A DNA stretch of 64,000 nt from an uncultured Gammaproteobacteria bacterium (GCA_964416445.1 CAYQEE010000006.1:21230-85229), one strand, 5' to 3'. Shown: positions 1-64,000, counted from the first letter of the stretch. Program-made: numbers and translations. Notes: generated from the sequence alone by a model not told the origin.

Positions 1-777
1 GGTAAAGTTAACGGTCAATGGAGCTGATGCTGTACTGGTGTTATCGGCAGTTAAACTTGTACAGATGGGATTCTGTGCTGTTGGTGTGGGTGTTGTTCCT
101 CCCCCTCCACCGCCTCCGCCAGGTGTAACTGATGGAGCATTGGTAGGTGTTGGTGTGTTGGTTGGGGTCACAGCACCGGTAGGTGTTCCATTTAATGTTG
201 TCGTAATAATAACATTCACCGGGGCAGGAGCTGCTGAAAGAACATTTTCACTTGGTTGGTCGGTTGATGCAAGGGACAAAACTTGGGTTCCATTAGCCAC
301 TCCGATAGGTGTTCCGGTCGTAGGATCAGTTGCAGCGATAGCGTTAAAATTTAAATTAGCTATCGTTACTGGACTTCCTGCTCCTTGTATCGCTTTTGTC
401 ACTTCGGTACCTATGGACATTGTGATTGATTCCGTGCATGCAGTACCAGTACATTGATTATACGTTGGTCCCTCTAAGGTAACAGGGAAAACACTGGTGT
501 TCGGAACGATTCCTTGGCTTGTTGGAGTAATTTTAGAATTATCATAGGAAATAATCAGTTTGACAAATGAGACTTGATTTTGTCCTGGATCGAGTAATAC
601 ATTTAAACTAAATGTTGATCCTATACCTACTGGTCCGCTTAATGTTGAAAAAGAAAGATTTGTTGATGCAGCTGCTTTGGATCGATTGTTTGTTTGTTTC
701 CCAATGAGAAATATCGTAAGTGGTACCGCGACAAGGATAACAACAATAAATCCAAGTAATAAAACTTTTTTATTCAT
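1..777 (-). CDS. Partial N-terminal part of a secreted or surface protein (gene runs off the left edge). It has an N-terminal signal/TM helix, a beta-rich cohesin-like segment, and Pro/Thr- and poly-Gly-rich linkers.
   Basis: The minus-strand ATG is at 775-777 and the frame stays open to position 1. The N-terminus MNKKVLLLGFIVVILVAVPLTIFLIGKQ is hydrophobic. A G8 run and TPTNTPTPT linkers follow. The 38-457 plus ORF in the track is the antisense reading of this gene (its PPPPPPPP is the reverse of the GGGGGGGG run). Confidence 0.55.
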   Translation of the reverse strand, partial: MNKKVLLLGFIVVILVAVPLTIFLIGKQTNNRSKAAASTNLSFSTLSGPVGIGSTFSLNVLLDPGQNQVSFVKLIISYDNSKITPTSQGIVPNTSVFPVTLEGPTYNQCTGTACTESITMSIGTEVTKAIQGAGSPVTIANLNFNAIAATDPTTGTPIGVANGTQVLSLASTDQPSENVLSAAPAPVNVIITTTLNGTPTGAVTPTNTPTPTNAPSVTPGGGGGGGGTTPTPTAQNPICTSLTADNTSTASAPLTVNFT

Positions 778-957
778 ACGAGCAGTAATATAAAATCCCT
801 CCTTCTATCGTATGGTAGTTAACAAGAAGTGTCAACTACCGTAAGAGCCTTTATAGGAAACTGATACTATATTGAGAATATGATGATATTGTTTTGTCAC
901 AATTTCTTGATTGTAGGGTTATCAATCTTTTTTCTCACACTAATTTTCTATAGGGTA

Positions 958-987
958 TTGACAACTGTTTGGGAAATTTGTTATAAA
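958..987 (+). promoter_or_regulatory. Sigma70-like promoter for groES-groEL (TTGACA, 17-nt spacer, TATAAA).
   Basis: TTGACA lies at 958-963 and TTATAA/TATAAA at 981-987, about 55 nt upstream of the groES ATG. Confidence 0.5.
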
Positions 988-1014
988 TTAGCAGTCACTT
1001 ATTCACAGTGATTT
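988..1014 (+). promoter_or_regulatory. Degenerate CIRCE-like HrcA operator next to the groES promoter.
   Basis: The site reads TTAGCAGTC-N9-CAGTGATTT. The left half matches the CIRCE consensus TTAGCACTC-N9-GAGTGCTAA at 8 of 9 positions and the right half at 5 of 9. It contains the inverted repeat TCACT-N7-AGTGA. hrcA is present in this window. Confidence 0.35.
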
Positions 1015-1043
1015 TTTAGTTTCCTGTTAGAAGAAATAAAAAT

Positions 1044-1331
1044 ATGAAAATTACACCATTATTTGATAATGTTTTAATTCAAGCTGTTGAGGCAGAATCA
1101 AAAACAGCAAGTGGCATCATTTTACCTGATACGGTTAAAGAAAAACCACAAATGGGTGTAGTAAAAGCAGTAGGCAAAGGTAAAACTGATAAAGAAGGTA
1201 AATTTGTTCCGATGGCAGTTAAAGTTGGCGATAAAGTCTATTATAAAAAATGGGGAGGAACAGAAATTAAAGTGAATGGTGAAGAATTAACCATTGTTGG
1301 TCAAGAAGATATTCTTGCAGTTGTAGCATAA
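1044..1331 (+). CDS. groES: Co-chaperonin GroES (Hsp10).
   Basis: The 95-aa protein has the typical GroES mobile-loop and beta-barrel pattern (ILPDTVKEKPQMGVVKAVG...GDKVYYKKWGGTE). It sits immediately upstream of groEL. Confidence 0.95.
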   Translation: MKITPLFDNVLIQAVEAESKTASGIILPDTVKEKPQMGVVKAVGKGKTDKEGKFVPMAVKVGDKVYYKKWGGTEIKVNGEELTIVGQEDILAVVA

Positions 1332-1339
1332 CTAAATAA

Positions 1340-2980
<1,641 letters not shown>

Positions 2981-3004
2981 AGAAGATCGCTATTCTTTTC
3001 CATA

Positions 3005-3029
3005 ACCGCCACTGAAGGCGGTTTTTTTA
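3005..3029 (+). terminator. Rho-independent terminator after groEL.
   Basis: The stem ACCGCC, loop ACTGAA and stem GGCGGT are followed by TTTTTTT. Confidence 0.7.
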
Positions 3030-3084
3030 TACGAAATGAATTATTTAAAACGAATAAGTTGAGTATTTCATATATACTAGAAGT

Positions 3085-4281
3085 ATGAAAAAAGTTGCCG
3101 TATTTAGTCTTCCCGCATATGGGCATGTAAATCCGACGCTCTCTGTCGCACAGGTATTAAGCCAAAAAGGATATGATGTTATTTATTACTCCTCCGAAGA
3201 ATTTCGCGAGCGAATTGAAAAAGCTGGTATTCGATACCGTTCCTATCGTATTCAAGAACGAGTTGACTTGCGAATATCAAATGTTGTTGATATTGCAACC
3301 ACAATCCTCGCCATATCTGAAAAATATATCCCTATCCTTATCCAAGAGCTTGAAAAAGAAAAACCTGATTATATTATTCATGATCAACTTTGTTTTCATG
3401 GCAAAATTGCTGCCCATTATTTTCATATTCCTGCAGCATCATTACAAACATCATTTCTCATAACGAAACGTGTCACCTTTACCTTTCCCCAAGTAGCGCT
3501 TATGTATCTCAAGCAAATTATGCGTCAAGGAAAAAGACATATAAGAAATATGAATAAGTATCGGAAAATCGTAAGAAAATATCATCTGAAAACGCGTGGA
3601 TTTGATGATCTATTTTTAAACGAGGAAAAACTGAATATCGTTTTTACTTCACGATTATTACAACCGAAGGGAAAATTATTTGGAAAAAAATATATCTTCG
3701 TTGGGTCATCGATATCTGCTTCTTCTCGATTAGATAAAAACACGATTGGTACAAAATTAAAAACAAATAAACCAATAATTTATATCTCCTTAGGAACGAT
3801 TTTTAATAATGATTTATCTTTTTTCCATACGTGTGTTCAAGCTTTTAAAGATTCTCCCTATTTTGTTATCATGTCTATTGGTCATCGTTTCACGGAAAAA
3901 GACTTACCTGCAGTTCCTTCTAATATGTACGTCCAAAATTATGTTCCCCAACTTGAGATTCTGAAAAAAGCATCGATATTTATTACTCATGCAGGAATGA
4001 ACAGCGTTACGGAAAGTCTTTCGTTTTCTGTCCCAATGATTTGTATTCCTCAAACAGGAGAACAGATGCTCAATGCATTACGAATTCAACAGATTGGTGC
4101 TGGAGTTGTTTTGGAAGAAGAAGAGCGAACTCCAGAGCGATTGCTATCGTTAGTTACACAGATGCTCAATACAAAATCATTTGTGCAGCATATCCAACCA
4201 GTGAGAGAATCCTTGCTTGATGCAGGAGGATATGAACGAGCAGCAGAAGAAATTATCACCTATTTTCACAAGTCGAAATAA
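3085..4281 (+). CDS. GT1-family UDP-glycosyltransferase (MGT/OleD/YjiC-like).
   Basis: The 398-aa protein has a C-terminal UDP-sugar binding motif (HAGMNSVTESLSFSVPMICIPQTGEQMLNA) and an N-terminal GHVNP acceptor-domain motif. Confidence 0.8.
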   Translation: MKKVAVFSLPAYGHVNPTLSVAQVLSQKGYDVIYYSSEEFRERIEKAGIRYRSYRIQERVDLRISNVVDIATTILAISEKYIPILIQELEKEKPDYIIHDQLCFHGKIAAHYFHIPAASLQTSFLITKRVTFTFPQVALMYLKQIMRQGKRHIRNMNKYRKIVRKYHLKTRGFDDLFLNEEKLNIVFTSRLLQPKGKLFGKKYIFVGSSISASSRLDKNTIGTKLKTNKPIIYISLGTIFNNDLSFFHTCVQAFKDSPYFVIMSIGHRFTEKDLPAVPSNMYVQNYVPQLEILKKASIFITHAGMNSVTESLSFSVPMICIPQTGEQMLNALRIQQIGAGVVLEEEERTPERLLSLVTQMLNTKSFVQHIQPVRESLLDAGGYERAAEEIITYFHKSK

Positions 4282-4286
4282 CCGGT

Positions 4287-4883
4287 ATGATTCCAAAGCT
4301 TTTATTGAATGAGAAAAGTTTTACGATAACTCCGAACGATTTGCCTCTTTTTATTCATGGTGAAGTCCAATCTGGCGCATCTTATTTTAGCATAATAACG
4401 TTCGCATCGCTTGTCCTTCAGGGAGAATCGATTCTTTTTTATAGTGCATTTTTCAGAGGACTCGAAGCATTACAACAATTACTTTCTCAAGAAAAGATTG
4501 CAGTAGTGAGGGAAAATGAAGAGAGTGTAGTGATAAAAAAGAGAAAAATTCTTGCTGTGCAGAGTGGTGATGAACCACTGTTGATGCAAATGTTGACATC
4601 ATGCAAAAATACTCAACGGATTATTTGTATCAAAAATATTGAGACACTTACCAAAAATATTACTCCCTTTATTTCTCATCATAAATTCTTTATTATTTCT
4701 GGAGATATTGAGCGATACCGATACAAACAGGCGTTACTCAACGAACCATTTACGACAAAAATATTATTTTCTCACCTTCCTACATTATTGGTACAACTAC
4801 CAGCTCTTGATAGATTTCAAGCGATTTTCTTAGGTGCAACTACCAGTGGCGTTACACAAGCAACTAATCAAAAACAACACTAA
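4287..4883 (+). CDS. Hypothetical protein, co-transcribed with the GT1 gene.
   Basis: The 198-aa ORF starts 6 nt after the GT1 stop. I recognise no family. Confidence 0.45.
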   Translation: MIPKLLLNEKSFTITPNDLPLFIHGEVQSGASYFSIITFASLVLQGESILFYSAFFRGLEALQQLLSQEKIAVVRENEESVVIKKRKILAVQSGDEPLLMQMLTSCKNTQRIICIKNIETLTKNITPFISHHKFFIISGDIERYRYKQALLNEPFTTKILFSHLPTLLVQLPALDRFQAIFLGATTSGVTQATNQKQH

Positions 4884-5387
4884 TAGGTCGTACAAAAGTA
4901 CGTAATAACCAAGTATATATCTCTACCTCGTTCCTACTAAACAGACCAACAAGTACTGCAAGAATGATCATTTTTCATGATCTCTTTTTTTGGTCAGCAT
5001 GGCAAACGGAAATTTTTTCTCAAGAAGGAGAGCCTATAAAATTTTCAAATTCTCCTGTATAATTGCAAACAAGTTTATACAAAAAATCCTAGTAATCATA
5101 ATTTTCTATAAATAGAAGAACAAAATGCAGATTGGCACAAGCGAAAGTTATTACTTATTTAATTGAGAATAGATACAAAATTTACATCGGTGGATAAATT
5201 ATCAGAATCATGAAAATTGAAATGTGACAATATCATAATCTAACGAAAGGATAAATATTGATAAATTTAATAATAGCCAGTATGATGTAATTGCTGTTTA
5301 CATAGACTCAAAAGACAAAATTATTTTGGTTGATGCTTTCAAAGTTAGAGCAAGAAGTTTGTCCATACGATATTGAATGAGTTATAT

Positions 5388-5474
5388 GGAGAGGTCGCAT
5401 AGTGGTCGAGTGCAGAAGTTTACTAAACTTCCAATCCGTAAGGATTCGTGGGTTCGAATCCCACCCTCTCCGCA
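5388..5474 (+). tRNA. Type II tRNA (long variable arm), Ser-like with a G73 discriminator. The nominal anticodon is ACU.
   Basis: The cloverleaf is read directly from the sequence. Acceptor stem GGAGAGG/CCTCTCC. D-arm GCAT-AGTGGTCGA-GTGC. Anticodon stem GAAGT/ACTTC with loop TTACTAA. Variable arm AATCC-GTAA-GGATT. T-arm GTGGG-TTCGAAT-CCCAC. CCA is not encoded. Confidence 0.8.
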
Positions 5475-5508
5475 AACAGTCATATAGTTTGAAACTTGGT
5501 TTCTACTT

Positions 5509-6417
5509 TTGTATAATCCGTATTTAATGGATCGTAAATACGAAAAAAGAACAACAGGTTTTTTAACTCCTGATAATTGGCTGACTACATATTCAACTGC
5601 AGTAAATAGAACTGCTATGGCTCCTGTAGGAGTAGATCCAATTATGCAAAGATTGCTCATTCAGGCTACAACATTCTTACCGCAACAAACCAGATGGCGA
5701 GATGTTTTACATTCAAGTTTAAATCCATCTCAAAGACTAAAGCTCGCATCAGACATTTCACATTTTCATATAAGTATTTTTGTACCGTTATTGGGTGAAG
5801 GTTTTGACACAAGAACACTTTCTTCAAGACAAATTGAAATATTGAAAATGGCGTCACATCATTACTTTGTCGAACATCAAAGTCCTTCAGAAGTACCAGG
5901 TATCTATTTTTCTTCTTTCTCTGAACAAGACATACAATTAGGAATAATCTATCAAACTCATATAGAGAATAAAATATGGAAAGGAGGAATAATTGGAGGA
6001 ACGTTTAAAGCATTACTTAATTTAATCAATAATGTAGAAGGACTAAACGGCAGAGCACTACTAAAATATAAACAAGTGGATTCTCATGATTCTTTATTAA
6101 CCGAAGACAACGCTCGTCGTCTTGATGAATTCTCTACGAGCGCAGAATACGCCGAAATTATTGGAATGACATTAAACAGGTATGATGCTGCAATATCCGC
6201 ACTCGATAGTGATGAAGGGAGGGAAATTGCACTCAGACAACGAAATGCATTTAATGCCCACCTTGGGGGTAATCCGCGTACAAGAGCAACTGATGAATTA
6301 GAAAAGTTGAATACCTTAGTAAAAAATGCTGTATTAGGAATCCAAGATGATTTACCAAATGTTGCAGTAATACAATTATTAAAAAATATGATAAATCTAA
6401 ATAACTTTAGTAAATAA
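5509..6417 (+). CDS. Hypothetical protein (no recognisable family), immediately downstream of the tRNA.
   Basis: The 302-aa ORF has no TM segments and no motif I recognise. Confidence 0.5.
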   Translation: MYNPYLMDRKYEKRTTGFLTPDNWLTTYSTAVNRTAMAPVGVDPIMQRLLIQATTFLPQQTRWRDVLHSSLNPSQRLKLASDISHFHISIFVPLLGEGFDTRTLSSRQIEILKMASHHYFVEHQSPSEVPGIYFSSFSEQDIQLGIIYQTHIENKIWKGGIIGGTFKALLNLINNVEGLNGRALLKYKQVDSHDSLLTEDNARRLDEFSTSAEYAEIIGMTLNRYDAAISALDSDEGREIALRQRNAFNAHLGGNPRTRATDELEKLNTLVKNAVLGIQDDLPNVAVIQLLKNMINLNNFSK

Positions 6418-6600
6418 AAAATGTTATTGTATTATTAATTTTTTTTTAATCTGATGTTCTTGAATACAAAATTCACACCTCGCTTAAATTATAGTAGTAA
6501 GAATGCTAGATTTGCTTGTTTCTTCTCCAAAACTTCCATAAATACGTTCCAACCTGGTCAATCAGACACCGCACTTTAAAGATCACTACAATGTTCGTAA

Positions 6601-6906
6601 ATGAGAATGCCCTTTGAAGCTTTTTGGTATAATCAATGCATGAGTATAGAGGATTTAGAAAAAAGAATTGAAAGAATTGAACTGAGGAACGGAAATGTAG
6701 AAGCAAATAAAGCATGGGAGACGAGTATTTCAAGAAAAATTGTCCTTGTGCTTATGACGTATTTAGTCATTGCTTTAACTTTATTGTCAATACATCATCA
6801 AGACCCTTGGATAAATGCGCTTATTCCTGCAATTGGTTTTTTCTTGTCCACCTTATCACTACCACTTATCAAAAAATACTGGATAAAACACGTATATCAC
6901 AAATAG
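6601..6906 (+). CDS. Small two-TM membrane protein of unknown function. The likely true start is 6640 (MSIEDLEK...).
   Basis: The protein is 88-101 aa with two hydrophobic helices. The promoter overlaps the ORF start given in the track. Confidence 0.5.
   Translation: MRMPFEAFWYNQCMSIEDLEKRIERIELRNGNVEANKAWETSISRKIVLVLMTYLVIALTLLSIHHQDPWINALIPAIGFFLSTLSLPLIKKYWIKHVYHK
6625..6633 (+). promoter_or_regulatory. Extended -10 promoter (TGgTATAAT) in front of the small membrane-protein gene, possibly giving a leaderless mRNA.
   Basis: TGGTATAAT at 6625-6633 ends about 6 nt before the in-frame ATG at 6640. Confidence 0.4.
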
Positions 6907-7009
6907 CATTTTAGAGAATTGACTAACCTCATGGAATATTTTCTGTTAATGAAAATAACTGGACATTTTGCAAAACTTGCACTGATGTAACTAATTTATT
7001 GAATAGATT

Positions 7010-7900
7010 TTATGATGAATTATTACCTTGTTTTTTTCCAATGCCTAATAATACCATGCCAAAAAACATAGGAATAATTGAGCATAACTGCCAGACAGTT
7101 GGTACATTTTGGAGAAATATCCATGCACTGAAAAGCGTTATGAGTGGTGACATACTTGATAACGCATTGGCTTTGACGACGCTGATTCGGTGAATTCCTT
7201 CTACCCATAATGCTTTGGAAAGACCGAGTAAGAAAATTCCATTAATTGCGAGAAATAAAAATGAGTTTTTTATACTTCCATACGAAAAGGTATTGTTGAA
7301 TGCACCTGCGAGCAGAAAAATAACGGACGCACTGATAATACTCCGGATAAACATGATGGTGTCGCTACTCACTTTCGTTCGCGCTTTTCTGACATAGAAA
7401 TTGCCAAATGGAGCAGTGAAAGCAGCAAGGAGAATAAGCAGATCACCTAGTTGAAATGTATGGATATTTGGATATAAAACAATACAAGCTCCTAGTATCA
7501 TTAGCGAAGCACCAATGATATGAAGAAATGGTAACGGTTGTTTTTTCCATACTTGAAAGAACAGGTAGCTAAAAAAAACTTCTGTTAAAGCAACAATACT
7601 CGCGTTACCTGCACTCGTTGATCGTAATCCGAAATAATAAAAAAGATAATAAAGGATACCCAGAAAAAATGTTGCGAATAGAATATCTCGTAATGCCGCA
7701 ATATTAGTGATCTCAAACCATTTCTTTTTCAGCGTAAGCATGAATGCGAAAAAAACTCCTGCAAGCAACGTACTGATTGCGAGCGATACCAAAGGGGATA
7801 CTTTCCCATAGGATAAAATAGTTATTACGGGAAATAAGCCCCATAACGCCGTTTCACCTAAAATAAAAAGTTCTCCTTGCTTTTCATTATTCAATTTCAT
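7010..7900 (-). CDS. EamA/DMT-family transporter.
   Basis: The 296-aa protein has about 10 TM helices with a duplicated EamA-like arrangement. Confidence 0.75.
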   Translation of the reverse strand: MKLNNEKQGELFILGETALWGLFPVITILSYGKVSPLVSLAISTLLAGVFFAFMLTLKKKWFEITNIAALRDILFATFFLGILYYLFYYFGLRSTSAGNASIVALTEVFFSYLFFQVWKKQPLPFLHIIGASLMILGACIVLYPNIHTFQLGDLLILLAAFTAPFGNFYVRKARTKVSSDTIMFIRSIISASVIFLLAGAFNNTFSYGSIKNSFLFLAINGIFLLGLSKALWVEGIHRISVVKANALSSMSPLITLFSAWIFLQNVPTVWQLCSIIPMFFGMVLLGIGKKQGNNSS

Positions 7901-7930
7901 TCCTTTAGTTTATCAGATATACTACTATGT

Positions 7931-9055
7931 ATGCCCGAACAAGGTTCAAAAGGAATATTTGCAAATTGGAAAGCACGTTTGTTGAGACCTCCCACCAATG
8001 ATAGATCGACCCCAACTGTTTCTCAACGAAGGTGGTATATTGAAGGTATCGCTCCAGAATCTTTGCCTGTTGGTATTGAATCAATTCGTCTGAAAAATCT
8101 TCCTATTGGTTGGCAACAATTACCAACGCTCGCGAAATCAATAAATGCGTTAAAAGAAGAGCCTTTTGGAGCAGGATTTGAGCTTGCTCAACTAAAACCT
8201 TTAGAAAAGGAGGCGATTGTCATTCCAATGATTGCAAGTGTGGTAGCAAACCATGCGGATCCTGCGATACCTCTCAATTTACCTAACTCTGAAGAAGTGA
8301 AAACAATTAAACCTTGGCTAAAAAGAGTATCAGTTTTTGTTGGGAGATTTTCGAATGGTCTCGGACATAGGTTTGATCGGTTTATAGAAAAGAAGGGACA
8401 ACAGACAGTTCAAAAAACTGGTGAGAAAATATTCGAGGCAGCTCACGCACTTGGACAAACAGAGAATCCACAAAGCAGATTTGTTACTGAAGTAGCTCAA
8501 TTATATACTCGTTTAACGCAACCAGAAACGTATTTTGATTTTGAAGAAAAAGAGCGTTCAATTGAGCAAAAGATTAGCGGGTTAATTGGTCAAATGGATC
8601 GTGCAAAACGGGGAAAGCCGTTTGATAGCGATTGGTTTTCAAAGAAGCACTTTCCGCTCTTGGCAAATGTTTTTGCCGTCGTCGGATTTCCTCCAACGTC
8701 TTTGTATATTGAATCTGGTAACGTTGGTATCGTTGGCGCTGAATTGATGCAAGGAATCGAAATATTTTTACGCCAATCAGATGTCTCAAATATTCCGCAA
8801 GCACCACTACCAACAGAGTTTGATTTATTTAATATGAATACGTGGATGAGAGGACTTGCTGAGTTATTTAAAGCAGGTCAGTTAGAAAAAGTGAAAAGAG
8901 AACTGCCAAGTGTTTTGTCTCAAGTACGTGAAGTCCTTCCTCATGATGGAAGACAATTTGAACAAGAGATCTATGGGATTGCAAAAAATGTTGTTGCTCT
9001 CAAAGCAAAGGGGATAGAAGATCATGCATTAGTTAATGGACTTTTTGCTGCATAA
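7931..9055 (+). CDS. Hypothetical soluble protein (no recognisable family).
   Basis: About 374 aa from the ATG at 7931 (MPEQGSK...). The track start at 7877 overlaps the divergent EamA gene. Confidence 0.5.
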   Translation: MPEQGSKGIFANWKARLLRPPTNDRSTPTVSQRRWYIEGIAPESLPVGIESIRLKNLPIGWQQLPTLAKSINALKEEPFGAGFELAQLKPLEKEAIVIPMIASVVANHADPAIPLNLPNSEEVKTIKPWLKRVSVFVGRFSNGLGHRFDRFIEKKGQQTVQKTGEKIFEAAHALGQTENPQSRFVTEVAQLYTRLTQPETYFDFEEKERSIEQKISGLIGQMDRAKRGKPFDSDWFSKKHFPLLANVFAVVGFPPTSLYIESGNVGIVGAELMQGIEIFLRQSDVSNIPQAPLPTEFDLFNMNTWMRGLAELFKAGQLEKVKRELPSVLSQVREVLPHDGRQFEQEIYGIAKNVVALKAKGIEDHALVNGLFAA

Positions 9056-9115
9056 TGATTAAGAAAAATCACACGATGACTCAGATATGCAATACACTTT
9101 TGCTATAATCACCGC

Positions 9116-9550
9116 ATGGAAATAAAAAAAGTAGATCTTCTCGCTGAAGCAAAAACGTTACTTACCCTAGATAATAAAGCATTTCACCGCGATTATGATT
9201 TACCTTCAAAAGATACCAACGAACAAATAGCATATTTGCGAGATTGTGAAGTATATATTGCCTATGAGCACGAGCAACCAGTTGGATTTTTTGCCTATAA
9301 ACTCTCCGAAACGCATTGTGATCTTAAGTCCATAGGAGTAATTCCAGAAAGGCAAGGGAAAAAGTACGGAAAGGCAATGATGAAAAAATTATTGGATATA
9401 ACCAAAAATAACACAATAACTCTTGTTACCCATCCAAAAAACAGTGTTGCAATCCGCATGTATTTAACCTGTGGGTTTCATATATACGGATGGAAAGATA
9501 ACTTCTATGGTGATAATGAGCCAAGACTCTTGATGAAATTAACCAGATAA
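9116..9550 (+). CDS. GNAT-family N-acetyltransferase.
   Basis: The acetyl-CoA binding motif ERQGKKYGKAMMKKLL is present. Confidence 0.75.
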   Translation: MEIKKVDLLAEAKTLLTLDNKAFHRDYDLPSKDTNEQIAYLRDCEVYIAYEHEQPVGFFAYKLSETHCDLKSIGVIPERQGKKYGKAMMKKLLDITKNNTITLVTHPKNSVAIRMYLTCGFHIYGWKDNFYGDNEPRLLMKLTR

Positions 9551-9614
9551 CTTTTCAAGCAATCGTAACTCTTTTTCTTCATGTCTCTTTTGCGTATAAT
9601 GAGATGAACGGCTA

Positions 9615-10295
9615 TTGTTGGAAGATTATATGGCAGAAGTAAAAATAGAAGCATCTTGGAAAACGGCATTAGAGTCTGAGTTTACAAAGCCATATTGGGA
9701 AGCGTTAACGACATTTATTCGCCATGAATATACCACACAGGTGGTTTTTCCACCTCCGCGAAATATTTTTCGAGCGTTTGATCTGTGTCCTTTTGCATCC
9801 GTAAAAGTTGTTATTGTGGGGCAAGATCCATATCATGGAGTCCGTCAAGCAAATGGATTATCGTTTGCCGTTAATGATGGTGTCGCTCTTCCGCCATCGC
9901 TTAAAAATATTTATCAAGAAATTCGTTCAGATATAGGTATTACTCCATCCTCTTCAGGAGATCTTTCTCGGTGGGCAACGCAAGGAGTACTTATGCTCAA
10001 TAGCGTTCTTACCGTTCTAGCAAATAAACCAACATCGCATAAAGGAAAAGGATGGGAACAATTTACGGATGCAGTCATACAAGCACTCAATGCTAAACGG
10101 AAACATATTGTCTATATGTTATGGGGAAAATATGCACAAACAAAAGGAATGGTTATTAACACCGAACAAAATTTAGTTCTTGCATCTGGACATCCGTCTC
10201 CGTATTCAGCAAATCTCTTTTTTGGGAATCATCATTTTAGTAAGTGCAATGCGTATCTGGTACAACATGGCATGACCCCTATTGATTGGCATTAA
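9615..10295 (+). CDS. ung: Uracil-DNA glycosylase (family 1).
   Basis: The protein has the water-activating loop GQDPYHG, LMLNSVLTV, and GHPSPYSA (family-1 His-containing C-terminal loop). Confidence 0.9.
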   Translation: MLEDYMAEVKIEASWKTALESEFTKPYWEALTTFIRHEYTTQVVFPPPRNIFRAFDLCPFASVKVVIVGQDPYHGVRQANGLSFAVNDGVALPPSLKNIYQEIRSDIGITPSSSGDLSRWATQGVLMLNSVLTVLANKPTSHKGKGWEQFTDAVIQALNAKRKHIVYMLWGKYAQTKGMVINTEQNLVLASGHPSPYSANLFFGNHHFSKCNAYLVQHGMTPIDWH

Positions 10296-10334
10296 AAAAG
10301 CATTATCAACAGAACATATGTTCTTCTTGTTGAA

Positions 10335-10859
10335 TTGTTCTCCTCATACTATAATTTCACTATGCAACCACTGATCATTCGAAAAGCAACCGCAGATGAT
10401 CTTTCGTACGTGCAACAGTTATGTGATGAGCTTATCCAGGTGAGTAATACCTTTGATCCTCATTATAATCTTCGATGGTCTTTTGAACCTGATGGAATTA
10501 AGTATCTTACTTCTCGAATTTTTGATATACAGTGCGTTTGTTTTCTTGCGATTTGGGAGGAGAGGATTGTTGGCTATGTAACAGGTGCAGTGTTACCCAT
10601 ACGTTTATGGAGGCCGATCAAACAAATTGAGCTTGAAAATTTATACATACAAAAAAACTATCGCAAAAAGGGAATTGGAACACGATTAGTGAAAGAGCTT
10701 TTTTTATGGGGAAAAGAACAGAAAGCACAACGGGTTGTGGTGACTACTGAAGCAATTGATAAGCATGCGATTGCTTTTTATCAAAGAAATAACTTCTCAC
10801 CCTTACATCTAAAATTAGAAGCAGTACTTGATACAGACGAAGCGAATGGATCTTCTTAA
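10335..10859 (+). CDS. GNAT-family N-acetyltransferase.
   Basis: The motif IQKNYRKKGIGTRLVKEL is present. Confidence 0.7.
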   Translation: MFSSYYNFTMQPLIIRKATADDLSYVQQLCDELIQVSNTFDPHYNLRWSFEPDGIKYLTSRIFDIQCVCFLAIWEERIVGYVTGAVLPIRLWRPIKQIELENLYIQKNYRKKGIGTRLVKELFLWGKEQKAQRVVVTTEAIDKHAIAFYQRNNFSPLHLKLEAVLDTDEANGSS

Positions 10860-10870
10860 AAGGTGAGAAG

Positions 10871-11167
10871 TTATTTCTTACGAAATGAAGGCCCGATTTG
10901 GCACGGAATAACTTCATAAGTTTCCCAGACGTTATTAACGACATATGGTTCTTTTTTAAGCCACGCCTCAACCTCTTTTTGAGATGGAAACTCAACAATC
11001 ATAACTGATCCTTGCATATTTCCGTGCTCATCTAAGAGTGCCACACCCATATGATAATTTCCTGCAGCTTTCATATTCTCTCCCAGTGCAATATGTTCAT
11101 CTCTCACTGTTAATCGTCTGGCAAGCCCATCCTTTTTATAATCTCGAGCAATAATAATAAATTGCAT
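10871..11167 (-). CDS. YciI-like protein.
   Basis: The 98-aa protein has a YCII-type fold pattern with conserved His/Asp (ALLDEHGNMQGSVMIVEF). Confidence 0.6.
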   Translation of the reverse strand: MQFIIIARDYKKDGLARRLTVRDEHIALGENMKAAGNYHMGVALLDEHGNMQGSVMIVEFPSQKEVEAWLKKEPYVVNNVWETYEVIPCQIGPSFRKK

Positions 11168-11186
11168 AACCTTAGTTCAACAAATA

Positions 11187-12041
11187 TTATATCGAAAAAT
11201 TTCGGAATACCTCAAGAATGCCATGATCATCCACATGAGGAGCAAGAAAATAATTTCCTTCACCTTTTGTCGTAATCATTTCTTTTAACTCATTTGTTGC
11301 ATTTCCCATGGCAGCAACGTACTGGCACAATGACATAAATTGCCAATCACCAATGTTATCACCAACGCCTAACACATGGTCAAAAGTAAGCCCGAGACTT
11401 TGTATGACTTCTTGTGCACCGTAGGTTTTTGAAATACCTGACGCGGTTATCATTGCCACCTCAATTGGTAATAATGCTGGGTTGCTGCTCCATGTTGTCG
11501 TTGTTGTTTTCTGATAGCGGGTAAGAATTGTTTTAATGGTATTTTTTTGGTGGTTGTTATGAGAGAAGGCATTAATGCGAATAATATTTTCATTTTTTGC
11601 TAACTTCGTTAGATCATCAGAGAGGTGTGGTTCTTGTTGCATAAAAATTATTCTTTTTTGCGTGAGTGCTCCAGATTGACTTGTTTGGACAAAATAGTTT
11701 TTGTCAGTAAAAACTTCGAGATAGATATGAGATTTGATAAATGCAGTAAGTAATGCGTGAACAATTTTTCTATCGAAGGAATGTTTACTCAGTACCTTAT
11801 TTGCGAGCGGATCAATAATGAGAGCTCCATTATCCGTAATATGAGGATTATGCAACTGGGCATGGTGAATCGTTGGTAATTTAGCAAAATAATAGCTTCC
11901 GGTACATAAAATTACGGGAATACCTTTCTGCCGAATTTGTTTCAATTTGTCAATAACAGAACGATGAGGATTTGGGTAATTGATACCTAATTGTGAACCG
12001 ACAAGAACACCATCAACATCAAGAATTACTGCTTCAATCAT
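11187..12041 (-). CDS. HAD-IIB (Cof-type) phosphatase.
   Basis: The N-terminal ILDVDGVL nucleophile motif and a C-terminal GDNIGDWQF (HAD motif IV, GDxxND-like) are present. Confidence 0.7.
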   Translation of the reverse strand: MIEAVILDVDGVLVGSQLGINYPNPHRSVIDKLKQIRQKGIPVILCTGSYYFAKLPTIHHAQLHNPHITDNGALIIDPLANKVLSKHSFDRKIVHALLTAFIKSHIYLEVFTDKNYFVQTSQSGALTQKRIIFMQQEPHLSDDLTKLAKNENIIRINAFSHNNHQKNTIKTILTRYQKTTTTTWSSNPALLPIEVAMITASGISKTYGAQEVIQSLGLTFDHVLGVGDNIGDWQFMSLCQYVAAMGNATNELKEMITTKGEGNYFLAPHVDDHGILEVFRNFSI

Positions 12042-12104
12042 CGCAAATGCTTTCGTATTTTAACAAAGTTTAAAAGAATTAGTGAATGTACTCTGTAGCA
12101 TTAT

Positions 12105-12476
12105 TTGTCATTGGAGTATACTATGAGTATGAAAAAAAATTATCAAGAGTTAACGAATGAAATTGCCCGTTCAGGGGGGTTACAAACAGACTTACGTCCG
12201 TATTTTGATCCAATCTATACTTCATGGATGCAGGGAGATTTCTTACGAAAGATATGGCATTCGAAAAAGTATCCATCTATTAAAATTTTTGTAGGTTTAT
12301 TTTTCTTTATTCTCCCAAGTAGTATATGGATTATCGGAGGATTTTTTTCTCAAGCAGCACGTAATGAAGCTTTGGTAGGAACATTATTTCTTCTCTCGCT
12401 CGTAAGTATGTATGGATATATTGGAATACAATTACTACTTCGTGGGCTTCGTGATCTGAGAACTACAAAAAAATAA
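12105..12476 (+). CDS. Small membrane protein, hypothetical.
   Basis: The 123-aa protein has two or three TM helices. Confidence 0.4.
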   Translation: MSLEYTMSMKKNYQELTNEIARSGGLQTDLRPYFDPIYTSWMQGDFLRKIWHSKKYPSIKIFVGLFFFILPSSIWIIGGFFSQAARNEALVGTLFLLSLVSMYGYIGIQLLLRGLRDLRTTKK

Positions 12477-12477
12477 T

Positions 12478-14292
12478 TTATTCAGTTGTCTCAGGTGCTT
12501 TGTTCTTTCGTCCCATTTTTTGGGTGATGTTTATAAAGAATATTTTTTTTGCAAGGAGAAAACTCCAAAGCAGCCCAATACCAAAGAGGAGAAATGAAAT
12601 ACCAGAAATGAGATTACTGATTTTTCGAAGGGGTGTATCAGTCAGTTGTAACGTAATCGTGTGTGCACCTGCTTGGGTTGTTAACTCAATAAAACCAAAT
12701 AAGTTATCAGATCGAATTGGTGTTTGTTTTCCATCAACATATGCTTTCCAACCAGGATATTGATGGACATAAAAAATAAACTGAGTGGGAACTTCAGAAA
12801 CAAGGCGGTATTCTTTTTTCGTGGTGTTGTCCGTAAAACGAGTAATATGCGCTTTTCCTGATATAAGTTTAATTTGACTTTGTGGTGTTGAAGCTTTATC
12901 AGGATTGATAATAGCACCTTTAGGCATGTATCCTATTTCAGGAACGGTCGATGAAAAATCTTGCGTTTGTGCCATATCAAACGAAGAGGCAAAACTGCTT
13001 AACCATTGCGCCGGATGCAAATACCACGCTGATAACAGAAAAACGATGATGACACTCACAAAGTAGATGCTATATTGCACTACGGTGTTTCGAATATTCC
13101 AGAGGAGATATCCCCCAAGAATTGCCGAAAGAAAAATGGTAACCGATAAAAATCGCCAAGGGTATTGAATAAGCGCAACATACGGGTTACTTTCCCAAAT
13201 TCGTTGTGTTACTGGTAATGTTAAACAACATACGAGAACAAAAATGCTTATCGTGCCAACAAGCAATATATTCATTGCCTGCGTTTGTTTTTCCCACCGC
13301 CACCAGAGAATACCAATTGCTGTAAAAAAAATAACCCAATTACTTATACCGACTTGAAAGGATAAATCATCTGAACAATCGGGAACGGAAATACCATATC
13401 CCCAATTGGGAGTAAATAATTGTTGGATGCAGACAAAATGTTGATGAAAATCATAGTACCCACTATGGAGATACATTGGTTGAATAAAGGATTGTTCAAA
13501 TACAAGAGGAATAAGAAAAAAAGATGATAAACACGCACCAAAAAGAAAACTTCCGAGAAACAAAAATAACAGCATAAAATTCTTATCAACAAACGCAAGA
13601 TAGAAAAGGTAAAAAAAGATAAACGGCAAAAACATAATAAGTGTGGGAGGATGGGCAGTCAAAAGACTCGCTACGGAAAGACTTGTTAGGAGAAAATAAA
13701 ACAGTTTTTTTGTCGTTGCATATCGTTTCATTGACCAAAAAAGGAAAGGGATAATGGTTAGTGCTAAAAATTCAGGAAGCGCTGCGCGGACAAAAATATC
13801 CAGAATATGATAGGGAGCATAGAGGTAAATAATCCCTGAAAATAATGCAGGAACTTTTCCAAAATATTCTTTTGTAAATGCATACATTGTGATGCCCGAT
13901 AATACCCAGAGAATACCAACTTCTATTTTAAGAGACGTAGTATTTGCGAACCCAAGCATTCGAGGAATTTGGAACAAATAGTAAAAAAGTGGTTGATAAA
14001 AAGTGAATAAGGGTTGATTAAAACCAGGATGTACCCAATCAATCCAACGAACAGGAATTTGTCCGGCGATAACTGCTTTCGTAAAAAGAAGGAGATAAAT
14101 AACATGGGTTTGAATATCATGTCCTGAAAAAATACCATCGTGGGAAAGCAGATAAAAGGGAATAAGAAACAGAAAAAGAGACAAAAAAATACCTGCTTTT
14201 AGCATAACAAGTAATCCAGAAGTATTTTTTTGTTGCGCTGGTTTTTGTTGTGTCCGATAGAGTTGTTGCTGGTGTTTTTTCTTGCGTTTCAT
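12478..14292 (-). CDS. Large polytopic membrane protein of unknown family, GT-C-fold glycosyltransferase-like (possibly YfhO- or PTPS-related).
   Basis: The 604-aa protein has more than 12 TM helices in the N-terminal two thirds and a soluble C-terminal domain. A GHD...H loop follows TM1. Confidence 0.5.
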   Translation of the reverse strand: MKRKKKHQQQLYRTQQKPAQQKNTSGLLVMLKAGIFLSLFLFLIPFYLLSHDGIFSGHDIQTHVIYLLLFTKAVIAGQIPVRWIDWVHPGFNQPLFTFYQPLFYYLFQIPRMLGFANTTSLKIEVGILWVLSGITMYAFTKEYFGKVPALFSGIIYLYAPYHILDIFVRAALPEFLALTIIPFLFWSMKRYATTKKLFYFLLTSLSVASLLTAHPPTLIMFLPFIFFYLFYLAFVDKNFMLLFLFLGSFLFGACLSSFFLIPLVFEQSFIQPMYLHSGYYDFHQHFVCIQQLFTPNWGYGISVPDCSDDLSFQVGISNWVIFFTAIGILWWRWEKQTQAMNILLVGTISIFVLVCCLTLPVTQRIWESNPYVALIQYPWRFLSVTIFLSAILGGYLLWNIRNTVVQYSIYFVSVIIVFLLSAWYLHPAQWLSSFASSFDMAQTQDFSSTVPEIGYMPKGAIINPDKASTPQSQIKLISGKAHITRFTDNTTKKEYRLVSEVPTQFIFYVHQYPGWKAYVDGKQTPIRSDNLFGFIELTTQAGAHTITLQLTDTPLRKISNLISGISFLLFGIGLLWSFLLAKKIFFINITQKMGRKNKAPETTE

Positions 14293-14293
14293 A

Positions 14294-17080
14294 TTACTGT
14301 ATTGGTTGAATCGTATTTAACAGTTGATAAAACGATGCCATTTGTGGCGAATCTGCAGGGGATGCCGTTATTTCATAAATTACAGTATCTTTTTGTAAAA
14401 CAAAAAAGAGCAATGCTTTTCCTGTTGGTAATCCGTAAATTTTTACTGTGGTTTGGAATCCAGGAATAGTATAGGGTTTTGTAGCAAGAAGCACACCTGT
14501 TGGAGGTTGCAAAGAGGAAGTTGCAAGGTACGAATCAACTGTTTCTTGACTGGTGAGTTGGTGACCATGAATAGCTATGGATAATTGGGGATTTGTTACA
14601 GTACTAATATCCCCATTTGCATAAGAGAAACCAGGAGGAACTTGGAAAGAGAGAACATTTTGTTTATCAGTAATTGAAGTCCACCCATTTTGTGTCGGTC
14701 CATTCCCTGTTTGAGAAATTGGTTGGTTAGTTAGGTGAGCTAGTTCGTTTCGTGCATTTTGATAAATTTCTTGAGATGAATCAGTTAGTTGTAACACTGC
14801 TTTAAACTCATTCACTGCATTCTGGATAGCTCCTGATTTTTCATACGATAATCCCAAATTATAATGAATTTCAGGAGTTTGTGAGGTATGCAGTAAGGTA
14901 TTTTGATAGAATGAAATAGCTGAACTATATTGATTCTGCTTAAACATATAATTCCCAATATCACCGAGAAGGTTTGGTTCATATTGGGAAATAGCTAGTC
15001 CTTTTTTAAAACTCGCAATTGCTTGCGGAGAATTTCCATGATCAATATACCAATCGGCAAGTGTTTGGTAAGCATAAATATAATCATCTTGAATATTTTG
15101 GAAGGCACCAATATAATTCCGTTCAATATAAAAAGGTGACGTTTGCATTGCTGAGTGGATTTGAAACTGAAAAGCGTTGAAATTTGGTTGTTCGGTGCTT
15201 GAGGCGTATACAACTCGTAACGTGAGTCCATTGGGTATTAGCTTAAATCGATTATCTAATTGGAGTTCGCCTGATGTTGTCCCGGCAAGTGCTGAAGCAC
15301 GAAGTGCCAGGGGAGTAATATAAATAGGGTGTTTTGCAATATTATCTGCAATTAACGTGTTCATTGCTCGATTATATTCATCAAAATGTTTGTATTGAAT
15401 AATATTTTCAATTTTTGAAGAAACATACACAGGTGTTGCATGACGGATATCATCACGATACCATTTATTCACATAAAATGTATTTACCGTGATGGGAGTA
15501 ATATCGCGACGATAAATATCTGCCTCATGCAGATAATAGGTAAGTGAATTAAAAAAATCTCCTGAACCGAGAATTATAGCATTTTTTTCAAGAGGAAAGT
15601 ATAAATTATATCCATAATCTTTGCTGTAATAATGATGGCTTCTATTCAAGGCACCAATCCATACAAGAAGCGGGAGAATGCAGAGACATGTTAAGAGAAT
15701 TTTTTGGACAGGTGTTTTCGTGATGTATTGGAAAGAAAAATAAAACCCAATTCCAATAAAAATTGCCATAAAAATCCAAACAGGAATAAACCATGATTCT
15801 TGATTTCCTGAGAAATATAATCCCGCATAAGTAACATCGGTCAATGGAGCGAGTAATAATAGGATAAGTATTGTCTTATTTTTTTTCCACAAAACATACA
15901 TTCCCAGAGGAGCCAGAAGAATAACAAATGGAGTAAATTGAATAAAGAAGAGATAAAGAAAATAGAATACTGATTGAATAAAAACTAACGGGGATCCTGT
16001 AAAACCGTTGATGGTATTTGTTTGGGGTTCATAAATATTGAGTCCTTTTCCTTGAAGTTGTCCAATAAAAAGCGGGAGCGTTTGTGGATTTCCCCAGTTT
16101 ACAAAAGGATAACTTCTTGCACGAACGGGAAGATAACTATATATTACCAAAACAGCAAGAAAAAAGCTTACTCCTACGATTAGTAATTTTCTTTGAGTTA
16201 AACTGTCACGAAAGATAAATAATAAGTAAAGGTAAATCGGGAGAAATACTGCGATTGTTGGGTTTGCACCAGTACCAATTCCGAAAGCAACAGCAATAAG
16301 GATAATCCATCGAAATATTATTGCATCAAATGTTTTATCAGGATTTTTTTGCATTTTAAAAGCTACATATTTTTGTAATAATCGCAAGCAAATGTATACA
16401 AAAATAGTCAGTAACGCATAGGTAAAAATGAAGGCTTCGGTATTTTCTGATTGTGACCAATATTCGTATGAGAATGCTAAGCTCATTGTTGCAAAAAATG
16501 CTGCAAGATGGGAAAGATAGGGATGACTTGTTGCGACTGATTGCGTTTCCGTATCTCCAGTGCTTGTTAAGAATTGAGTATCGATGAGAAGTAAAATAAT
16601 GTTGTACAAAAAGAAGAGTAAAATAAGCGACCAAACAATTGTAAATAATTCCAGTCGGGTTAATACGGAAGCAAATGGTAAAATGGCGAAAAAGTGAGAA
16701 ATAAGCATATACAGAGGAAATCCGGGAGGATTGGGAATACCGAGTGACTTTGACGCTGCAATCATTGTTCCAGAATCAATCCAAAGAATTGATGGAGGTT
16801 TGGTGAGAAAGTAGACAATTCCAGCAAAAATTAAAATAAGAGGAAGAAGATAGCGTATATGCACTATAATGAACAAGTATATTTTTTGAAAAATTCTTTC
16901 ACATTGTTCTGAAAATAAAATCCAATACTTTCTTATTGCTTCCATAATTAAGATGCGGTGAGCTTTGTTACTAGTTATATCATATATTGCTGAGTGAGTG
17001 GAAAATATTTTTACGTATTCACGAAGTCTACTAAGTACTGCTGTTTGCACTCCAATCCTGAGGGCAGTTAGTCTTTTCAT
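14294..17080 (-). CDS. DUF2723/TMEM260-like GT-C membrane protein with C-terminal TPR repeats (putative protein O-glycosyl or mannosyl transferase).
   Basis: The 928-aa protein has the N-terminal signature WIDSGTMIAASKSLGIPNPPGFPLY and about 11 TM helices. TPR-like repeats follow (YYSLGNAYQK-type: HYNLGLSYEKSGAIQNAVNEFKAVL). Confidence 0.65.
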   Translation of the reverse strand: MKRLTALRIGVQTAVLSRLREYVKIFSTHSAIYDITSNKAHRILIMEAIRKYWILFSEQCERIFQKIYLFIIVHIRYLLPLILIFAGIVYFLTKPPSILWIDSGTMIAASKSLGIPNPPGFPLYMLISHFFAILPFASVLTRLELFTIVWSLILLFFLYNIILLLIDTQFLTSTGDTETQSVATSHPYLSHLAAFFATMSLAFSYEYWSQSENTEAFIFTYALLTIFVYICLRLLQKYVAFKMQKNPDKTFDAIIFRWIILIAVAFGIGTGANPTIAVFLPIYLYLLFIFRDSLTQRKLLIVGVSFFLAVLVIYSYLPVRARSYPFVNWGNPQTLPLFIGQLQGKGLNIYEPQTNTINGFTGSPLVFIQSVFYFLYLFFIQFTPFVILLAPLGMYVLWKKNKTILILLLLAPLTDVTYAGLYFSGNQESWFIPVWIFMAIFIGIGFYFSFQYITKTPVQKILLTCLCILPLLVWIGALNRSHHYYSKDYGYNLYFPLEKNAIILGSGDFFNSLTYYLHEADIYRRDITPITVNTFYVNKWYRDDIRHATPVYVSSKIENIIQYKHFDEYNRAMNTLIADNIAKHPIYITPLALRASALAGTTSGELQLDNRFKLIPNGLTLRVVYASSTEQPNFNAFQFQIHSAMQTSPFYIERNYIGAFQNIQDDYIYAYQTLADWYIDHGNSPQAIASFKKGLAISQYEPNLLGDIGNYMFKQNQYSSAISFYQNTLLHTSQTPEIHYNLGLSYEKSGAIQNAVNEFKAVLQLTDSSQEIYQNARNELAHLTNQPISQTGNGPTQNGWTSITDKQNVLSFQVPPGFSYANGDISTVTNPQLSIAIHGHQLTSQETVDSYLATSSLQPPTGVLLATKPYTIPGFQTTVKIYGLPTGKALLFFVLQKDTVIYEITASPADSPQMASFYQLLNTIQPIQ

Positions 17081-17330
17081 GGTAATAAATTCGTTAATAA
17101 TTGCAACTATCTTTTTTCAATACTTTTATAACCTCATAGTATTTTCTTCATACCATAAATAACCTAATCCATTCATTAGGTCTCCCTCCAGCTTCTCAAA
17201 TAGATAATCAATTGTAAAGTAGAACGTTTCTCAAGTATTTTATGAGAAAGTATTGTTGGTATAAACAAATAAAAAACTAAAAAAAGAAAGAGATTAATTT
17301 TGGTTGGTTCGATGTCTTATAATACTCTTT

Positions 17331-17633
17331 TTATACAGGTAAGGGTTTTTGGATTTTCTCAGGAACTGCTTCAATGCCAAGAAATATCTCAACGCCTTTT
17401 CTGGTAATTTTAATAATCCCTAGTTCTATCGGTATTTCTTTCGTTTGATCGTCTAGAAGATAAATAATAATTTTTTCTCTAATTGCTGAAATAAAATTGG
17501 TATGTTTTTCAACCACATCAAACGGACCGAGTTCATTAATCAATGTTGCTGCCTTTACATCACCTGCAAAAATTGTTCCTGTTGGACCATTGACTTCCAG
17601 ATGAAATTTTGATGGTTTTAGTATATGTACCAT
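17331..17633 (-). CDS. atpC: F1 ATP synthase epsilon subunit (short, beta-sandwich domain only).
   Basis: It lies directly after atpD. The pattern matches the epsilon N-terminal domain (HLEVNGPTGTIFAGDV...). Confidence 0.6.
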   Translation of the reverse strand: MVHILKPSKFHLEVNGPTGTIFAGDVKAATLINELGPFDVVEKHTNFISAIREKIIIYLLDDQTKEIPIELGIIKITRKGVEIFLGIEAVPEKIQKPLPV

Positions 17634-17639
17634 AAAGAG

Positions 17640-19892
<2,253 letters not shown>

Positions 19893-19902
<10 letters not shown>

Positions 19903-21353
19903 AATTTCATAATTTGATCTTTATGAGTTAAGACATTTTGCAAAAAATCATTAAAGGTTTTTGCGGTAAAGCACGAATCGAAAAGTGCTTTTGTTTCAGG
20001 CGTCTCAGCAGCTTTTTGTAATTTGGTACGAATTTGTGGAATTTTTTCAATTTCTTTAATTTGATCCACCCAAATGAGACTAAAGAGAATGAGTTGTACT
20101 TGTTCTTCAACAATGGCCATAAACGGTTGTTCGAAAAAAGAAAATATTGTATCGCCTTTTTTGAGAATATTAATCACGTTATCAGTCAATTCGGTACCAA
20201 AATGGGAAAGATCTTGCATGCGTTCATACAGCGTTAAAAAAGCAGTTAACTCTCGGGTAATATCTCGATTGAGTTGTGATTGGGTTTGTCTTCCCGCACG
20301 GGTAACAGAAATATGCACATTAATTGCAGGTCGTCGACCGTTATAGAATATTTCACTATCAAATAAGATGTGTCCGTCTGTAATACCCATTAAATTGGTT
20401 TGAATATATCCCGTGATATCTCCCTCAATGGTTTCAACTACAGGAAGACAGGTAATAGAAACTTCACCTTTTGCCGGATGTTTGAAGTTCCCTGCACGTT
20501 CAAGAAGTCGAGCGTGGGTATAGAAAATATCTCCCGGATAACTATCTCGTCCCGGGAAATTATTGGAAACTAACGATAACTCTCGGTAGAATCGAGCATG
20601 GGCATACAGATCGTCAAGAATAATAAGGACATCTTTACCTTGCTCAGCGAAATACTCAGCTAATGTCATGCTCGCAAACGGAGTAACATAAATCGTACTT
20701 GCGGGATCATATGCACTGGAGGCGACGACCACGACTTTATCTCGTAATCCTTCTTCAATTAGTAACTCTTCAATTGCTTTAATATCGCTTTTTTTCTTTC
20801 CAATAATACAGTAAATAGCCACTGTTCCTTCTTTGATTTGTTTTTTAATCGTATTTAATACAAATGCGGATTTTCCTGTTTTTCGATCACCCATGACTAA
20901 CTCTTTTTGACCTTTTCCCAGCGGAATCATCATATCAACAAGTGTTGTTCCTGTTTTAAATGGTCGAGTAATTCTCGCTCGACTTTTAATACCCGGTGGT
21001 CTTGTATCAACTGGGCGAAATTTCACATCTACGGGATGTAATTTCGTGTCATCAAGGGAATTTCCTAAAGGATCAATAAGCATTCCCAATAAATGATCAC
21101 CAACAGGAATCGAGAGCGTGGTTTGTGTACGAACAACCTTTGTCCCAACAGGAATTTTTTCCTGAGAGAACAGTAAAATAGTGACACTATCCCGATTGAG
21201 TCCGATTACCCAACCTTTTTGCCCTGTTTCAAATAACACGAGTTCTCGTAATTTAACATACGGGAGTCCTTTGGCAATCAGAATAGGAGTATTGACTTGA
21301 TCAACCTCACCATATTCACCAAAGGTGGTTAAATAGTATTGATAATCTTGCAT
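19893..21353 (-). CDS. atpA: F1 ATP synthase alpha subunit.
   Basis: The Walker A motif GDRKTGKSAF is present. Confidence 0.95.
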
Positions 21354-21358
21354 CGTTT

Positions 21359-21829
21359 TTATTCTTTTTTATCTTGAATATATTTTTTTAGTGTGTAATC
21401 TCTGGCAAGTCCTCCGGAACCAATAATTGCGCCCGCGATGAGAGTTGGATCTACTTCGATTTTGAAAAGAACTGATCTTTGGTAATTTTTTCGGAACCAC
21501 TCTGCCATCATATCCAACATATTTTCTGTAGGTTGGATTGGCAGAGAGAGTTCAATGAGAGGAAGTGCTGATATTGTCTCTTTGAGAGAAGTAATAAAGT
21601 TTTGCATATCGGTACTATTCGTTTTATTGATTGCATTTGCCGACATAAGTTGTTCGAATTGTTCTTTTTTTTCGTATGACATTATTGTTTTTAAATAAGA
21701 ATCTAGATCCATTTTTTGTGAATAGATACTATTGACCAGTTCATCAAGTTGCCAAAAAAACGCATCAGCGTCTGCTTTTGTCCGAACTAATTGCGTCAAG
21801 TTTTCTTCAGCCAATTTATATGGTGTCAC
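21359..21829 (-). CDS. atpH: ATP synthase delta (OSCP) subunit.
   Basis: The 156-aa protein is in the delta position. Its C-terminus IAGAIIGSGGLARDYTLKKYI is OSCP-like. Confidence 0.7.
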   Translation of the reverse strand: MTPYKLAEENLTQLVRTKADADAFFWQLDELVNSIYSQKMDLDSYLKTIMSYEKKEQFEQLMSANAINKTNSTDMQNFITSLKETISALPLIELSLPIQPTENMLDMMAEWFRKNYQRSVLFKIEVDPTLIAGAIIGSGGLARDYTLKKYIQDKKE

Positions 21830-22499
21830 GTAATAATATATCCTCCTTTTTGGCTTTCTCTAAGGAATCGAGGAGTAATTTTTCATGGTCAGATGTTGAG
21901 ATTGCTCGGCCTAAAAATTCTAATGATACTTTGTGAACGACAGACGTGACATCATTAGCAATTTTATCCATTTGTTCTTTTTTATATGCCTGAAGTTCTT
22001 CCTGCATTTTTTTGAATGATTCATCTGCTTGTTTAACCAAGGTCTCTTGGACGCTTGAGGTTTTATTTGAAAATTCAGCGAGATATGCGTTCATATCATC
22101 TTGAGTGGTTTTGGAAATATTAGTGAACATATCCTGCGTTTGTTGTTCCACAGTCGCATGGAGCGTTTCTAAGTTTTTCTTATATTCACTAAGCAAATCT
22201 TGCACTGTTTTTGCAACAGTTGCGTCTGCATTATCAACAATTTTTTTATTCGTCTCAACAATTTCTTGTTCGAGTTGTGTTCCTTTTTCTGAAGCTTCAG
22301 CTAAAATCCGTTCAGCATCTTTATGGGCATGCAATAATACTTTTTTATAATTGTGAATTGTCCGTTTTTCTTTTTCTTCAAATTTTTCTTCAGCGTCGAA
22401 AACTTTTTTAAAAAAAAGTGCAAACCCGCCAATAGCAACCACTAAAAAACAGGTGAGTACCAACAATAATAAGCCTTCAGAAAGTATAGGCAGATTCAT
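21816..22499 (-). CDS. atpF: ATP synthase Fo b subunit.
   Basis: A single N-terminal TM helix is followed by a long charged coiled-coil stalk. Confidence 0.75.
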   Translation of the reverse strand: MNLPILSEGLLLLVLTCFLVVAIGGFALFFKKVFDAEEKFEEKEKRTIHNYKKVLLHAHKDAERILAEASEKGTQLEQEIVETNKKIVDNADATVAKTVQDLLSEYKKNLETLHATVEQQTQDMFTNISKTTQDDMNAYLAEFSNKTSSVQETLVKQADESFKKMQEELQAYKKEQMDKIANDVTSVVHKVSLEFLGRAISTSDHEKLLLDSLEKAKKEDILLRDTI

Positions 22500-22505
22500 A
22501 TACTT

Positions 22506-23393
22506 TTATAATCTTAACACAAGAAAACCCATAACAAAACCAGTTGCTAAAATAACAATGGCGATAAAGACATTCAGTGCCATACCAATATGAATTTCAG
22601 TACTTGAAAGAGGGTTTCGTCCTAACGCATCAATACCTTTATTTGCTGTCCGTGAAATTAGCACAAAAGCAAATAACAGTGCTAGTGCTACAATACCCCC
22701 AGCGAGAACATACTTAAAAACTAAACTTGGTTGTTCATAGGTTGCCAAGGTACTTAAAGCAAAGATATCAAGTAAACTGGAACGAATATTTGCATTGCCA
22801 ATGAAATAGTGAATATTAAGACTGATAGGAATTTTCCCAATTGTTTTCGGATTACTTGCTGTATAGTCACTGAGCGCAACGCCAATAGTATAACCTGGTG
22901 CGGAAGCTTTTTGTCCAATACCTGAGATAGTGGAACTCGTAATAAAATCACCTTTTTTAATTGGTCCATTGCTTGTTGTAACAAGGATTTGTCCCTGCCC
23001 TGTTGCAACCACGGGATAGAAGGGAATAGGGCCTTGAATGTCTTGGGTAATTGCAGGATTTGCAGTAATAACGCCAACCATAAATTGATCACCGGGAGTT
23101 TTACTTAATGCATAAGTACCATCAGTAAATGAGACAATTTCTCCCTCGCGAATATTCGATGTGCCAATAGGATAATAGTTTGCAGGGGAATAAAGGGTGT
23201 TCGTATCAGTTGCTGCATAGGTAAAGTTTTTTAGTATGGAAGATTGAAAGGAAAAGAGAATAAGAATGATGAGTGAAGTTTCGAAAATTACAAATAACGA
23301 TCGTTTTATTCTAGTTGGTTGTCTCATAAGTACAAGAATAATGGATAAAAATATCCCTCTCATAAGCAAAGCATATTTATCAAAAAAATGCAA
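22506..23393 (-). CDS. Atypical membrane protein occupying the atpB/atpE slot of the operon. It has two N-terminal TM helices, a Gly/Thr/Ser-rich soluble beta domain of about 170 aa, and a C-terminal two-helix hairpin resembling an Fo c-subunit.
   Basis: The C-terminal 70 aa (LAGGIVALALLFAFVLISRT-ANKGIDALGRNP-...IGMALNVFIAIVILATGF) resemble the c-subunit helix-GRNP/ARQP loop-helix pattern. The ion-binding carboxylate position appears to be Asn. The likely start is the ATG at 23363 (MRGIF...). Confidence 0.45.
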   Translation of the reverse strand: MHFFDKYALLMRGIFLSIILVLMRQPTRIKRSLFVIFETSLIILILFSFQSSILKNFTYAATDTNTLYSPANYYPIGTSNIREGEIVSFTDGTYALSKTPGDQFMVGVITANPAITQDIQGPIPFYPVVATGQGQILVTTSNGPIKKGDFITSSTISGIGQKASAPGYTIGVALSDYTASNPKTIGKIPISLNIHYFIGNANIRSSLLDIFALSTLATYEQPSLVFKYVLAGGIVALALLFAFVLISRTANKGIDALGRNPLSSTEIHIGMALNVFIAIVILATGFVMGFLVLRL

Positions 23394-23584
23394 AGAGGGT
23401 TTTTATTGATTTGGTAATCAGAATCATGATCCTTTCATAAAGAATGGATCTTTTATAATGGCCTATAAAATGGTAATTATTTGATTATTATTTTTAGAAG
23501 GATCTTACGAGAGGAAAAAAGGTGCTAAGACAAAAAAATAAGATGAGAAACTCATCTTATTAAAAACTCAATTTATACCTCAAG

Positions 23585-23731
23585 CTATTCAAGATTATCG
23601 AAATCTTCTGGAGTGTCGATATTTGATTTATCTGATTGACCAGACTGATTGGAAACTTCACCACCTTTTTGACCGATTGATTGATCATCGCCCGATGATT
23701 GTTTTTGTTGTTTTGTATCTTCTAACATCAT
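23585..23731 (-). CDS. Small acidic hypothetical protein (48 aa).
   Basis: A strong SD (GGAGG) sits 5 nt upstream of ATGATG. The protein reads MMLEDTKQQKQSSGDDQ...PEDFDNLE. Confidence 0.45.
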   Translation of the reverse strand: MMLEDTKQQKQSSGDDQSIGQKGGEVSNQSGQSDKSNIDTPEDFDNLE

Positions 23732-24224
23732 AGAACCTCCTTTCTGATAAGTTATACTAATTGGTAATCTAGTAAAAAAACTCGTTTCATTTTCTGTTTA
23801 CTTATTTGGAAAATACGCTTTTCATAGTTATTAAGGAGGGAATGATATTTATGGATATAGGTAAATGTCTTTGCTTTATACATAGTAATAAATCCTATAC
23901 CCAATGGTAATAAAAAAGCTAATGTAATCTCAAAAGTTTGTAAAAAATCTTGGGTCATAATGACATTATCAAGGTTTACTTTTCAAAACAATATAAAAGT
24001 TATACAAGAATGTTTTTTTAACAATTTGAGAAGTAGCTCGTTTTACTTCAAACAATGGCGAAGTAGATAATGAAAGTTGCGGAAGCGAAATTCTTGGCAA
24101 CGTTCGTGTACCTAATGGTAATTGGACAGTATTCATGATTAATTACTATTTTAGGGCGGAAATGTAAAAAGAGTAATTTGGTATAGTAAGAGTTTTGCAA
24201 GAGGGAGAAAGGAGTAACATTAAC

Positions 24225-24530
24225 GGAAAAAATGACCTATCACGTCAATTGTTCTTATGAAAGAACTACCCATGGATCCACTTGTCCTAATTGCTCTTCT
24301 GATTGTACCTTCTCTTAACCCCGATTCGTTGTCACGCGGACGCAGTAGTCTTCTCGTTGCGTTCTTTATTCCATTTTGTGTACTTTCACAGCCAACAGAG
24401 AGTGACTCTATTCCTGTTTGATCAAAACGATATATTTCCATAGTATTCTGATGAAGTTGGTATAGTCCTTTTCTTTCTTTTTAGCAAGAAGGAATATAAG
24501 CGCCTTGTAGGGACAAGCCAACGAGATTCT
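24225..24530 (-). other. Candidate small structured RNA (unknown family), or alternatively a 73-aa Arg-rich ORF. It is a GC-elevated, hairpin-rich non-coding-looking interval.
   Basis: Local GC is higher than the flanks (for example GTCACGCGGACGCAGTAGTC). There is a perfect hairpin GTTCTT-ATGA-AAGAAC at 24251-24266. Reading 5' to 3' on the minus strand, the motif TGACGTGATAGGTCA is followed by TTTTTT near 24225, which is terminator-like. A -35/-10-like pair (TTGGCT-N16-TTATAT) sits near 24490-24520 on the minus strand. Confidence 0.25.
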
Positions 24531-24605
24531 TTTATAATTTTATGCTAATAGATGTTATCTTATGAGTACTTTGCTATAATGCCCAAGCTATTAAAAAAGC
24601 AATGT

Positions 24606-25772
24606 ATGGCAAAGATCTATTCTCAGCATGAGAAAAAAAGCGAAGTAGTAAATGTTTGGGCAACAAGAAGAGATATTCCTCTTGCAATTTTGGGCTGGAT
24701 TGTGTTACTCATCATTATCTTAAGGGGTCTCAGTTATATTAGTGGAACAATCATTTTACTGTTAATTGCTGGTTTTTTAGCATACGCATTAGTTCCTGCT
24801 GTAACCTTTCTGGAAAAGTATATGCCTCGGTTTCTTGCCATTTTTTTTACGTACCTTGTTATCTTGAGTGGGCTCGGTGTTCTTATTTATTTTATTGCCA
24901 GTACTGCGGTACTGCAGTTCGAATTATTTGCTCATAATGTTCAATCGTTACTTACTCCGCGAAACGGTTTAGGTACGCCACTCTTTATGACTCTGAAACG
25001 ATTTGGTATCTCTCAGCAACAAATATCACTTGTGGGACAAGATCTCACTGCTTCAGCGGAACAACTCACCAGTAGTATTGTTCCTTTTTTGAGCAGTATT
25101 TTTACGTTTGTTCTGGATATTTTAGTAGTGGCCGTTTTAAGCATTTATTTACTCACTGATGGCATCAAAATCACGGAATGGTTGCGAAACAATACCCCTC
25201 CCGCCCAAGAAAAACGAATGGAGTTTCTGATGAGACTTATTGAAAAAATTGTCGGAGGGTATATTCGCGGACAAGTTACCTTAGCATTTATAGTCGGTTT
25301 TTTAGTTGGCATTGGTATGGTAATCTTGCAAGTGCCTTATGCAGTACTCTTAGGAGTTTTAGCATTTTTACTAGAATTTATACCTATTTTAGGAACACTC
25401 ATTTCTGGAGCAATTTGTGTTGTTCTGGCCTTATCGCAAGGGTGGATTATTGCAGTAATTGTACTTGTTTATTTTATTATTGTTCATGTTATTGAAGGAG
25501 ATATTTTAGGTCCTCGAATTGTTGGAAAAGCAATTGGGCTCCATCCATTAGTTTCTCTTATTGCACTAATTGCAGGTTCAGAGCTTTTTGGATTGATTGG
25601 CGCGTTATTTGCTTCACCAGTTGCTGGAATTGTACAAGCATTACTAATTACAGTTTGGACAGAGTGGAAGTCTACGCATACTGAACTTTTTGCAAAACAA
25701 AAACGCAAAGTTGTCCAAAGTATCAATAAAAATCTTTCTGATGATCCATTGCAGAGCAAGAAAAACACGTAG
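24606..25772 (+). CDS. AI-2E family transporter (UPF0118, PerM/YhhT-like).
   Basis: There are about 8 TM helices and the characteristic C-terminal IPILGTLISGAICVVLAL region. An extended -10 promoter (TGCTATAAT) lies at 24570-24578. Confidence 0.75.
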   Translation: MAKIYSQHEKKSEVVNVWATRRDIPLAILGWIVLLIIILRGLSYISGTIILLLIAGFLAYALVPAVTFLEKYMPRFLAIFFTYLVILSGLGVLIYFIASTAVLQFELFAHNVQSLLTPRNGLGTPLFMTLKRFGISQQQISLVGQDLTASAEQLTSSIVPFLSSIFTFVLDILVVAVLSIYLLTDGIKITEWLRNNTPPAQEKRMEFLMRLIEKIVGGYIRGQVTLAFIVGFLVGIGMVILQVPYAVLLGVLAFLLEFIPILGTLISGAICVVLALSQGWIIAVIVLVYFIIVHVIEGDILGPRIVGKAIGLHPLVSLIALIAGSELFGLIGALFASPVAGIVQALLITVWTEWKSTHTELFAKQKRKVVQSINKNLSDDPLQSKKNT

Positions 25773-25827
25773 TTTGCAAATTTCTTCTGTACATCTTTGT
25801 TGATATTCTTTATGATAATAAAATCGA

Positions 25828-27153
25828 ATGCAGATACAATTTTTTGGAGCAGCGGGAACAGTGACGGGTTCATGCTATCTTCTTTCAACGAATTCTCAAA
25901 CTATTCTCATTGATTGCGGTATGTTTCAAGGAAGTGATGTTTCGCATCTTAATTTTGAGAAACTTCCTTTTGATCCCACTACTGTGTCGCTTGTGGTTCT
26001 TACTCATGCACACTTAGATCATTGTGGACGGTTACCTCTTTTAGTTAAGGAAGGGTTTACGGGGAAAATTTATATGACTCAAGCAACAAAACTGCTTGTT
26101 GGTATTGCTTTGTTTGATGCAGTGAAAGTTGCCAATGAGCATACAGATCGTCCAGCAATGTATACCGAAGATGACGTGCATAAAACATTACAACATATTG
26201 AAATTATTCCGTACGATCAAGCAATTATTCTTGGGCAGCTTCGTATTTCCTTTCGAAACGCCGGTCATATTTTAGGGTCGGCGAGTATTGAGATTAATGA
26301 CGGTACGCAAATTGTTTTATTTTCTGGTGATTTGGGAAATCCATTACAAAAATTATTACAACCAACCGCTTCTGTTCCACAAGCGGATGTGGTTGTCATG
26401 GAAGCAACCTATGGCAATAGAATTCATCCAAATATTGACGCCTTAACGCAATTACAGCAAGAAATTACGCTGATAGAGCAATCAAAAGCAGTCTTATTAC
26501 TTCCTGCATTTGCCTTAGATCGAACCCAAGTATTATTGCATTTATTAAACCATTTAAAACGAGACGGGAAGATACCACGTGGGATACCCGTATATTTAGA
26601 TAGTCCGATGGGAATTCGAGCAACAGCAGTCTATAAAGAGTGTAAAGCATTATGGAGTGATGAGTTACAAAGCCATACTGATGATCCGTTCTCCTTTCCT
26701 GACCTTTTTGTGACAGAAGAAGCAAAGGAAAGTGAAAAAATAGTGAAAGTGCCAGGACCTAAAATTATTATTGCGGGAAATGGCATGATGAATGGAGGAA
26801 GAATATGGCATCATTTACTGAATTATTTACCGCTTCCTTCAACACGATTACTGAGTGTTGGGTATCAAGGAGTAGGTACGGTAGGGAGAGAAATTTTAGA
26901 AGGCGCAAAACGTATTACCTTGTATCACGAAACAATTTCAGTGAACGGAACAGTTACCAGTATGGAAGGACTGAGTGCGCATGCAGATCAAACCGAACTT
27001 TGTTCGTGGTTACAAAAAATTCGTAACGTAAAAAAGCTTTTTATAACCCATGGGGACGATGAATCTCGACAAACGCTTGTTAATACCATTTCTGAAACAA
27101 TAAAAATCACTGATATTATTCTCCCAACAAAAGATAGTATCTATTCCTGGTAA
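25828..27153 (+). CDS. MBL-fold beta-CASP metallo-hydrolase (RNA-processing nuclease-like).
   Basis: The HAHLDHCG (HxHxDH) motif is present and the C-terminus SAHAD is beta-CASP-type. Confidence 0.75.
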   Translation: MQIQFFGAAGTVTGSCYLLSTNSQTILIDCGMFQGSDVSHLNFEKLPFDPTTVSLVVLTHAHLDHCGRLPLLVKEGFTGKIYMTQATKLLVGIALFDAVKVANEHTDRPAMYTEDDVHKTLQHIEIIPYDQAIILGQLRISFRNAGHILGSASIEINDGTQIVLFSGDLGNPLQKLLQPTASVPQADVVVMEATYGNRIHPNIDALTQLQQEITLIEQSKAVLLLPAFALDRTQVLLHLLNHLKRDGKIPRGIPVYLDSPMGIRATAVYKECKALWSDELQSHTDDPFSFPDLFVTEEAKESEKIVKVPGPKIIIAGNGMMNGGRIWHHLLNYLPLPSTRLLSVGYQGVGTVGREILEGAKRITLYHETISVNGTVTSMEGLSAHADQTELCSWLQKIRNVKKLFITHGDDESRQTLVNTISETIKITDIILPTKDSIYSW

Positions 27154-27156
27154 TCA

Positions 27157-27339
27157 TTATCGATCATCACGAAACGCATTCTTTACATCTTGCTTTAAAC
27201 GCGATGCTGCTTCATTTGCACTGCCTTTAATTTCATCCCATGTTCCACCTGCGTCATCACCAGTTGATTTTTTTATTTTTCCTCTTCCTTTTTGAAATTT
27301 TCCTTTAATATTTTGTGCGAGATCATCAAGGTCTGACAT
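27157..27339 (-). CDS. CsbD-family general stress protein.
   Basis: The 60-aa protein has the KGKFQKGRGKIKK...ASRLKQDVKNAFRD pattern. Confidence 0.6.
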   Translation of the reverse strand: MSDLDDLAQNIKGKFQKGRGKIKKSTGDDAGGTWDEIKGSANEAASRLKQDVKNAFRDDR

Positions 27340-27422
27340 ATTGGTTACCTCCTTTCTTTGTTTACTATATCCTATGTGATTGGTAGCGATGTAAAAGAGA
27401 ACGAAGAGATTGGTAAGAGTAA

Positions 27423-28343
27423 CTAGGTCTCTTGCTGCAATTGAGGAAATAAATCATAATGTGCGGTTTGTGCAGCAGTTGCTCCTTCATGGGCTGCGGT
27501 GATAACTTGATGATTAAATAATTTTGTTACATCTCCCGCTGCATAGACAAAAGGAATATTTGTTCGTTGTTCCGCATCAGTGAGGATATAGCTTGTTTCT
27601 GAGAGACGAACACCAAGTTGTTTTGCGAGTGTGGTATTTGGTTTTGCTTCATGTTCACTAAAGAGGTAATCAAGAGGAAGTTGTTGACCATTCGAAAGGG
27701 TCACTAAAGAAAATATTCCATTGTCTCCTGCTATTGCGGTAATTTGCGTGTCATAGAAGGGAATATGTGTTTTTTCTAATCGCCTTATCCATTCTTTTGT
27801 TATTACGTGTTTTCCTGGGGGAGTATTCGTCACAAACACTATCTGTCGTGTAAAAATAAGAAATTGTAACGCAGTACAGACTGCCTCATTTGTTTTTCCT
27901 ATGACGATAATTCGTTTTCCCCTCGTTTTATATCCATCACAGGTTATACACCAAAATAATGATTTTCCTAAGTATGCTTTCCAATTGGTGAAATGGGGGA
28001 AAAAATCAGTGACACCTGTTGCGAGAATTAGCGAGCGGCTTCGATATGTTATGTGTTTTCCTTGCGAGATAAAAATCTCTTTTTCCTTGTATGTCGTTTC
28101 AATAGTGTCATCACCAAATTGACTACCAAACATTCGTGCTTGTTCTATTCCTCGACGTCTCAGTTCTTGCGATGATATTCCTTGTGGAAATCCTAAATAA
28201 TTTTGATTGACTTCTTGAGAATTCCATCTGCCTGTTCCATTATCGAGAACGATGGTTGATCGATTCAATCGTGTCGTATAGATTGCAGCGGAAATACCAG
28301 CAAATCCCCCACCAATAACGACAACATCATAGAGTGGCTTCAT
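27423..28343 (-). CDS. trxB: Thioredoxin-disulfide reductase.
   Basis: FAD-binding VVIGGGFAGISAA, redox-active CITC (CxxC), and a second Rossmann GxGxxA motif are present. Confidence 0.85.
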   Translation of the reverse strand: MKPLYDVVVIGGGFAGISAAIYTTRLNRSTIVLDNGTGRWNSQEVNQNYLGFPQGISSQELRRRGIEQARMFGSQFGDDTIETTYKEKEIFISQGKHITYRSRSLILATGVTDFFPHFTNWKAYLGKSLFWCITCDGYKTRGKRIIVIGKTNEAVCTALQFLIFTRQIVFVTNTPPGKHVITKEWIRRLEKTHIPFYDTQITAIAGDNGIFSLVTLSNGQQLPLDYLFSEHEAKPNTTLAKQLGVRLSETSYILTDAEQRTNIPFVYAAGDVTKLFNHQVITAAHEGATAAQTAHYDLFPQLQQET

Positions 28344-28405
28344 ACTATGCTTGTACGGTATTTTTGTAAGAATTAGAAAAGAGTGTTGTTTGCTATAATT
28401 GAGCA

Positions 28406-28999
28406 ATGCCAATTGCCTTTCTCTATTGTGATCTTGCTGGAGTGCACTATGATTTTCAAACTGGTCTGACGAAGCTCTTAGAAAATGAAGGTATTACCTA
28501 TGCATCTTTTGCCAATGATATTGAACCACTTGAGAAAAAGCTTAATGAAGGATCGATTTCATTGGATCAAGCGCTTCCATCATACGAAAGATATTTTCAC
28601 CATTCATTGGCAAAGAAGGAATTTATTAATTTTCTTACTGATCAATTTCAACCAATTACCGCAATGCATACTGTGCTTCAAAATCTTTCAAAACACTATC
28701 CGATTGGATTGCTAACAAATATTTTTGATGGATTATTTAGCGTATTACAAAAAAAACATCTTATTGCATCTCTCGATTATCAACAAATTATTCAGTCATA
28801 CCAAGTAGGAGTAGTAAAACCTGATCCACGAATTTATCTTCTTGCTACTAAAAAGGCACAAGTAAATCCAGAACAAATCCTTTTTATTGATGATTCTCCA
28901 GTATCTGTTGCCGCAGCAAACCAAGTGGGTTGGAATACCATTTTGTTTGATGTAAAACGAGTTGATACGATTCGTGAAGAAATTGCCGCAAAGTTGTGA
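28406..28999 (+). CDS. HAD-superfamily hydrolase (subfamily IA-like).
   Basis: The C-terminal motif ILFIDDSPVSVAAANQVGW is present. The N-terminal nucleophile motif is atypical (YCDLAGV). Confidence 0.55.
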   Translation: MPIAFLYCDLAGVHYDFQTGLTKLLENEGITYASFANDIEPLEKKLNEGSISLDQALPSYERYFHHSLAKKEFINFLTDQFQPITAMHTVLQNLSKHYPIGLLTNIFDGLFSVLQKKHLIASLDYQQIIQSYQVGVVKPDPRIYLLATKKAQVNPEQILFIDDSPVSVAAANQVGWNTILFDVKRVDTIREEIAAKL

Positions 29000-29155
29000 T
29001 ACCCCAAAACGTATGGAATAATATGGATAATGAACGTTCATGGGTGTCTGAAATTTGTATTGTCCTTGTGATCTTAATTATTGCGGGAAGAGTTTTTTTT
29101 GGCAAATAGTTTTTCAGAAAGCATATCATTACCTCTGTTGCATGTATGCAATATC

Positions 29156-29944
29156 CTAATAATGTCCAAAAGGATAGGTAATATCTTTAGTAAAATATTC
29201 AATACCATAACGCCACAGTCCATAGATTCCTTTCAGATAAAATACCAAAAAGGGAAGAGGTCCCATTTTCCGAATTCGTCGTACAGAATGATAAGCAAGA
29301 GGCGAGAAATAAAAATGATACGAGGCACCATTTGCATAGGATCTTCTTGCATAATCAATATCTTCTGCAATCAGTAAATCAGTTCGGAAACCATTTAACT
29401 TCTCATGATTTTCTTTGGTGGTAAATAGAAAAAACCCGGGTGCATAATGTCCGAAGAGACAGAATAGAATTCCCACAGGAGCAAGAATCGCAATAATGAG
29501 CGTTGAAAAGAAATCAAATTCTGCGGCTAAACATAAGGTGACTGCGAGGGTACGTTCCTGAGGAGGAACTTTTGGAAGAAAAGATGCTAAAAAATGAGGA
29601 GGTAAAATCATATCTGCGTCAAGGAAAAGAATATGATGAAATGATGCTTTTTTTGCACCAAAGTTTCGTTGTGCTCCGATATTCTTATTGATTTCATAAA
29701 CAGAGAGATTTGGTAACGTTTGCTGGAACTGTCTAATGACCTCTCTTGTTTTGTCGGTTGATTTTCCATCGACAACAATGATCTCAAGTTTTCCGGTATG
29801 GGTTTGGTTTTGAAGTGAGTTCAGTAATTTAGGTAAATATTTTTCTTCATTAAGTGTTGGAATAACGATGGAAAGTTGAGAAATCATGAATTTTATCATA
29901 AATAAAAAATGATTAGGTGTCAAAAATACTTTTTTTATTTTCAC
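29156..29944 (-). CDS. GT2-family glycosyltransferase.
   Basis: SIVIPTLNEEKYL, VVDGKSTDKT and LFLDADMI (DxD) are present. Confidence 0.8.
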   Translation of the reverse strand: MKIKKVFLTPNHFLFMIKFMISQLSIVIPTLNEEKYLPKLLNSLQNQTHTGKLEIIVVDGKSTDKTREVIRQFQQTLPNLSVYEINKNIGAQRNFGAKKASFHHILFLDADMILPPHFLASFLPKVPPQERTLAVTLCLAAEFDFFSTLIIAILAPVGILFCLFGHYAPGFFLFTTKENHEKLNGFRTDLLIAEDIDYARRSYANGASYHFYFSPLAYHSVRRIRKMGPLPFLVFYLKGIYGLWRYGIEYFTKDITYPFGHY

Positions 29945-29981
29945 ATCTCTTTGTTTATGGTATAGTTTTACTATCCGCCCT

Positions 29982-30851
29982 ATGAAGAAAGTATTGCTTT
30001 TTCTCTTACCTGTTGTCTTAGCGATTCTTGTTTTTCTTGGAGTTGTGTATTTTTTGCAAAAAACAACCGTGAGTAAAGGTGCTTTACAAGTAACTTCCCA
30101 ACCACAAAGTACGGCGTATTTAAATGGACAAATTGTTGGAAAGACACCGTTATGTGATTGTGACCCGAAAGATATGCTTCCTGTTGGTGACTACACAATT
30201 CGACTTGTCCCCACAAGTGGGAATGCAGAACCTTATGAAGAGAAAATTACACTTTCCCAATCCGTTTTAACTGTTGTTGATCGGACGTTTGGCGATGTGG
30301 GAAAATCAAACGGAAGTGTTATCTCCTTAAGTCCGATTTCTGATCCGAAGGATGCACAAATTTTTGTTTCGTCCTTTCCCTATGGTGCAGATGTTTCATT
30401 AGATAGTAATCCTTCAGGAAGTACCCCGTTGGTAATTGATCATGTCACGGAATCTGACCATGAGTTAACTGTTTCCAAAAGCGGCTATGATCAGAAAACA
30501 ATTCGAATTCATGGCGTGTTAGGATATAAACTCAGTGCCATTATCTCACTAGCAACTGATCTTTCTCAGCAACCCGTTGCGATTACTACTGCTACACCTT
30601 CTGCGTCAGTAACTCCTACGGGGAATCCGACACCGACGAGTATCTTACAAGGTCCCCAAATTACTATTTTAGATACACCCACTGGTTTTCTTCGAGTTCG
30701 AGACTCAGCGTCCTTAGGTGGTACTGAAATTGCACAAGTTCATCCAGGAGAAACCTACCCGTACGTTGGAGAACAGGATGGGTGGATGGAAATAAAGCTA
30801 CCAAATGGTCAAAAGGGATGGGTAAGCGCAACCTATACCAAAAAGCTGTAA
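29982..30851 (+). CDS. Membrane-anchored surface protein with two PEGA domains and a C-terminal bacterial SH3 (SH3b) domain.
   Basis: An N-terminal TM helix is followed by PEGA-like repeats (YLNGQIVGKTPL...DYTIRL; FPYGADVSLDSNPSGSTPLVID) and a C-terminal SH3b pattern (LRVRDSASLGGTEIAQVHPGETY...GWMEIKLPNGQKGWVSATY). Confidence 0.65.
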   Translation: MKKVLLFLLPVVLAILVFLGVVYFLQKTTVSKGALQVTSQPQSTAYLNGQIVGKTPLCDCDPKDMLPVGDYTIRLVPTSGNAEPYEEKITLSQSVLTVVDRTFGDVGKSNGSVISLSPISDPKDAQIFVSSFPYGADVSLDSNPSGSTPLVIDHVTESDHELTVSKSGYDQKTIRIHGVLGYKLSAIISLATDLSQQPVAITTATPSASVTPTGNPTPTSILQGPQITILDTPTGFLRVRDSASLGGTEIAQVHPGETYPYVGEQDGWMEIKLPNGQKGWVSATYTKKL

Positions 30852-31796
30852 TTATCCTCGGATGAAGTAAATGACTATAATAACAAGAAGAATCCATGAA
30901 ATAACACTGATTAATAATGGCGTATCAGATAAGAATACTTTCTCCGGACTCTCTCCTTCATGTTTTTCATAAATATCTTGTAAATAACGCATTAATCCGT
31001 ATACTACGGGGAAAATAGTTATCATTAACCATTTTCTTTGGAAATAGTCGGGAAGAAAATTGGGAAGCAAAGCGTTAATAGAAATTTTTATTCCTTGAGG
31101 GTCTTCAAAAAACGTAAAAAATGAATAGAAAATCAGTGTACACGAGACAAAGATTGAAGCATAAACATCCAAGAGCCGTTCAGAATAATGAGATAATGTT
31201 TTTCTGGTAGCTTCAATTTGTTTTTCGGTAAATCGGGAGATGAGGGTTAACTCGGAACGTCGTTTTCCAACAGCTAAAAACAGCGATAAAGAAACCGTTG
31301 TGAGTACAAGCCAAATGGAAATATGGTATCCGCTTGCAACTTCGCCACCATATACTCGTAAAATATATCCCGCAGCAAGTGCAAGAATATCAAGAATTGT
31401 AATATCTTTAATAAACATGGAATAGGAAAGTTGGAGTGCGAGGTAAATAGTGACAAGAAAGAAAAATGCTGGATTAATAGCAATACTCAAAATGAGTGAT
31501 CCAATGGCAAGAATAAAAAAGAGTACTAATGCATATGGTATCGAAAGATCTCCTGCAGCTAACGGTCGAAACTTTTTAAAAGGATGCATTCGGTCTTTTT
31601 GAATGTCGAAAATATCATTGATAACATAGACAGCACTGGAAAGGCCACAAAAAATAATAAAAGCAAAACAGACATTTAAGAAAATTGGGAGATTAAAGAG
31701 TTGACCAGTAAAAACAAGAGAGGGAAAAACAGCAAAGTTTTTAATCCATTGCTTTGGTCTGAACAACTTTAGCGTTTTAATAATTTTCTTTTTCAT
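30852..31796 (-). CDS. UbiA-family prenyltransferase, decaprenyl-phosphate phosphoribosyltransferase (DPPR synthase)-like.
   Basis: The NDIFDIQKDRMHP motif (NDxxDxxxD) is present with 8-9 TM helices. Confidence 0.7.
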   Translation of the reverse strand: MKKKIIKTLKLFRPKQWIKNFAVFPSLVFTGQLFNLPIFLNVCFAFIIFCGLSSAVYVINDIFDIQKDRMHPFKKFRPLAAGDLSIPYALVLFFILAIGSLILSIAINPAFFFLVTIYLALQLSYSMFIKDITILDILALAAGYILRVYGGEVASGYHISIWLVLTTVSLSLFLAVGKRRSELTLISRFTEKQIEATRKTLSHYSERLLDVYASIFVSCTLIFYSFFTFFEDPQGIKISINALLPNFLPDYFQRKWLMITIFPVVYGLMRYLQDIYEKHEGESPEKVFLSDTPLLISVISWILLVIIVIYFIRG

Positions 31797-32856
31797 GGTT
31801 TGCTTTTAGCGTAATATGCAAGAAAAGCAATCCGCCACCTAACACTACTCCCAACATGACAATCGCGAATATTTTGCCTGAACTCGAGAGTGTTAAGGAA
31901 GCTGCTCCTAATATAGCAGAAATTATCCAATAAAACAAAGCTACTCCGCGTTGTCCCAACCCTTTTTGCAGTAATAAGTGGTGCAAATGTTTATTATCTC
32001 CCCAAAAAGGTGATCTGCCACTGAGTAAGCGACGAATTATCGTAAAAATACCATCAATCATAGGAACTCCCATAACTAAAATAGCTGTAGCTAATTTTGC
32101 TCCCGATAAAATCGAAACAGCACTCAAAAGAAGATAAATAGCAGTCGCTCCATATCCGGGAAAAATCCGGGCAGGATAGTAATTATAGACAAGAAACCCC
32201 AGAGCAGCTCCAGCAATAATAAATGATAATTTTACTGGTAACGCTGTAACGGGATCACTCAGAAAAAAGCGAAGACTTAACAATCCAATAACAAATGCTG
32301 ATATTGCTACCACTCCTGGCATTTGTCCATCGACTCCTTTACTCCAATTCAACATATTCATTACCCAGACAATCCAAATGAGAGATAAGATGTCAGAAAG
32401 ATGTAATCCCACTCGTACTTGAAAAAGTGTTGTGGAAAATCCAATAGCGTTTAAATGAAGGATACCGCCTAATGGATTCGTGATAAAAGGTATCGTGACT
32501 CCGCTATTAACAATAATTAAAGCACAAAAGATATTAACCGCAAATCGAAAATAGCGGGATATATCGTACTTATCATCGAGAGTTCCGGTTACTAAGGCAA
32601 TGAGCGATGAAACAAAAAGAGCAACGGTTATTCGATTAATAGGGAGAAAAAAGATGCTTGCTCCAACAACTCCGAGGAATAAAGGAATGCCACCTCCACG
32701 AGGAATTGGTTTGGTATGTACCATTGCCGGATGTTTGTGTGTTTTTGGATCATCAATAAGTCCCCATTTTCGAATGAAAATAAGACAAAAAGGAGTAACG
32801 AGGAGCGTTATGAAAAAAGAAGAAAAGAGCGGTAAGAAAATTATCATTGTTTCCAT
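31777..32856 (-). CDS. MraY/WecA-family (GT4) polyprenyl-phosphate N-acetylhexosamine-1-phosphate transferase.
   Basis: The protein has 10-11 TM helices, a cytoplasmic-loop motif TLDDKYDIS and MNMLNWSKGVDG. Confidence 0.7.
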   Translation of the reverse strand: METMIIFLPLFSSFFITLLVTPFCLIFIRKWGLIDDPKTHKHPAMVHTKPIPRGGGIPLFLGVVGASIFFLPINRITVALFVSSLIALVTGTLDDKYDISRYFRFAVNIFCALIIVNSGVTIPFITNPLGGILHLNAIGFSTTLFQVRVGLHLSDILSLIWIVWVMNMLNWSKGVDGQMPGVVAISAFVIGLLSLRFFLSDPVTALPVKLSFIIAGAALGFLVYNYYPARIFPGYGATAIYLLLSAVSILSGAKLATAILVMGVPMIDGIFTIIRRLLSGRSPFWGDNKHLHHLLLQKGLGQRGVALFYWIISAILGAASLTLSSSGKIFAIVMLGVVLGGGLLFLHITLKANHEKENY

Positions 32857-32862
32857 TAATCG

Positions 32863-33216
32863 TTACCTCATTAACAGTATTATTTGAATCACATAGATAA
32901 AAACGAATAGCCAAAACATTACGGTTGTAATTCCAAGAAATCGGGCAAGTAATGCTATTCTTTTATATACTTTTGATGCAACAACAAGGTTGATAATAAA
33001 GAAGATCATGGCAGTTCCCAGATAGATAAATATATCTATTTTTTGCCCGATCCGTTCATATCCCCAAGGCATTTTATTATACAAGGGAAGAAAAGGGGGG
33101 AGTGCATTATAGGAAAACCCAATAAAAAGAAAACTTGCAATTAACAGGAGAAAGCTGATAAGAAAACCCCAATAGGTAATTTTGTCTTGTCGTAAATGTT
33201 TAAAGAATTTTTTCAT
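32863..33216 (-). CDS. Small membrane protein (3-4 TM), hypothetical.
   Basis: The 117-aa protein overlaps the neighbouring genes inside the operon. Confidence 0.4.
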   Translation of the reverse strand: MKKFFKHLRQDKITYWGFLISFLLLIASFLFIGFSYNALPPFLPLYNKMPWGYERIGQKIDIFIYLGTAMIFFIINLVVASKVYKRIALLARFLGITTVMFWLFVFIYVIQIILLMR

Positions 33217-34687
33217 AAATTGTTGTCCGATCTATAGTAAGTCTAGGTGTATATTGATTGAGCGAATAAGGTAAGGCTGGTTCATTAGGAAAAATTATTA
33301 TATACTTTGGTTTGATTTGTGCAAGTATCATTGCAGTTTCTTTCATATTACTTGCACTACTGTCCATATGATAAGCGACAATAAATCGTCCTAGTGGAAG
33401 GGTATTGGTTATCATATAGATCTGAGGGATATCCCCCCAAATGAAAACTCTATCGTTTGGTTTTTTTGTATTGTTAATATATTGGGCAAGTGTTGCATTA
33501 CGAATAGTAACTTTGTCGAAAAATGTATCATATTGTGCTGTTGATTTTTGTTGCATGGTATAGCCAATGAAGTTTCCATAGTATCCAAACAAATACTTAG
33601 GTATTCGTGTATGCAGTCCAAATGGTATATCAATAAGGATAAGTAAACTCAGCATACCTAGGGTAAAAGGGCGTGAAGTTCTTTTCTGAGAAAACCAAAG
33701 TCCAAAACCTAATGATAAACTGGAGAGAATCATGAGAACGTAATGTGTATATGGCCGTTGCGAAAAGAAAATATCAAACAGAGAAAAAACAATCCAAAGA
33801 AAAATGAATAGCTGTGTATGGGTAAACTTTTTACGGAAATAGAAAAGCAAGAGAGTCAAAAGGCAAAGAATACCAAGTTTTACCATAAGAAGGCCACGAG
33901 GAATAACGAAGGTATTTCCATAGGCGACATAATTAACATTACTAAAAAATGCTGAAATAAAGAATGCATGGAGATTCCCTTGAAAGAAAAAAATAATACT
34001 GGTAAGCAGAAAGGGGACAAAAAAACCAGCAACAAAGATACCCAGTATTTTCATTTGTTTTTGTATTTCTGAAAGTTTTGTATAAGAAATAAAAAAGAGA
34101 TAAATAAAAAATGCCGTAAAATCAAAAAAAGCAACAATTTTTGTAAGAAATGCAATGCCAAGGGCAATACCTGCAATGAGTAATAAAATAAGGTGTGCAA
34201 AAGATGGTTTAGTTACTGGTTTCTGTTGAGCTACCATGTAGACAACGATTGCTGCCAAAAGAATAGGTAGGAGCATGAAATTTTCAGCATTTGCTATATT
34301 TCCCTCCAGAAAGGGTGTTGCAAAGAGAAACGCAAATATTCCTGTTGTAATAAATTGTATCTTTTCCTGCAAAAATAATTTTTTCGAAAGAAAATAAAAT
34401 GCGATGACTGTGCAAAGTCCTACGCATAAAGAGAAAATTCTGACGCTTGTTTGATCGCCATTAAAAAATGCATAGAGTACATATAAAAGTGGTGGTTTAT
34501 TATCCCAAATGCCTGTATATAGGATTCTTCCTTGTTTGAGTGCTGTCCCAATCACTTGATAGATTCCCTCATCCCCATACCAATAAGGTTCAAAAATAGA
34601 GGGCAATCGAAGAAGAAAAAAAAGAAATACCGTGAGGAGAAGAAACCATGTAGATTTTTGCTTCTCAAGTTTATGAAGAAGTTTCAT
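33200..34687 (-). CDS. GT-C-fold glycosyltransferase (ArnT/PMT-like, GT39/GT83-type).
   Basis: The 495-aa protein has about 12 TM helices and a first-loop acidic motif YWYGDEGIY. Confidence 0.65.
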   Translation of the reverse strand: MKLLHKLEKQKSTWFLLLTVFLFFLLRLPSIFEPYWYGDEGIYQVIGTALKQGRILYTGIWDNKPPLLYVLYAFFNGDQTSVRIFSLCVGLCTVIAFYFLSKKLFLQEKIQFITTGIFAFLFATPFLEGNIANAENFMLLPILLAAIVVYMVAQQKPVTKPSFAHLILLLIAGIALGIAFLTKIVAFFDFTAFFIYLFFISYTKLSEIQKQMKILGIFVAGFFVPFLLTSIIFFFQGNLHAFFISAFFSNVNYVAYGNTFVIPRGLLMVKLGILCLLTLLLFYFRKKFTHTQLFIFLWIVFSLFDIFFSQRPYTHYVLMILSSLSLGFGLWFSQKRTSRPFTLGMLSLLILIDIPFGLHTRIPKYLFGYYGNFIGYTMQQKSTAQYDTFFDKVTIRNATLAQYINNTKKPNDRVFIWGDIPQIYMITNTLPLGRFIVAYHMDSSASNMKETAMILAQIKPKYIIIFPNEPALPYSLNQYTPRLTIDRTTIYEKIL

Positions 34688-36177
34688 AATTTTTCAGTTA
34701 CTTTATATTCAATTCGTTTCCCAAACATTAGTTGTGTATGAGAAATAAGGGCTGGAAGAGCGCCAAGGAAAAAACCAACAATAGGAAGTAACACTAATTC
34801 AAGCGGAAAAAGGAATTGCTTTGATTTAGAGACGACATGTCGATCTTTTCTATTTCGAAAATCAATAACAATCATGGTTAACGTTGCAAATATACATGAT
34901 GTTAAGATAAATCCTGCAAGTCGAGGAAGGTTATAACCTAAATCAGTATTCACAAACACAGGATTAACAAGAGGAATGACGTTGGCAGCGATAGTAATAA
35001 TAAACCAGTTTACCGGCCACAAAAAATGATCAAGTAAGACATGATATAACATGAGGGTTTTTCGAAAGAATGGTATTCCAGGAACTGTTAACCACCACTG
35101 AATAAAAAGTGGGTCGTCTGATACACCCCACGACCATCGTCGTTCTTGGTCATATTTATTTTTGAGACTTTTCCAATAATTTGAAGACAAAGGTGCATCC
35201 ATTGAGGTTTGCAGAAAAATTGGATCTACCCATGTATTTCCTCGCAATTTATAAAATGCCTTAAAAAAGATACGGTAATCTTCTGGAATAACATCGGTAT
35301 CCCAATATCCAATATCAACGAGCATTTTATATGATAATGAATACGTGGAATTTGAGACTAAACGGTCTCCTTGAATAAGCAGTGCTGTTCGCCATAAGCT
35401 ACTGAAAAAAGCAAGTACCCGAATAGGTGCCGGAACTTCCCAGAAATTATTATAGTTTACATTTGCTGATTGCCAAAATTTATGATTTCTTTTTGGATCA
35501 TGCAAGAAACTATTGGAAAGATAGGAAAAATATTGCGTATCAAAAATGGAATCTGCATCAACTGAAGAAATTGTTGCATAGTCAAGATCAATTTTTTTTG
35601 TTTTGACTAATCGTTCATATGCTTCTTTGGCGGCAAATGATTCATTGGAAGATTTTCCTTTTACCTCTCCGGCAATGTCAGGATGAAAGGTCGCAAAAAT
35701 ATCACCGAAAAATGGCTTAAATTCATGAATCAATTTGTCTGCTTTTTCAGGTCCTTCCGTTTCTCGTAATTCCATGGCCAGAACAATATATAAACGTTTT
35801 GTGGGAAAAGTTTGTTTGGTTATTGCGGCAAGCGTATGTCGTAACTTTTCATAGCGTTCACAATAATTGGGAATGACAATAATATGCGTAACGTTTTCAA
35901 ATTGAGCATGAGATTTTGCTTTTTCTAACCAATTTTGTGCTTCGGCATCCCGTATTTTATTTGAAGCAATCCACGCCATAATTGCTAATGAAAATGAACG
36001 ATAAAGCCAATAAACATCAAAAAGTAAAATGAAGTAAGCTAAAATATTTGGGAGAAATATCGATCCCCATAACGGGAATAAAATAAGCGTCCATGAAATT
36101 AAACCAGGGATAAGTTCAAGGGTTCGTCTTGTTTTAATAGGATAGCGTATGAAAAGTTTATTGAAAAATGAATTCAT
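34684..36177 (-). CDS. Membrane-embedded processive GT2 glycosyltransferase (cellulose/chitin/hyaluronan synthase-like).
   Basis: Motifs SSVDADS, TDVIPEDY and QERRWSWG (QxxRW) are present. There are N- and C-terminal TM helices. Confidence 0.7.
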   Translation of the reverse strand: MNSFFNKLFIRYPIKTRRTLELIPGLISWTLILFPLWGSIFLPNILAYFILLFDVYWLYRSFSLAIMAWIASNKIRDAEAQNWLEKAKSHAQFENVTHIIVIPNYCERYEKLRHTLAAITKQTFPTKRLYIVLAMELRETEGPEKADKLIHEFKPFFGDIFATFHPDIAGEVKGKSSNESFAAKEAYERLVKTKKIDLDYATISSVDADSIFDTQYFSYLSNSFLHDPKRNHKFWQSANVNYNNFWEVPAPIRVLAFFSSLWRTALLIQGDRLVSNSTYSLSYKMLVDIGYWDTDVIPEDYRIFFKAFYKLRGNTWVDPIFLQTSMDAPLSSNYWKSLKNKYDQERRWSWGVSDDPLFIQWWLTVPGIPFFRKTLMLYHVLLDHFLWPVNWFIITIAANVIPLVNPVFVNTDLGYNLPRLAGFILTSCIFATLTMIVIDFRNRKDRHVVSKSKQFLFPLELVLLPIVGFFLGALPALISHTQLMFGKRIEYKVTEKL

Positions 36178-36974
36178 AGGTGAAATAAAGTTTTTGCATT
36201 GAGAACTGTTTGCTGTTGAATCTTTTCAAATGAAACTCCCTTGATTTTTGCAAGAAACTTACCTACAAGTATAACATGGGAAGGAAGATTTCTGCTACCT
36301 CGGAATGGTACCGGAGTGAGAAAGGGTGAATCTGTTTCCGTTACTATTCGATCAAGTGGAGTTGCTTTTGCAAGATCAGTAAGTGTCGTAGTCTCTCCTG
36401 GGGCTAATCCCTTATACGTAATATTCCCATCAAAACCAATAAAAAATCCTAAATCTAATGCTCCCTTAAGAGTATCCATATCTCCTGCGAAACAATGAAA
36501 CATACCAGGTTTTGTTGCGAGAAGGTTTTTATGATGTCGTAAAATAGCGAGGATATCCTTTCCCGCGTGTCGATTATGAATTTGCAGGGGAAGGCCAACA
36601 GTATGAGCTAATACAATTTGTTTTTCAAAAACTTCTTTTTGGAGTGTTGGATCAACAATGCCATTTGATTTATAATGATAGTAATCCATACCGATTTCAC
36701 CAATTGCAACAACTTTTGGTTTTTTTGCAAGGGCTTCCAGTTGTTTTTCCCAATCAGATGATAAATCATGTTTATCTGCATGATGTGGATGAATACCGAC
36801 AATAGCATACAAATAGGGATAATGTTCAGCAAGTGCAACCGCTTTTTCACTTGAATCTATTTTTGTTCCAACATTGATGATGGTATGTACTCCTGTTGTG
36901 TGTGCTTGATGAATAATTTCGTCAACATCTTTTTCATAGGCGTGAAAGTTGAGGTGACAATGAACATCGATCAT
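36174..36974 (-). CDS. tatD: TatD-family metal-dependent hydrolase (DNase).
   Basis: The N-terminal MIDVHCHLNF and conserved His/Asp/Glu positions are present. Confidence 0.85.
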   Translation of the reverse strand: MIDVHCHLNFHAYEKDVDEIIHQAHTTGVHTIINVGTKIDSSEKAVALAEHYPYLYAIVGIHPHHADKHDLSSDWEKQLEALAKKPKVVAIGEIGMDYYHYKSNGIVDPTLQKEVFEKQIVLAHTVGLPLQIHNRHAGKDILAILRHHKNLLATKPGMFHCFAGDMDTLKGALDLGFFIGFDGNITYKGLAPGETTTLTDLAKATPLDRIVTETDSPFLTPVPFRGSRNLPSHVILVGKFLAKIKGVSFEKIQQQTVLNAKTLFHL

Positions 36975-37105
36975 CTCTCTATTATAGCAACAAAACGTTT
37001 CTCCTTGGGCTTATTGATATATTACCAGCAAAAGTTGTAAATGAATGACCTTCGTTACCAGGAAAAGAAAAAAGTGGAGAACCTTTTGAACAGTAGAGAC
37101 GAAGG

Positions 37106-38557
37106 TTAGGTAATGCGAGGAAAAAGAGGTTTTTGTGCTTTTATTTCTGGTCCTTGAAATTGTTTTTCAATTTTTTCTGCAGTTTCTGGAAGGAACGGTT
37201 CAAGAAGACCGGCAATCTCAAGTAGTTGGTCAACACAGTGTGCAAGAATAGGTTTTAATTTACTGTCTTGTCTTTTTAATAAGTCCCATGGTTTTTCTTG
37301 ATCAATAAATTGATTGAGTTTTGTAATTTTATCCCAAATGAACCCTAAGGCAATGTGGAATTGATAGGTTGATAAGCTTTCTGTATATTGTGCAACATCA
37401 AGTATATGTCCAGAAACACGATTCTCGGATCCCATCGTTTCATACTGTGATGATTCACACAATTTTGCAACTCGAGCAACAAGATTTCCCAGACCATTTG
37501 CAAGGTCAGCATTATAAACTTCTTTTAATTTCTTTTCAGAAAAATCCCCATCTGCAGTTGATAAAATTTTCCGCAAAAGAAAATAGCGAAGGGTATCAAC
37601 ACCATACTGTTCAATCAGAACAAGCGGATCAATAACATTCCCTAATGTTTTTGACATCTTCTGTCCATCAACCGTTAAGTATCCATGAACGAAAAGTGAT
37701 TTCGGAACTGCAAGTCCAGCTGATTTGAGAATGGCAGGCCAATAAATAGCATGAAAACGAATAATTCCTTTCCCAATGACCATAACATCTTGGGGCCACC
37801 ACTGCTGGTAATGTTTTTCATTCCAGCCAAATCCAATTCCCGTTTGATAAATGTTTAACGCATCAAACCAGACATACATGATTTGGTCAGGATCATTGGG
37901 AACAGGAATTCCCCATCCACGAGCGCGTTCTTTACTGCGAGAAATAGAAAAATCTTCAAGACCTTTGCGAACGAATGCCAGTGCTTCATTTTTGCGAATT
38001 TCAGGAGTTATTTGAAGCTTATCATTTTGTATTAAATCTTCTAAAAACGATTGATATTTTGATAATCTAAAAAAATAATTTTCTTCAGAAACAGTATCTA
38101 ACTTTCTTCCAGGGTGTTCAAAACATTCTCCGTTTTCATTTAATTCTTCGGGTTCATAAAACTGTTCACAGCCGACGCAATACAATCCTGTATACGATTT
38201 TTTATAAATATCGTTGTTTTTTGCACATAATTCCCATAACTTTTGTGATGAAGGGAAATGATGTTTAACATCGGATCCCCTTTGCCAAACATCAAACTTA
38301 ACATGCAACTTCTTTGCAACTGCTAAAAATTCTTCATTATGTTCATTCGTAAATTCTTGAGGGGCTTTCCCTGCTTTTTCAGCTGCTTGAAAGATTTTTA
38401 ATGCATTTTCGTCTGCACCACATAAGTAGAAAACGTCATCTCCAATAATTTTGTGATATCGGCGAATAACATCTGCATAAATAAATTCTTGCGCATGACC
38501 AATATGTGGTTTTGCGTTAACATACGGAATTGCGCTCGTGATATAAAATTTTGCCAT
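37106..38557 (-). CDS. metG: Methionyl-tRNA synthetase (short form without the C-terminal domain).
   Basis: HIGH (PHIGHA) and KMSKS (KMSKTLGN) motifs are present, plus a zinc knuckle CVGCEQF. Confidence 0.9.
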   Translation of the reverse strand: MAKFYITSAIPYVNAKPHIGHAQEFIYADVIRRYHKIIGDDVFYLCGADENALKIFQAAEKAGKAPQEFTNEHNEEFLAVAKKLHVKFDVWQRGSDVKHHFPSSQKLWELCAKNNDIYKKSYTGLYCVGCEQFYEPEELNENGECFEHPGRKLDTVSEENYFFRLSKYQSFLEDLIQNDKLQITPEIRKNEALAFVRKGLEDFSISRSKERARGWGIPVPNDPDQIMYVWFDALNIYQTGIGFGWNEKHYQQWWPQDVMVIGKGIIRFHAIYWPAILKSAGLAVPKSLFVHGYLTVDGQKMSKTLGNVIDPLVLIEQYGVDTLRYFLLRKILSTADGDFSEKKLKEVYNADLANGLGNLVARVAKLCESSQYETMGSENRVSGHILDVAQYTESLSTYQFHIALGFIWDKITKLNQFIDQEKPWDLLKRQDSKLKPILAHCVDQLLEIAGLLEPFLPETAEKIEKQFQGPEIKAQKPLFPRIT

Positions 38558-38594
38558 GGCCTCATTTTATCAGAAGGGGTAAGCTGAAACAAGG

Positions 38595-38930
38595 TTATTG
38601 TGTTTTGAGAAAAATAATTTCAAGTAAAACAAATAAAATTGTTAGCAGTAAGAGAAAAAACCAATTCGTAATTTGAAAATATCGAAAAAGTAAAAAGCAA
38701 ATAAAGAATATACTTACCAGTGTTCCCTGTAGTTTGCTTTTGATTAAATATCCCACCAAACCAAAGATAAGAAAAAAAAGTAAGATAAAAAACAAAACAA
38801 TAAGTGAAATGCTTACTCCTCCCAAGCCGATAGTATATTGAGGGGGGAAAGCATACGTCATATAGAGTAATAAAAGAAGTGAGAGTATACTAATTAACAA
38901 CAAGGTAATTTGCTTTTTGAAATATACCAT
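38595..38930 (-). CDS. Small membrane protein, hypothetical.
   Basis: The 111-aa protein has 3 TM helices. Confidence 0.35.
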   Translation of the reverse strand: MVYFKKQITLLLISILSLLLLLYMTYAFPPQYTIGLGGVSISLIVLFFILLFFLIFGLVGYLIKSKLQGTLVSIFFICFLLFRYFQITNWFFLLLLTILFVLLEIIFLKTQ

Positions 38931-38960
38931 TGGATTAGTCTAGCATAGTCGTTTGGTATC

Positions 38961-39359
38961 TTGGTACAATATGCAGGTAGTATGGTACGTTTTTGGGGAA
39001 AAGTTATACATGGGAAAAAACAAGGGAAGTCCTTTGGATTTCCAACAGCAAATATGGCATTGCATAAACCTATTGCAGAAGGTATTTATATTTCAAAAAC
39101 GAAAATTAATGGAAAACTCTATGCTTCCGCTACCTTTATTGGTCCTGCTCGTATGTTCGGAGAGAACAATACGAAAGCAGAAACATATATTCTCCATTTT
39201 CAACAAAATATTTATGATACATGGATTACCGTAACGCTTCTTAAAAAAATTCGGAATAATGAGGTTTTTTCATCAGAACAAGCATTAATTGCTCAAATGC
39301 ATGATGATATTCAAAAAGTGAAGGAATATTTTTCAAATGCTGAATCTGCATTACAGTAA
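38961..39359 (+). CDS. Stand-alone riboflavin kinase domain (RibF C-terminal type).
   Basis: The GFPTANM motif (GxPTANx) and the FxxxxR kinase pattern are present. Confidence 0.7.
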   Translation: MVQYAGSMVRFWGKVIHGKKQGKSFGFPTANMALHKPIAEGIYISKTKINGKLYASATFIGPARMFGENNTKAETYILHFQQNIYDTWITVTLLKKIRNNEVFSSEQALIAQMHDDIQKVKEYFSNAESALQ

Positions 39360-39364
39360 CTCGG

Positions 39365-40306
39365 TTAGGAATGAGGAAAATCTTCTGCCAGTTCTGCTTT
39401 TTTCCCACGAAGAGGTTTTGTAATATTGTAGATAGCAATAAGAAGGACAATGATTCCCAAGATCTGTGTGATTGAGAGTGATTTGTGAAAATAGAAATAA
39501 TCAGTAAGAACTGCTGCAGCAGGCCAGGCAAGTTCACAAAGTGTCGTAATGCGAGCAGGAGTGCGTTTCAGTCCATAATAATAGAAACAGACGGCAACAA
39601 GTCCTGTTGAAAAAGTAATTGCAAGTAACGTAAGCCACTGTGAAGAAGTGATTGCAAACAAACTGCTTGTTTGGTGTTGTCCAAAAACAAAAAGAAGTGC
39701 AAAAATAGGAGCGATGTAATATCGTAAAGCCGTCGCAGTAAGTGTTGAAACTTTATTTAATACATATTTACTAATAGCGGTAGATGCACCCCACATGAAT
39801 CCTGCTGCTAATGCAAATCCTGCTGCAATAATGGTTCCTTGTCCTGTTGAAAAATTCACTCGCATGTCTTTAAAAGTAACAAAATAAACAGCTAGTAATG
39901 CCAGTGCAGCCCACCAGAAAAATTGTCTGGTAATTTTTTCTTTGAGCAATATAGCAGCAGTTGCAATTGCCCATATCGGTTGCAATTGCTGTTGTAATAG
40001 CACAACGACAGAATATTGAATATAGTTAATTTTTTGTAATGCAGCAGTATATAAAATAGTACCAAGTGCTCCAGAAAAAATAGCAACAAGAGAAATTGCT
40101 AGCCATTCTCTGCTAGTCATTTTTTTCAAATCTTTCATCCAAAGGAAGCTGAAGAAAATAAGGACCAGTGCTCCAACTGCATGTTCATAAAAAACAATTA
40201 CTGCAGGAGGTAAAGAATAAAGGGTAATTCGTAAAAATCCATCAAAGTTCCACAATAGTGCGGTAATAATAATAAAGAGTGGTCCAAATTGTAATATTTT
40301 TTTCAT
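39365..40306 (-). CDS. EamA/DMT-family transporter.
   Basis: The protein has 10 TM helices and is about 314 aa from MKKILQF. Confidence 0.7.
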   Translation of the reverse strand: MKKILQFGPLFIIITALLWNFDGFLRITLYSLPPAVIVFYEHAVGALVLIFFSFLWMKDLKKMTSREWLAISLVAIFSGALGTILYTAALQKINYIQYSVVVLLQQQLQPIWAIATAAILLKEKITRQFFWWAALALLAVYFVTFKDMRVNFSTGQGTIIAAGFALAAGFMWGASTAISKYVLNKVSTLTATALRYYIAPIFALLFVFGQHQTSSLFAITSSQWLTLLAITFSTGLVAVCFYYYGLKRTPARITTLCELAWPAAAVLTDYFYFHKSLSITQILGIIVLLIAIYNITKPLRGKKAELAEDFPHS

Positions 40307-40630
40307 AAAAAAACACCCATTTCGGGGTGCACATAAACATATTCTCATCAATTATGATAAGAATCCATTCTTTCTTTTATCCCGACTTTACGGTCGCTAC
40401 TAGATATTCACTAGTTCCTGCAAGAAATCTTGCTCGTAGAGTTTACTACCGATTTTGACTTACACAAAACCCCGAAAGAATATCTAGATAGTAATAGCTT
40501 ATGATAAAAAAGTCAAGATGAAATGAAAGATAGACAAGAAAGAATGAGAAGAAAAGGTCAAAAAAAGTCTTCCTGTTATTTTTCCCATTGTTCATGCGAA
40601 ATTGCGGCACACTAAAAATAATATAGGTTA

Positions 40631-40658
40631 TTGACAGGGCTTGGCAGTCGTGATAAAT
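40631..40658 (+). promoter_or_regulatory. Sigma70-like promoter of the hrcA-grpE-dnaK-dnaJ operon.
   Basis: TTGACA at 40631-40636 is followed by a 16-17-nt spacer and ATAAAT at 40653-40658. Confidence 0.5.
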
Positions 40659-40667
40659 TAGTGCTAA
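40641..40667 (+). promoter_or_regulatory. CIRCE operator (HrcA binding site) overlapping the hrcA promoter.
   Basis: The site TTGGCAGTC-N9-TAGTGCTAA matches the consensus TTAGCACTC-N9-GAGTGCTAA at 7 of 9 and 8 of 9 positions, with exact 9-nt spacing. Confidence 0.65.
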
Positions 40668-40679
40668 GTCTAAAAATAT

Positions 40680-41411
40680 ATGCACGATTTAACTCAACGA
40701 CAAATACAAATATTGAAAAGTCTCATTGAGGAATATATTGAAACTGCAGATGCAGTAGGTTCAGAAACGTTAGAAAAAAAACATAATCTTAGTGCTTCAC
40801 CGGCAACCATCAGAAATGAAATGGTTACGTTGGAAAAACTCGGTTATTTGAAAAAGCCGCATACTTCAGCAGGTCGTGTTCCTACTCCAGTTGCAATGAA
40901 ATTTTATGTAAAACAACTAATGAAGGAGAAAGAATTATCAGTAGCTGAAGAAGTTGCGATGAAAGAGCGAATTTGGGATTTTCGAGAAAAAGAACAACAA
41001 TGTTTGCGAATGCTCACCAAATCACTCGCTGAAAAAACAAAAGCACTTGCTATTACTACTACGCGTGAAGGCGATATATATGCTGCAGGATACGCAAATA
41101 TCTTAGATATGCCGGAATTTTATGATATTGATATTACTAAAAATCTTCTTGCAGCATTGGATGAATATGATGCATTTGAAAGTATGTTTAAAAACTTAGA
41201 ACAAGATGAAGAAGTACATATTTTGCTTGGTGAAGAGTTGGGAACGCGGTTGAATGGACCATATGGATTTGTGTTTACTCGATATCATACACCATTGAAT
41301 TTGACCGGTGAAATTGGAGTTCTTGGTCCAACACGATTGAATTATACAGCAGTCATTCCTGTTGTAAGATACTTTGGAGACCTTATTGCAGAAATTGCAA
41401 AAGGATGGTAA
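40680..41411 (+). CDS. hrcA: Heat-inducible transcription repressor HrcA (short, 243 aa).
   Basis: The N-terminal winged-helix (LTQRQIQILKSLIEEYIETADAVGSETL) and TLEKLGYL are present. It is positioned before grpE-dnaK. Confidence 0.85.
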   Translation: MHDLTQRQIQILKSLIEEYIETADAVGSETLEKKHNLSASPATIRNEMVTLEKLGYLKKPHTSAGRVPTPVAMKFYVKQLMKEKELSVAEEVAMKERIWDFREKEQQCLRMLTKSLAEKTKALAITTTREGDIYAAGYANILDMPEFYDIDITKNLLAALDEYDAFESMFKNLEQDEEVHILLGEELGTRLNGPYGFVFTRYHTPLNLTGEIGVLGPTRLNYTAVIPVVRYFGDLIAEIAKGW

Positions 41412-41427
41412 AAAAGTAACAAACATT

Positions 41428-41925
41428 ATGGATAAAAAACATGAAATCGATTTAGAAGAACAAACCTTAGAAGAGATCGTTGAGAATACGAAAGAAGAAT
41501 CTGATGAACTAGCACATTTACAGAAGAAAGTAACGGATTATGAAGAAAAATATAAAAGAGCAATTGCTGATTATCAAAATTTACAACGTCGAACACAAGA
41601 ACAAAAATCAGAGTGGATTAAATCAGCAAATAAAGATTTACTCTTGAAACTTTTGCCAGTTTTGGATACACTAATACTAGCGGAAAAACATATAAAGGAT
41701 AAAGGCATAGCGATAAGTATCGATCAATTTATAAAAGTTTTACAACAAGAAGGATTAGAACGAATAAAAACAATTGGGGAAAAGTTTGATCCCCATACAA
41801 TGGAAGCAATTGCTACGGCAGAAGGAGAAAACGGAAAAGTTTTAGAAGAAATTCGGGCTGGTTTTCGATTATATGATACGATTCTTCGTTCTGCGCAAGT
41901 CATTGTTGGACAAAAAAGTGCGTAA
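41428..41925 (+). CDS. grpE: Nucleotide exchange factor GrpE.
   Basis: The [14 protein letters not shown] (DFDNFRKR-like) motif and a C-terminal beta domain are present. Confidence 0.85.
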
Positions 41926-42002
41926 GAGATTGTTTAAAAAAAGTGAAGCGTTCACTTTGTTTAAAGAATAAATTACGCTATAATAGAAAGAAGGAAAAAT
42001 AT

Positions 42003-43898
42003 ATGGCAAAAATAATTGGAATAGATTTAGGAACAACAAATTCATGTGTAGCAGTAATGGAAGGTGGATCGCCAAAAGTGATTCATTCCGCAGAAGGAAG
42101 GAATGTTATTCCTTCAGTCGTTGATCCAAAAACACATGTGGTGGGAGATGTTGCAAAGAGACAGTTAGTCTTAAAACCAAAAGAGACAATTTTCTCAGTA
42201 AAACGTCTCATGGGCCGGAAATATACTGACCCATCGGTAAAATATGATCTTAAATGGTTACCTTATACTGTTAAAGCTGGTCGTGATGGAATGGCGGTAG
42301 TCGAAGTAGATGGAAAAACCTATACACCTCAAGAAGTATCAGCAATGATTCTCCAAAAAATTAAAGCAGATGCGGAGAGTTATTTGGGGGACAAAGTAAC
42401 ACAAGCTGTTATTACTGTTCCAGCGTATTTTGACGATTCGCAAAGACAAGCAACCAAACAAGCTGGTGAAATTGCAGGGCTTGAAGTACTGCGTATTATT
42501 AATGAACCTACAGCGGCAGCTCTTGCCTATGGACTTGATAAAAAAAATGCGCATACGATTGCTGTGTATGATTTAGGTGGAGGAACATTTGATATCTCCA
42601 TTCTTGAGCTTGGTGATGGTGTTTATGAGGTAAAGTCTACCAATGGTGATACCCATCTTGGAGGCGATGATTTTGACCAAGCTATTGTTAACTATATTGC
42701 TGATGAATTCAAAAAAGAAAATAATATTGACTTACGAAAGGATCCACAAGCATTACAACGATTACGAGAATCTGCAGAGAAAGCAAAGATTGAATTATCA
42801 TCTTCACAAGAGGCCCAAATAAATCAGCCATTTATTACCGTAGGTCAGAATGGTCCTCTTCATTTGACCATGACCCTTACCCGTGCAAAACTTGAACAAA
42901 TTGTTGATGGATTAATTCAAAAAACGCTAAGTCCAGTACAAAAGGCACTTGATGACGCAAAAATTAAAGTTTCCAATATAGATGAAGTTGTTCTTGTCGG
43001 TGGTATGACGAGAATGCCTAAGGTTATTGAAGCAGTAACGAAATTTTTTGGGAAAGAACCAAATCGTGGAGTGAATCCCGATGAAGTCGTTGCTGTTGGT
43101 GCTGCAGTACAAGGTGGTGTGTTAGCAGGAGAAGTGAATGATGTATTATTACTTGATGTTACACCATTAACATTAGGTCTTGAGACATTAGGCAGTGTTT
43201 CCACGCCATTAATTCCAAGAAATACAACGATTCCAACGTCAAAATCACAAGTATTTTCTACTGCTGCTGATAATCAAACACAAGTCGAAATTAATATTCT
43301 CCAAGGTGAACGTCCAATGGCGGCAGACAACAAATCACTTGGCCGATTCATTCTGGATGGTATTCCTCCTGCACCTCGAGGTGTACCACAAATTGAAGTA
43401 ACCTTTGATATTGACGCAAGCGGAATCTTATCCGTAAAAGCAAAAGATAAAGCTTCTGGAAAAGAACAAAGTATTAAAATTACAGGAAGCACTGGTCTCT
43501 CAAAAGATGAAATTGAGAAAATGACCAAGGAAGCAGAAATGCATGCAAAAGAAGATCAGGAAAAGAAAGATAAAATTGAAGCACGAAATCACGCCGATTC
43601 TCTTATCTTTACTTCAGAAAAAGCATTAAAAGATGCTGGCGATAAAGTGAATGCAGATATTAAAAAAGAGGTTGAAGATAAAATAAAAGCACTCAAAGAT
43701 ATTCTTGATTCAGGAAGTAAAGAAGATATTGAAGCAAAAACAAAAGAGTTATCAGAAAGTCTTTCAAAAATTGGCGAAGCTGCGTATAAACAAGGACAAC
43801 AGGCACAACAAGAAGAGGAAATTGAGAATAAAGAACAAGAAGGAAAAACTGACAACAAGCCAGGTGATGAGCCTGTTGAAGGTGAAGTTGTCAGCTAA
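42003..43898 (+). CDS. dnaK: Chaperone DnaK (Hsp70).
   Basis: [18 protein letters not shown] and a C-terminal EEV-less lid are present. Confidence 0.97.
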
Positions 43899-43970
43899 AC
43901 AAATAGAGTGTCGTGAACAAAAATGAGCGCAGAGATGCGCTTATTTATTATCAAGAAGGAAAAATGACTT

Positions 43971-44840
43971 ATGGCAACAAATAATGATTACTATGGTGTG
44001 TTAGGAGTTACCAAAAGTGCAAGTGAAGATGAAATTAAAAAAGCGTATAGAAAATTAGCACTGCAATATCATCCTGATCGAAATAAAACACCTGAAGCTG
44101 CAGAAAAATTTAAAGAAGTCACTCATGCCTATGAGGTTCTTTCTGATCCGCAAAAAAGACAGACATATGATCAATTTGGTGCCAGCGCGTTTGAACAAGG
44201 TGGTCCTGGTGCCCAAGGACCATTTGGGCAAGGACAAGCCGGACAATATGGTCCGTTTAGTTATTCATATTCCACAAATGGTGAAGGTTTTGATTTTGGA
44301 GGGTTTACTGATCCCTTTGAAATTTTTGAACAATTTTTTGGAGGTGGATTTTCTCGGCAGCCGAGAAGGCAAGTCTATTCAATAACCATTGATTTCATGG
44401 ATGCCATTAAAGGAACGACAAAAAAAGTATCAATAAATGGCAAAGAACAAACGATAAAAATTCCTGCAGGTGTTGATACCGGATCCCGTATTCGGTTTGG
44501 TGACTATGATATCCTTATTCAAGTTGCTTCAAGTGACACGTTTACTCGAGAAGGAGATGATATTATTTCTCAGCAGGAAATTACTTTTGCCCAAGCTGCG
44601 TTAGGGACTGAGTTAATAGTGGAAACAGTTGAAGGGAAAGTAACTGTTCGTATTCCTGCTGGTACACAACCAAATGCAGTCATTCGATTACGCGAAAAAG
44701 GCGTTCCTCATGTTAGAGGAAATGGGAGAGGGGATCATTACTTACGAATAAAAGTAACAATTCCTAAAAATTTAACTACAAAACAGAAAGAATTACTGAA
44801 AGAATTTGATTCGGTCAAAGAGAAAAAAGGCTGGTTTTAA
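43971..44840 (+). CDS. dnaJ: J-domain co-chaperone (DnaJ/CbpA-like, no zinc-finger domain).
   Basis: The J domain with HPD (YHPDRN) is present, plus a G/F-rich region and C-terminal CTD I/II. The CxxCxGxG repeats are absent. Confidence 0.85.
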
Positions 44841-44916
44841 TCTTTGTTTATTTGTTTGATTGCGTTCTTTGCTAAAAGAAGATTAAACATCCCCTTCGAA
44901 TAAAAATATCGTCAAT

Positions 44917-45358
44917 ATGCGGCAACAGGCCCAACGAGTATAGGTCAGTACGAGTAGTTTGAACTTACCTACCCTTATTCTGGTAACTATAGCAATCCGA
45001 ATAATCTTGCAATTGCTGATTTAGAAGCAAGGTCGAACTTAAATATATCTGATCGTGTTGAAGCAGTTGTTAATTGGTATGGTTGGAATAATATGTCACG
45101 GCCATACCTTCATCCGATGATACTCCAGTTCTTATTCAGCAAGGACTCAACGATACAACTGTTCCTCCACAAATGTCTACCGATTATTTTAACAAATTGG
45201 TTGCTGCTTATATTTTTACGAATATTCAGTATGTAGCAAATGCAGGACATGAATTTGCAGGAAATAATACCAATTCTGATTATGAGCAAATTGCGCAAAC
45301 TGCTGTTCAGTTTCTTAATGTCCATGTAAAGAACAATGCAAATCCATCACCGCAATAA
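44917..45358 (+). pseudogene. Degraded C-terminal fragment of an alpha/beta-hydrolase (S9/esterase-type), interrupted by an in-frame stop and a frameshift.
   Basis: One frame reads ...RVEAVVNWYGWNN and shifts at about 45105 to ...PVLIQQGLNDTTVP...ANAGHEFAGNN. This matches the HG.nD..VP ... GagHgf C-terminal catalytic His region. An in-frame stop lies upstream (GQYE*). Confidence 0.55.
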
Positions 45359-45752
45359 CAATGCATGTTTGTATTTTCCTGTAATTCTTTTTATACTAAG
45401 TGAGCATCTTCTTATGCCAAACTTTTTACTGCTTGCCATTGACTTCATGAAATTTTGGTACATTGATGCACCAAAAGGATTAATTGATTATTTTTCCTCA
45501 TTAAACGCTTCCTTTTTAAAATTATTTTCATTGAGACTGTTATTAGCAACATTTTTTAAACCATGGAAGAATGAGTATAGACAAGGATTAGTAGGATTTT
45601 CCATGATTATGGGAATGGCAATAAAAAGTATGATTATTGCTTTTGATCTCATTGTGTTTTTTGTGCTGGTCGTTTGTGAGATATTTGCTATTTTTCTTTT
45701 TATTACATGGCCAGTAATTACTATATTATTGTTATTTATTCCTAACTTATGA
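45336..45752 (+). CDS. Small polytopic membrane protein (hypothetical), 4-nt overlap with the downstream Clp ATPase gene.
   Basis: The protein has 3-4 TM helices. The likely start is MPNFLLLAI at 45414. Its stop overlaps the next gene's start (ATGA). Confidence 0.45.
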   Translation: MQIHHRNNNACLYFPVILFILSEHLLMPNFLLLAIDFMKFWYIDAPKGLIDYFSSLNASFLKLFSLRLLLATFFKPWKNEYRQGLVGFSMIMGMAIKSMIIAFDLIVFFVLVVCEIFAIFLFITWPVITILLLFIPNL

Positions 45753-48136
45753 AACAAGAAACATACGCAGTTTTATATCATGCCTATAAGTCGCCTCTTG
45801 CTCGGTTTTTCCGAATTCTATTTGTCTTGCTAATGGTAGGTATTAGTGTTGCTTTTATTTTGATGCACTCGATACCTCGAGGTCCGCTATTCTTCTTATC
45901 AATCTTTTTTATGGCCGAAGTTATCTATCGATTCAAAATATTAAAAATTACTCCACTTATTTCGGTGAACGAAAATACGGGAAAAGATATGTATGCTTCC
46001 TTTACTATGCAAACGCTTGATGCATTCTTTTTTGCTCAAGATCCGCAAGGAGTATTAAAAAATCTTCTGAAAGCAACGAGTGTGCGGTTTATTTTACATA
46101 AAGCAAATATAACAGTTCATGAAATATCCTATGCAAATTTAACTAAAGAACAGATTGGGCAAAAAGCCCTTGAAGTCGTGAAACAAGTAAATGGGAAATT
46201 TGTTACCCGTATGGATCTCATTGCCGCTTGTCTATTACTGACGGAAACGCAAACTCGTTTGCTTTTTTCAAAACGATTGAAAGAAGAGGAATTTATGCAT
46301 ATTCTGTATTGGGCCCGCTCTGAATTTCCCCAAGAAGAAATGCCGGCAAGATCCCGAGTTACCTTTTATGGTGAAGGATTGTTTGATAGTTTTACCACAG
46401 GATGGTCCCTTGAAACTGCGAAATATACAGCTGATATTACGTATAAAGTTCTTGATGAGAAACCAATTCTTATTGGCAGAAGAAAAGAATTTGATCAAGC
46501 AGTTTCCATTCTCTCTCGTCTCTCAAAAGATAATGCATTGTTAGTTGGCGAACCGGGAGCAGGGAAGAGTTCCCTCGTTGATGCAATTGCTTTAGATAGC
46601 TATCTCGGCTACGTACAAGGTCCTCTCGCTCATAAACGTGTTTACGAATTGATGATTGGGTTACTTGTTGCTGGCGTAAAGGAAATGGGGGATCTTGAAT
46701 CAAGATTGCAAAATATCATTGAGGAAATTTCCCATGCTGGAAACGTTATTTTATATATTGCTGATTTAGAAAATATTCTCGGATCACAAACATTTCATTT
46801 AGACTTAACTGGCGTATTAATTCCTTATTTAAGGGGGAAACATGTTCCTGTTATTGCGACAATATCGGCGTCAGCATATCGGAATTTTGTGGAACCGATG
46901 GCAGCCTTTGCCGATTTGTTTGAAATTGTTCGTATTGACGAGTTAGGACGTGATGAAGCTATTCAAATGTTGCTTGAAAAAGCAAGTGAAATCGAAGATA
47001 AAAATCGAGTAACGATTACGTTTAAAGCAATTATTGCTGCGGTCGATTTAAGTCATAGATATTTACAAAATAAAGTATTACCGGGAAGCGCAGTCTCATT
47101 ATTAGACGCTGCAGCTGCAATGAAAAGTGGGAAAAATGCTATTGTTGATGAAACAGATGTTATTGCTAAAATCGAAGAAAAAACGCATGTTGCCATAGCT
47201 ACTCCAGGAGAGAAGGAAAAAAGTCTCTTACTCCATTTAGAAGATAAACTTCACGAACGAATTGTTGATCAAGTAGAAGCTGTAAATGCCATAGCAGAAG
47301 CGTTACGGAGATTACGATCAGGTATCACGTCACAGAATAGACCAATTTCGTTTCTTTTTTTAGGGCCTACGGGAGTTGGAAAAACAGAAACTGCGAAAGC
47401 GTTAGCGGCCGTATATTTTGGCGGAGAAGATAAAATTGTTCGATTAGATATGAGTGAATATACGAGTAGTGATTCAATCAATCGGTTACTCGGTTCGGCA
47501 CCAGGGGGAGGAACCGAAAAAGGAGAACTTACCGAAAAAGTCTATGAGAATCCATTCTCCTTGGTACTTCTTGACGAATTTGAAAAAGCACATCTTGAAA
47601 TCTTGGATTTATTTTTACAAGTCCTCGAAGATGGACGATTAACTGATAATCATGGAAAAACCGTTTCCTTTGCAAATACCATCATTATTGCTACTTCTAA
47701 TGCTGGAGCTCTCTATATTCAAGATGAATTACATCAAGGAAAAAAAGTTGATAAGGAGTTTAAAGCGTCACTGCTTCAAGAAGTTGAAAAAGAGCATTTA
47801 TTCAAACCTGAATTGTTAAATAGGTTTGATGACATTATTGTCTTTGCGCCACTTGGACAACCAGAGATTCAAGCAATTGCGCAGTTATATTTGCAAAAAG
47901 TTATCAGTAAATTGAAAGAACAAGATATTGAAATTACTTTTGATCCACAGGTAGTTCAATTAGCTGCGCAAGAAGGATTTGATCCGCAATTTGGCGCTCG
48001 TCCTTTAAGACGGTTCATACAGGATAAAATTGAAGATGCAATTGCGCGCGCTATGCTTGAAGGAACAATTGGAAGAGGAATGGCAGTGAATGTCTCTCTT
48101 GATCCACAAGGAAACATTACTTTTATCCCAAAATAA
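45749..48136 (+). CDS. Hsp100/Clp-family AAA+ ATPase with two nucleotide-binding domains and an N-terminal double-TM membrane anchor.
   Basis: NBD1 Walker A GEPGAGKSS and NBD2 Walker A GPTGVGKTE are present, with sensor-2 GARPLRR and Clp-N-like repeats. The first ~60 aa form two hydrophobic helices. I found no IGF/L ClpP loop. Confidence 0.75.
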   Translation: MKQETYAVLYHAYKSPLARFFRILFVLLMVGISVAFILMHSIPRGPLFFLSIFFMAEVIYRFKILKITPLISVNENTGKDMYASFTMQTLDAFFFAQDPQGVLKNLLKATSVRFILHKANITVHEISYANLTKEQIGQKALEVVKQVNGKFVTRMDLIAACLLLTETQTRLLFSKRLKEEEFMHILYWARSEFPQEEMPARSRVTFYGEGLFDSFTTGWSLETAKYTADITYKVLDEKPILIGRRKEFDQAVSILSRLSKDNALLVGEPGAGKSSLVDAIALDSYLGYVQGPLAHKRVYELMIGLLVAGVKEMGDLESRLQNIIEEISHAGNVILYIADLENILGSQTFHLDLTGVLIPYLRGKHVPVIATISASAYRNFVEPMAAFADLFEIVRIDELGRDEAIQMLLEKASEIEDKNRVTITFKAIIAAVDLSHRYLQNKVLPGSAVSLLDAAAAMKSGKNAIVDETDVIAKIEEKTHVAIATPGEKEKSLLLHLEDKLHERIVDQVEAVNAIAEALRRLRSGITSQNRPISFLFLGPTGVGKTETAKALAAVYFGGEDKIVRLDMSEYTSSDSINRLLGSAPGGGTEKGELTEKVYENPFSLVLLDEFEKAHLEILDLFLQVLEDGRLTDNHGKTVSFANTIIIATSNAGALYIQDELHQGKKVDKEFKASLLQEVEKEHLFKPELLNRFDDIIVFAPLGQPEIQAIAQLYLQKVISKLKEQDIEITFDPQVVQLAAQEGFDPQFGARPLRRFIQDKIEDAIARAMLEGTIGRGMAVNVSLDPQGNITFIPK

Positions 48137-48147
48137 GCAATATTCTG

Positions 48148-48669
48148 TTAGAGATTATCAAGTTCGTAGTTGCAAAATACTGTCCCCTGCGTCCCACTTC
48201 CGGCACATTGAGTTGTTGGAATGCCATTTGTACAAATACTTGCACATGATGAGGCACATTGTGAACCTATGGTACAGGCTTCGGAATCTTGGGAACCCCG
48301 TTCAAGAGATGCGTAGAGTGCGTATTGGCTACCTGTACTATAATAAACGTATTTTCTTTCGCTGCTCTCTATTGGTAAGATATTAATATATGGTGGCCAA
48401 GGAGATCCCCAAGGAATAACTTTATTTGCATCTTCGTCTTTAATTTCATATTGATTATTCATAGGAGGATAATGGCCATGGGTATTGCGATAGAGTTCAA
48501 GAGCTATTTGGATCTGTTTTAAATCAGTTTTTCTTTTCGAGTCATGTGCTTTTTGTAATTGACCGAGGGGATTAATCAGGAGAATTAAAACAACACTCAA
48601 AGTTCCAATTACCCCAATTACGACAAGTAATTCGAGTAAGGTAAAACCATAGGATCTATTACTCTTCAT
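48148..48669 (-). CDS. Type IV pilin or pseudopilin with a Cys-rich C-terminal domain.
   Basis: The prepilin leader and methylation motif MKSNRSYG/FTLLELLVVIGVIG is present. Six or more Cys lie in the C-terminal 50 aa. Confidence 0.8.
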   Translation of the reverse strand: MKSNRSYGFTLLELLVVIGVIGTLSVVLILLINPLGQLQKAHDSKRKTDLKQIQIALELYRNTHGHYPPMNNQYEIKDEDANKVIPWGSPWPPYINILPIESSERKYVYYSTGSQYALYASLERGSQDSEACTIGSQCASSCASICTNGIPTTQCAGSGTQGTVFCNYELDNL

Positions 48670-48801
48670 AGGTAATATGCTTTTTATTAGTATAGCATGC
48701 TTCGTAAGTGTTATTTCTCGGTTATTTATCGAATAGGCCACCTAGGCGGGATTTGTTTCCGTATTGAAGCAAATTCGCTAATCTGGTATACTTATTCCAC
48801 T

Positions 48802-49815
48802 ATGCCAGCAATTCAAAGAAGTGAATTTTATCTAGCTCTCAATCAAGTAGCTACCGAACGAGGCGTTTCCGTTGATGTTGTACTAGAAAGTGTAAAAAAT
48901 GCTATTCTAGCTGCATACCGGAAAGATCATCCAGATGTTATTATCGAAGAATATGCGGTGACCTTAAATCCAAATACTGGGGAAGCACGAGTATTACACA
49001 ATGATCAAGATGTTACTCCTCCAGGTTTTGGAAGAATTGCTGCACAAACTGCAAAGCAAGTCATTTTACAAAAAGTACGAGAAGAAGAAAAACAAGTTAT
49101 TTTGAATGATTATAAACTCAGAATAGGAACAATTATGAATGGCATGATACTTCGCTTTTCAGGTCCTAATATTATTGTGGACGTTGGAAAAACAGAAGCT
49201 ATTATGCCTCCTCATGAACAAATTCAATATGAAAAATATCATGTAAATCAACGTTTGTCAGTTTATCTTGTTGAAATTCGTGAAGGTACACGAGGCCAAG
49301 AACTGATCGTTTCTCGAGCAAGTAATGGATTACTCGAAGGTCTTTTTCGAAGAGAAGTTCCTGAAATTGCTCAGGGGAATGTCATTATTAAAAAAATAGC
49401 TCGGGAACCAGGAATACGATCAAAAATTGCAGTTGAGGCAACTACTTCAGGAATTGACCCAGTTGGCAGTTGTGTGGGGCAAAAGGGGGTTCGGGTACAA
49501 GCAGTAATTCAAGAATTTGGCGGTATTGAAAAAATTGATGTTATTCCTTGGCAAGAGAATGAAGAAGAATTTATAGCGCTTTCATTATCTCCAGCAAAGA
49601 ACATTCAAGTCACCTTAGACAAAGAGAGTAAAGTTGCGAGTGTAGCTGTTGCAAAAGACGAGCTTTCTGCAGCTATTGGGAAAGATGGCCAGAATGTTAA
49701 ATTAGCTTCAGAATTAACCGGCTATAAAATTGAGATTAATGAAGCAAAAGACGACAGTGCAGCGCCTTCAGATGTACCCTCTTCAGAAACGCCAGAATCA
49801 ACAGAAACTGCGTAA
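48802..49815 (+). CDS. nusA: Transcription termination/antitermination factor NusA.
   Basis: An N-terminal domain, S1 and two KH domains (GxxG: VGQKGVRVQ, IGKDGQNVK) are present. Confidence 0.9.
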   Translation: MPAIQRSEFYLALNQVATERGVSVDVVLESVKNAILAAYRKDHPDVIIEEYAVTLNPNTGEARVLHNDQDVTPPGFGRIAAQTAKQVILQKVREEEKQVILNDYKLRIGTIMNGMILRFSGPNIIVDVGKTEAIMPPHEQIQYEKYHVNQRLSVYLVEIREGTRGQELIVSRASNGLLEGLFRREVPEIAQGNVIIKKIAREPGIRSKIAVEATTSGIDPVGSCVGQKGVRVQAVIQEFGGIEKIDVIPWQENEEEFIALSLSPAKNIQVTLDKESKVASVAVAKDELSAAIGKDGQNVKLASELTGYKIEINEAKDDSAAPSDVPSSETPESTETA

Positions 49816-49867
49816 TTCAGAGATCCCTTGCCTAGTAAAGCGTAGTCTAAGCTGATAAGATATATAT

Positions 49868-51310
49868 ATGAGTGATAAAAAACACAATACATCGCAAACC
49901 AAGTTTTTCCCGCCGGTTGTCTCCGTGCTTGGCCATGTAGATCATGGTAAAACCACGTTACTTGACGCAATTCGAAAGTCAAATATTGCTGCAAGAGAAC
50001 ACGGAGGAATTACCCAAAAAATCGGTGCATCAACGGTGGAAGTACTCCATGATGGTCAAAAAAGGAAAATTACCTTTATTGATACTCCTGGGCATGAGGC
50101 TTTTTCAAAAATGAGGAGTAGAGGTTCGCAAGCAGCTGATATCGGATTGCTCATTGTCTCTTCCGTCGATGGTGTTATGCCTCAAACGAAGGAATCTATC
50201 CAACTTTTGCAGCAGTCTCATGTGCCATTTATTGTTGTCCTGACAAAAGCAGACGTAGAAGGTAAAAATCCAGAAAAAGTGAAACAGCAATTGATACGGG
50301 AAAACATTATATTGGAAGGTTATGGGGGTGATGTACCTGTTATAGAAGTTTCTGCTCGCACAGGACTGCATATTCCAGAGCTCTTAGATTTGATTCTTTT
50401 GATGTGGGAAATGAAATCATCTACAGCTTCGGAACATGAACCACTGAAAGCTATTGTTATCGAATCTCGGCTTGATACGAAAGCAGGACCTCGGGCGACA
50501 ATTGTTATTAAACAAGGCACAGTTCTAATCAAAGAAGAGCTTGTTACACAATCTACCGAAGGCAAAGTGCGTTCTTTGATAAGTGATACCGGAGCACCTA
50601 TTCAAAAAGCAAGTGTTGGTGAGGCAGTCGAAGTACTTGGGTTTGTAAAAGTACCCTCCGTAGGGGAACTTGTATATCAGAAAAAACATGCTTCCTTGGA
50701 AAAAAGTGTTCATGCCCCGCAAAGTCATCAAGCACCAGCAGAAGGGAAAACACTCTCTCTCTTTCTCTGTGCAGATACTCTTGGTTCTCTGGAAGCTATT
50801 ATGCATGCGTTACCTCCGGAAGTTCATTTAGTTGCGGAAAAAACGGGTGAAATTTCAGAAGGAGATATTTTACTTGCAAAGTCGACAAATGCGCTTGTTC
50901 TTACCTTTAATGTGAGATTACGACCAGATATTATTAAGTTTGCTACAACAGAAAAAGTAATTTTGAAGAACTATACCATAATCTATGAAATGCTTGATGA
51001 AATAACCCAAGTTATCGAAGGGAAAGCATTAGCCCTTATGGAACAGATTTTTGGAGTTGCAAGATTACTTGCTACGTTCCCTTTTGAAAAAACTATAGTC
51101 CTAGGAGTAGATGTCATAGATGGCAGAGTGGCACGCGGAGATAAAGTACGTGTGATGCGCGGAGAAACTTTGGTAGGCGAAAGCATGATTGTCTCGTTAA
51201 GACAAGGCAAAAATACCACTTCGAAAGTAGAAAAAGGACAAGAAGCAGGCTTGATAATATCTCCTGCACTTGACATTACTATAGGTGATATGATAGTATG
51301 CCATAGCTGA
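49868..51310 (+). CDS. infB: Translation initiation factor IF-2 (short form, G domain to C-terminus).
   Basis: GHVDHGKTTLLD, DTPGHEAF and TKAD G-motifs are present. Confidence 0.92.
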   Translation: MSDKKHNTSQTKFFPPVVSVLGHVDHGKTTLLDAIRKSNIAAREHGGITQKIGASTVEVLHDGQKRKITFIDTPGHEAFSKMRSRGSQAADIGLLIVSSVDGVMPQTKESIQLLQQSHVPFIVVLTKADVEGKNPEKVKQQLIRENIILEGYGGDVPVIEVSARTGLHIPELLDLILLMWEMKSSTASEHEPLKAIVIESRLDTKAGPRATIVIKQGTVLIKEELVTQSTEGKVRSLISDTGAPIQKASVGEAVEVLGFVKVPSVGELVYQKKHASLEKSVHAPQSHQAPAEGKTLSLFLCADTLGSLEAIMHALPPEVHLVAEKTGEISEGDILLAKSTNALVLTFNVRLRPDIIKFATTEKVILKNYTIIYEMLDEITQVIEGKALALMEQIFGVARLLATFPFEKTIVLGVDVIDGRVARGDKVRVMRGETLVGESMIVSLRQGKNTTSKVEKGQEAGLIISPALDITIGDMIVCHS

Positions 51311-51311
51311 T

Positions 51312-52322
51312 ATGGATAATGCTACATTTCAACGCATTAAAGATTTAATTCTCAAACACCAAGACATTGGTATCGTCGTAGGTCCAAACCCAGGTTTTGA
51401 TGAAATGGCCGCAGGGTTAGGCTTATATTTGAGTGTTAAACAAATGGGTAAAAATGTCGTTATTGCTTGTCCTACAGATCCACTTGTAGCTGTCTCTTCA
51501 TTAGTTGGTATTGATAAAGTGCAAAAATCACTTGGTGGAGAAGGTGGAGATTTAACAGTATCATTTCCCTATCAAGAGGGAGAAATAGAAAAAGTTTCGT
51601 ATACGTTAGATAATGGATTTCTTAATATTGTCGTGAAAGCAGGAGAACGAGGTCTTTCCTTCAATCAAAAAGATATTCAATTTAAACGAAGTGGAAAAGC
51701 ACCAAGCTTGTTATTTTTTGTCGGAATTCCACGATTATCAGATGTCGCTGCTTTATATAAACCAGACGGATCACAACAGACTGAAATCATTAATATTGAT
51801 AATAAACAATATAATGAGAAATATGGGGATATTATTGTTGTTGACCAAAAGTGGTCATCAGTTAGTGAACAAATTGCTGATTTTGTTACCTTACTCGAAC
51901 CTCAAATTGAATTAGATACCGATACAGCACAAAACTTACTCAATGGTATCGATTATGCTACCGAAGATTTCAAAAGTCCTCGAACTAGTTATTTAGCCTT
52001 TGAAGTTGCAGGAATTTTAATGAAAAAAGGTGCAACTCGACAACGTGCCCAATCAATCGGAGTTAATATGAATAATTCATATCAAAACAGTAATTCATTC
52101 TTCCCTCCAATTCCACCAGCTCAACCACAGCCAATACAGCCAATACAACCAGTGCAACCGTTACAACCTATGCAATCACAATCACAGCAAATGCCACAAC
52201 AACCTGCGGTAAATCAACAGTCTCAACCAACGCAACAAGCACCAAAACAACCCAGTACACAACAGCAAACACCTCCCGATTGGTTAACGCCGAAAGTCTA
52301 TAAAGGTTCAACGGTCCTGTAA
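51312..52322 (+). CDS. DHH-family (NrnA-like) protein with degenerate catalytic motifs and a Pro/Gln-rich C-terminal tail.
   Basis: The N-terminal GPNPGFDEMAAGLGL resembles NrnA motif I (HxNPDGDAxGS) with Asp replaced by Gly. The expected DHH is DQK (IIVVDQKW). The tail PQPIQPIQPVQPLQPMQSQ is encoded by imperfect 9-bp tandem repeats. Confidence 0.5.
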   Translation: MDNATFQRIKDLILKHQDIGIVVGPNPGFDEMAAGLGLYLSVKQMGKNVVIACPTDPLVAVSSLVGIDKVQKSLGGEGGDLTVSFPYQEGEIEKVSYTLDNGFLNIVVKAGERGLSFNQKDIQFKRSGKAPSLLFFVGIPRLSDVAALYKPDGSQQTEIINIDNKQYNEKYGDIIVVDQKWSSVSEQIADFVTLLEPQIELDTDTAQNLLNGIDYATEDFKSPRTSYLAFEVAGILMKKGATRQRAQSIGVNMNNSYQNSNSFFPPIPPAQPQPIQPIQPVQPLQPMQSQSQQMPQQPAVNQQSQPTQQAPKQPSTQQQTPPDWLTPKVYKGSTVL

Positions 52323-52427
52323 ATTCTCCAACAGCATTGTTGATAAGAAATAAGTTTTCATCTCTTTTCTTAGAATTAATTGTTTTATATCGTTGCGTCA
52401 AAAAGATAAAACTGGTATAATACCCTC

Positions 52428-52697
52428 ATGCCTTTATCAGCTACACAAAAAAAACAGATTATTGAGGAGTTCCAAACCGTTAAAGGAGATACAGGAAGTC
52501 CAGAAGTACAAATTGCATTACTCACCTATCGAATTAATGCGCTGACTGATCATTTGAAATCGCATGCCCATGATGTACACAGTAGACGGGGACTTTTATC
52601 AATGATTGCAAAACGAAGAAGACTCATTTACTTTTTGCAAAAAACAGATAAGAAACGAGCCACAACGATTGTAAAAAAGATTGGATTAAAGAACTAA
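52428..52697 (+). CDS. rpsO: 30S ribosomal protein S15.
   Basis: The 89-aa protein has LTYRINALTDHLKSHAHDVHSRRGL. Confidence 0.95.
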   Translation: MPLSATQKKQIIEEFQTVKGDTGSPEVQIALLTYRINALTDHLKSHAHDVHSRRGLLSMIAKRRRLIYFLQKTDKKRATTIVKKIGLKN

Positions 52698-52701
52698 ACT
52701 A

Positions 52702-54960
52702 ATGAAACAAACCTCCCTTTCCATTGACGTCGCAGGAAAAAAGCTTACCCTCGAAACCGGTCGACTCGCAAATCAAGCAACAAGTTCCGTTCTTGCACGT
52801 ATGGGTGATACTATGGTGTTAGCAACAATTGTCGCATCACGAAAAGAAACAACATTAGATTATTTTCCATTAAGTGTTGAGTATGTTGAGCGTCTCTATG
52901 CAGGTGGACGTATTAAAGGAAGTCGTTGGGTAAAACGAGAAGGTCGACCAACGGATAACGCTATTTTAACAGGAAGGCTTATTGATCGTTCTATCCGCCC
53001 TTTATTTCCTAAAGAATTTAAAAATGATGTTCAAGTTGTGGTAACGGTATTATCAGTTGATGGAGAAAATGAGCCAGATATTTTATCGATCATTGCTGTC
53101 TCAGCTGCATTAGCAAGTTCGTCAATTCCTTGGAATGGACCAATTGGCGCAATTCGTATAGGCTATGTTACTGAACCAGAAACAGGCAAAGGTGAATTTC
53201 TTATTAATCCCGGCGGTGCTGAGCTTGCCTTATCAGAGCTGGATATGGTGGTTTCTCAGACAAAAGAAAAAACGATTATGATCGAAGCGGGTGCTTTACA
53301 AACTCCTGAATCAGTTGCCCTTGAAGCGGTCAAAAAAGGTCATGAACATACACAACAAATTATTGCTTTCATTGAGAAATTTGTAAAAGAAGCTGGTAGG
53401 GAAAAAATGCCGGTAAAAACAGATTCTGTTTTACTGGAATATGTTGCAAAAATTGAAAAATCATATAAAGCAGATGTCACAAGACTTATTGAACTTCGCG
53501 CAGCCAACGAAGGTGGAGGCTCAGCAGACCAAGATGCAGTTATTGAAAAAATCTATAATGATGAACAGATTGGAAATCCAGGAGTTAATATAGATAAAAA
53601 AATCCTTGCGAAAGCATTAGAGAAAGTATTCTTTAAAATGATTCGGGATAATATTCTGAAAAAAGGGAAACGTCCTGATGGAAGAAAAATTGATGAAATT
53701 CGTCCAATCTCAGTAGAAGTTGGTGTATTACCTCGTACCCATGGATCAGCAATCTTTCAACGAGGAGATACCCAAGTTCTGAGTATTGCCACACTTGGAT
53801 CACCACGTATGGAACAATTGATCGAATCTGCTGAAGGAGAAGAAAAAAAACGGTATATCCATCATTATTCATTTCCTCCATACTCAGTTGGTGAGACAGG
53901 AAGAATTGGTTTTCTTTCTCGTCGTGAAATTGGTCATGGTGCACTTGCTGAACGAGCTTTAGAAGCGGTTATTCCAACACCGGATGTATTTCCTTACACC
54001 ATTCGTATTGTTTCAGAAGTCTTATCATCAAATGGTTCAACCTCTATGGCATCAACATGCGGTTCCACACTTGCTCTTATGGATGCAGGAGTACCTATCA
54101 CTAAGCCAGTTGCCGGTATTGCTATGGGATTGGTCAGTACAGACGATAAATATGTTATTTTGACAGATATTTTAGGTCTTGAAGATTTCTCGGGAGATAT
54201 GGATTTTAAAGTAACCGGAACAGATACTGGGATGACTGCAATTCAATTAGATGTAAAGATCCCTGGACTAACAGTTGAGCAAATTGCAGAAGTATTTGAA
54301 CGAGCAAAAACAGCACGACTTTTTATTCTTGATAAAATGGCTCAAGTAATTCCTGATGCTCGAACAGAAGTTTCTGAATACGCTCCAAAAATTACTATGT
54401 TGAAAATACCAGTTGAAAAAATTGGTGAAGTCATTGGTCCAGGGGGGAAAGTTATTAAAAATATTATTGCGACAACAGGAGCTACCGTTGATGTTGAAGA
54501 TGATGGCTCAGTAAGTATTTCAGGAATTTCAGAAGATCAAGTGAAGCAAGCAGTAAACTGGGTACAAGGATTAACTCGCGAAGTAACTGTGGGTGAAGAA
54601 TTTGATCAAGCAGAAGTAAAACGAATTCTTCCATTTGGTGCATTTGTTGAGTTTCTTCCAGGAAAAGAAGGTATGGTGCATGTATCTCAAATGTCCACGC
54701 AATTTGTGAAAGATCCAAACGATTTTGTACATATCGGACAAAAAGTTAAAGTCCGAGTAATGGAAATTGATCAACAAGGAAGAGTTAACCTTTCCATGTT
54801 ATTTGGTGATGATGCAAAAAAAGAGTTTAGAGGTGGAGGAGATCGTGGAGACAGAGGTGGCAATCGAGGGGAAAGATCACAAAGTTTTGGAAATAAACCG
54901 CAACATCCACTTGCTCGACAATTTCAACGTGAACGAAAAGAACAACGGAATCGATATTAA
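52702..54960 (+). CDS. pnp: Polyribonucleotide nucleotidyltransferase (PNPase) with a C-terminal RGG-rich tail.
   Basis: Two RNase PH domains, KH (GPGGKVIKNI) and S1 are present. The tail is RGGGDRGDRGGNRGER. Confidence 0.95.
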   Translation: MKQTSLSIDVAGKKLTLETGRLANQATSSVLARMGDTMVLATIVASRKETTLDYFPLSVEYVERLYAGGRIKGSRWVKREGRPTDNAILTGRLIDRSIRPLFPKEFKNDVQVVVTVLSVDGENEPDILSIIAVSAALASSSIPWNGPIGAIRIGYVTEPETGKGEFLINPGGAELALSELDMVVSQTKEKTIMIEAGALQTPESVALEAVKKGHEHTQQIIAFIEKFVKEAGREKMPVKTDSVLLEYVAKIEKSYKADVTRLIELRAANEGGGSADQDAVIEKIYNDEQIGNPGVNIDKKILAKALEKVFFKMIRDNILKKGKRPDGRKIDEIRPISVEVGVLPRTHGSAIFQRGDTQVLSIATLGSPRMEQLIESAEGEEKKRYIHHYSFPPYSVGETGRIGFLSRREIGHGALAERALEAVIPTPDVFPYTIRIVSEVLSSNGSTSMASTCGSTLALMDAGVPITKPVAGIAMGLVSTDDKYVILTDILGLEDFSGDMDFKVTGTDTGMTAIQLDVKIPGLTVEQIAEVFERAKTARLFILDKMAQVIPDARTEVSEYAPKITMLKIPVEKIGEVIGPGGKVIKNIIATTGATVDVEDDGSVSISGISEDQVKQAVNWVQGLTREVTVGEEFDQAEVKRILPFGAFVEFLPGKEGMVHVSQMSTQFVKDPNDFVHIGQKVKVRVMEIDQQGRVNLSMLFGDDAKKEFRGGGDRGDRGGNRGERSQSFGNKPQHPLARQFQRERKEQRNRY

Positions 54961-55005
54961 TTTTCTTGTTTGACGAATTTATTAAAAAACCTCATACTAT
55001 AACAC

Positions 55006-56667
55006 ATGGATAAGCAACTATCATTTATTTCTCTTGGTGGAATTGGTAGCGTTACTCGTAATATGTATGTTTATGAATACGGTAACGAAATTCTTCTTGT
55101 TGATTGCGGGCTAGGTTTTGCAGACGAAACCATGCTTGGGGTAGACTTTTTATTACCCGATATTACCTACTTACTCAAAGCAGTCAAAGAGGGAAAGAAA
55201 ATAGTTGGTATGCTTATTACTCATGGTCATGAAGATCACATGGGAGCATTACCGTTTATTCTTCCACAATTGCCAGAATTTCCTATCTATGCTTCTGCAT
55301 TTACTGCAGCATTAGCAAATGAAAAACTTGCCCAATTTAATTTACCGAAAGTGATTCAACAATATCCCTTTCGAAAAGAAATAGTTATCGGAAATTTTAT
55401 TGGAAAATTTTTATATGTTACACATTCAATCCCTGATACTGCTCATATTGTTATCAAAACTCCCGTTGGAATTTTTTATCATGGAAGTGATTTTAAATTT
55501 GATCTCACCCCGTTTGATAAAAAACAAACAGATTTTCAAGGTATTGGTGCAATTGGAGCAGAAGGTGTTCGTTGTTTGCTCTCTGAATGTTTAGGCTCTG
55601 AACGAGAAGGATATACGTTATCAGAAGCTAGTTTGCAGACTCCCTTTGAGGATGAAATGCGTAACTGTCGAGGAAAGTTTATTGTTACGACTTATTCTTC
55701 AAATATCTCGCGAATTAATCAAATTGCTTCCATTGCTCGGAAATTACATCGCAAAGTTGGTTTTGTGGGCAGGTCACTGATGAAAGCAGTCGGAGTTGCT
55801 CGAGAACAAAATTTATTGATGGTAAAAAAAGAGGAAGAGATATCTATTGAAAATTTACGACAATTTAAAGATTCAGACCTTGTCTTATTTGTTGCAGGTA
55901 GTCAAGGACAAGAGAATTCATCATTAACCAGAATTATTAATGGAGAACATAAAAATGTCCAATTACATGGAGATGATGTTATCGTTTTCTCTGCTGATCC
56001 AATTCCAGGAAATGAAATGTCTATTTATGCGTTAGTTGATAATCTTTCAAAAATGGGAATACGAGTGCTTTACTCCGATATCTCTAATCATAAATTTCAT
56101 GTGTCGGGACATGGATCCTCACAAGAGCTCCTCCAACTTATGGCACTCTTAAAACCACAGAACCTCCTTCCTATTAGCGGTACGTTCCGACAAATGGCTG
56201 CATATAAACGGTTAGCGAAACGATATGGATATCACGAAAGAGATATTCTTGTCCCTTTAAGTGGTCAACAAGTTATTTTTACGAAAGATAGTACCTATTT
56301 CGGGCAAAAATTGCCAATAAAACATGTCTATGTTGATGAGGTGAGCGGTGAAGAAATTGAGCAATTTGTTTTACGAGATCGACAAAAAATTTCTCAAGAA
56401 GGAGTTGTTGCCGTTATTATTGAAGTTGATGAAGAAAGTGGATCATTTGCTGGTAAGCCTGAAGTAGTTGCAAAAGGATTTGCCATGAAAGATGCACAAA
56501 ATATTGAGTTACTTATTCCCCAAGTTTTAGAACGTGTGTTTTCTAATCCTAAACCAGTAACGGACTGGCAATATCTTCGAAAGCAAGTTCGTGAAGCTGT
56601 TGAGAAAAAACTTTTCGCTGAATTTAAAAGACGTCCACTTGTTTTACCAGTAATTATTGAAATATAA
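55006..56667 (+). CDS. rnj: Ribonuclease J.
   Basis: The MBL motif HGHEDHMGALP, a beta-CASP domain and the RNase J C-terminal domain are present in 553 aa. Confidence 0.88.
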   Translation: MDKQLSFISLGGIGSVTRNMYVYEYGNEILLVDCGLGFADETMLGVDFLLPDITYLLKAVKEGKKIVGMLITHGHEDHMGALPFILPQLPEFPIYASAFTAALANEKLAQFNLPKVIQQYPFRKEIVIGNFIGKFLYVTHSIPDTAHIVIKTPVGIFYHGSDFKFDLTPFDKKQTDFQGIGAIGAEGVRCLLSECLGSEREGYTLSEASLQTPFEDEMRNCRGKFIVTTYSSNISRINQIASIARKLHRKVGFVGRSLMKAVGVAREQNLLMVKKEEEISIENLRQFKDSDLVLFVAGSQGQENSSLTRIINGEHKNVQLHGDDVIVFSADPIPGNEMSIYALVDNLSKMGIRVLYSDISNHKFHVSGHGSSQELLQLMALLKPQNLLPISGTFRQMAAYKRLAKRYGYHERDILVPLSGQQVIFTKDSTYFGQKLPIKHVYVDEVSGEEIEQFVLRDRQKISQEGVVAVIIEVDEESGSFAGKPEVVAKGFAMKDAQNIELLIPQVLERVFSNPKPVTDWQYLRKQVREAVEKKLFAEFKRRPLVLPVIIEI

Positions 56668-56718
56668 CAATCTATTCATAGCTAAGATATTCGCCTGGGA
56701 ATAGTAGACAAGCGAAGA

Positions 56719-58890
56719 ATGGTGTTATACTATAGTAATCTGCCTATGGCCAAGAGAAAAAGAAGAAAGAGTAAAGGAAAAGGTGGCTTAACACCGCAAA
56801 AAGGGACCGTGTACGCGATATTCGCGATTGGATTTCTTGGTGCTGGTATTTTAGGATTTGCTTCATTTTTTCTTCATAGTGATTTATTTACGAAAGTATA
56901 TAATCTTCAAAAACAGGATTTTGGTTCACTTGCCTATTTTGCTCCATTGAGCGCCGTTTTATTGGGATTATTATTTTTACGAATCCGTACTGTTTTTTCT
57001 CGGCCCCATATTATCATTGGTTTTGTTCTTTCTTACGTATCGCTTCTCGGATTATTGAAAACAGGAACAGCGGGGCAAACTCTTTTTGGAATTCTTTCGG
57101 AGATGTTAGGTACTTCAGGATCTGATCTTGTCTATTTAGCAGGACTTGTTATAGGTGTTCTTGTCTTACTTGATACGTCCATTGACGAACTTATTGCCTA
57201 TTTCTTTGCTTTTTTGAAGGCAATTGGAAGACTACTTCCCTTAGGCATGTTTAAATCTAAAAAGATGATTGTGAAAGATAATAAGCAACAAGTACCAATG
57301 AAACAAACGAATCCAAAACAAGTTGCTCCTGCGTTTGCCACACCAATAAAAGAACCTCCGGTAATTAATAAAAAAGAAATACCCCAACCAATGGCAATAT
57401 CTGATAAATTAGTAACCAACATTCTTTCTAATACAAAAGGAGGAATTTGGGAATATCCACCATTATCATTATTACAAGAAGTATCTGGATTTAAAGCAGA
57501 ACGTGGTGATATTAAGAAAATAGCGAATGTTATTGAAAAAACATTACAAAGTTTTGGTATTGAAGCACGAGTGGCTGAAGTTAATTTAGGTCCTGCGGTT
57601 ACGCAATATGCATTGGAAATTGCATTAGGAACAAAAGTATCAAAAATTACTTCATTAACAAACGATTTAGCATTAGCAACAGAAGCTCCTACAGGGCAAA
57701 TTAGAATTGAAGCACCCATTCCAGGAAGAAGTCTTATTGGTATTGAAATTCCAAATCGGTCTCTTGAAGTCGTTACGTTAAAAACAATGCTTGCGTCAAA
57801 TACGATGCAGAAAAGTAAATCGAAACTGACTGTGTCCATGGGGCTTGATGTCTCAGGAAATCCTGTGGTAGCTGATTTAGGAAAGATGCCGCACGTACTT
57901 ATTGCGGGAACAACAGGATCCGGAAAATCTGTCGCTATTAACTCGTTTATTACTTCAATGCTTTTTCGTGCTAGTCCATCAGAAGTAAAGTTTATTATGA
58001 TCGATCCGAAGCGAGTTGAATTAACTGGCTATAACGGTATTCCCCATTTATTAACTCCAGTAATTGTTGAATCTGATAAAATTCTTTCTGCATTAAAATG
58101 GGCGATTGCCGAAATGGATCGAAGATATAAGATCTTTGCTGAGCGTGGGGTAAGAAACTTAGAATCGTATAATGAACTATCTGGATTTCAAGCATTTCCC
58201 TATATCGTTATTTTTATTGACGAATTAGCTGATCTGATGTCATACGCACCAGTTGAAGTTGAAGATTCAATTGCTCGACTTGCTCAAATGGCCCGAGCGA
58301 CTGGTATTCATTTGGTAGTTGCAACACAACGTCCTTCTGTAGATGTTATTACGGGTTTGATTAAAGCGAATATTCCTGCTCGAATTGCTTTCAATGTGGC
58401 CTCATTAACTGATTCTCGGGTTATTCTCGATACTCCTGGTGCCGAAAAGTTACTGGGGAGAGGTGACATGTTATATATCCCTCCTGATCAGGCAAAACCA
58501 AACCGTATTCAAGGAGCATTCGTTTCAGAAAAAGAAGTACAGAAACTGGTTGAATATATGAAGCAGAAAAATCCTGTGGTGAATTATACTGAAGAGGTAA
58601 CCTCACAACCAATTCTCATTAAAAAAGGGACAGGAGCAACTTCATCGGCAAAGACAGGTGATGACGCTCTCGTTGAAGAAGCTATTCGAATTGTTTGCCA
58701 GTACGATAGTGCATCAGCGTCACTTTTGCAACGAAAACTTTCCTTGGGGTATGCACGAGCAGCTCGCATTCTTGATCAACTAGAAGAGCTTGGTGTTATT
58801 GGTCCAGCTCAGGGATCAAAACCGCGTGACGTGCTGCTCCGAAATGCTGAAGAAGCAATTCAAAATATTCAAGCACAGACTACTCCATAA
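56719..58890 (+). CDS. ftsK: DNA translocase FtsK/SpoIIIE.
   Basis: N-terminal TM helices, Walker A GTTGSGKSV, and a C-terminal gamma winged helix are present. Confidence 0.92.
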   Translation: MVLYYSNLPMAKRKRRKSKGKGGLTPQKGTVYAIFAIGFLGAGILGFASFFLHSDLFTKVYNLQKQDFGSLAYFAPLSAVLLGLLFLRIRTVFSRPHIIIGFVLSYVSLLGLLKTGTAGQTLFGILSEMLGTSGSDLVYLAGLVIGVLVLLDTSIDELIAYFFAFLKAIGRLLPLGMFKSKKMIVKDNKQQVPMKQTNPKQVAPAFATPIKEPPVINKKEIPQPMAISDKLVTNILSNTKGGIWEYPPLSLLQEVSGFKAERGDIKKIANVIEKTLQSFGIEARVAEVNLGPAVTQYALEIALGTKVSKITSLTNDLALATEAPTGQIRIEAPIPGRSLIGIEIPNRSLEVVTLKTMLASNTMQKSKSKLTVSMGLDVSGNPVVADLGKMPHVLIAGTTGSGKSVAINSFITSMLFRASPSEVKFIMIDPKRVELTGYNGIPHLLTPVIVESDKILSALKWAIAEMDRRYKIFAERGVRNLESYNELSGFQAFPYIVIFIDELADLMSYAPVEVEDSIARLAQMARATGIHLVVATQRPSVDVITGLIKANIPARIAFNVASLTDSRVILDTPGAEKLLGRGDMLYIPPDQAKPNRIQGAFVSEKEVQKLVEYMKQKNPVVNYTEEVTSQPILIKKGTGATSSAKTGDDALVEEAIRIVCQYDSASASLLQRKLSLGYARAARILDQLEELGVIGPAQGSKPRDVLLRNAEEAIQNIQAQTTP

Positions 58891-58951
58891 CTTCATTCTC
58901 TCAGTTATATAAATATTTCAAAAATTGCTTTGAGAGAGTACAATAGTAGCT

Positions 58952-59581
58952 ATGATCTCAGTGGGACAAAGACTGTCACAAGAACGTTTATCAAAGAAAT
59001 TATCCATTGAGGAAGTGGCGAAAGCAACAAAAATTAGACCCAAATTTATTCAAGCGCTTGAAAAAGGGGAATATAACAAGCTCCCTTCAAGTGCGTATAT
59101 TCAAGGATTTATTAAAAACTACGCAGAATTTTTAGGACTTCCTAAACGAGAAATTTTAGCATTGTTTCGACGAGAGTTTGATGAACGCGAATTCCTAGGA
59201 GTGTTGCCAGATAGTTTTGCAAGAAAGAAGTTCGTTTTCTCAGGTTTCCGATTGCGAACAACGACACTACTTATTATTGCTGGTCTTATCTTTGTTGGAG
59301 GGTTTCTTTTTTTTGCCTATCGTGCAGCATTCTTTAACCCACCACTCTCAATTATTTCTCCTCAAGAAAATGCTGTTGTGAATGCGCAAACAGTAACAAT
59401 TACTGGAAGAACAGATCCAGACACTTCAGTAACTATTGACGATACGCCTGTCTTTATTGACAGAAATGGTGTTTTCAAGAAAGATATTATGGTATTCACT
59501 GGTCCTCGGACTATAACTATTAAAGCAATGAATAAGTTTGGGAAAAAATCACAAGTACTTCGTCATATTATGGTAAAATAA
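58952..59581 (+). CDS. RodZ-like protein (XRE-type HTH, single TM, C-terminal beta domain).
   Basis: The N-terminal HTH (LSIEEVAKATKIRPKFIQALEKGEY), a TM helix (LLIIAGLIFVGGFLFFA) and a DUF4115-like C-terminus are present. Confidence 0.7.
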   Translation: MISVGQRLSQERLSKKLSIEEVAKATKIRPKFIQALEKGEYNKLPSSAYIQGFIKNYAEFLGLPKREILALFRREFDEREFLGVLPDSFARKKFVFSGFRLRTTTLLIIAGLIFVGGFLFFAYRAAFFNPPLSIISPQENAVVNAQTVTITGRTDPDTSVTIDDTPVFIDRNGVFKKDIMVFTGPRTITIKAMNKFGKKSQVLRHIMVK

Positions 59582-59627
59582 TTTTTTGTTATTGACAGAA
59601 ATTAAATTCTTAGCGTAGTATACATAT

Positions 59628-59912
59628 ATGGACCCTGCCCAAATACTCCTATTATCTGTTGTCATCATCTTAAGTTTTCTCTTGCTTATTTTAGGTATTC
59701 AAGTTTTTTTAATTCTCAAAGAATTTCGAAGGACAATTGGTAAGGTAAATAGAATTTTAGATGATGCAGCAGCATTAACGGAAAGTATTTCATCTCCTAT
59801 TGAGAATTTTTCCAGTGTTCTGGGAGGAATAAAAACAGGACTTTCGTTAGTTAGTATGTTTAAAGGAAAAAAAAGAGGTCAAAAAGGAGAAGAAGAGGAA
59901 ATCAATGGATAG
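59628..59912 (+). CDS. DUF948-like small membrane protein.
   Basis: The 94-aa protein has an N-terminal TM helix and a charged C-terminus. It overlaps the next YtxH-like gene. Confidence 0.45.
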   Translation: MDPAQILLLSVVIILSFLLLILGIQVFLILKEFRRTIGKVNRILDDAAALTESISSPIENFSSVLGGIKTGLSLVSMFKGKKRGQKGEEEEING

Positions 59913-60207
59913 GGATCATAAACATCATAATCAAAATTCAGGGTTCTCCAACGGGTTTTTGTTGGGAGCGCTTATTGGTGGAGGGATGGTTTTTCTTCTT
60001 GGCACAAAAAAAGGGAAAGAAGTATTAAAAACACTTACTGAGAATGGATTTGAAGGGGTCGCAGAATTGAGAGAATTATTATCTGACGAAGATGACAGTT
60101 TTATTGAGGAGTATGCTCAAGAAGGAAAAAGTCCTGTGTCAAAAACAGAAGAAGTAAAAACACCAGCAAAATCATTAAAGCGGTTCTTCAGAGGCGTAAA
60201 ACGGTAA
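59905..60207 (+). CDS. YtxH-domain protein.
   Basis: The GFLLGALIGGGMVFLLGTKKGKE motif is present. Confidence 0.55.
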   Translation: MDRDHKHHNQNSGFSNGFLLGALIGGGMVFLLGTKKGKEVLKTLTENGFEGVAELRELLSDEDDSFIEEYAQEGKSPVSKTEEVKTPAKSLKRFFRGVKR

Positions 60208-60235
60208 CTATTTCATCTTTCTTTTATTCTCAGTC

Positions 60236-61195
60236 TTATTGTATGTATTTTGATATATTTGCATTATGTTCCTCAAGTGTCTTTGCAAAATGCAATTTTC
60301 CGCTACTATCTGAGACATAATATAAATAGCTTGTTTGTGGTGTATTCAATACCGCTTGAAGGGCATAGCTTCCCGGGTTTGAGATTGGAGTTGGAGGTAA
60401 TCCAGGGTTGACATAAGTATTATATAAAGAGTTTATCTTTAAATCATCTAATGTAAGCGTTTTTTTCCACCAACTTTTTTCTTTTGGTTGATACCCTAAT
60501 GCATATTGCACTGTTGCATCAACTTCAAGAGGCATACCTATTGTCATTCTATTTTCAAGGACTGACGCAACAAGCTTCATATCACTCTCTGTTTTTCCCT
60601 CTCGTTGTACGATTGATGCAAGAGTAACAACCTGATCTTGAGTAAGTTTTGATGCAGTATGCGCAGTAGCTTGTTGATATTTTGTCGTAAAATTATTTTT
60701 CATTGCTGTCATTATGGTATTCAGATCAGCGTCTTTTGGTAATAAATAAGTGTCAGGGAAAAGGTATCCTTCTTGTGCAGTGAGGGTATTATCCCAACTT
60801 GGTTGGTACGTTGATACTTTATTTTTTAAGATCGCTGCAATTTCAGTTGCTCTAATTCCTTCAGGTATAGTTATCCAAATATCAACTGTACCATGGGTTA
60901 ATGCTTCAGCAATATCTGCGGAGGACATAGAAGGAGATAACTGGAAATTACCCGCTTGAATTTTGCCATCAAGTCCTTTTTGTTTAATAATTAAAAAGAA
61001 GACAATTGGATCTCGAATAAGGTTTGCCCGTTTTAGATCATAGCCAATATCTCGAATATTTTGTTGGGGATGAACAATAAAAGATACTTGAGATTTGTTT
61101 GTTGGATCTGCAGGCCGTTCTCCATTGTTCCACCAAAAGTAAAAACCTAATAACGCGAGAAGAATAAGGATAATGACAATAAATAGCTTTTTCAT
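60236..61195 (-). CDS. mltG: Endolytic murein transglycosylase MltG (YceG family).
   Basis: An N-terminal TM helix and the YceG-like catalytic region (LASIVQREG, YNTYVNPGLPPTPISNPG) are present. Confidence 0.85.
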   Translation of the reverse strand: MKKLFIVIILILLALLGFYFWWNNGERPADPTNKSQVSFIVHPQQNIRDIGYDLKRANLIRDPIVFFLIIKQKGLDGKIQAGNFQLSPSMSSADIAEALTHGTVDIWITIPEGIRATEIAAILKNKVSTYQPSWDNTLTAQEGYLFPDTYLLPKDADLNTIMTAMKNNFTTKYQQATAHTASKLTQDQVVTLASIVQREGKTESDMKLVASVLENRMTIGMPLEVDATVQYALGYQPKEKSWWKKTLTLDDLKINSLYNTYVNPGLPPTPISNPGSYALQAVLNTPQTSYLYYVSDSSGKLHFAKTLEEHNANISKYIQ

Positions 61196-62472
61196 ACAGT
61201 AAGTACGGGAAAGTTCTTAAGTGACATTTTTGCCTCCTGTAAATTATACATGCTTTCACTATATAATGTATAGACTACCTCTCCTTTGTAGACCTTTTCT
61301 GCGATCTTTTTATCTAAATAGATTCCGGATCCTTTTTGATAAGGAGCTCCAAGAATCTTTGCGATGGTAGTGACATTTTTACTATTAATTTCCTGTATCA
61401 TACCGCTTACCTGTGAAGTAATTCCTAGCGAGTATTTTCCTAGTCGGTTTGTTAAATGCGTACTTCTAACTTCGGGATTTCCTTTTTGTGCTTTAATAAT
61501 ATCTTTCATTTTCTGAAGAGCTTTTCCTGAAGTGAGGATATCGTGGGCCCAAGCATAACCATTTTTAAAGAGATGATAAAATTCTTTTTGTTGCGCAGGG
61601 GTTTGACTTTTTACGCATAAATCAAGAAGCGTGCCTGCTAATTCAAGAGCTTTCAATTCTAAATCGAGTGGTCTTTCCTGAGCCTGTTCGAGTACTCGTA
61701 ATGCATCTCTCGTCTCAAGGATAGGACCTATTCCACGACCAGCTGGCTCTAACGTTTCGTGTTTGACAACTTGCAATTGAATTCCAAATTTTTTAGCTAT
61801 ATATAAAAATTTTTGTTCTACAATTGCTGCATCTTTCTTTGTATGTACTTTCATATGTTGTCCAATAGGTAAGTCAATGACGACATGGTTAGATCCGAAT
61901 GCTATTTTTTTAGCCATAATAGAAACAATGAATTTATCATAGCTTTCAAAAAGGAGTGGTTTTTCGACATGAATTAAAACGTCATCTGCCGGAGCGATAT
62001 GGAAACTGCCGCCCCATACAATACAACCATTTGTTTTTTTAACGATTTCAAAGATTTCTTGCTTAGAAAATTCAACATGAGCAATTGTTTCCATATCGTC
62101 AGCTGTCCCATCGGGAGTCGTGATTGCTCGGGATGAACTTTTGGGAATGGTAAATCCTGCGGCTGCGATAATGGGAATAATGATCAATGTTGTTCGTGTT
62201 CCTGGAACACCACCAACCGAATGTTTATCTGCGACAATTCCAGGGAAATGTAATGACTCGCCAGTTTCTACCATTGCTCTTGTGAGAAAATAAAGTTCCT
62301 CATCAGTGAATCCTTTCGAATATCCTGAAGCTGCAAAATACGTTGTAAGAATATCACCAAGCTTGTTATGTGCAATCTCATCCATTACCGCATAAATCTC
62401 TTTGTAGGTGAGTTGTTTGCCAAGCAATTTTTTCCGAATTGTTTCAAGTGCTAATTCTTTTTGATCGATCAT
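61192..62472 (-). CDS. Thymidine/pyrimidine-nucleoside phosphorylase family protein (possibly AMP phosphorylase).
   Basis: The phosphate-binding motif DKHSVGGVPGTRTT (DKHSTGGVGD-like) is present in a 426-aa protein. Confidence 0.75.
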   Translation of the reverse strand: MIDQKELALETIRKKLLGKQLTYKEIYAVMDEIAHNKLGDILTTYFAASGYSKGFTDEELYFLTRAMVETGESLHFPGIVADKHSVGGVPGTRTTLIIIPIIAAAGFTIPKSSSRAITTPDGTADDMETIAHVEFSKQEIFEIVKKTNGCIVWGGSFHIAPADDVLIHVEKPLLFESYDKFIVSIMAKKIAFGSNHVVIDLPIGQHMKVHTKKDAAIVEQKFLYIAKKFGIQLQVVKHETLEPAGRGIGPILETRDALRVLEQAQERPLDLELKALELAGTLLDLCVKSQTPAQQKEFYHLFKNGYAWAHDILTSGKALQKMKDIIKAQKGNPEVRSTHLTNRLGKYSLGITSQVSGMIQEINSKNVTTIAKILGAPYQKGSGIYLDKKIAEKVYKGEVVYTLYSESMYNLQEAKMSLKNFPVLTV

Positions 62473-63197
62473 AATTGTTCAATACGTGATTTAATAATCA
62501 GTCTTTTCCATACAGTTCCTGGAGGTGTACAGGTAATAATAGTAAGATAACTGTCGTCAAAAGTTTGGTCAAGCGGTGATGTATCTGTCGGATCAACAAT
62601 AGTTATTGAAAATATTTTATATGTGTAGGTAATGTTCGCAACGTTAACAAGAATTTCATCTCCAATTTGTAATTGGTGGACATTCGCAAAAATGGTATGG
62701 TAATTACCAGGCTGATATAGTGCAGGAAGCGTGGAATGTCCTTCAATAACAGTATTTCCTTTATCAGGAGGAACCGGCGTACCGGGGACATTAACAAGAT
62801 GTTGTCCTAAATCAGTATCTCGCGTTGAAACAATTGCATTAGCTATCCCAAGTCGTGGAATAGAGATTGCATATGATGCAATTCTTGCATTCATTGTTTT
62901 GTAAATATAACTCGGAAACCAGTTTCGAGCATCATCAAGGTTTCCTCCGCCTAGAGCTTGTACTTGCGAACTCAATAAACTTTGAATGCTTCCTGGGGTA
63001 AGCAGTGAATACTGGGGAATGGGAATAGCGATTTTCTCAGACGCAAATGCTGGAGATAAGGTAAATTGCCATATAATTATTGGTGTAAAAATATAGAGGA
63101 ACATGGCGAGTCCGATGAACGTCAGTACCACTCCAAAGAGACGAATAAGTAACTTTTTGTTTATTTTTTTTGTTTTTTTATAGTAAACTTTATTCAT
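62469..63197 (-). CDS. Sortase-family transpeptidase.
   Basis: An N-terminal TM anchor, catalytic His (VIEGHST), the TLITC-type motif LTIITCTP and a downstream Arg are present. Confidence 0.85.
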   Translation of the reverse strand: MNKVYYKKTKKINKKLLIRLFGVVLTFIGLAMFLYIFTPIIIWQFTLSPAFASEKIAIPIPQYSLLTPGSIQSLLSSQVQALGGGNLDDARNWFPSYIYKTMNARIASYAISIPRLGIANAIVSTRDTDLGQHLVNVPGTPVPPDKGNTVIEGHSTLPALYQPGNYHTIFANVHQLQIGDEILVNVANITYTYKIFSITIVDPTDTSPLDQTFDDSYLTIITCTPPGTVWKRLIIKSRIEQL

Positions 63198-64000
63198 TCG
63201 TTATACTCACATGAATATTCTTAGAGAACCGAGGAAGTAATTTAGGTAAGAATGGAATATTAGGTTGGAGTTGTATAGCGACATTAGAAACTTGCGGATA
63301 TTTTTGAATAATGGATTGTGCTTGATTGAACGATTTTCCCGTAATATCTTGGGTAATGGTTTGTGTATCAAGTTTCGGGAGGAATGACGCTTTCATATCT
63401 AATGATCCACGAAACGACTGATTATCGTTCTTTGGATCACTTACCGTTGCTTGTATACCATTTGGTGAGAGTGTCGAATTGGAAGGAATTTTTCCTTGGA
63501 ATATGCTTTGAGAAAATGATTGTAAATCATTTTTTGTATAACTTGCGCTATGATAGGTAATCGTAGCATCAAGGCTTACTGATTTCGCTTGGTCTCCAAC
63601 ATTTTTACTAAATGTTTTTTTCGTTACTTCTTCTTTGGTAAAGAAAGGTAATACAACTTTGTCATTACCAGCAGTATTTGAAATATCAGTTTGTGCTTTT
63701 GTTTCAAGATTTTTGGTAAGATTGCTTACGAGTGCATCCTCATCTTTTTGAGAAACTACCGTAATATTTTGCTGAGTTCCTCCACTAAAAGCAGCATCGT
63801 TTTTTGCACTGATGCTTCCTTTATCGAGTCCATTAATCGTAAATTTTGTACCTGAAGGTAAATTATAGTTTGGGCCAATATCATTCGCGGTGACTGAGAC
63901 GTTGGAGATTGTTACTGGTGGGTCAGAAATATCTCCTGAAAATGAACCAACGTTAACAGCATTAGTTAATGTAAACACTAATCCATTATCAGAAGTTAAT
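63190..64000 (-). CDS. Partial (C-terminal part) secreted or surface protein upstream of and overlapping the sortase gene. It continues beyond the right edge.
   Basis: The frame is open to the window end (the track start is a GTG codon). The sequence is Ser/Thr/Asn-rich and beta-rich. I see no LPXTG. Confidence 0.5.
   Translation of the reverse strand, partial: LTSDNGLVFTLTNAVNVGSFSGDISDPPVTISNVSVTANDIGPNYNLPSGTKFTINGLDKGSISAKNDAAFSGGTQQNITVVSQKDEDALVSNLTKNLETKAQTDISNTAGNDKVVLPFFTKEEVTKKTFSKNVGDQAKSVSLDATITYHSASYTKNDLQSFSQSIFQGKIPSNSTLSPNGIQATVSDPKNDNQSFRGSLDMKASFLPKLDTQTITQDITGKSFNQAQSIIQKYPQVSNVAIQLQPNIPFLPKLLPRFSKNIHVSITNE

Follow-up and report, generated by a model that had tools for sequence, protein, structure and literature searches.

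A predicted membrane-anchored, two-ring Hsp100/Clp-family ATPase and its small membrane partner, a candidate Hsp100 variant found across the Patescibacteria

Two adjacent genes, located in a 64-kb stretch of DNA that was analysed as a whole and is hereafter referred to as the window, encode a small membrane protein and a 795-residue ATPase. Judged from sequence, the pair is a real and uncharacterised variant of the Hsp100 family that extends throughout the ultrasmall bacteria of the CPR/Patescibacteria. The large protein would be a Clp machine that lacks the usual parts for gripping and threading, and it probably works unlike the textbook unfoldases. Our best explanation, held as a whole with slightly better than even confidence, is that the two proteins form an obligate, Patescibacteria-specific membrane complex that acts as a remodeller driven by the second of two AAA+ modules, D2. 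The original prediction had read the pair as a membrane-tethered disaggregase or unfoldase, independent of ClpP, coupled to a membrane partner and functionally FtsH-like. The tether, the independence from ClpP and the coupling to a partner are supported, while the FtsH-like unfoldase or disaggregase is not.

The pair is encoded on the plus strand, the same strand as a heat-shock operon located upstream, and its features are as follows, in positions of the window.

40641-44840, plus strand: heat-shock operon
45092-45358, plus strand: C-terminal pseudogene fragment of Peptidase_S9 (E 7.5e-7, profile positions 143-207 of 213)
45336-45413, plus strand: 5' extension of the longest small-gene ORF, probably untranslated
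45414-45752, plus strand: gene of the small membrane partner (112 aa; identical database protein P0121)
45749-45752, plus strand: ATGA stop/start overlap at the junction of the two genes
45749-48136, plus strand: gene of the predicted membrane-anchored two-ring Hsp100/Clp-family AAA+ ATPase (795 aa)
45749-45943, plus strand: N-tail and two-helix membrane hairpin of the ATPase (hydropathy, AlphaFold2, family conservation, charge pattern)
45962-46348, plus strand: putative divergent Clp_N-fold N-domain, residues ~72-200 (Foldseek, hhalign)
46355-46477, plus strand: family-specific conserved linker from the N-domain to D1 (alignments A2 and A3)
46478-47152, plus strand: D1 AAA+ module with degenerate catalytic motifs (comparison with B. 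subtilis ClpC, family statistics)
47246-47848, plus strand: D2 AAA+ module, catalytic motifs intact (alignment, family statistics)
47852-48094, plus strand: ClpB_D2-small domain with the sensor-2 motif GARPLRR (Pfam PF10431, E 2.7e-22)

The predicted 795-residue reading frame, with its motifs GEPGAGKSS, GPTGVGKTE and GARPLRR, is present at 45749-48136, and the predicted ATGA overlap with the upstream frame is seen at 45749-45752. The start of the small gene had been placed at 45336. The conserved start is instead the ATG at 45414, because P0121, which matches the small protein with 100% identity and coverage, has 112 residues and the homologues have 105-116; the extension 45336-45413 is not represented in the partner alignment A4. 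The Peptidase_S9 fragment occupies the gap between dnaJ and the small gene and is not part of the two-gene module.

By its sequence features, the 795-residue protein is a two-ring Hsp100/Clp ATPase that is collinear with ClpA. Pfam identifies AAA at residues 264-366 (PF00004, E 1.7e-15), AAA_lid_9 at 402-468 (PF17871, E 4e-13), AAA_2 at 533-696 (PF07724, E 6.5e-49) and ClpB_D2-small at 702-782, which together make up the two AAA+ modules and the D2-small domain of a class-I Hsp100/Clp protein. Both AAA+ modules had been predicted along with Clp_N-like repeats; the modules are there, while the repeats were detected neither by Pfam nor by phmmer against the PDB and are suggested at the level of the fold. 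The model of the N-domain suggests a divergent Clp_N fold. Its top 50 Foldseek matches in the PDB are all N-domains of Clp, Hsp104 or ClpV proteins, with a probability of 0.9-1.0 for most and TM-scores of 0.45-0.58 on the target, but at E values of only 0.07-0.6, and hhalign gave a weak match to the Clp_N profile (probability 57%, E 1e-4). PF02861 is carried by the TM-bearing relatives P0108, P0114 and P0115. Between the N-domain and D1 there is a linker with the motif F206-x-G208-E-G210 ... G218-W219-x-x-E222, in which alignments A2 and A3 show no variation at F206, G210, G218, W219 and E222, and G208 is at least 90% conserved. Distant family members carry an analogous motif. In the AlphaFold2 model of the isolated N-terminal part, the linker has a pLDDT below 50.

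The M-domain of ClpB and ClpC is absent. The segment from the D1 Arg-finger motif to the D2 Walker A comprises 147 residues, against 208 in a canonical ClpC that itself holds only half an M-domain, and the ClpB models align to the protein in two separated stretches. Furthermore, Pfam finds no protease domain and no match to Peptidase_M41. The expectation that the architecture would differ from the standard layout of ClpA, ClpB, ClpC and ClpX is supported.

The first ~60 residues had been described as two TM helices, and four lines of evidence agree with this. Hydrophobic segments are located at residues 20-38 and 47-65, with Kyte-Doolittle 19-residue means of 2.66 and 1.73, respectively. AlphaFold2 builds helices 16-38 and 44-64 in a block with a pLDDT of 88-94. 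Both TM columns are filled in 168 aligned relatives, in which the K+R content follows the positive-inside pattern, with 2.4 in the N-tail, 0.7 in the loop and 2.9 after TM2. The external loop connecting the helices has a median of 8 residues, and Y6, Y10, Y13 and R22 of the N-tail segment are conserved across the family. A conserved N-in/C-in two-helix hairpin is thus supported as the anchor of the ATPase. This bears on the reading that the membrane segment is an annotation artefact, the true product being a soluble, ClpA/ClpC-like partner of ClpP that starts after the hydrophobic region, or that the gene is a decaying Clp paralogue. Such a reading could draw on the look of D1 and the pore loops, which seem 'broken', and on the ~20 nucleotides before the Clp ATG, in which inspection by eye shows nothing that resembles a Shine-Dalgarno sequence. 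However, the N-tail and hairpin are conserved as protein, with invariant residues, in the 168 relatives, which argues against a start past the hydrophobic region; the stop/start overlap of the two genes is maintained among relatives; the D2 motifs are ~98% conserved across several candidate phyla; at least 516 relatives of the ATPase are found among species-representative genomes; and a probable orthologue, described below, has a growth defect in Tn-seq. These conservation data effectively refute the artefact or decay, to which we assign very little probability.

The catalytic motifs were compared by residue-by-residue alignment to B. subtilis ClpC and by statistics over 195 family sequences. 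In D1, the Walker A reads GEPGAGKS, the Walker B is IADLE instead of the IDELH of ClpC, the pore loop is KEMG instead of KYRG, and the Arg-finger position is ADLF instead of ERRF. GK[ST] is kept in only 78 of the 195 sequences, and the Walker B DE and the Arg-finger pair RR in two each. The motifs of D2 (GPTGVGKTE, LLDEFEKA, ATSN and LNRFD) are intact, and across the family the catalytic motifs are ~98% conserved (motif columns 0.95-1.0), as is the Arg finger R692 (98%). Two competent nucleotide sites are therefore not present. The pore loop of D2 is less well kept: its columns are only 0.3-0.8 conserved, and this pore-1 loop is shortened to APGGGTEKG (aligned as APG--GGTEKG) by a three-residue deletion that removes Tyr-Val-Gly, leaving a variable loop rich in glycine and acidic residues. 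An aromatic pore-1 residue occurs in none of the 195 sequences in either D1 or D2, and the aromatic frequency is at most 0.06 in every loop column. Since the D1 motifs and the pore aromatics are lost and the D2 motifs are kept, D1 is predicted to be a pseudo-ATPase ring that can at most bind nucleotide, D2 is predicted to be the motor, and the only plausible one, and canonical threading of substrates appears doubtful. The missing aromatic loops are not proof that translocation is absent.

The absence of an IGF/L-type ClpP-docking loop, which had also been predicted, is confirmed. The VGF of B. subtilis ClpC aligns to HQGKKV in a loop that is 6 residues shorter, and [IVLM]G[FLM] is found at this position in only one of the 195 sequences. 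Neither the ClpP-binding loop nor the ClpB M-domain is there, so the protein would be neither an activator of ClpP nor a disaggregase of the DnaK-docked ClpB type. In the Pfam scan of ORFs of at least 120 residues across the window, ClpP, ClpX, Lon and FtsH were not found. The FtsH-like disaggregase or unfoldase of the original prediction is not supported, in view of the degenerate D1 and the lack of pore aromatics, M-domain and protease; threading, DnaK-coupled disaggregation and FtsH-type extraction and degradation all depend on these lost features.

A threading enzyme may still be considered, one that extracts membrane proteins from the bilayer when they are misfolded or orphaned, in the manner of FtsH or Msp1, or dissolves aggregates near the membrane. 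Non-aromatic pore loops or other channel residues would grip the substrate, and the small protein would serve as an adaptor. The predicted topology, in which the N-domain and D1 face the membrane, is compatible with action on membrane clients and presents the entry face to the bilayer as in FtsH. The D2 motor and D2-small domain are intact, and Clp_N-type N-domains bind adaptors or substrates in relatives. The dnaK operon context, the DnaJ-type zinc ribbon of some members and a disaggregase niche that may be open in Southlakia, all described below, point the same way. Against threading are the complete loss of the pore-1 aromatic from both rings, the deletion of YVG from a poorly conserved, Gly- and acidic-rich D2 loop and the lack of an M-domain for coupling to DnaK. 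Moreover, with no protease domain or ClpP loop, extracted clients would have no built-in fate. We consider a threading enzyme possible and distinctly less probable than a remodeller.

The partner was taken by the original prediction for a polytopic protein with 3-4 TM helices. It most likely spans the membrane just once, judging by AlphaFold2, by charge bias and by the way in which natural fusions are built. The model (pLDDT 91) has helices 3-37 and 40-45, a loop 46-56 and a continuous helix 57-107. These correspond to a basic cytoplasmic N-terminal helical part, the invariant loop FFKPWKNEYR, whose family form is FxP(W/L)xxEY, and a long C-terminal membrane-spanning helix that leaves an external tail of a few residues. 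Because of the charge bias and the fusion architecture, the modelled partner is probably N-in, crosses the membrane once and is C-out. It has no Pfam match. Its 58 homologues (105-116 aa) are all annotated as 'hypothetical' and all come from Patescibacteria. The family, which has 114 representatives at 50% identity, has no other context, since nearly all of them are 100-150 residues long and standalone.

The two genes are found together consistently, which supports the functional pairing that had been proposed. A partner homologue is located immediately upstream of the ATPase gene, or fused to it, in all 74 testable related loci, which span Levy-, Parcu- and Saccharibacteria-type genomes and have only one family match each. 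Fusion has taken place in at least 4 lineages (4 among the loci, plus P0273). Among 70 unfused related pairs, the spacing is between -60 and +30 nt in 62, and the exact 4-nt overlap is seen in 20. The proposed subfamily is described by a TM hairpin, a putative Clp_N-like domain, an FxGEG..GW linker, a degenerate D1, active-D2 motifs with no aromatic loop and a ~110-residue partner; the window protein carries all of these features, which are common to the 195 sequences and the 74 loci. An anti-phage defence module, comparable to candidate defence systems with ClpB-like ATPases such as Dodola (DolB) and PDC-M37B, is suggested by PADLOC matches to PDC-M37B (E 3e-37) and DolB (E 4.5e-34). These matches cover only the generic D2/AAA_2 region, however, and the small partner has none. 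In addition, the pair shows vertical conservation among housekeeping genes (dnaKJ, nusA-infB) and occurs in each of the 74 testable loci across the radiation. It is neither patchy nor island-borne, and we regard a defence role as extremely improbable.

The operon that precedes the pair in the window consists of the following elements.

40641-40667, plus strand: CIRCE-like operator (3 mismatches; 0 expected by chance)
40680-41411, plus strand: hrcA (Pfam)
41374-41925, plus strand: grpE (Pfam)
41943-43898, plus strand: dnaK (translation and conserved homologues in related loci)
43971-44840, plus strand: dnaJ (translation and conserved homologues in related loci)

Four related loci (L002, L019, L022 and L025) have the same operon order, with dnaJ abutting the small gene at 37-118 nt; in the window, a pseudogene-filled gap of ~570 nt separates dnaJ from the pair. 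There is no CIRCE-like element directly upstream of the pair. The linkage is confined to one clade and is absent from Parcubacteria- and Saccharibacteria-type loci, and it may be inherited synteny. A DnaJ-type CxxCxGxG zinc ribbon is found at the N-terminus of the distant members L046, L051, L074, P0108 and P0109. Across the 80 loci examined, the commonest neighbour clusters are NusA, IF2, a DnaJ-like protein, ribosomal and translation factors and an unrelated membrane protein.

Judged by published domain coordinates and gene arrangement, SEML1_0701 and SEML1_0700 of Southlakia epibionticum are a probable orthologous pair. They share an identical NE/NE/GD Tn-seq phenotype, being non-essential with the same late growth defect only (PMC10633639). 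In this organism, a canonical ClpC (SEML1_0512) and ClpP coexist with SEML1_0700 (PMC10633639 Tables S1, S2), and there is no annotated ClpB (PMC10633639).

The phenotype also bears on a role as an ATP-driven membrane conduit or motor, similar to HSP101-EXP2, that would carry a polymer or lipid into or out of the episymbiont. About 12 TM helices of the ATPase and about 6 of the partner would build or gate a membrane pore in line with the channel of the AAA+ rings. CPR bacteria have to import building blocks (PMC11665869). The hairpin and the membrane helix of the partner show strict conservation, and both hold a membrane-embedded glutamate, E57 in TM2 and E89 in the partner, that is conserved in the Levybacteria-type clade. 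Neither glutamate is conserved outside that one clade, however, and the external parts are limited to a loop of ~8 residues and the few residues of the partner tail. Pore loops that could hold on to a polymer are lacking, the transport genes beside the pair are not conserved across loci, and the probable Southlakia orthologues are non-essential. A conduit is unlikely.

In the D2-driven remodeller that we favour, the large subunit would belong to the class-I Hsp100/Clp AAA+ proteins as a divergent form. By analogy with its relatives it is presumably a hexamer, which the N-in/C-in hairpin would fasten to the cytoplasmic side of the membrane, with the putative Clp_N-fold N-domain and the D1 ring facing the bilayer. 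The small subunit would cross the membrane once, N-in/C-out, its basic cytoplasmic helical domain carrying the invariant loop. Canonical hand-over-hand threading is unlikely as the working mode. ATP hydrolysis in D2 would more likely be coupled to the remodelling of membrane-associated clients or of the assembly formed by its own partner and TM helices, and the N-domain, the conserved FxGEG...GW linker and the small subunit may mediate this remodelling. A role in membrane-proximal proteostasis is suggested by the position at the tail of a CIRCE/HrcA-controlled operon in the Levybacteria-type lineage and by the DnaJ-type zinc ribbon.

Among known systems, ClpA is the closest in layout. The N-domain, D1, D2 and D2-small are collinear in both proteins, neither of which has an M-domain, and the match to the ClpA model is unbroken (residues 129-783 of the protein against 78-733 of 734), as it is for ClpA PDB chains. 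Unlike the window protein, ClpA is soluble and docks ClpP by an IGL loop, and each of its two rings is an active ATPase with a Tyr pore loop; the model score of 416.8 bits is far under the 993-bit family cut-off. ClpB/Hsp104 gives the best NCBIfam score (472.6 bits), which does not reach the 1232-bit cut-off of the ClpB equivalog TIGR03346. The window protein shares with it AAA_2 and ClpB_D2-small, the independence from ClpP and the location beside dnaK-dnaJ. However, it is membrane-anchored, its D1 is predicted to be inactive, and it lacks the pore tyrosines and the coiled-coil M-domain through which ClpB docks to DnaK and is regulated. ClpC ranks first among the PDB sequences (3j3t, E 4e-116), and the N-domain of ClpC1 gives the best N-domain fold match; B. 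subtilis ClpC and mycobacterial ClpC1 differ in having a UVR/M-domain, a VGF ClpP loop and pore tyrosines. With the ClpV/TssH equivalog the protein scores 370 bits, short of the 885-bit cut-off, and no T6SS-like recurrent neighbours are found in 80 loci.

FtsH, a heat-shock-linked membrane quality-control enzyme, has a similar two-helix N-in/C-in anchor, which likewise positions an AAA+ ring beneath the bilayer with the entry side turned towards it. It has a single AAA module, an aromatic FVG pore loop, a periplasmic domain of ~70 residues between its TM helices and a fused M41 zinc protease, whereas the window protein has two AAA modules, no Peptidase_M41 and an inter-TM loop with a median of 8 residues. 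In the Plasmodium PTEX translocon, the ClpB-type Hsp100 HSP101 acts at a membrane alongside its pore partner EXP2, and the N-domain of HSP101 is among the Foldseek matches (4iod, 4irf). In contrast to the window protein, HSP101 is itself soluble and threads its cargo, and it possesses an M-domain and pore-loop tyrosines.

Torsins are Clp/Hsp100-related proteins that have no aromatic pore loops and are membrane-associated via an N-terminal hydrophobic segment (PMC5425593). They need dedicated transmembrane partners, and processive threading by them is deemed improbable (PMC5425593). Torsins are eukaryotic, ER-luminal, single-ring proteins whose Arg finger is supplied by degenerate AAA+-fold cofactors (LAP1/LULL1), whereas the window protein has two rings and its own D2 Arg finger, and its 112-residue helical partner has no AAA+ fold. 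Membership of the Torsin family was rejected on these grounds, R692 being 98% conserved, and the resemblance is functional only. Since D2 keeps its own Arg finger, the partner would not be needed to complement the D2 active site. As an analogy, still unproven, the logic of a Torsin with its transmembrane cofactor may fit the pair better than FtsH or ClpB.

Hsp100/Clp proteins are textbook AAA+ machines, which thread polypeptides by means of aromatic pore loops. The 795-aa protein encoded at 45749-48136 (+) is a membrane-anchored two-ring Hsp100. Its translation contains the motifs GEPGAGKSS, GPTGVGKTE and GARPLRR and both hydrophobic stretches of the original prediction. The protein can be described as composed of an N-terminal transmembrane (TM) hairpin, an N-domain and two AAA+ rings, D1 and D2. 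Pfam recognises four domains in it and gives no match to Clp_N.

Pfam domains of the Clp ATPase
Residues 264-366: AAA
Residues 402-468: AAA_lid_9
Residues 533-696: AAA_2
Residues 702-782: ClpB_D2-small

All NCBIfam Clp equivalogs score well under their own cut-offs (473 bits versus 1232 for ClpB, 417 versus 993 for ClpA and 370 versus 885 for ClpV). The ClpA model aligns in one collinear stretch (129-783) and the ClpB model in two. The two rings were compared residue by residue with ClpC from B. subtilis (PDB 3j3t/3j3s, E 4e-116), and in this alignment the ~60-residue M-domain of ClpC is missing from the window protein.

Motifs of B. subtilis ClpC and of the window protein
D1 pore loop: AGTKYRGEFE in ClpC, AGVKEMGDLE in the window protein
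D1 Walker B: ILFIDELH in ClpC, ILYIADLE in the window protein
D1 arginine finger: ALERRFQ in ClpC, AFADLFE in the window protein
D2 pore loop: SPPGYVGYDEGGQLT in ClpC, SAPG--GGTEKGELT in the window protein
ClpP-docking VGF: NKYVGFNV in ClpC, LHQGKKVD in the window protein

The same motifs were counted in an alignment of 200 sequences, of which 120 were database hits and 80 were Clp ORFs from genomic loci. Five of these sequences are canonical ClpC-like and have every motif; the remaining 195 form the family.

Motifs among the 195 family members
D1 K-[YFW]: 0/195
D2 G-[YFW]-h-G: 0/195
Walker B DE in D1: 2/195
D1 RR: 2/195
Possible ClpP tripeptide: 1/195
D1 P-loop GK[ST]: 78/195, with GK-E in 73
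D1 Arg-finger motif to D2 Walker A: 147 ± 5 aa (canonical ClpC, 208 aa)

In D2 the columns of Walker A, Walker B (DEFEK), sensor-1 (TSN), the arginine finger (NRF) and sensor-2 (GAR) each reach 95-100% conservation, against only 30-80% for those of the pore loop. Aromatic residues make up <=6% of any loop column, and about half of the family lacks two further positions of this loop. Judged by these motif counts, D1 is a degenerate module, with nucleotide binding at most, and D2 is a fully competent ATPase, so that only D2 is predicted to hydrolyse ATP. The substrate-gripping elements of ClpA, ClpB and Hsp104 are absent here, and their positions are under no comparable constraint. The ATPase is predicted to be unable to dock ClpP, in agreement with the docking loop that had been reported as not evident, and it has no M-domain by this comparison, the ClpB type included, as the distance between the two rings indicates. 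By their defining tests the family is none of ClpA, ClpB, ClpC, ClpV and FtsH, and it belongs to a known superfamily. The pair might also be read as a defence system, which is unlikely; the matches for that reading are to the generic D2 only.

The hydropathy of the N-terminus (Kyte-Doolittle, 19-residue mean) has maxima of 2.66 at residues 20-38 and of 1.73 at residues 47-65. An AlphaFold2 model of residues 1-262, for which the input was a 16-sequence family alignment, has helices at residues 3-14, 16-38 and 44-64, with a block pLDDT of 88-94. The databases contain more than 100 full-length relatives with this N-terminus (identity 43-78%, coverage 99%), and all the named ones are Patescibacteria (CPR). 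Y6 and R22 are invariant, and Y10, Y13, F48, E57 and K63 are >=90% conserved. In 168 aligned relatives the loop between the helices has a median of 8 residues, and K+R is 2.4 in the N-tail, 0.7 in this loop and 2.9 in the 16 residues after TM2. The membrane anchor is an N-in/C-in hairpin that leaves almost nothing exposed outside, and the predicted TM hairpin is thus borne out by hydropathy, modelled helices, positive-inside charges and family conservation. The true start does not lie after residue ~70, because the N-terminal residues, the helices and the charge pattern are kept in the relatives. That the anchored protein is an annotation artefact is unlikely.

The segment that follows the hairpin gave no domain match before residue ~225 by sequence methods (Pfam and PDB sequence alignment). 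The predicted fold of residues ~80-195 (pLDDT ~85-95) has as its top 50 PDB matches only Clp-type N-domains, among them ClpC1-NTD, ClpC, ClpA, ClpB, Hsp104, ClpV and HSP101, with probabilities mostly of 0.9-1.0, TM-scores of 0.45-0.58 on target and E of 0.07-0.6. Profile-profile comparison (hhalign) gave 57% and E 1e-4 over 112 columns, a weak estimate because the templates included two TM-bearing family relatives, P0114 and P0115. PF02861 is precomputed in the more distant TM-bearing relatives P0108, P0114 and P0115. We conclude that the N-domain is probably a divergent Clp_N domain; the Clp-N-like region of the original prediction finds support at the level of the fold and has no Pfam Clp_N match. 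After the N-domain comes an invariant family-specific motif, F206-x-G-E-G210 ... G218-W219-x-x-E222. The isolated model leaves it disordered (pLDDT <50), which would fit an interface that needs a partner. In a sub-branch of ~875-930 aa (loci L046, L051 and L074; database proteins P0108, P0109 and P0114) the TM hairpin is preceded by a zinc ribbon with two CxxCxGxG motifs at the N-terminus, which resembles the cysteine-rich domain of DnaJ, and at these three loci the partner gene is still upstream of the Clp ORF.

The small gene directly upstream starts at ATG 45414 and encodes 112 aa, as does an identical database protein of the same length, P0121. Its 58 homologues are of 105-116 aa, all 'hypothetical' and all from Patescibacteria. 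A profile search of 1.84 billion representatives returned 114 members, nearly all of 100-150 aa and standalone (the exceptions are one fusion and one 247-aa fragment), and no new domain contexts; with so few members, nearly all of this length, the small protein is without other context. Pfam and NCBIfam gave no match to it, and Foldseek of its model against the PDB returned noise (E>2, probability <0.15). The AlphaFold2 model (pLDDT 91) consists of helix 3-37, helix 40-45, a loop 46-56 that holds the invariant FFKPWKNEYR, and an unbroken helix 57-107. Ahead of the most hydrophobic window, basic residues far outnumber acidic ones (K+R 8.2 versus D+E 3.8), and the tail past it is short and almost uncharged. 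A G...G...R/K pattern in the first third of the long helix is conserved across the radiation, with several arginines in Parcubacteria-type members, and this part of the helix is therefore juxtamembrane and not buried.

Partner and ATPase are fused in one ORF at L009, L020, L047 and L049, in database proteins P0092, P0096 and P0101, and in the unrelated P0273. In the fusions the hydrophobic helix of the partner leads through a short loop to the equivalent of Clp TM2, and the Clp N-tail and TM1 are absent, so that the partner TM stands in place of TM1. Because the ATPase must stay cytoplasmic, this layout makes the partner most likely an N-in, single-pass, C-out protein, with one TM segment in place of the 3-4 proposed for it, in line with the single long helix and the charge bias. 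The mechanical TM counter over-counts segments and the ORF caller picks the most upstream start, and per-protein TM numbers were not used quantitatively. In the Levybacteria-type clade, E57 in TM2 of the ATPase (window ~45917-45919) and E89 in the TM helix of the partner (window ~45678-45680) are >=90% conserved Glu residues within hydrophobic spans; their equivalents are not conserved in Parcubacteria-type members.

A scan of a database with one genome per GTDB species, using the full-length family alignment, found relatives of the ATPase in at least 516 species-level genomes, of which 80 loci were fetched. Loci L001-L033 hold full-length relatives, mostly Levybacteria-type. At L034-L080 the matches begin at residue ~225, and the source labels are Parcubacteria, Paceibacteria, Wolfe-, Harrison-, Jorgensen-, Kerfeld-, Wirth- and Saccharibacteria MAGs. 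The family is sampled in Levybacteria-, Parcubacteria- and Saccharibacteria-type genomes. In a first pass with a small-protein HMM, 33/33 of L001-L033 had a homologue directly upstream in the same orientation; after one iteration 74/80 loci were positive, with one match each. In the six others the ATPase gene sits at a contig edge, so the linkage is 74/74 testable loci, and the co-occurrence check proposed for the two genes comes out in favour of the pair. The ATGA overlap of the small stop with the Clp start is present in the window as described; the exact 4-nt overlap occurs in 20/70 unfused pairs, and spacing is within -60 to +30 nt in 62/70. The ATPase is genetically inseparable from its single-pass partner. 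Many of these contigs (L004, L007, L012-L014, L017, L018, L023, L025, L026, L028-L033 and others) are titled 'uncultured Gammaproteobacteria bacterium', and further CPR-type contigs are titled Acidiferrales or Methylomirabilota. Such non-CPR titles on contigs with the Clp pair, a short IF2 and dnaK synteny are probably those of mislabelled or mis-binned MAGs.

The window has a GC of 36-39%, and housekeeping genes, all on one strand, surround the pair.

Features around the pair
40641-40667 (+): CIRCE-like inverted repeat TTGGCAGTC-N9-TAGTGCTAA, 3 mismatches to the consensus (0 expected by chance), 13 nt upstream of hrcA
40680-41411 (+): hrcA (Pfam)
41374-41925 (+): grpE (Pfam)
41943-43898 (+): dnaK, recognised from its translation
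43971-44840 (+): dnaJ, recognised from its translation
45092-45358 (+): decayed C-terminal part of an alpha/beta hydrolase of the Peptidase_S9/dienelactone-hydrolase type (E 7.5e-7), preceded from ~44950 by a frameshifted remnant
45414-45752 (+): small partner gene
45749-48136 (+): Clp ORF, 795 aa (translation)
48148-48741 (-): type IV pilin/T2SS-G-like gene (T2SSG, Pfam), convergent with the Clp gene, whose stop is 11 nt away
49868-51310 (+): infB, 480 aa, lacking the long N-terminal region that bacterial IF2 typically has

By their translations, nusA and the short infB follow the pair in the window; a short IF2 (median 491 aa) is also kept downstream of nusA in related loci. The recurring order in the Levybacteria-type clade is hrcA-grpE-dnaK-dnaJ-(small)-clp-nusA-infB. 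The ~570-nt gap between dnaJ and the small ORF in the window is just 37-118 nt in L002, L019, L022 and L025, and the S9 fragment looks inserted and later decayed, since dnaJ abuts the small gene directly in related genomes. The pilin-like gene is not a conserved associate (homologue <=10 kb away in only 5/80 loci), and no third conserved gene is common to the Levybacteria-type and the Parcubacteria/Saccharibacteria-type loci. CIRCE-like sites were found solely ahead of hrcA, in the window and in five loci (L002, L010, L015, L019 and L032), with no CIRCE operator directly upstream of the pair in the window and loci scanned, and a promoter and terminator scan of 44700-48900 gave nothing beyond shuffled expectation. 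Heat-shock co-regulation of the pair is plausible in the Levybacteria-type lineage but does not hold for the family as a whole.

Three other regions of the window can be described. The sole tRNA is a tRNA-Ser at 5388-5473 (+), with the anticodon loop UUACUAA and anticodon ACU (ARAGORN; Rfam tRNA, 54.8 bits). GCU is the normal anticodon for AGY codons, and an A34 serine tRNA is unusual in bacteria. The regions 12478-17080 (-) and 33200-36177 (-) suggest glycosylation of proteins or of the cell envelope, as they encode several large polytopic glycosyltransferase-like proteins: a 928-aa TMEM260-like O-mannosyltransferase with TPR repeats, a PTPS_related membrane protein of 604 aa, a PMT-family protein of 495 aa and an unassigned 497-aa neighbour. 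An F-type ATP synthase operon, with alpha, gamma and beta subunits recognised, occupies 17640-23393 (-); three small ORFs beside it have no Pfam match at E<=1e-5.

No ClpP, ClpX, Lon or FtsH was found among the ORFs of >=120 aa that were scanned with Pfam across the 64-kb window. The Saccharibacterium Southlakia epibionticum, for which a Tn-seq study has been published, encodes an 860-aa 'AAA family ATPase', SEML1_0700, with AAA (276-381), lid (415-471), AAA_2 (544-706) and D2-small (713-792) and no Clp_N (PMC10633639, Tables S1 and S2). Immediately upstream and overlapping is SEML1_0701, a 127-aa hypothetical protein, and the calls for both genes alike are NE, NE and GD at three time points (PMC10633639). 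We infer from domain coordinates and gene arrangement that these two genes are orthologous to the pair; P0025, from Saccharimonadales, is a full-length family member with 49% identity. S. epibionticum also encodes a canonical ClpC with a UVR domain and two Clp_N repeats (SEML1_0512) and a ClpP (SEML1_0493), both non-essential; no ClpB or ClpX is annotated (PMC10633639). The family would thus add to the canonical ClpC/ClpP system and not replace it. The pair is an uncharacterised component of a very small CPR proteome, and its function is directly testable in the genetically tractable S. epibionticum, which appears to carry it.

The family has a CPR-wide signature, which is a TM hairpin, a divergent Clp_N-like domain, the FxGEG..GW linker, a pseudo-D1, an active D2 without aromatic loop and an obligate ~110-aa partner. 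We did not find it described in the published literature on Clp/AAA+ proteins of CPR/Patescibacteria, membrane-anchored Hsp100 or pore-loop-less Hsp100. The D2 motor is retained; the pore-loop aromatics of both rings, D1 catalysis, the M-domain and ClpP docking are dropped, and what is gained in exchange is a membrane anchor, together with a small partner from which the ATPase is inseparable. In the most likely arrangement, the ATPase would form a hexamer with its N-domain/D1 face beneath the membrane, ringed by ~12 + 6 TM helices, and the invariant cytoplasmic loop of the partner would touch the N-domain or the FxGEG..GW linker. D2 cycling would then drive remodelling at the membrane, not processive threading. 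A conduit or motor is unlikely. The main rival, the threading, FtsH-like extractase of the original prediction, is less likely. In its favour, a role in proteostasis would suit the orientation of the ring, its N-domain, the setting next to dnaK and the zinc ribbons of DnaJ type, and aromatic residues may not be absolutely required. Tentatively, by analogy, the pair may be a bacterial counterpart of the Torsin principle, Hsp100-derived and with threading given up, in which D2 cycling, through the hairpin and the obligate single-pass partner, remodels membrane-protein assemblies or the membrane in ultrasmall episymbiotic bacteria. If so, the pair would represent a mechanistic class that is new among Clp proteins and conserved throughout the Candidate Phyla Radiation. 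To our knowledge the mechanism of Torsin-like ATPases is still unresolved in the field; a non-threading pair would be a simple prokaryotic model for them, and a threading one would show that aromatic pore loops are dispensable.

The Torsin system is the nearest functional analogy to the Clp pair. Torsins, which are related to Clp proteins and associated with membranes, have no aromatic pore loops and need transmembrane cofactors, and processive threading by them is considered unlikely (PMC5425593). The window protein itself is no Torsin: its D2 retains an arginine finger of its own, and an AAA+ fold is missing from the partner.
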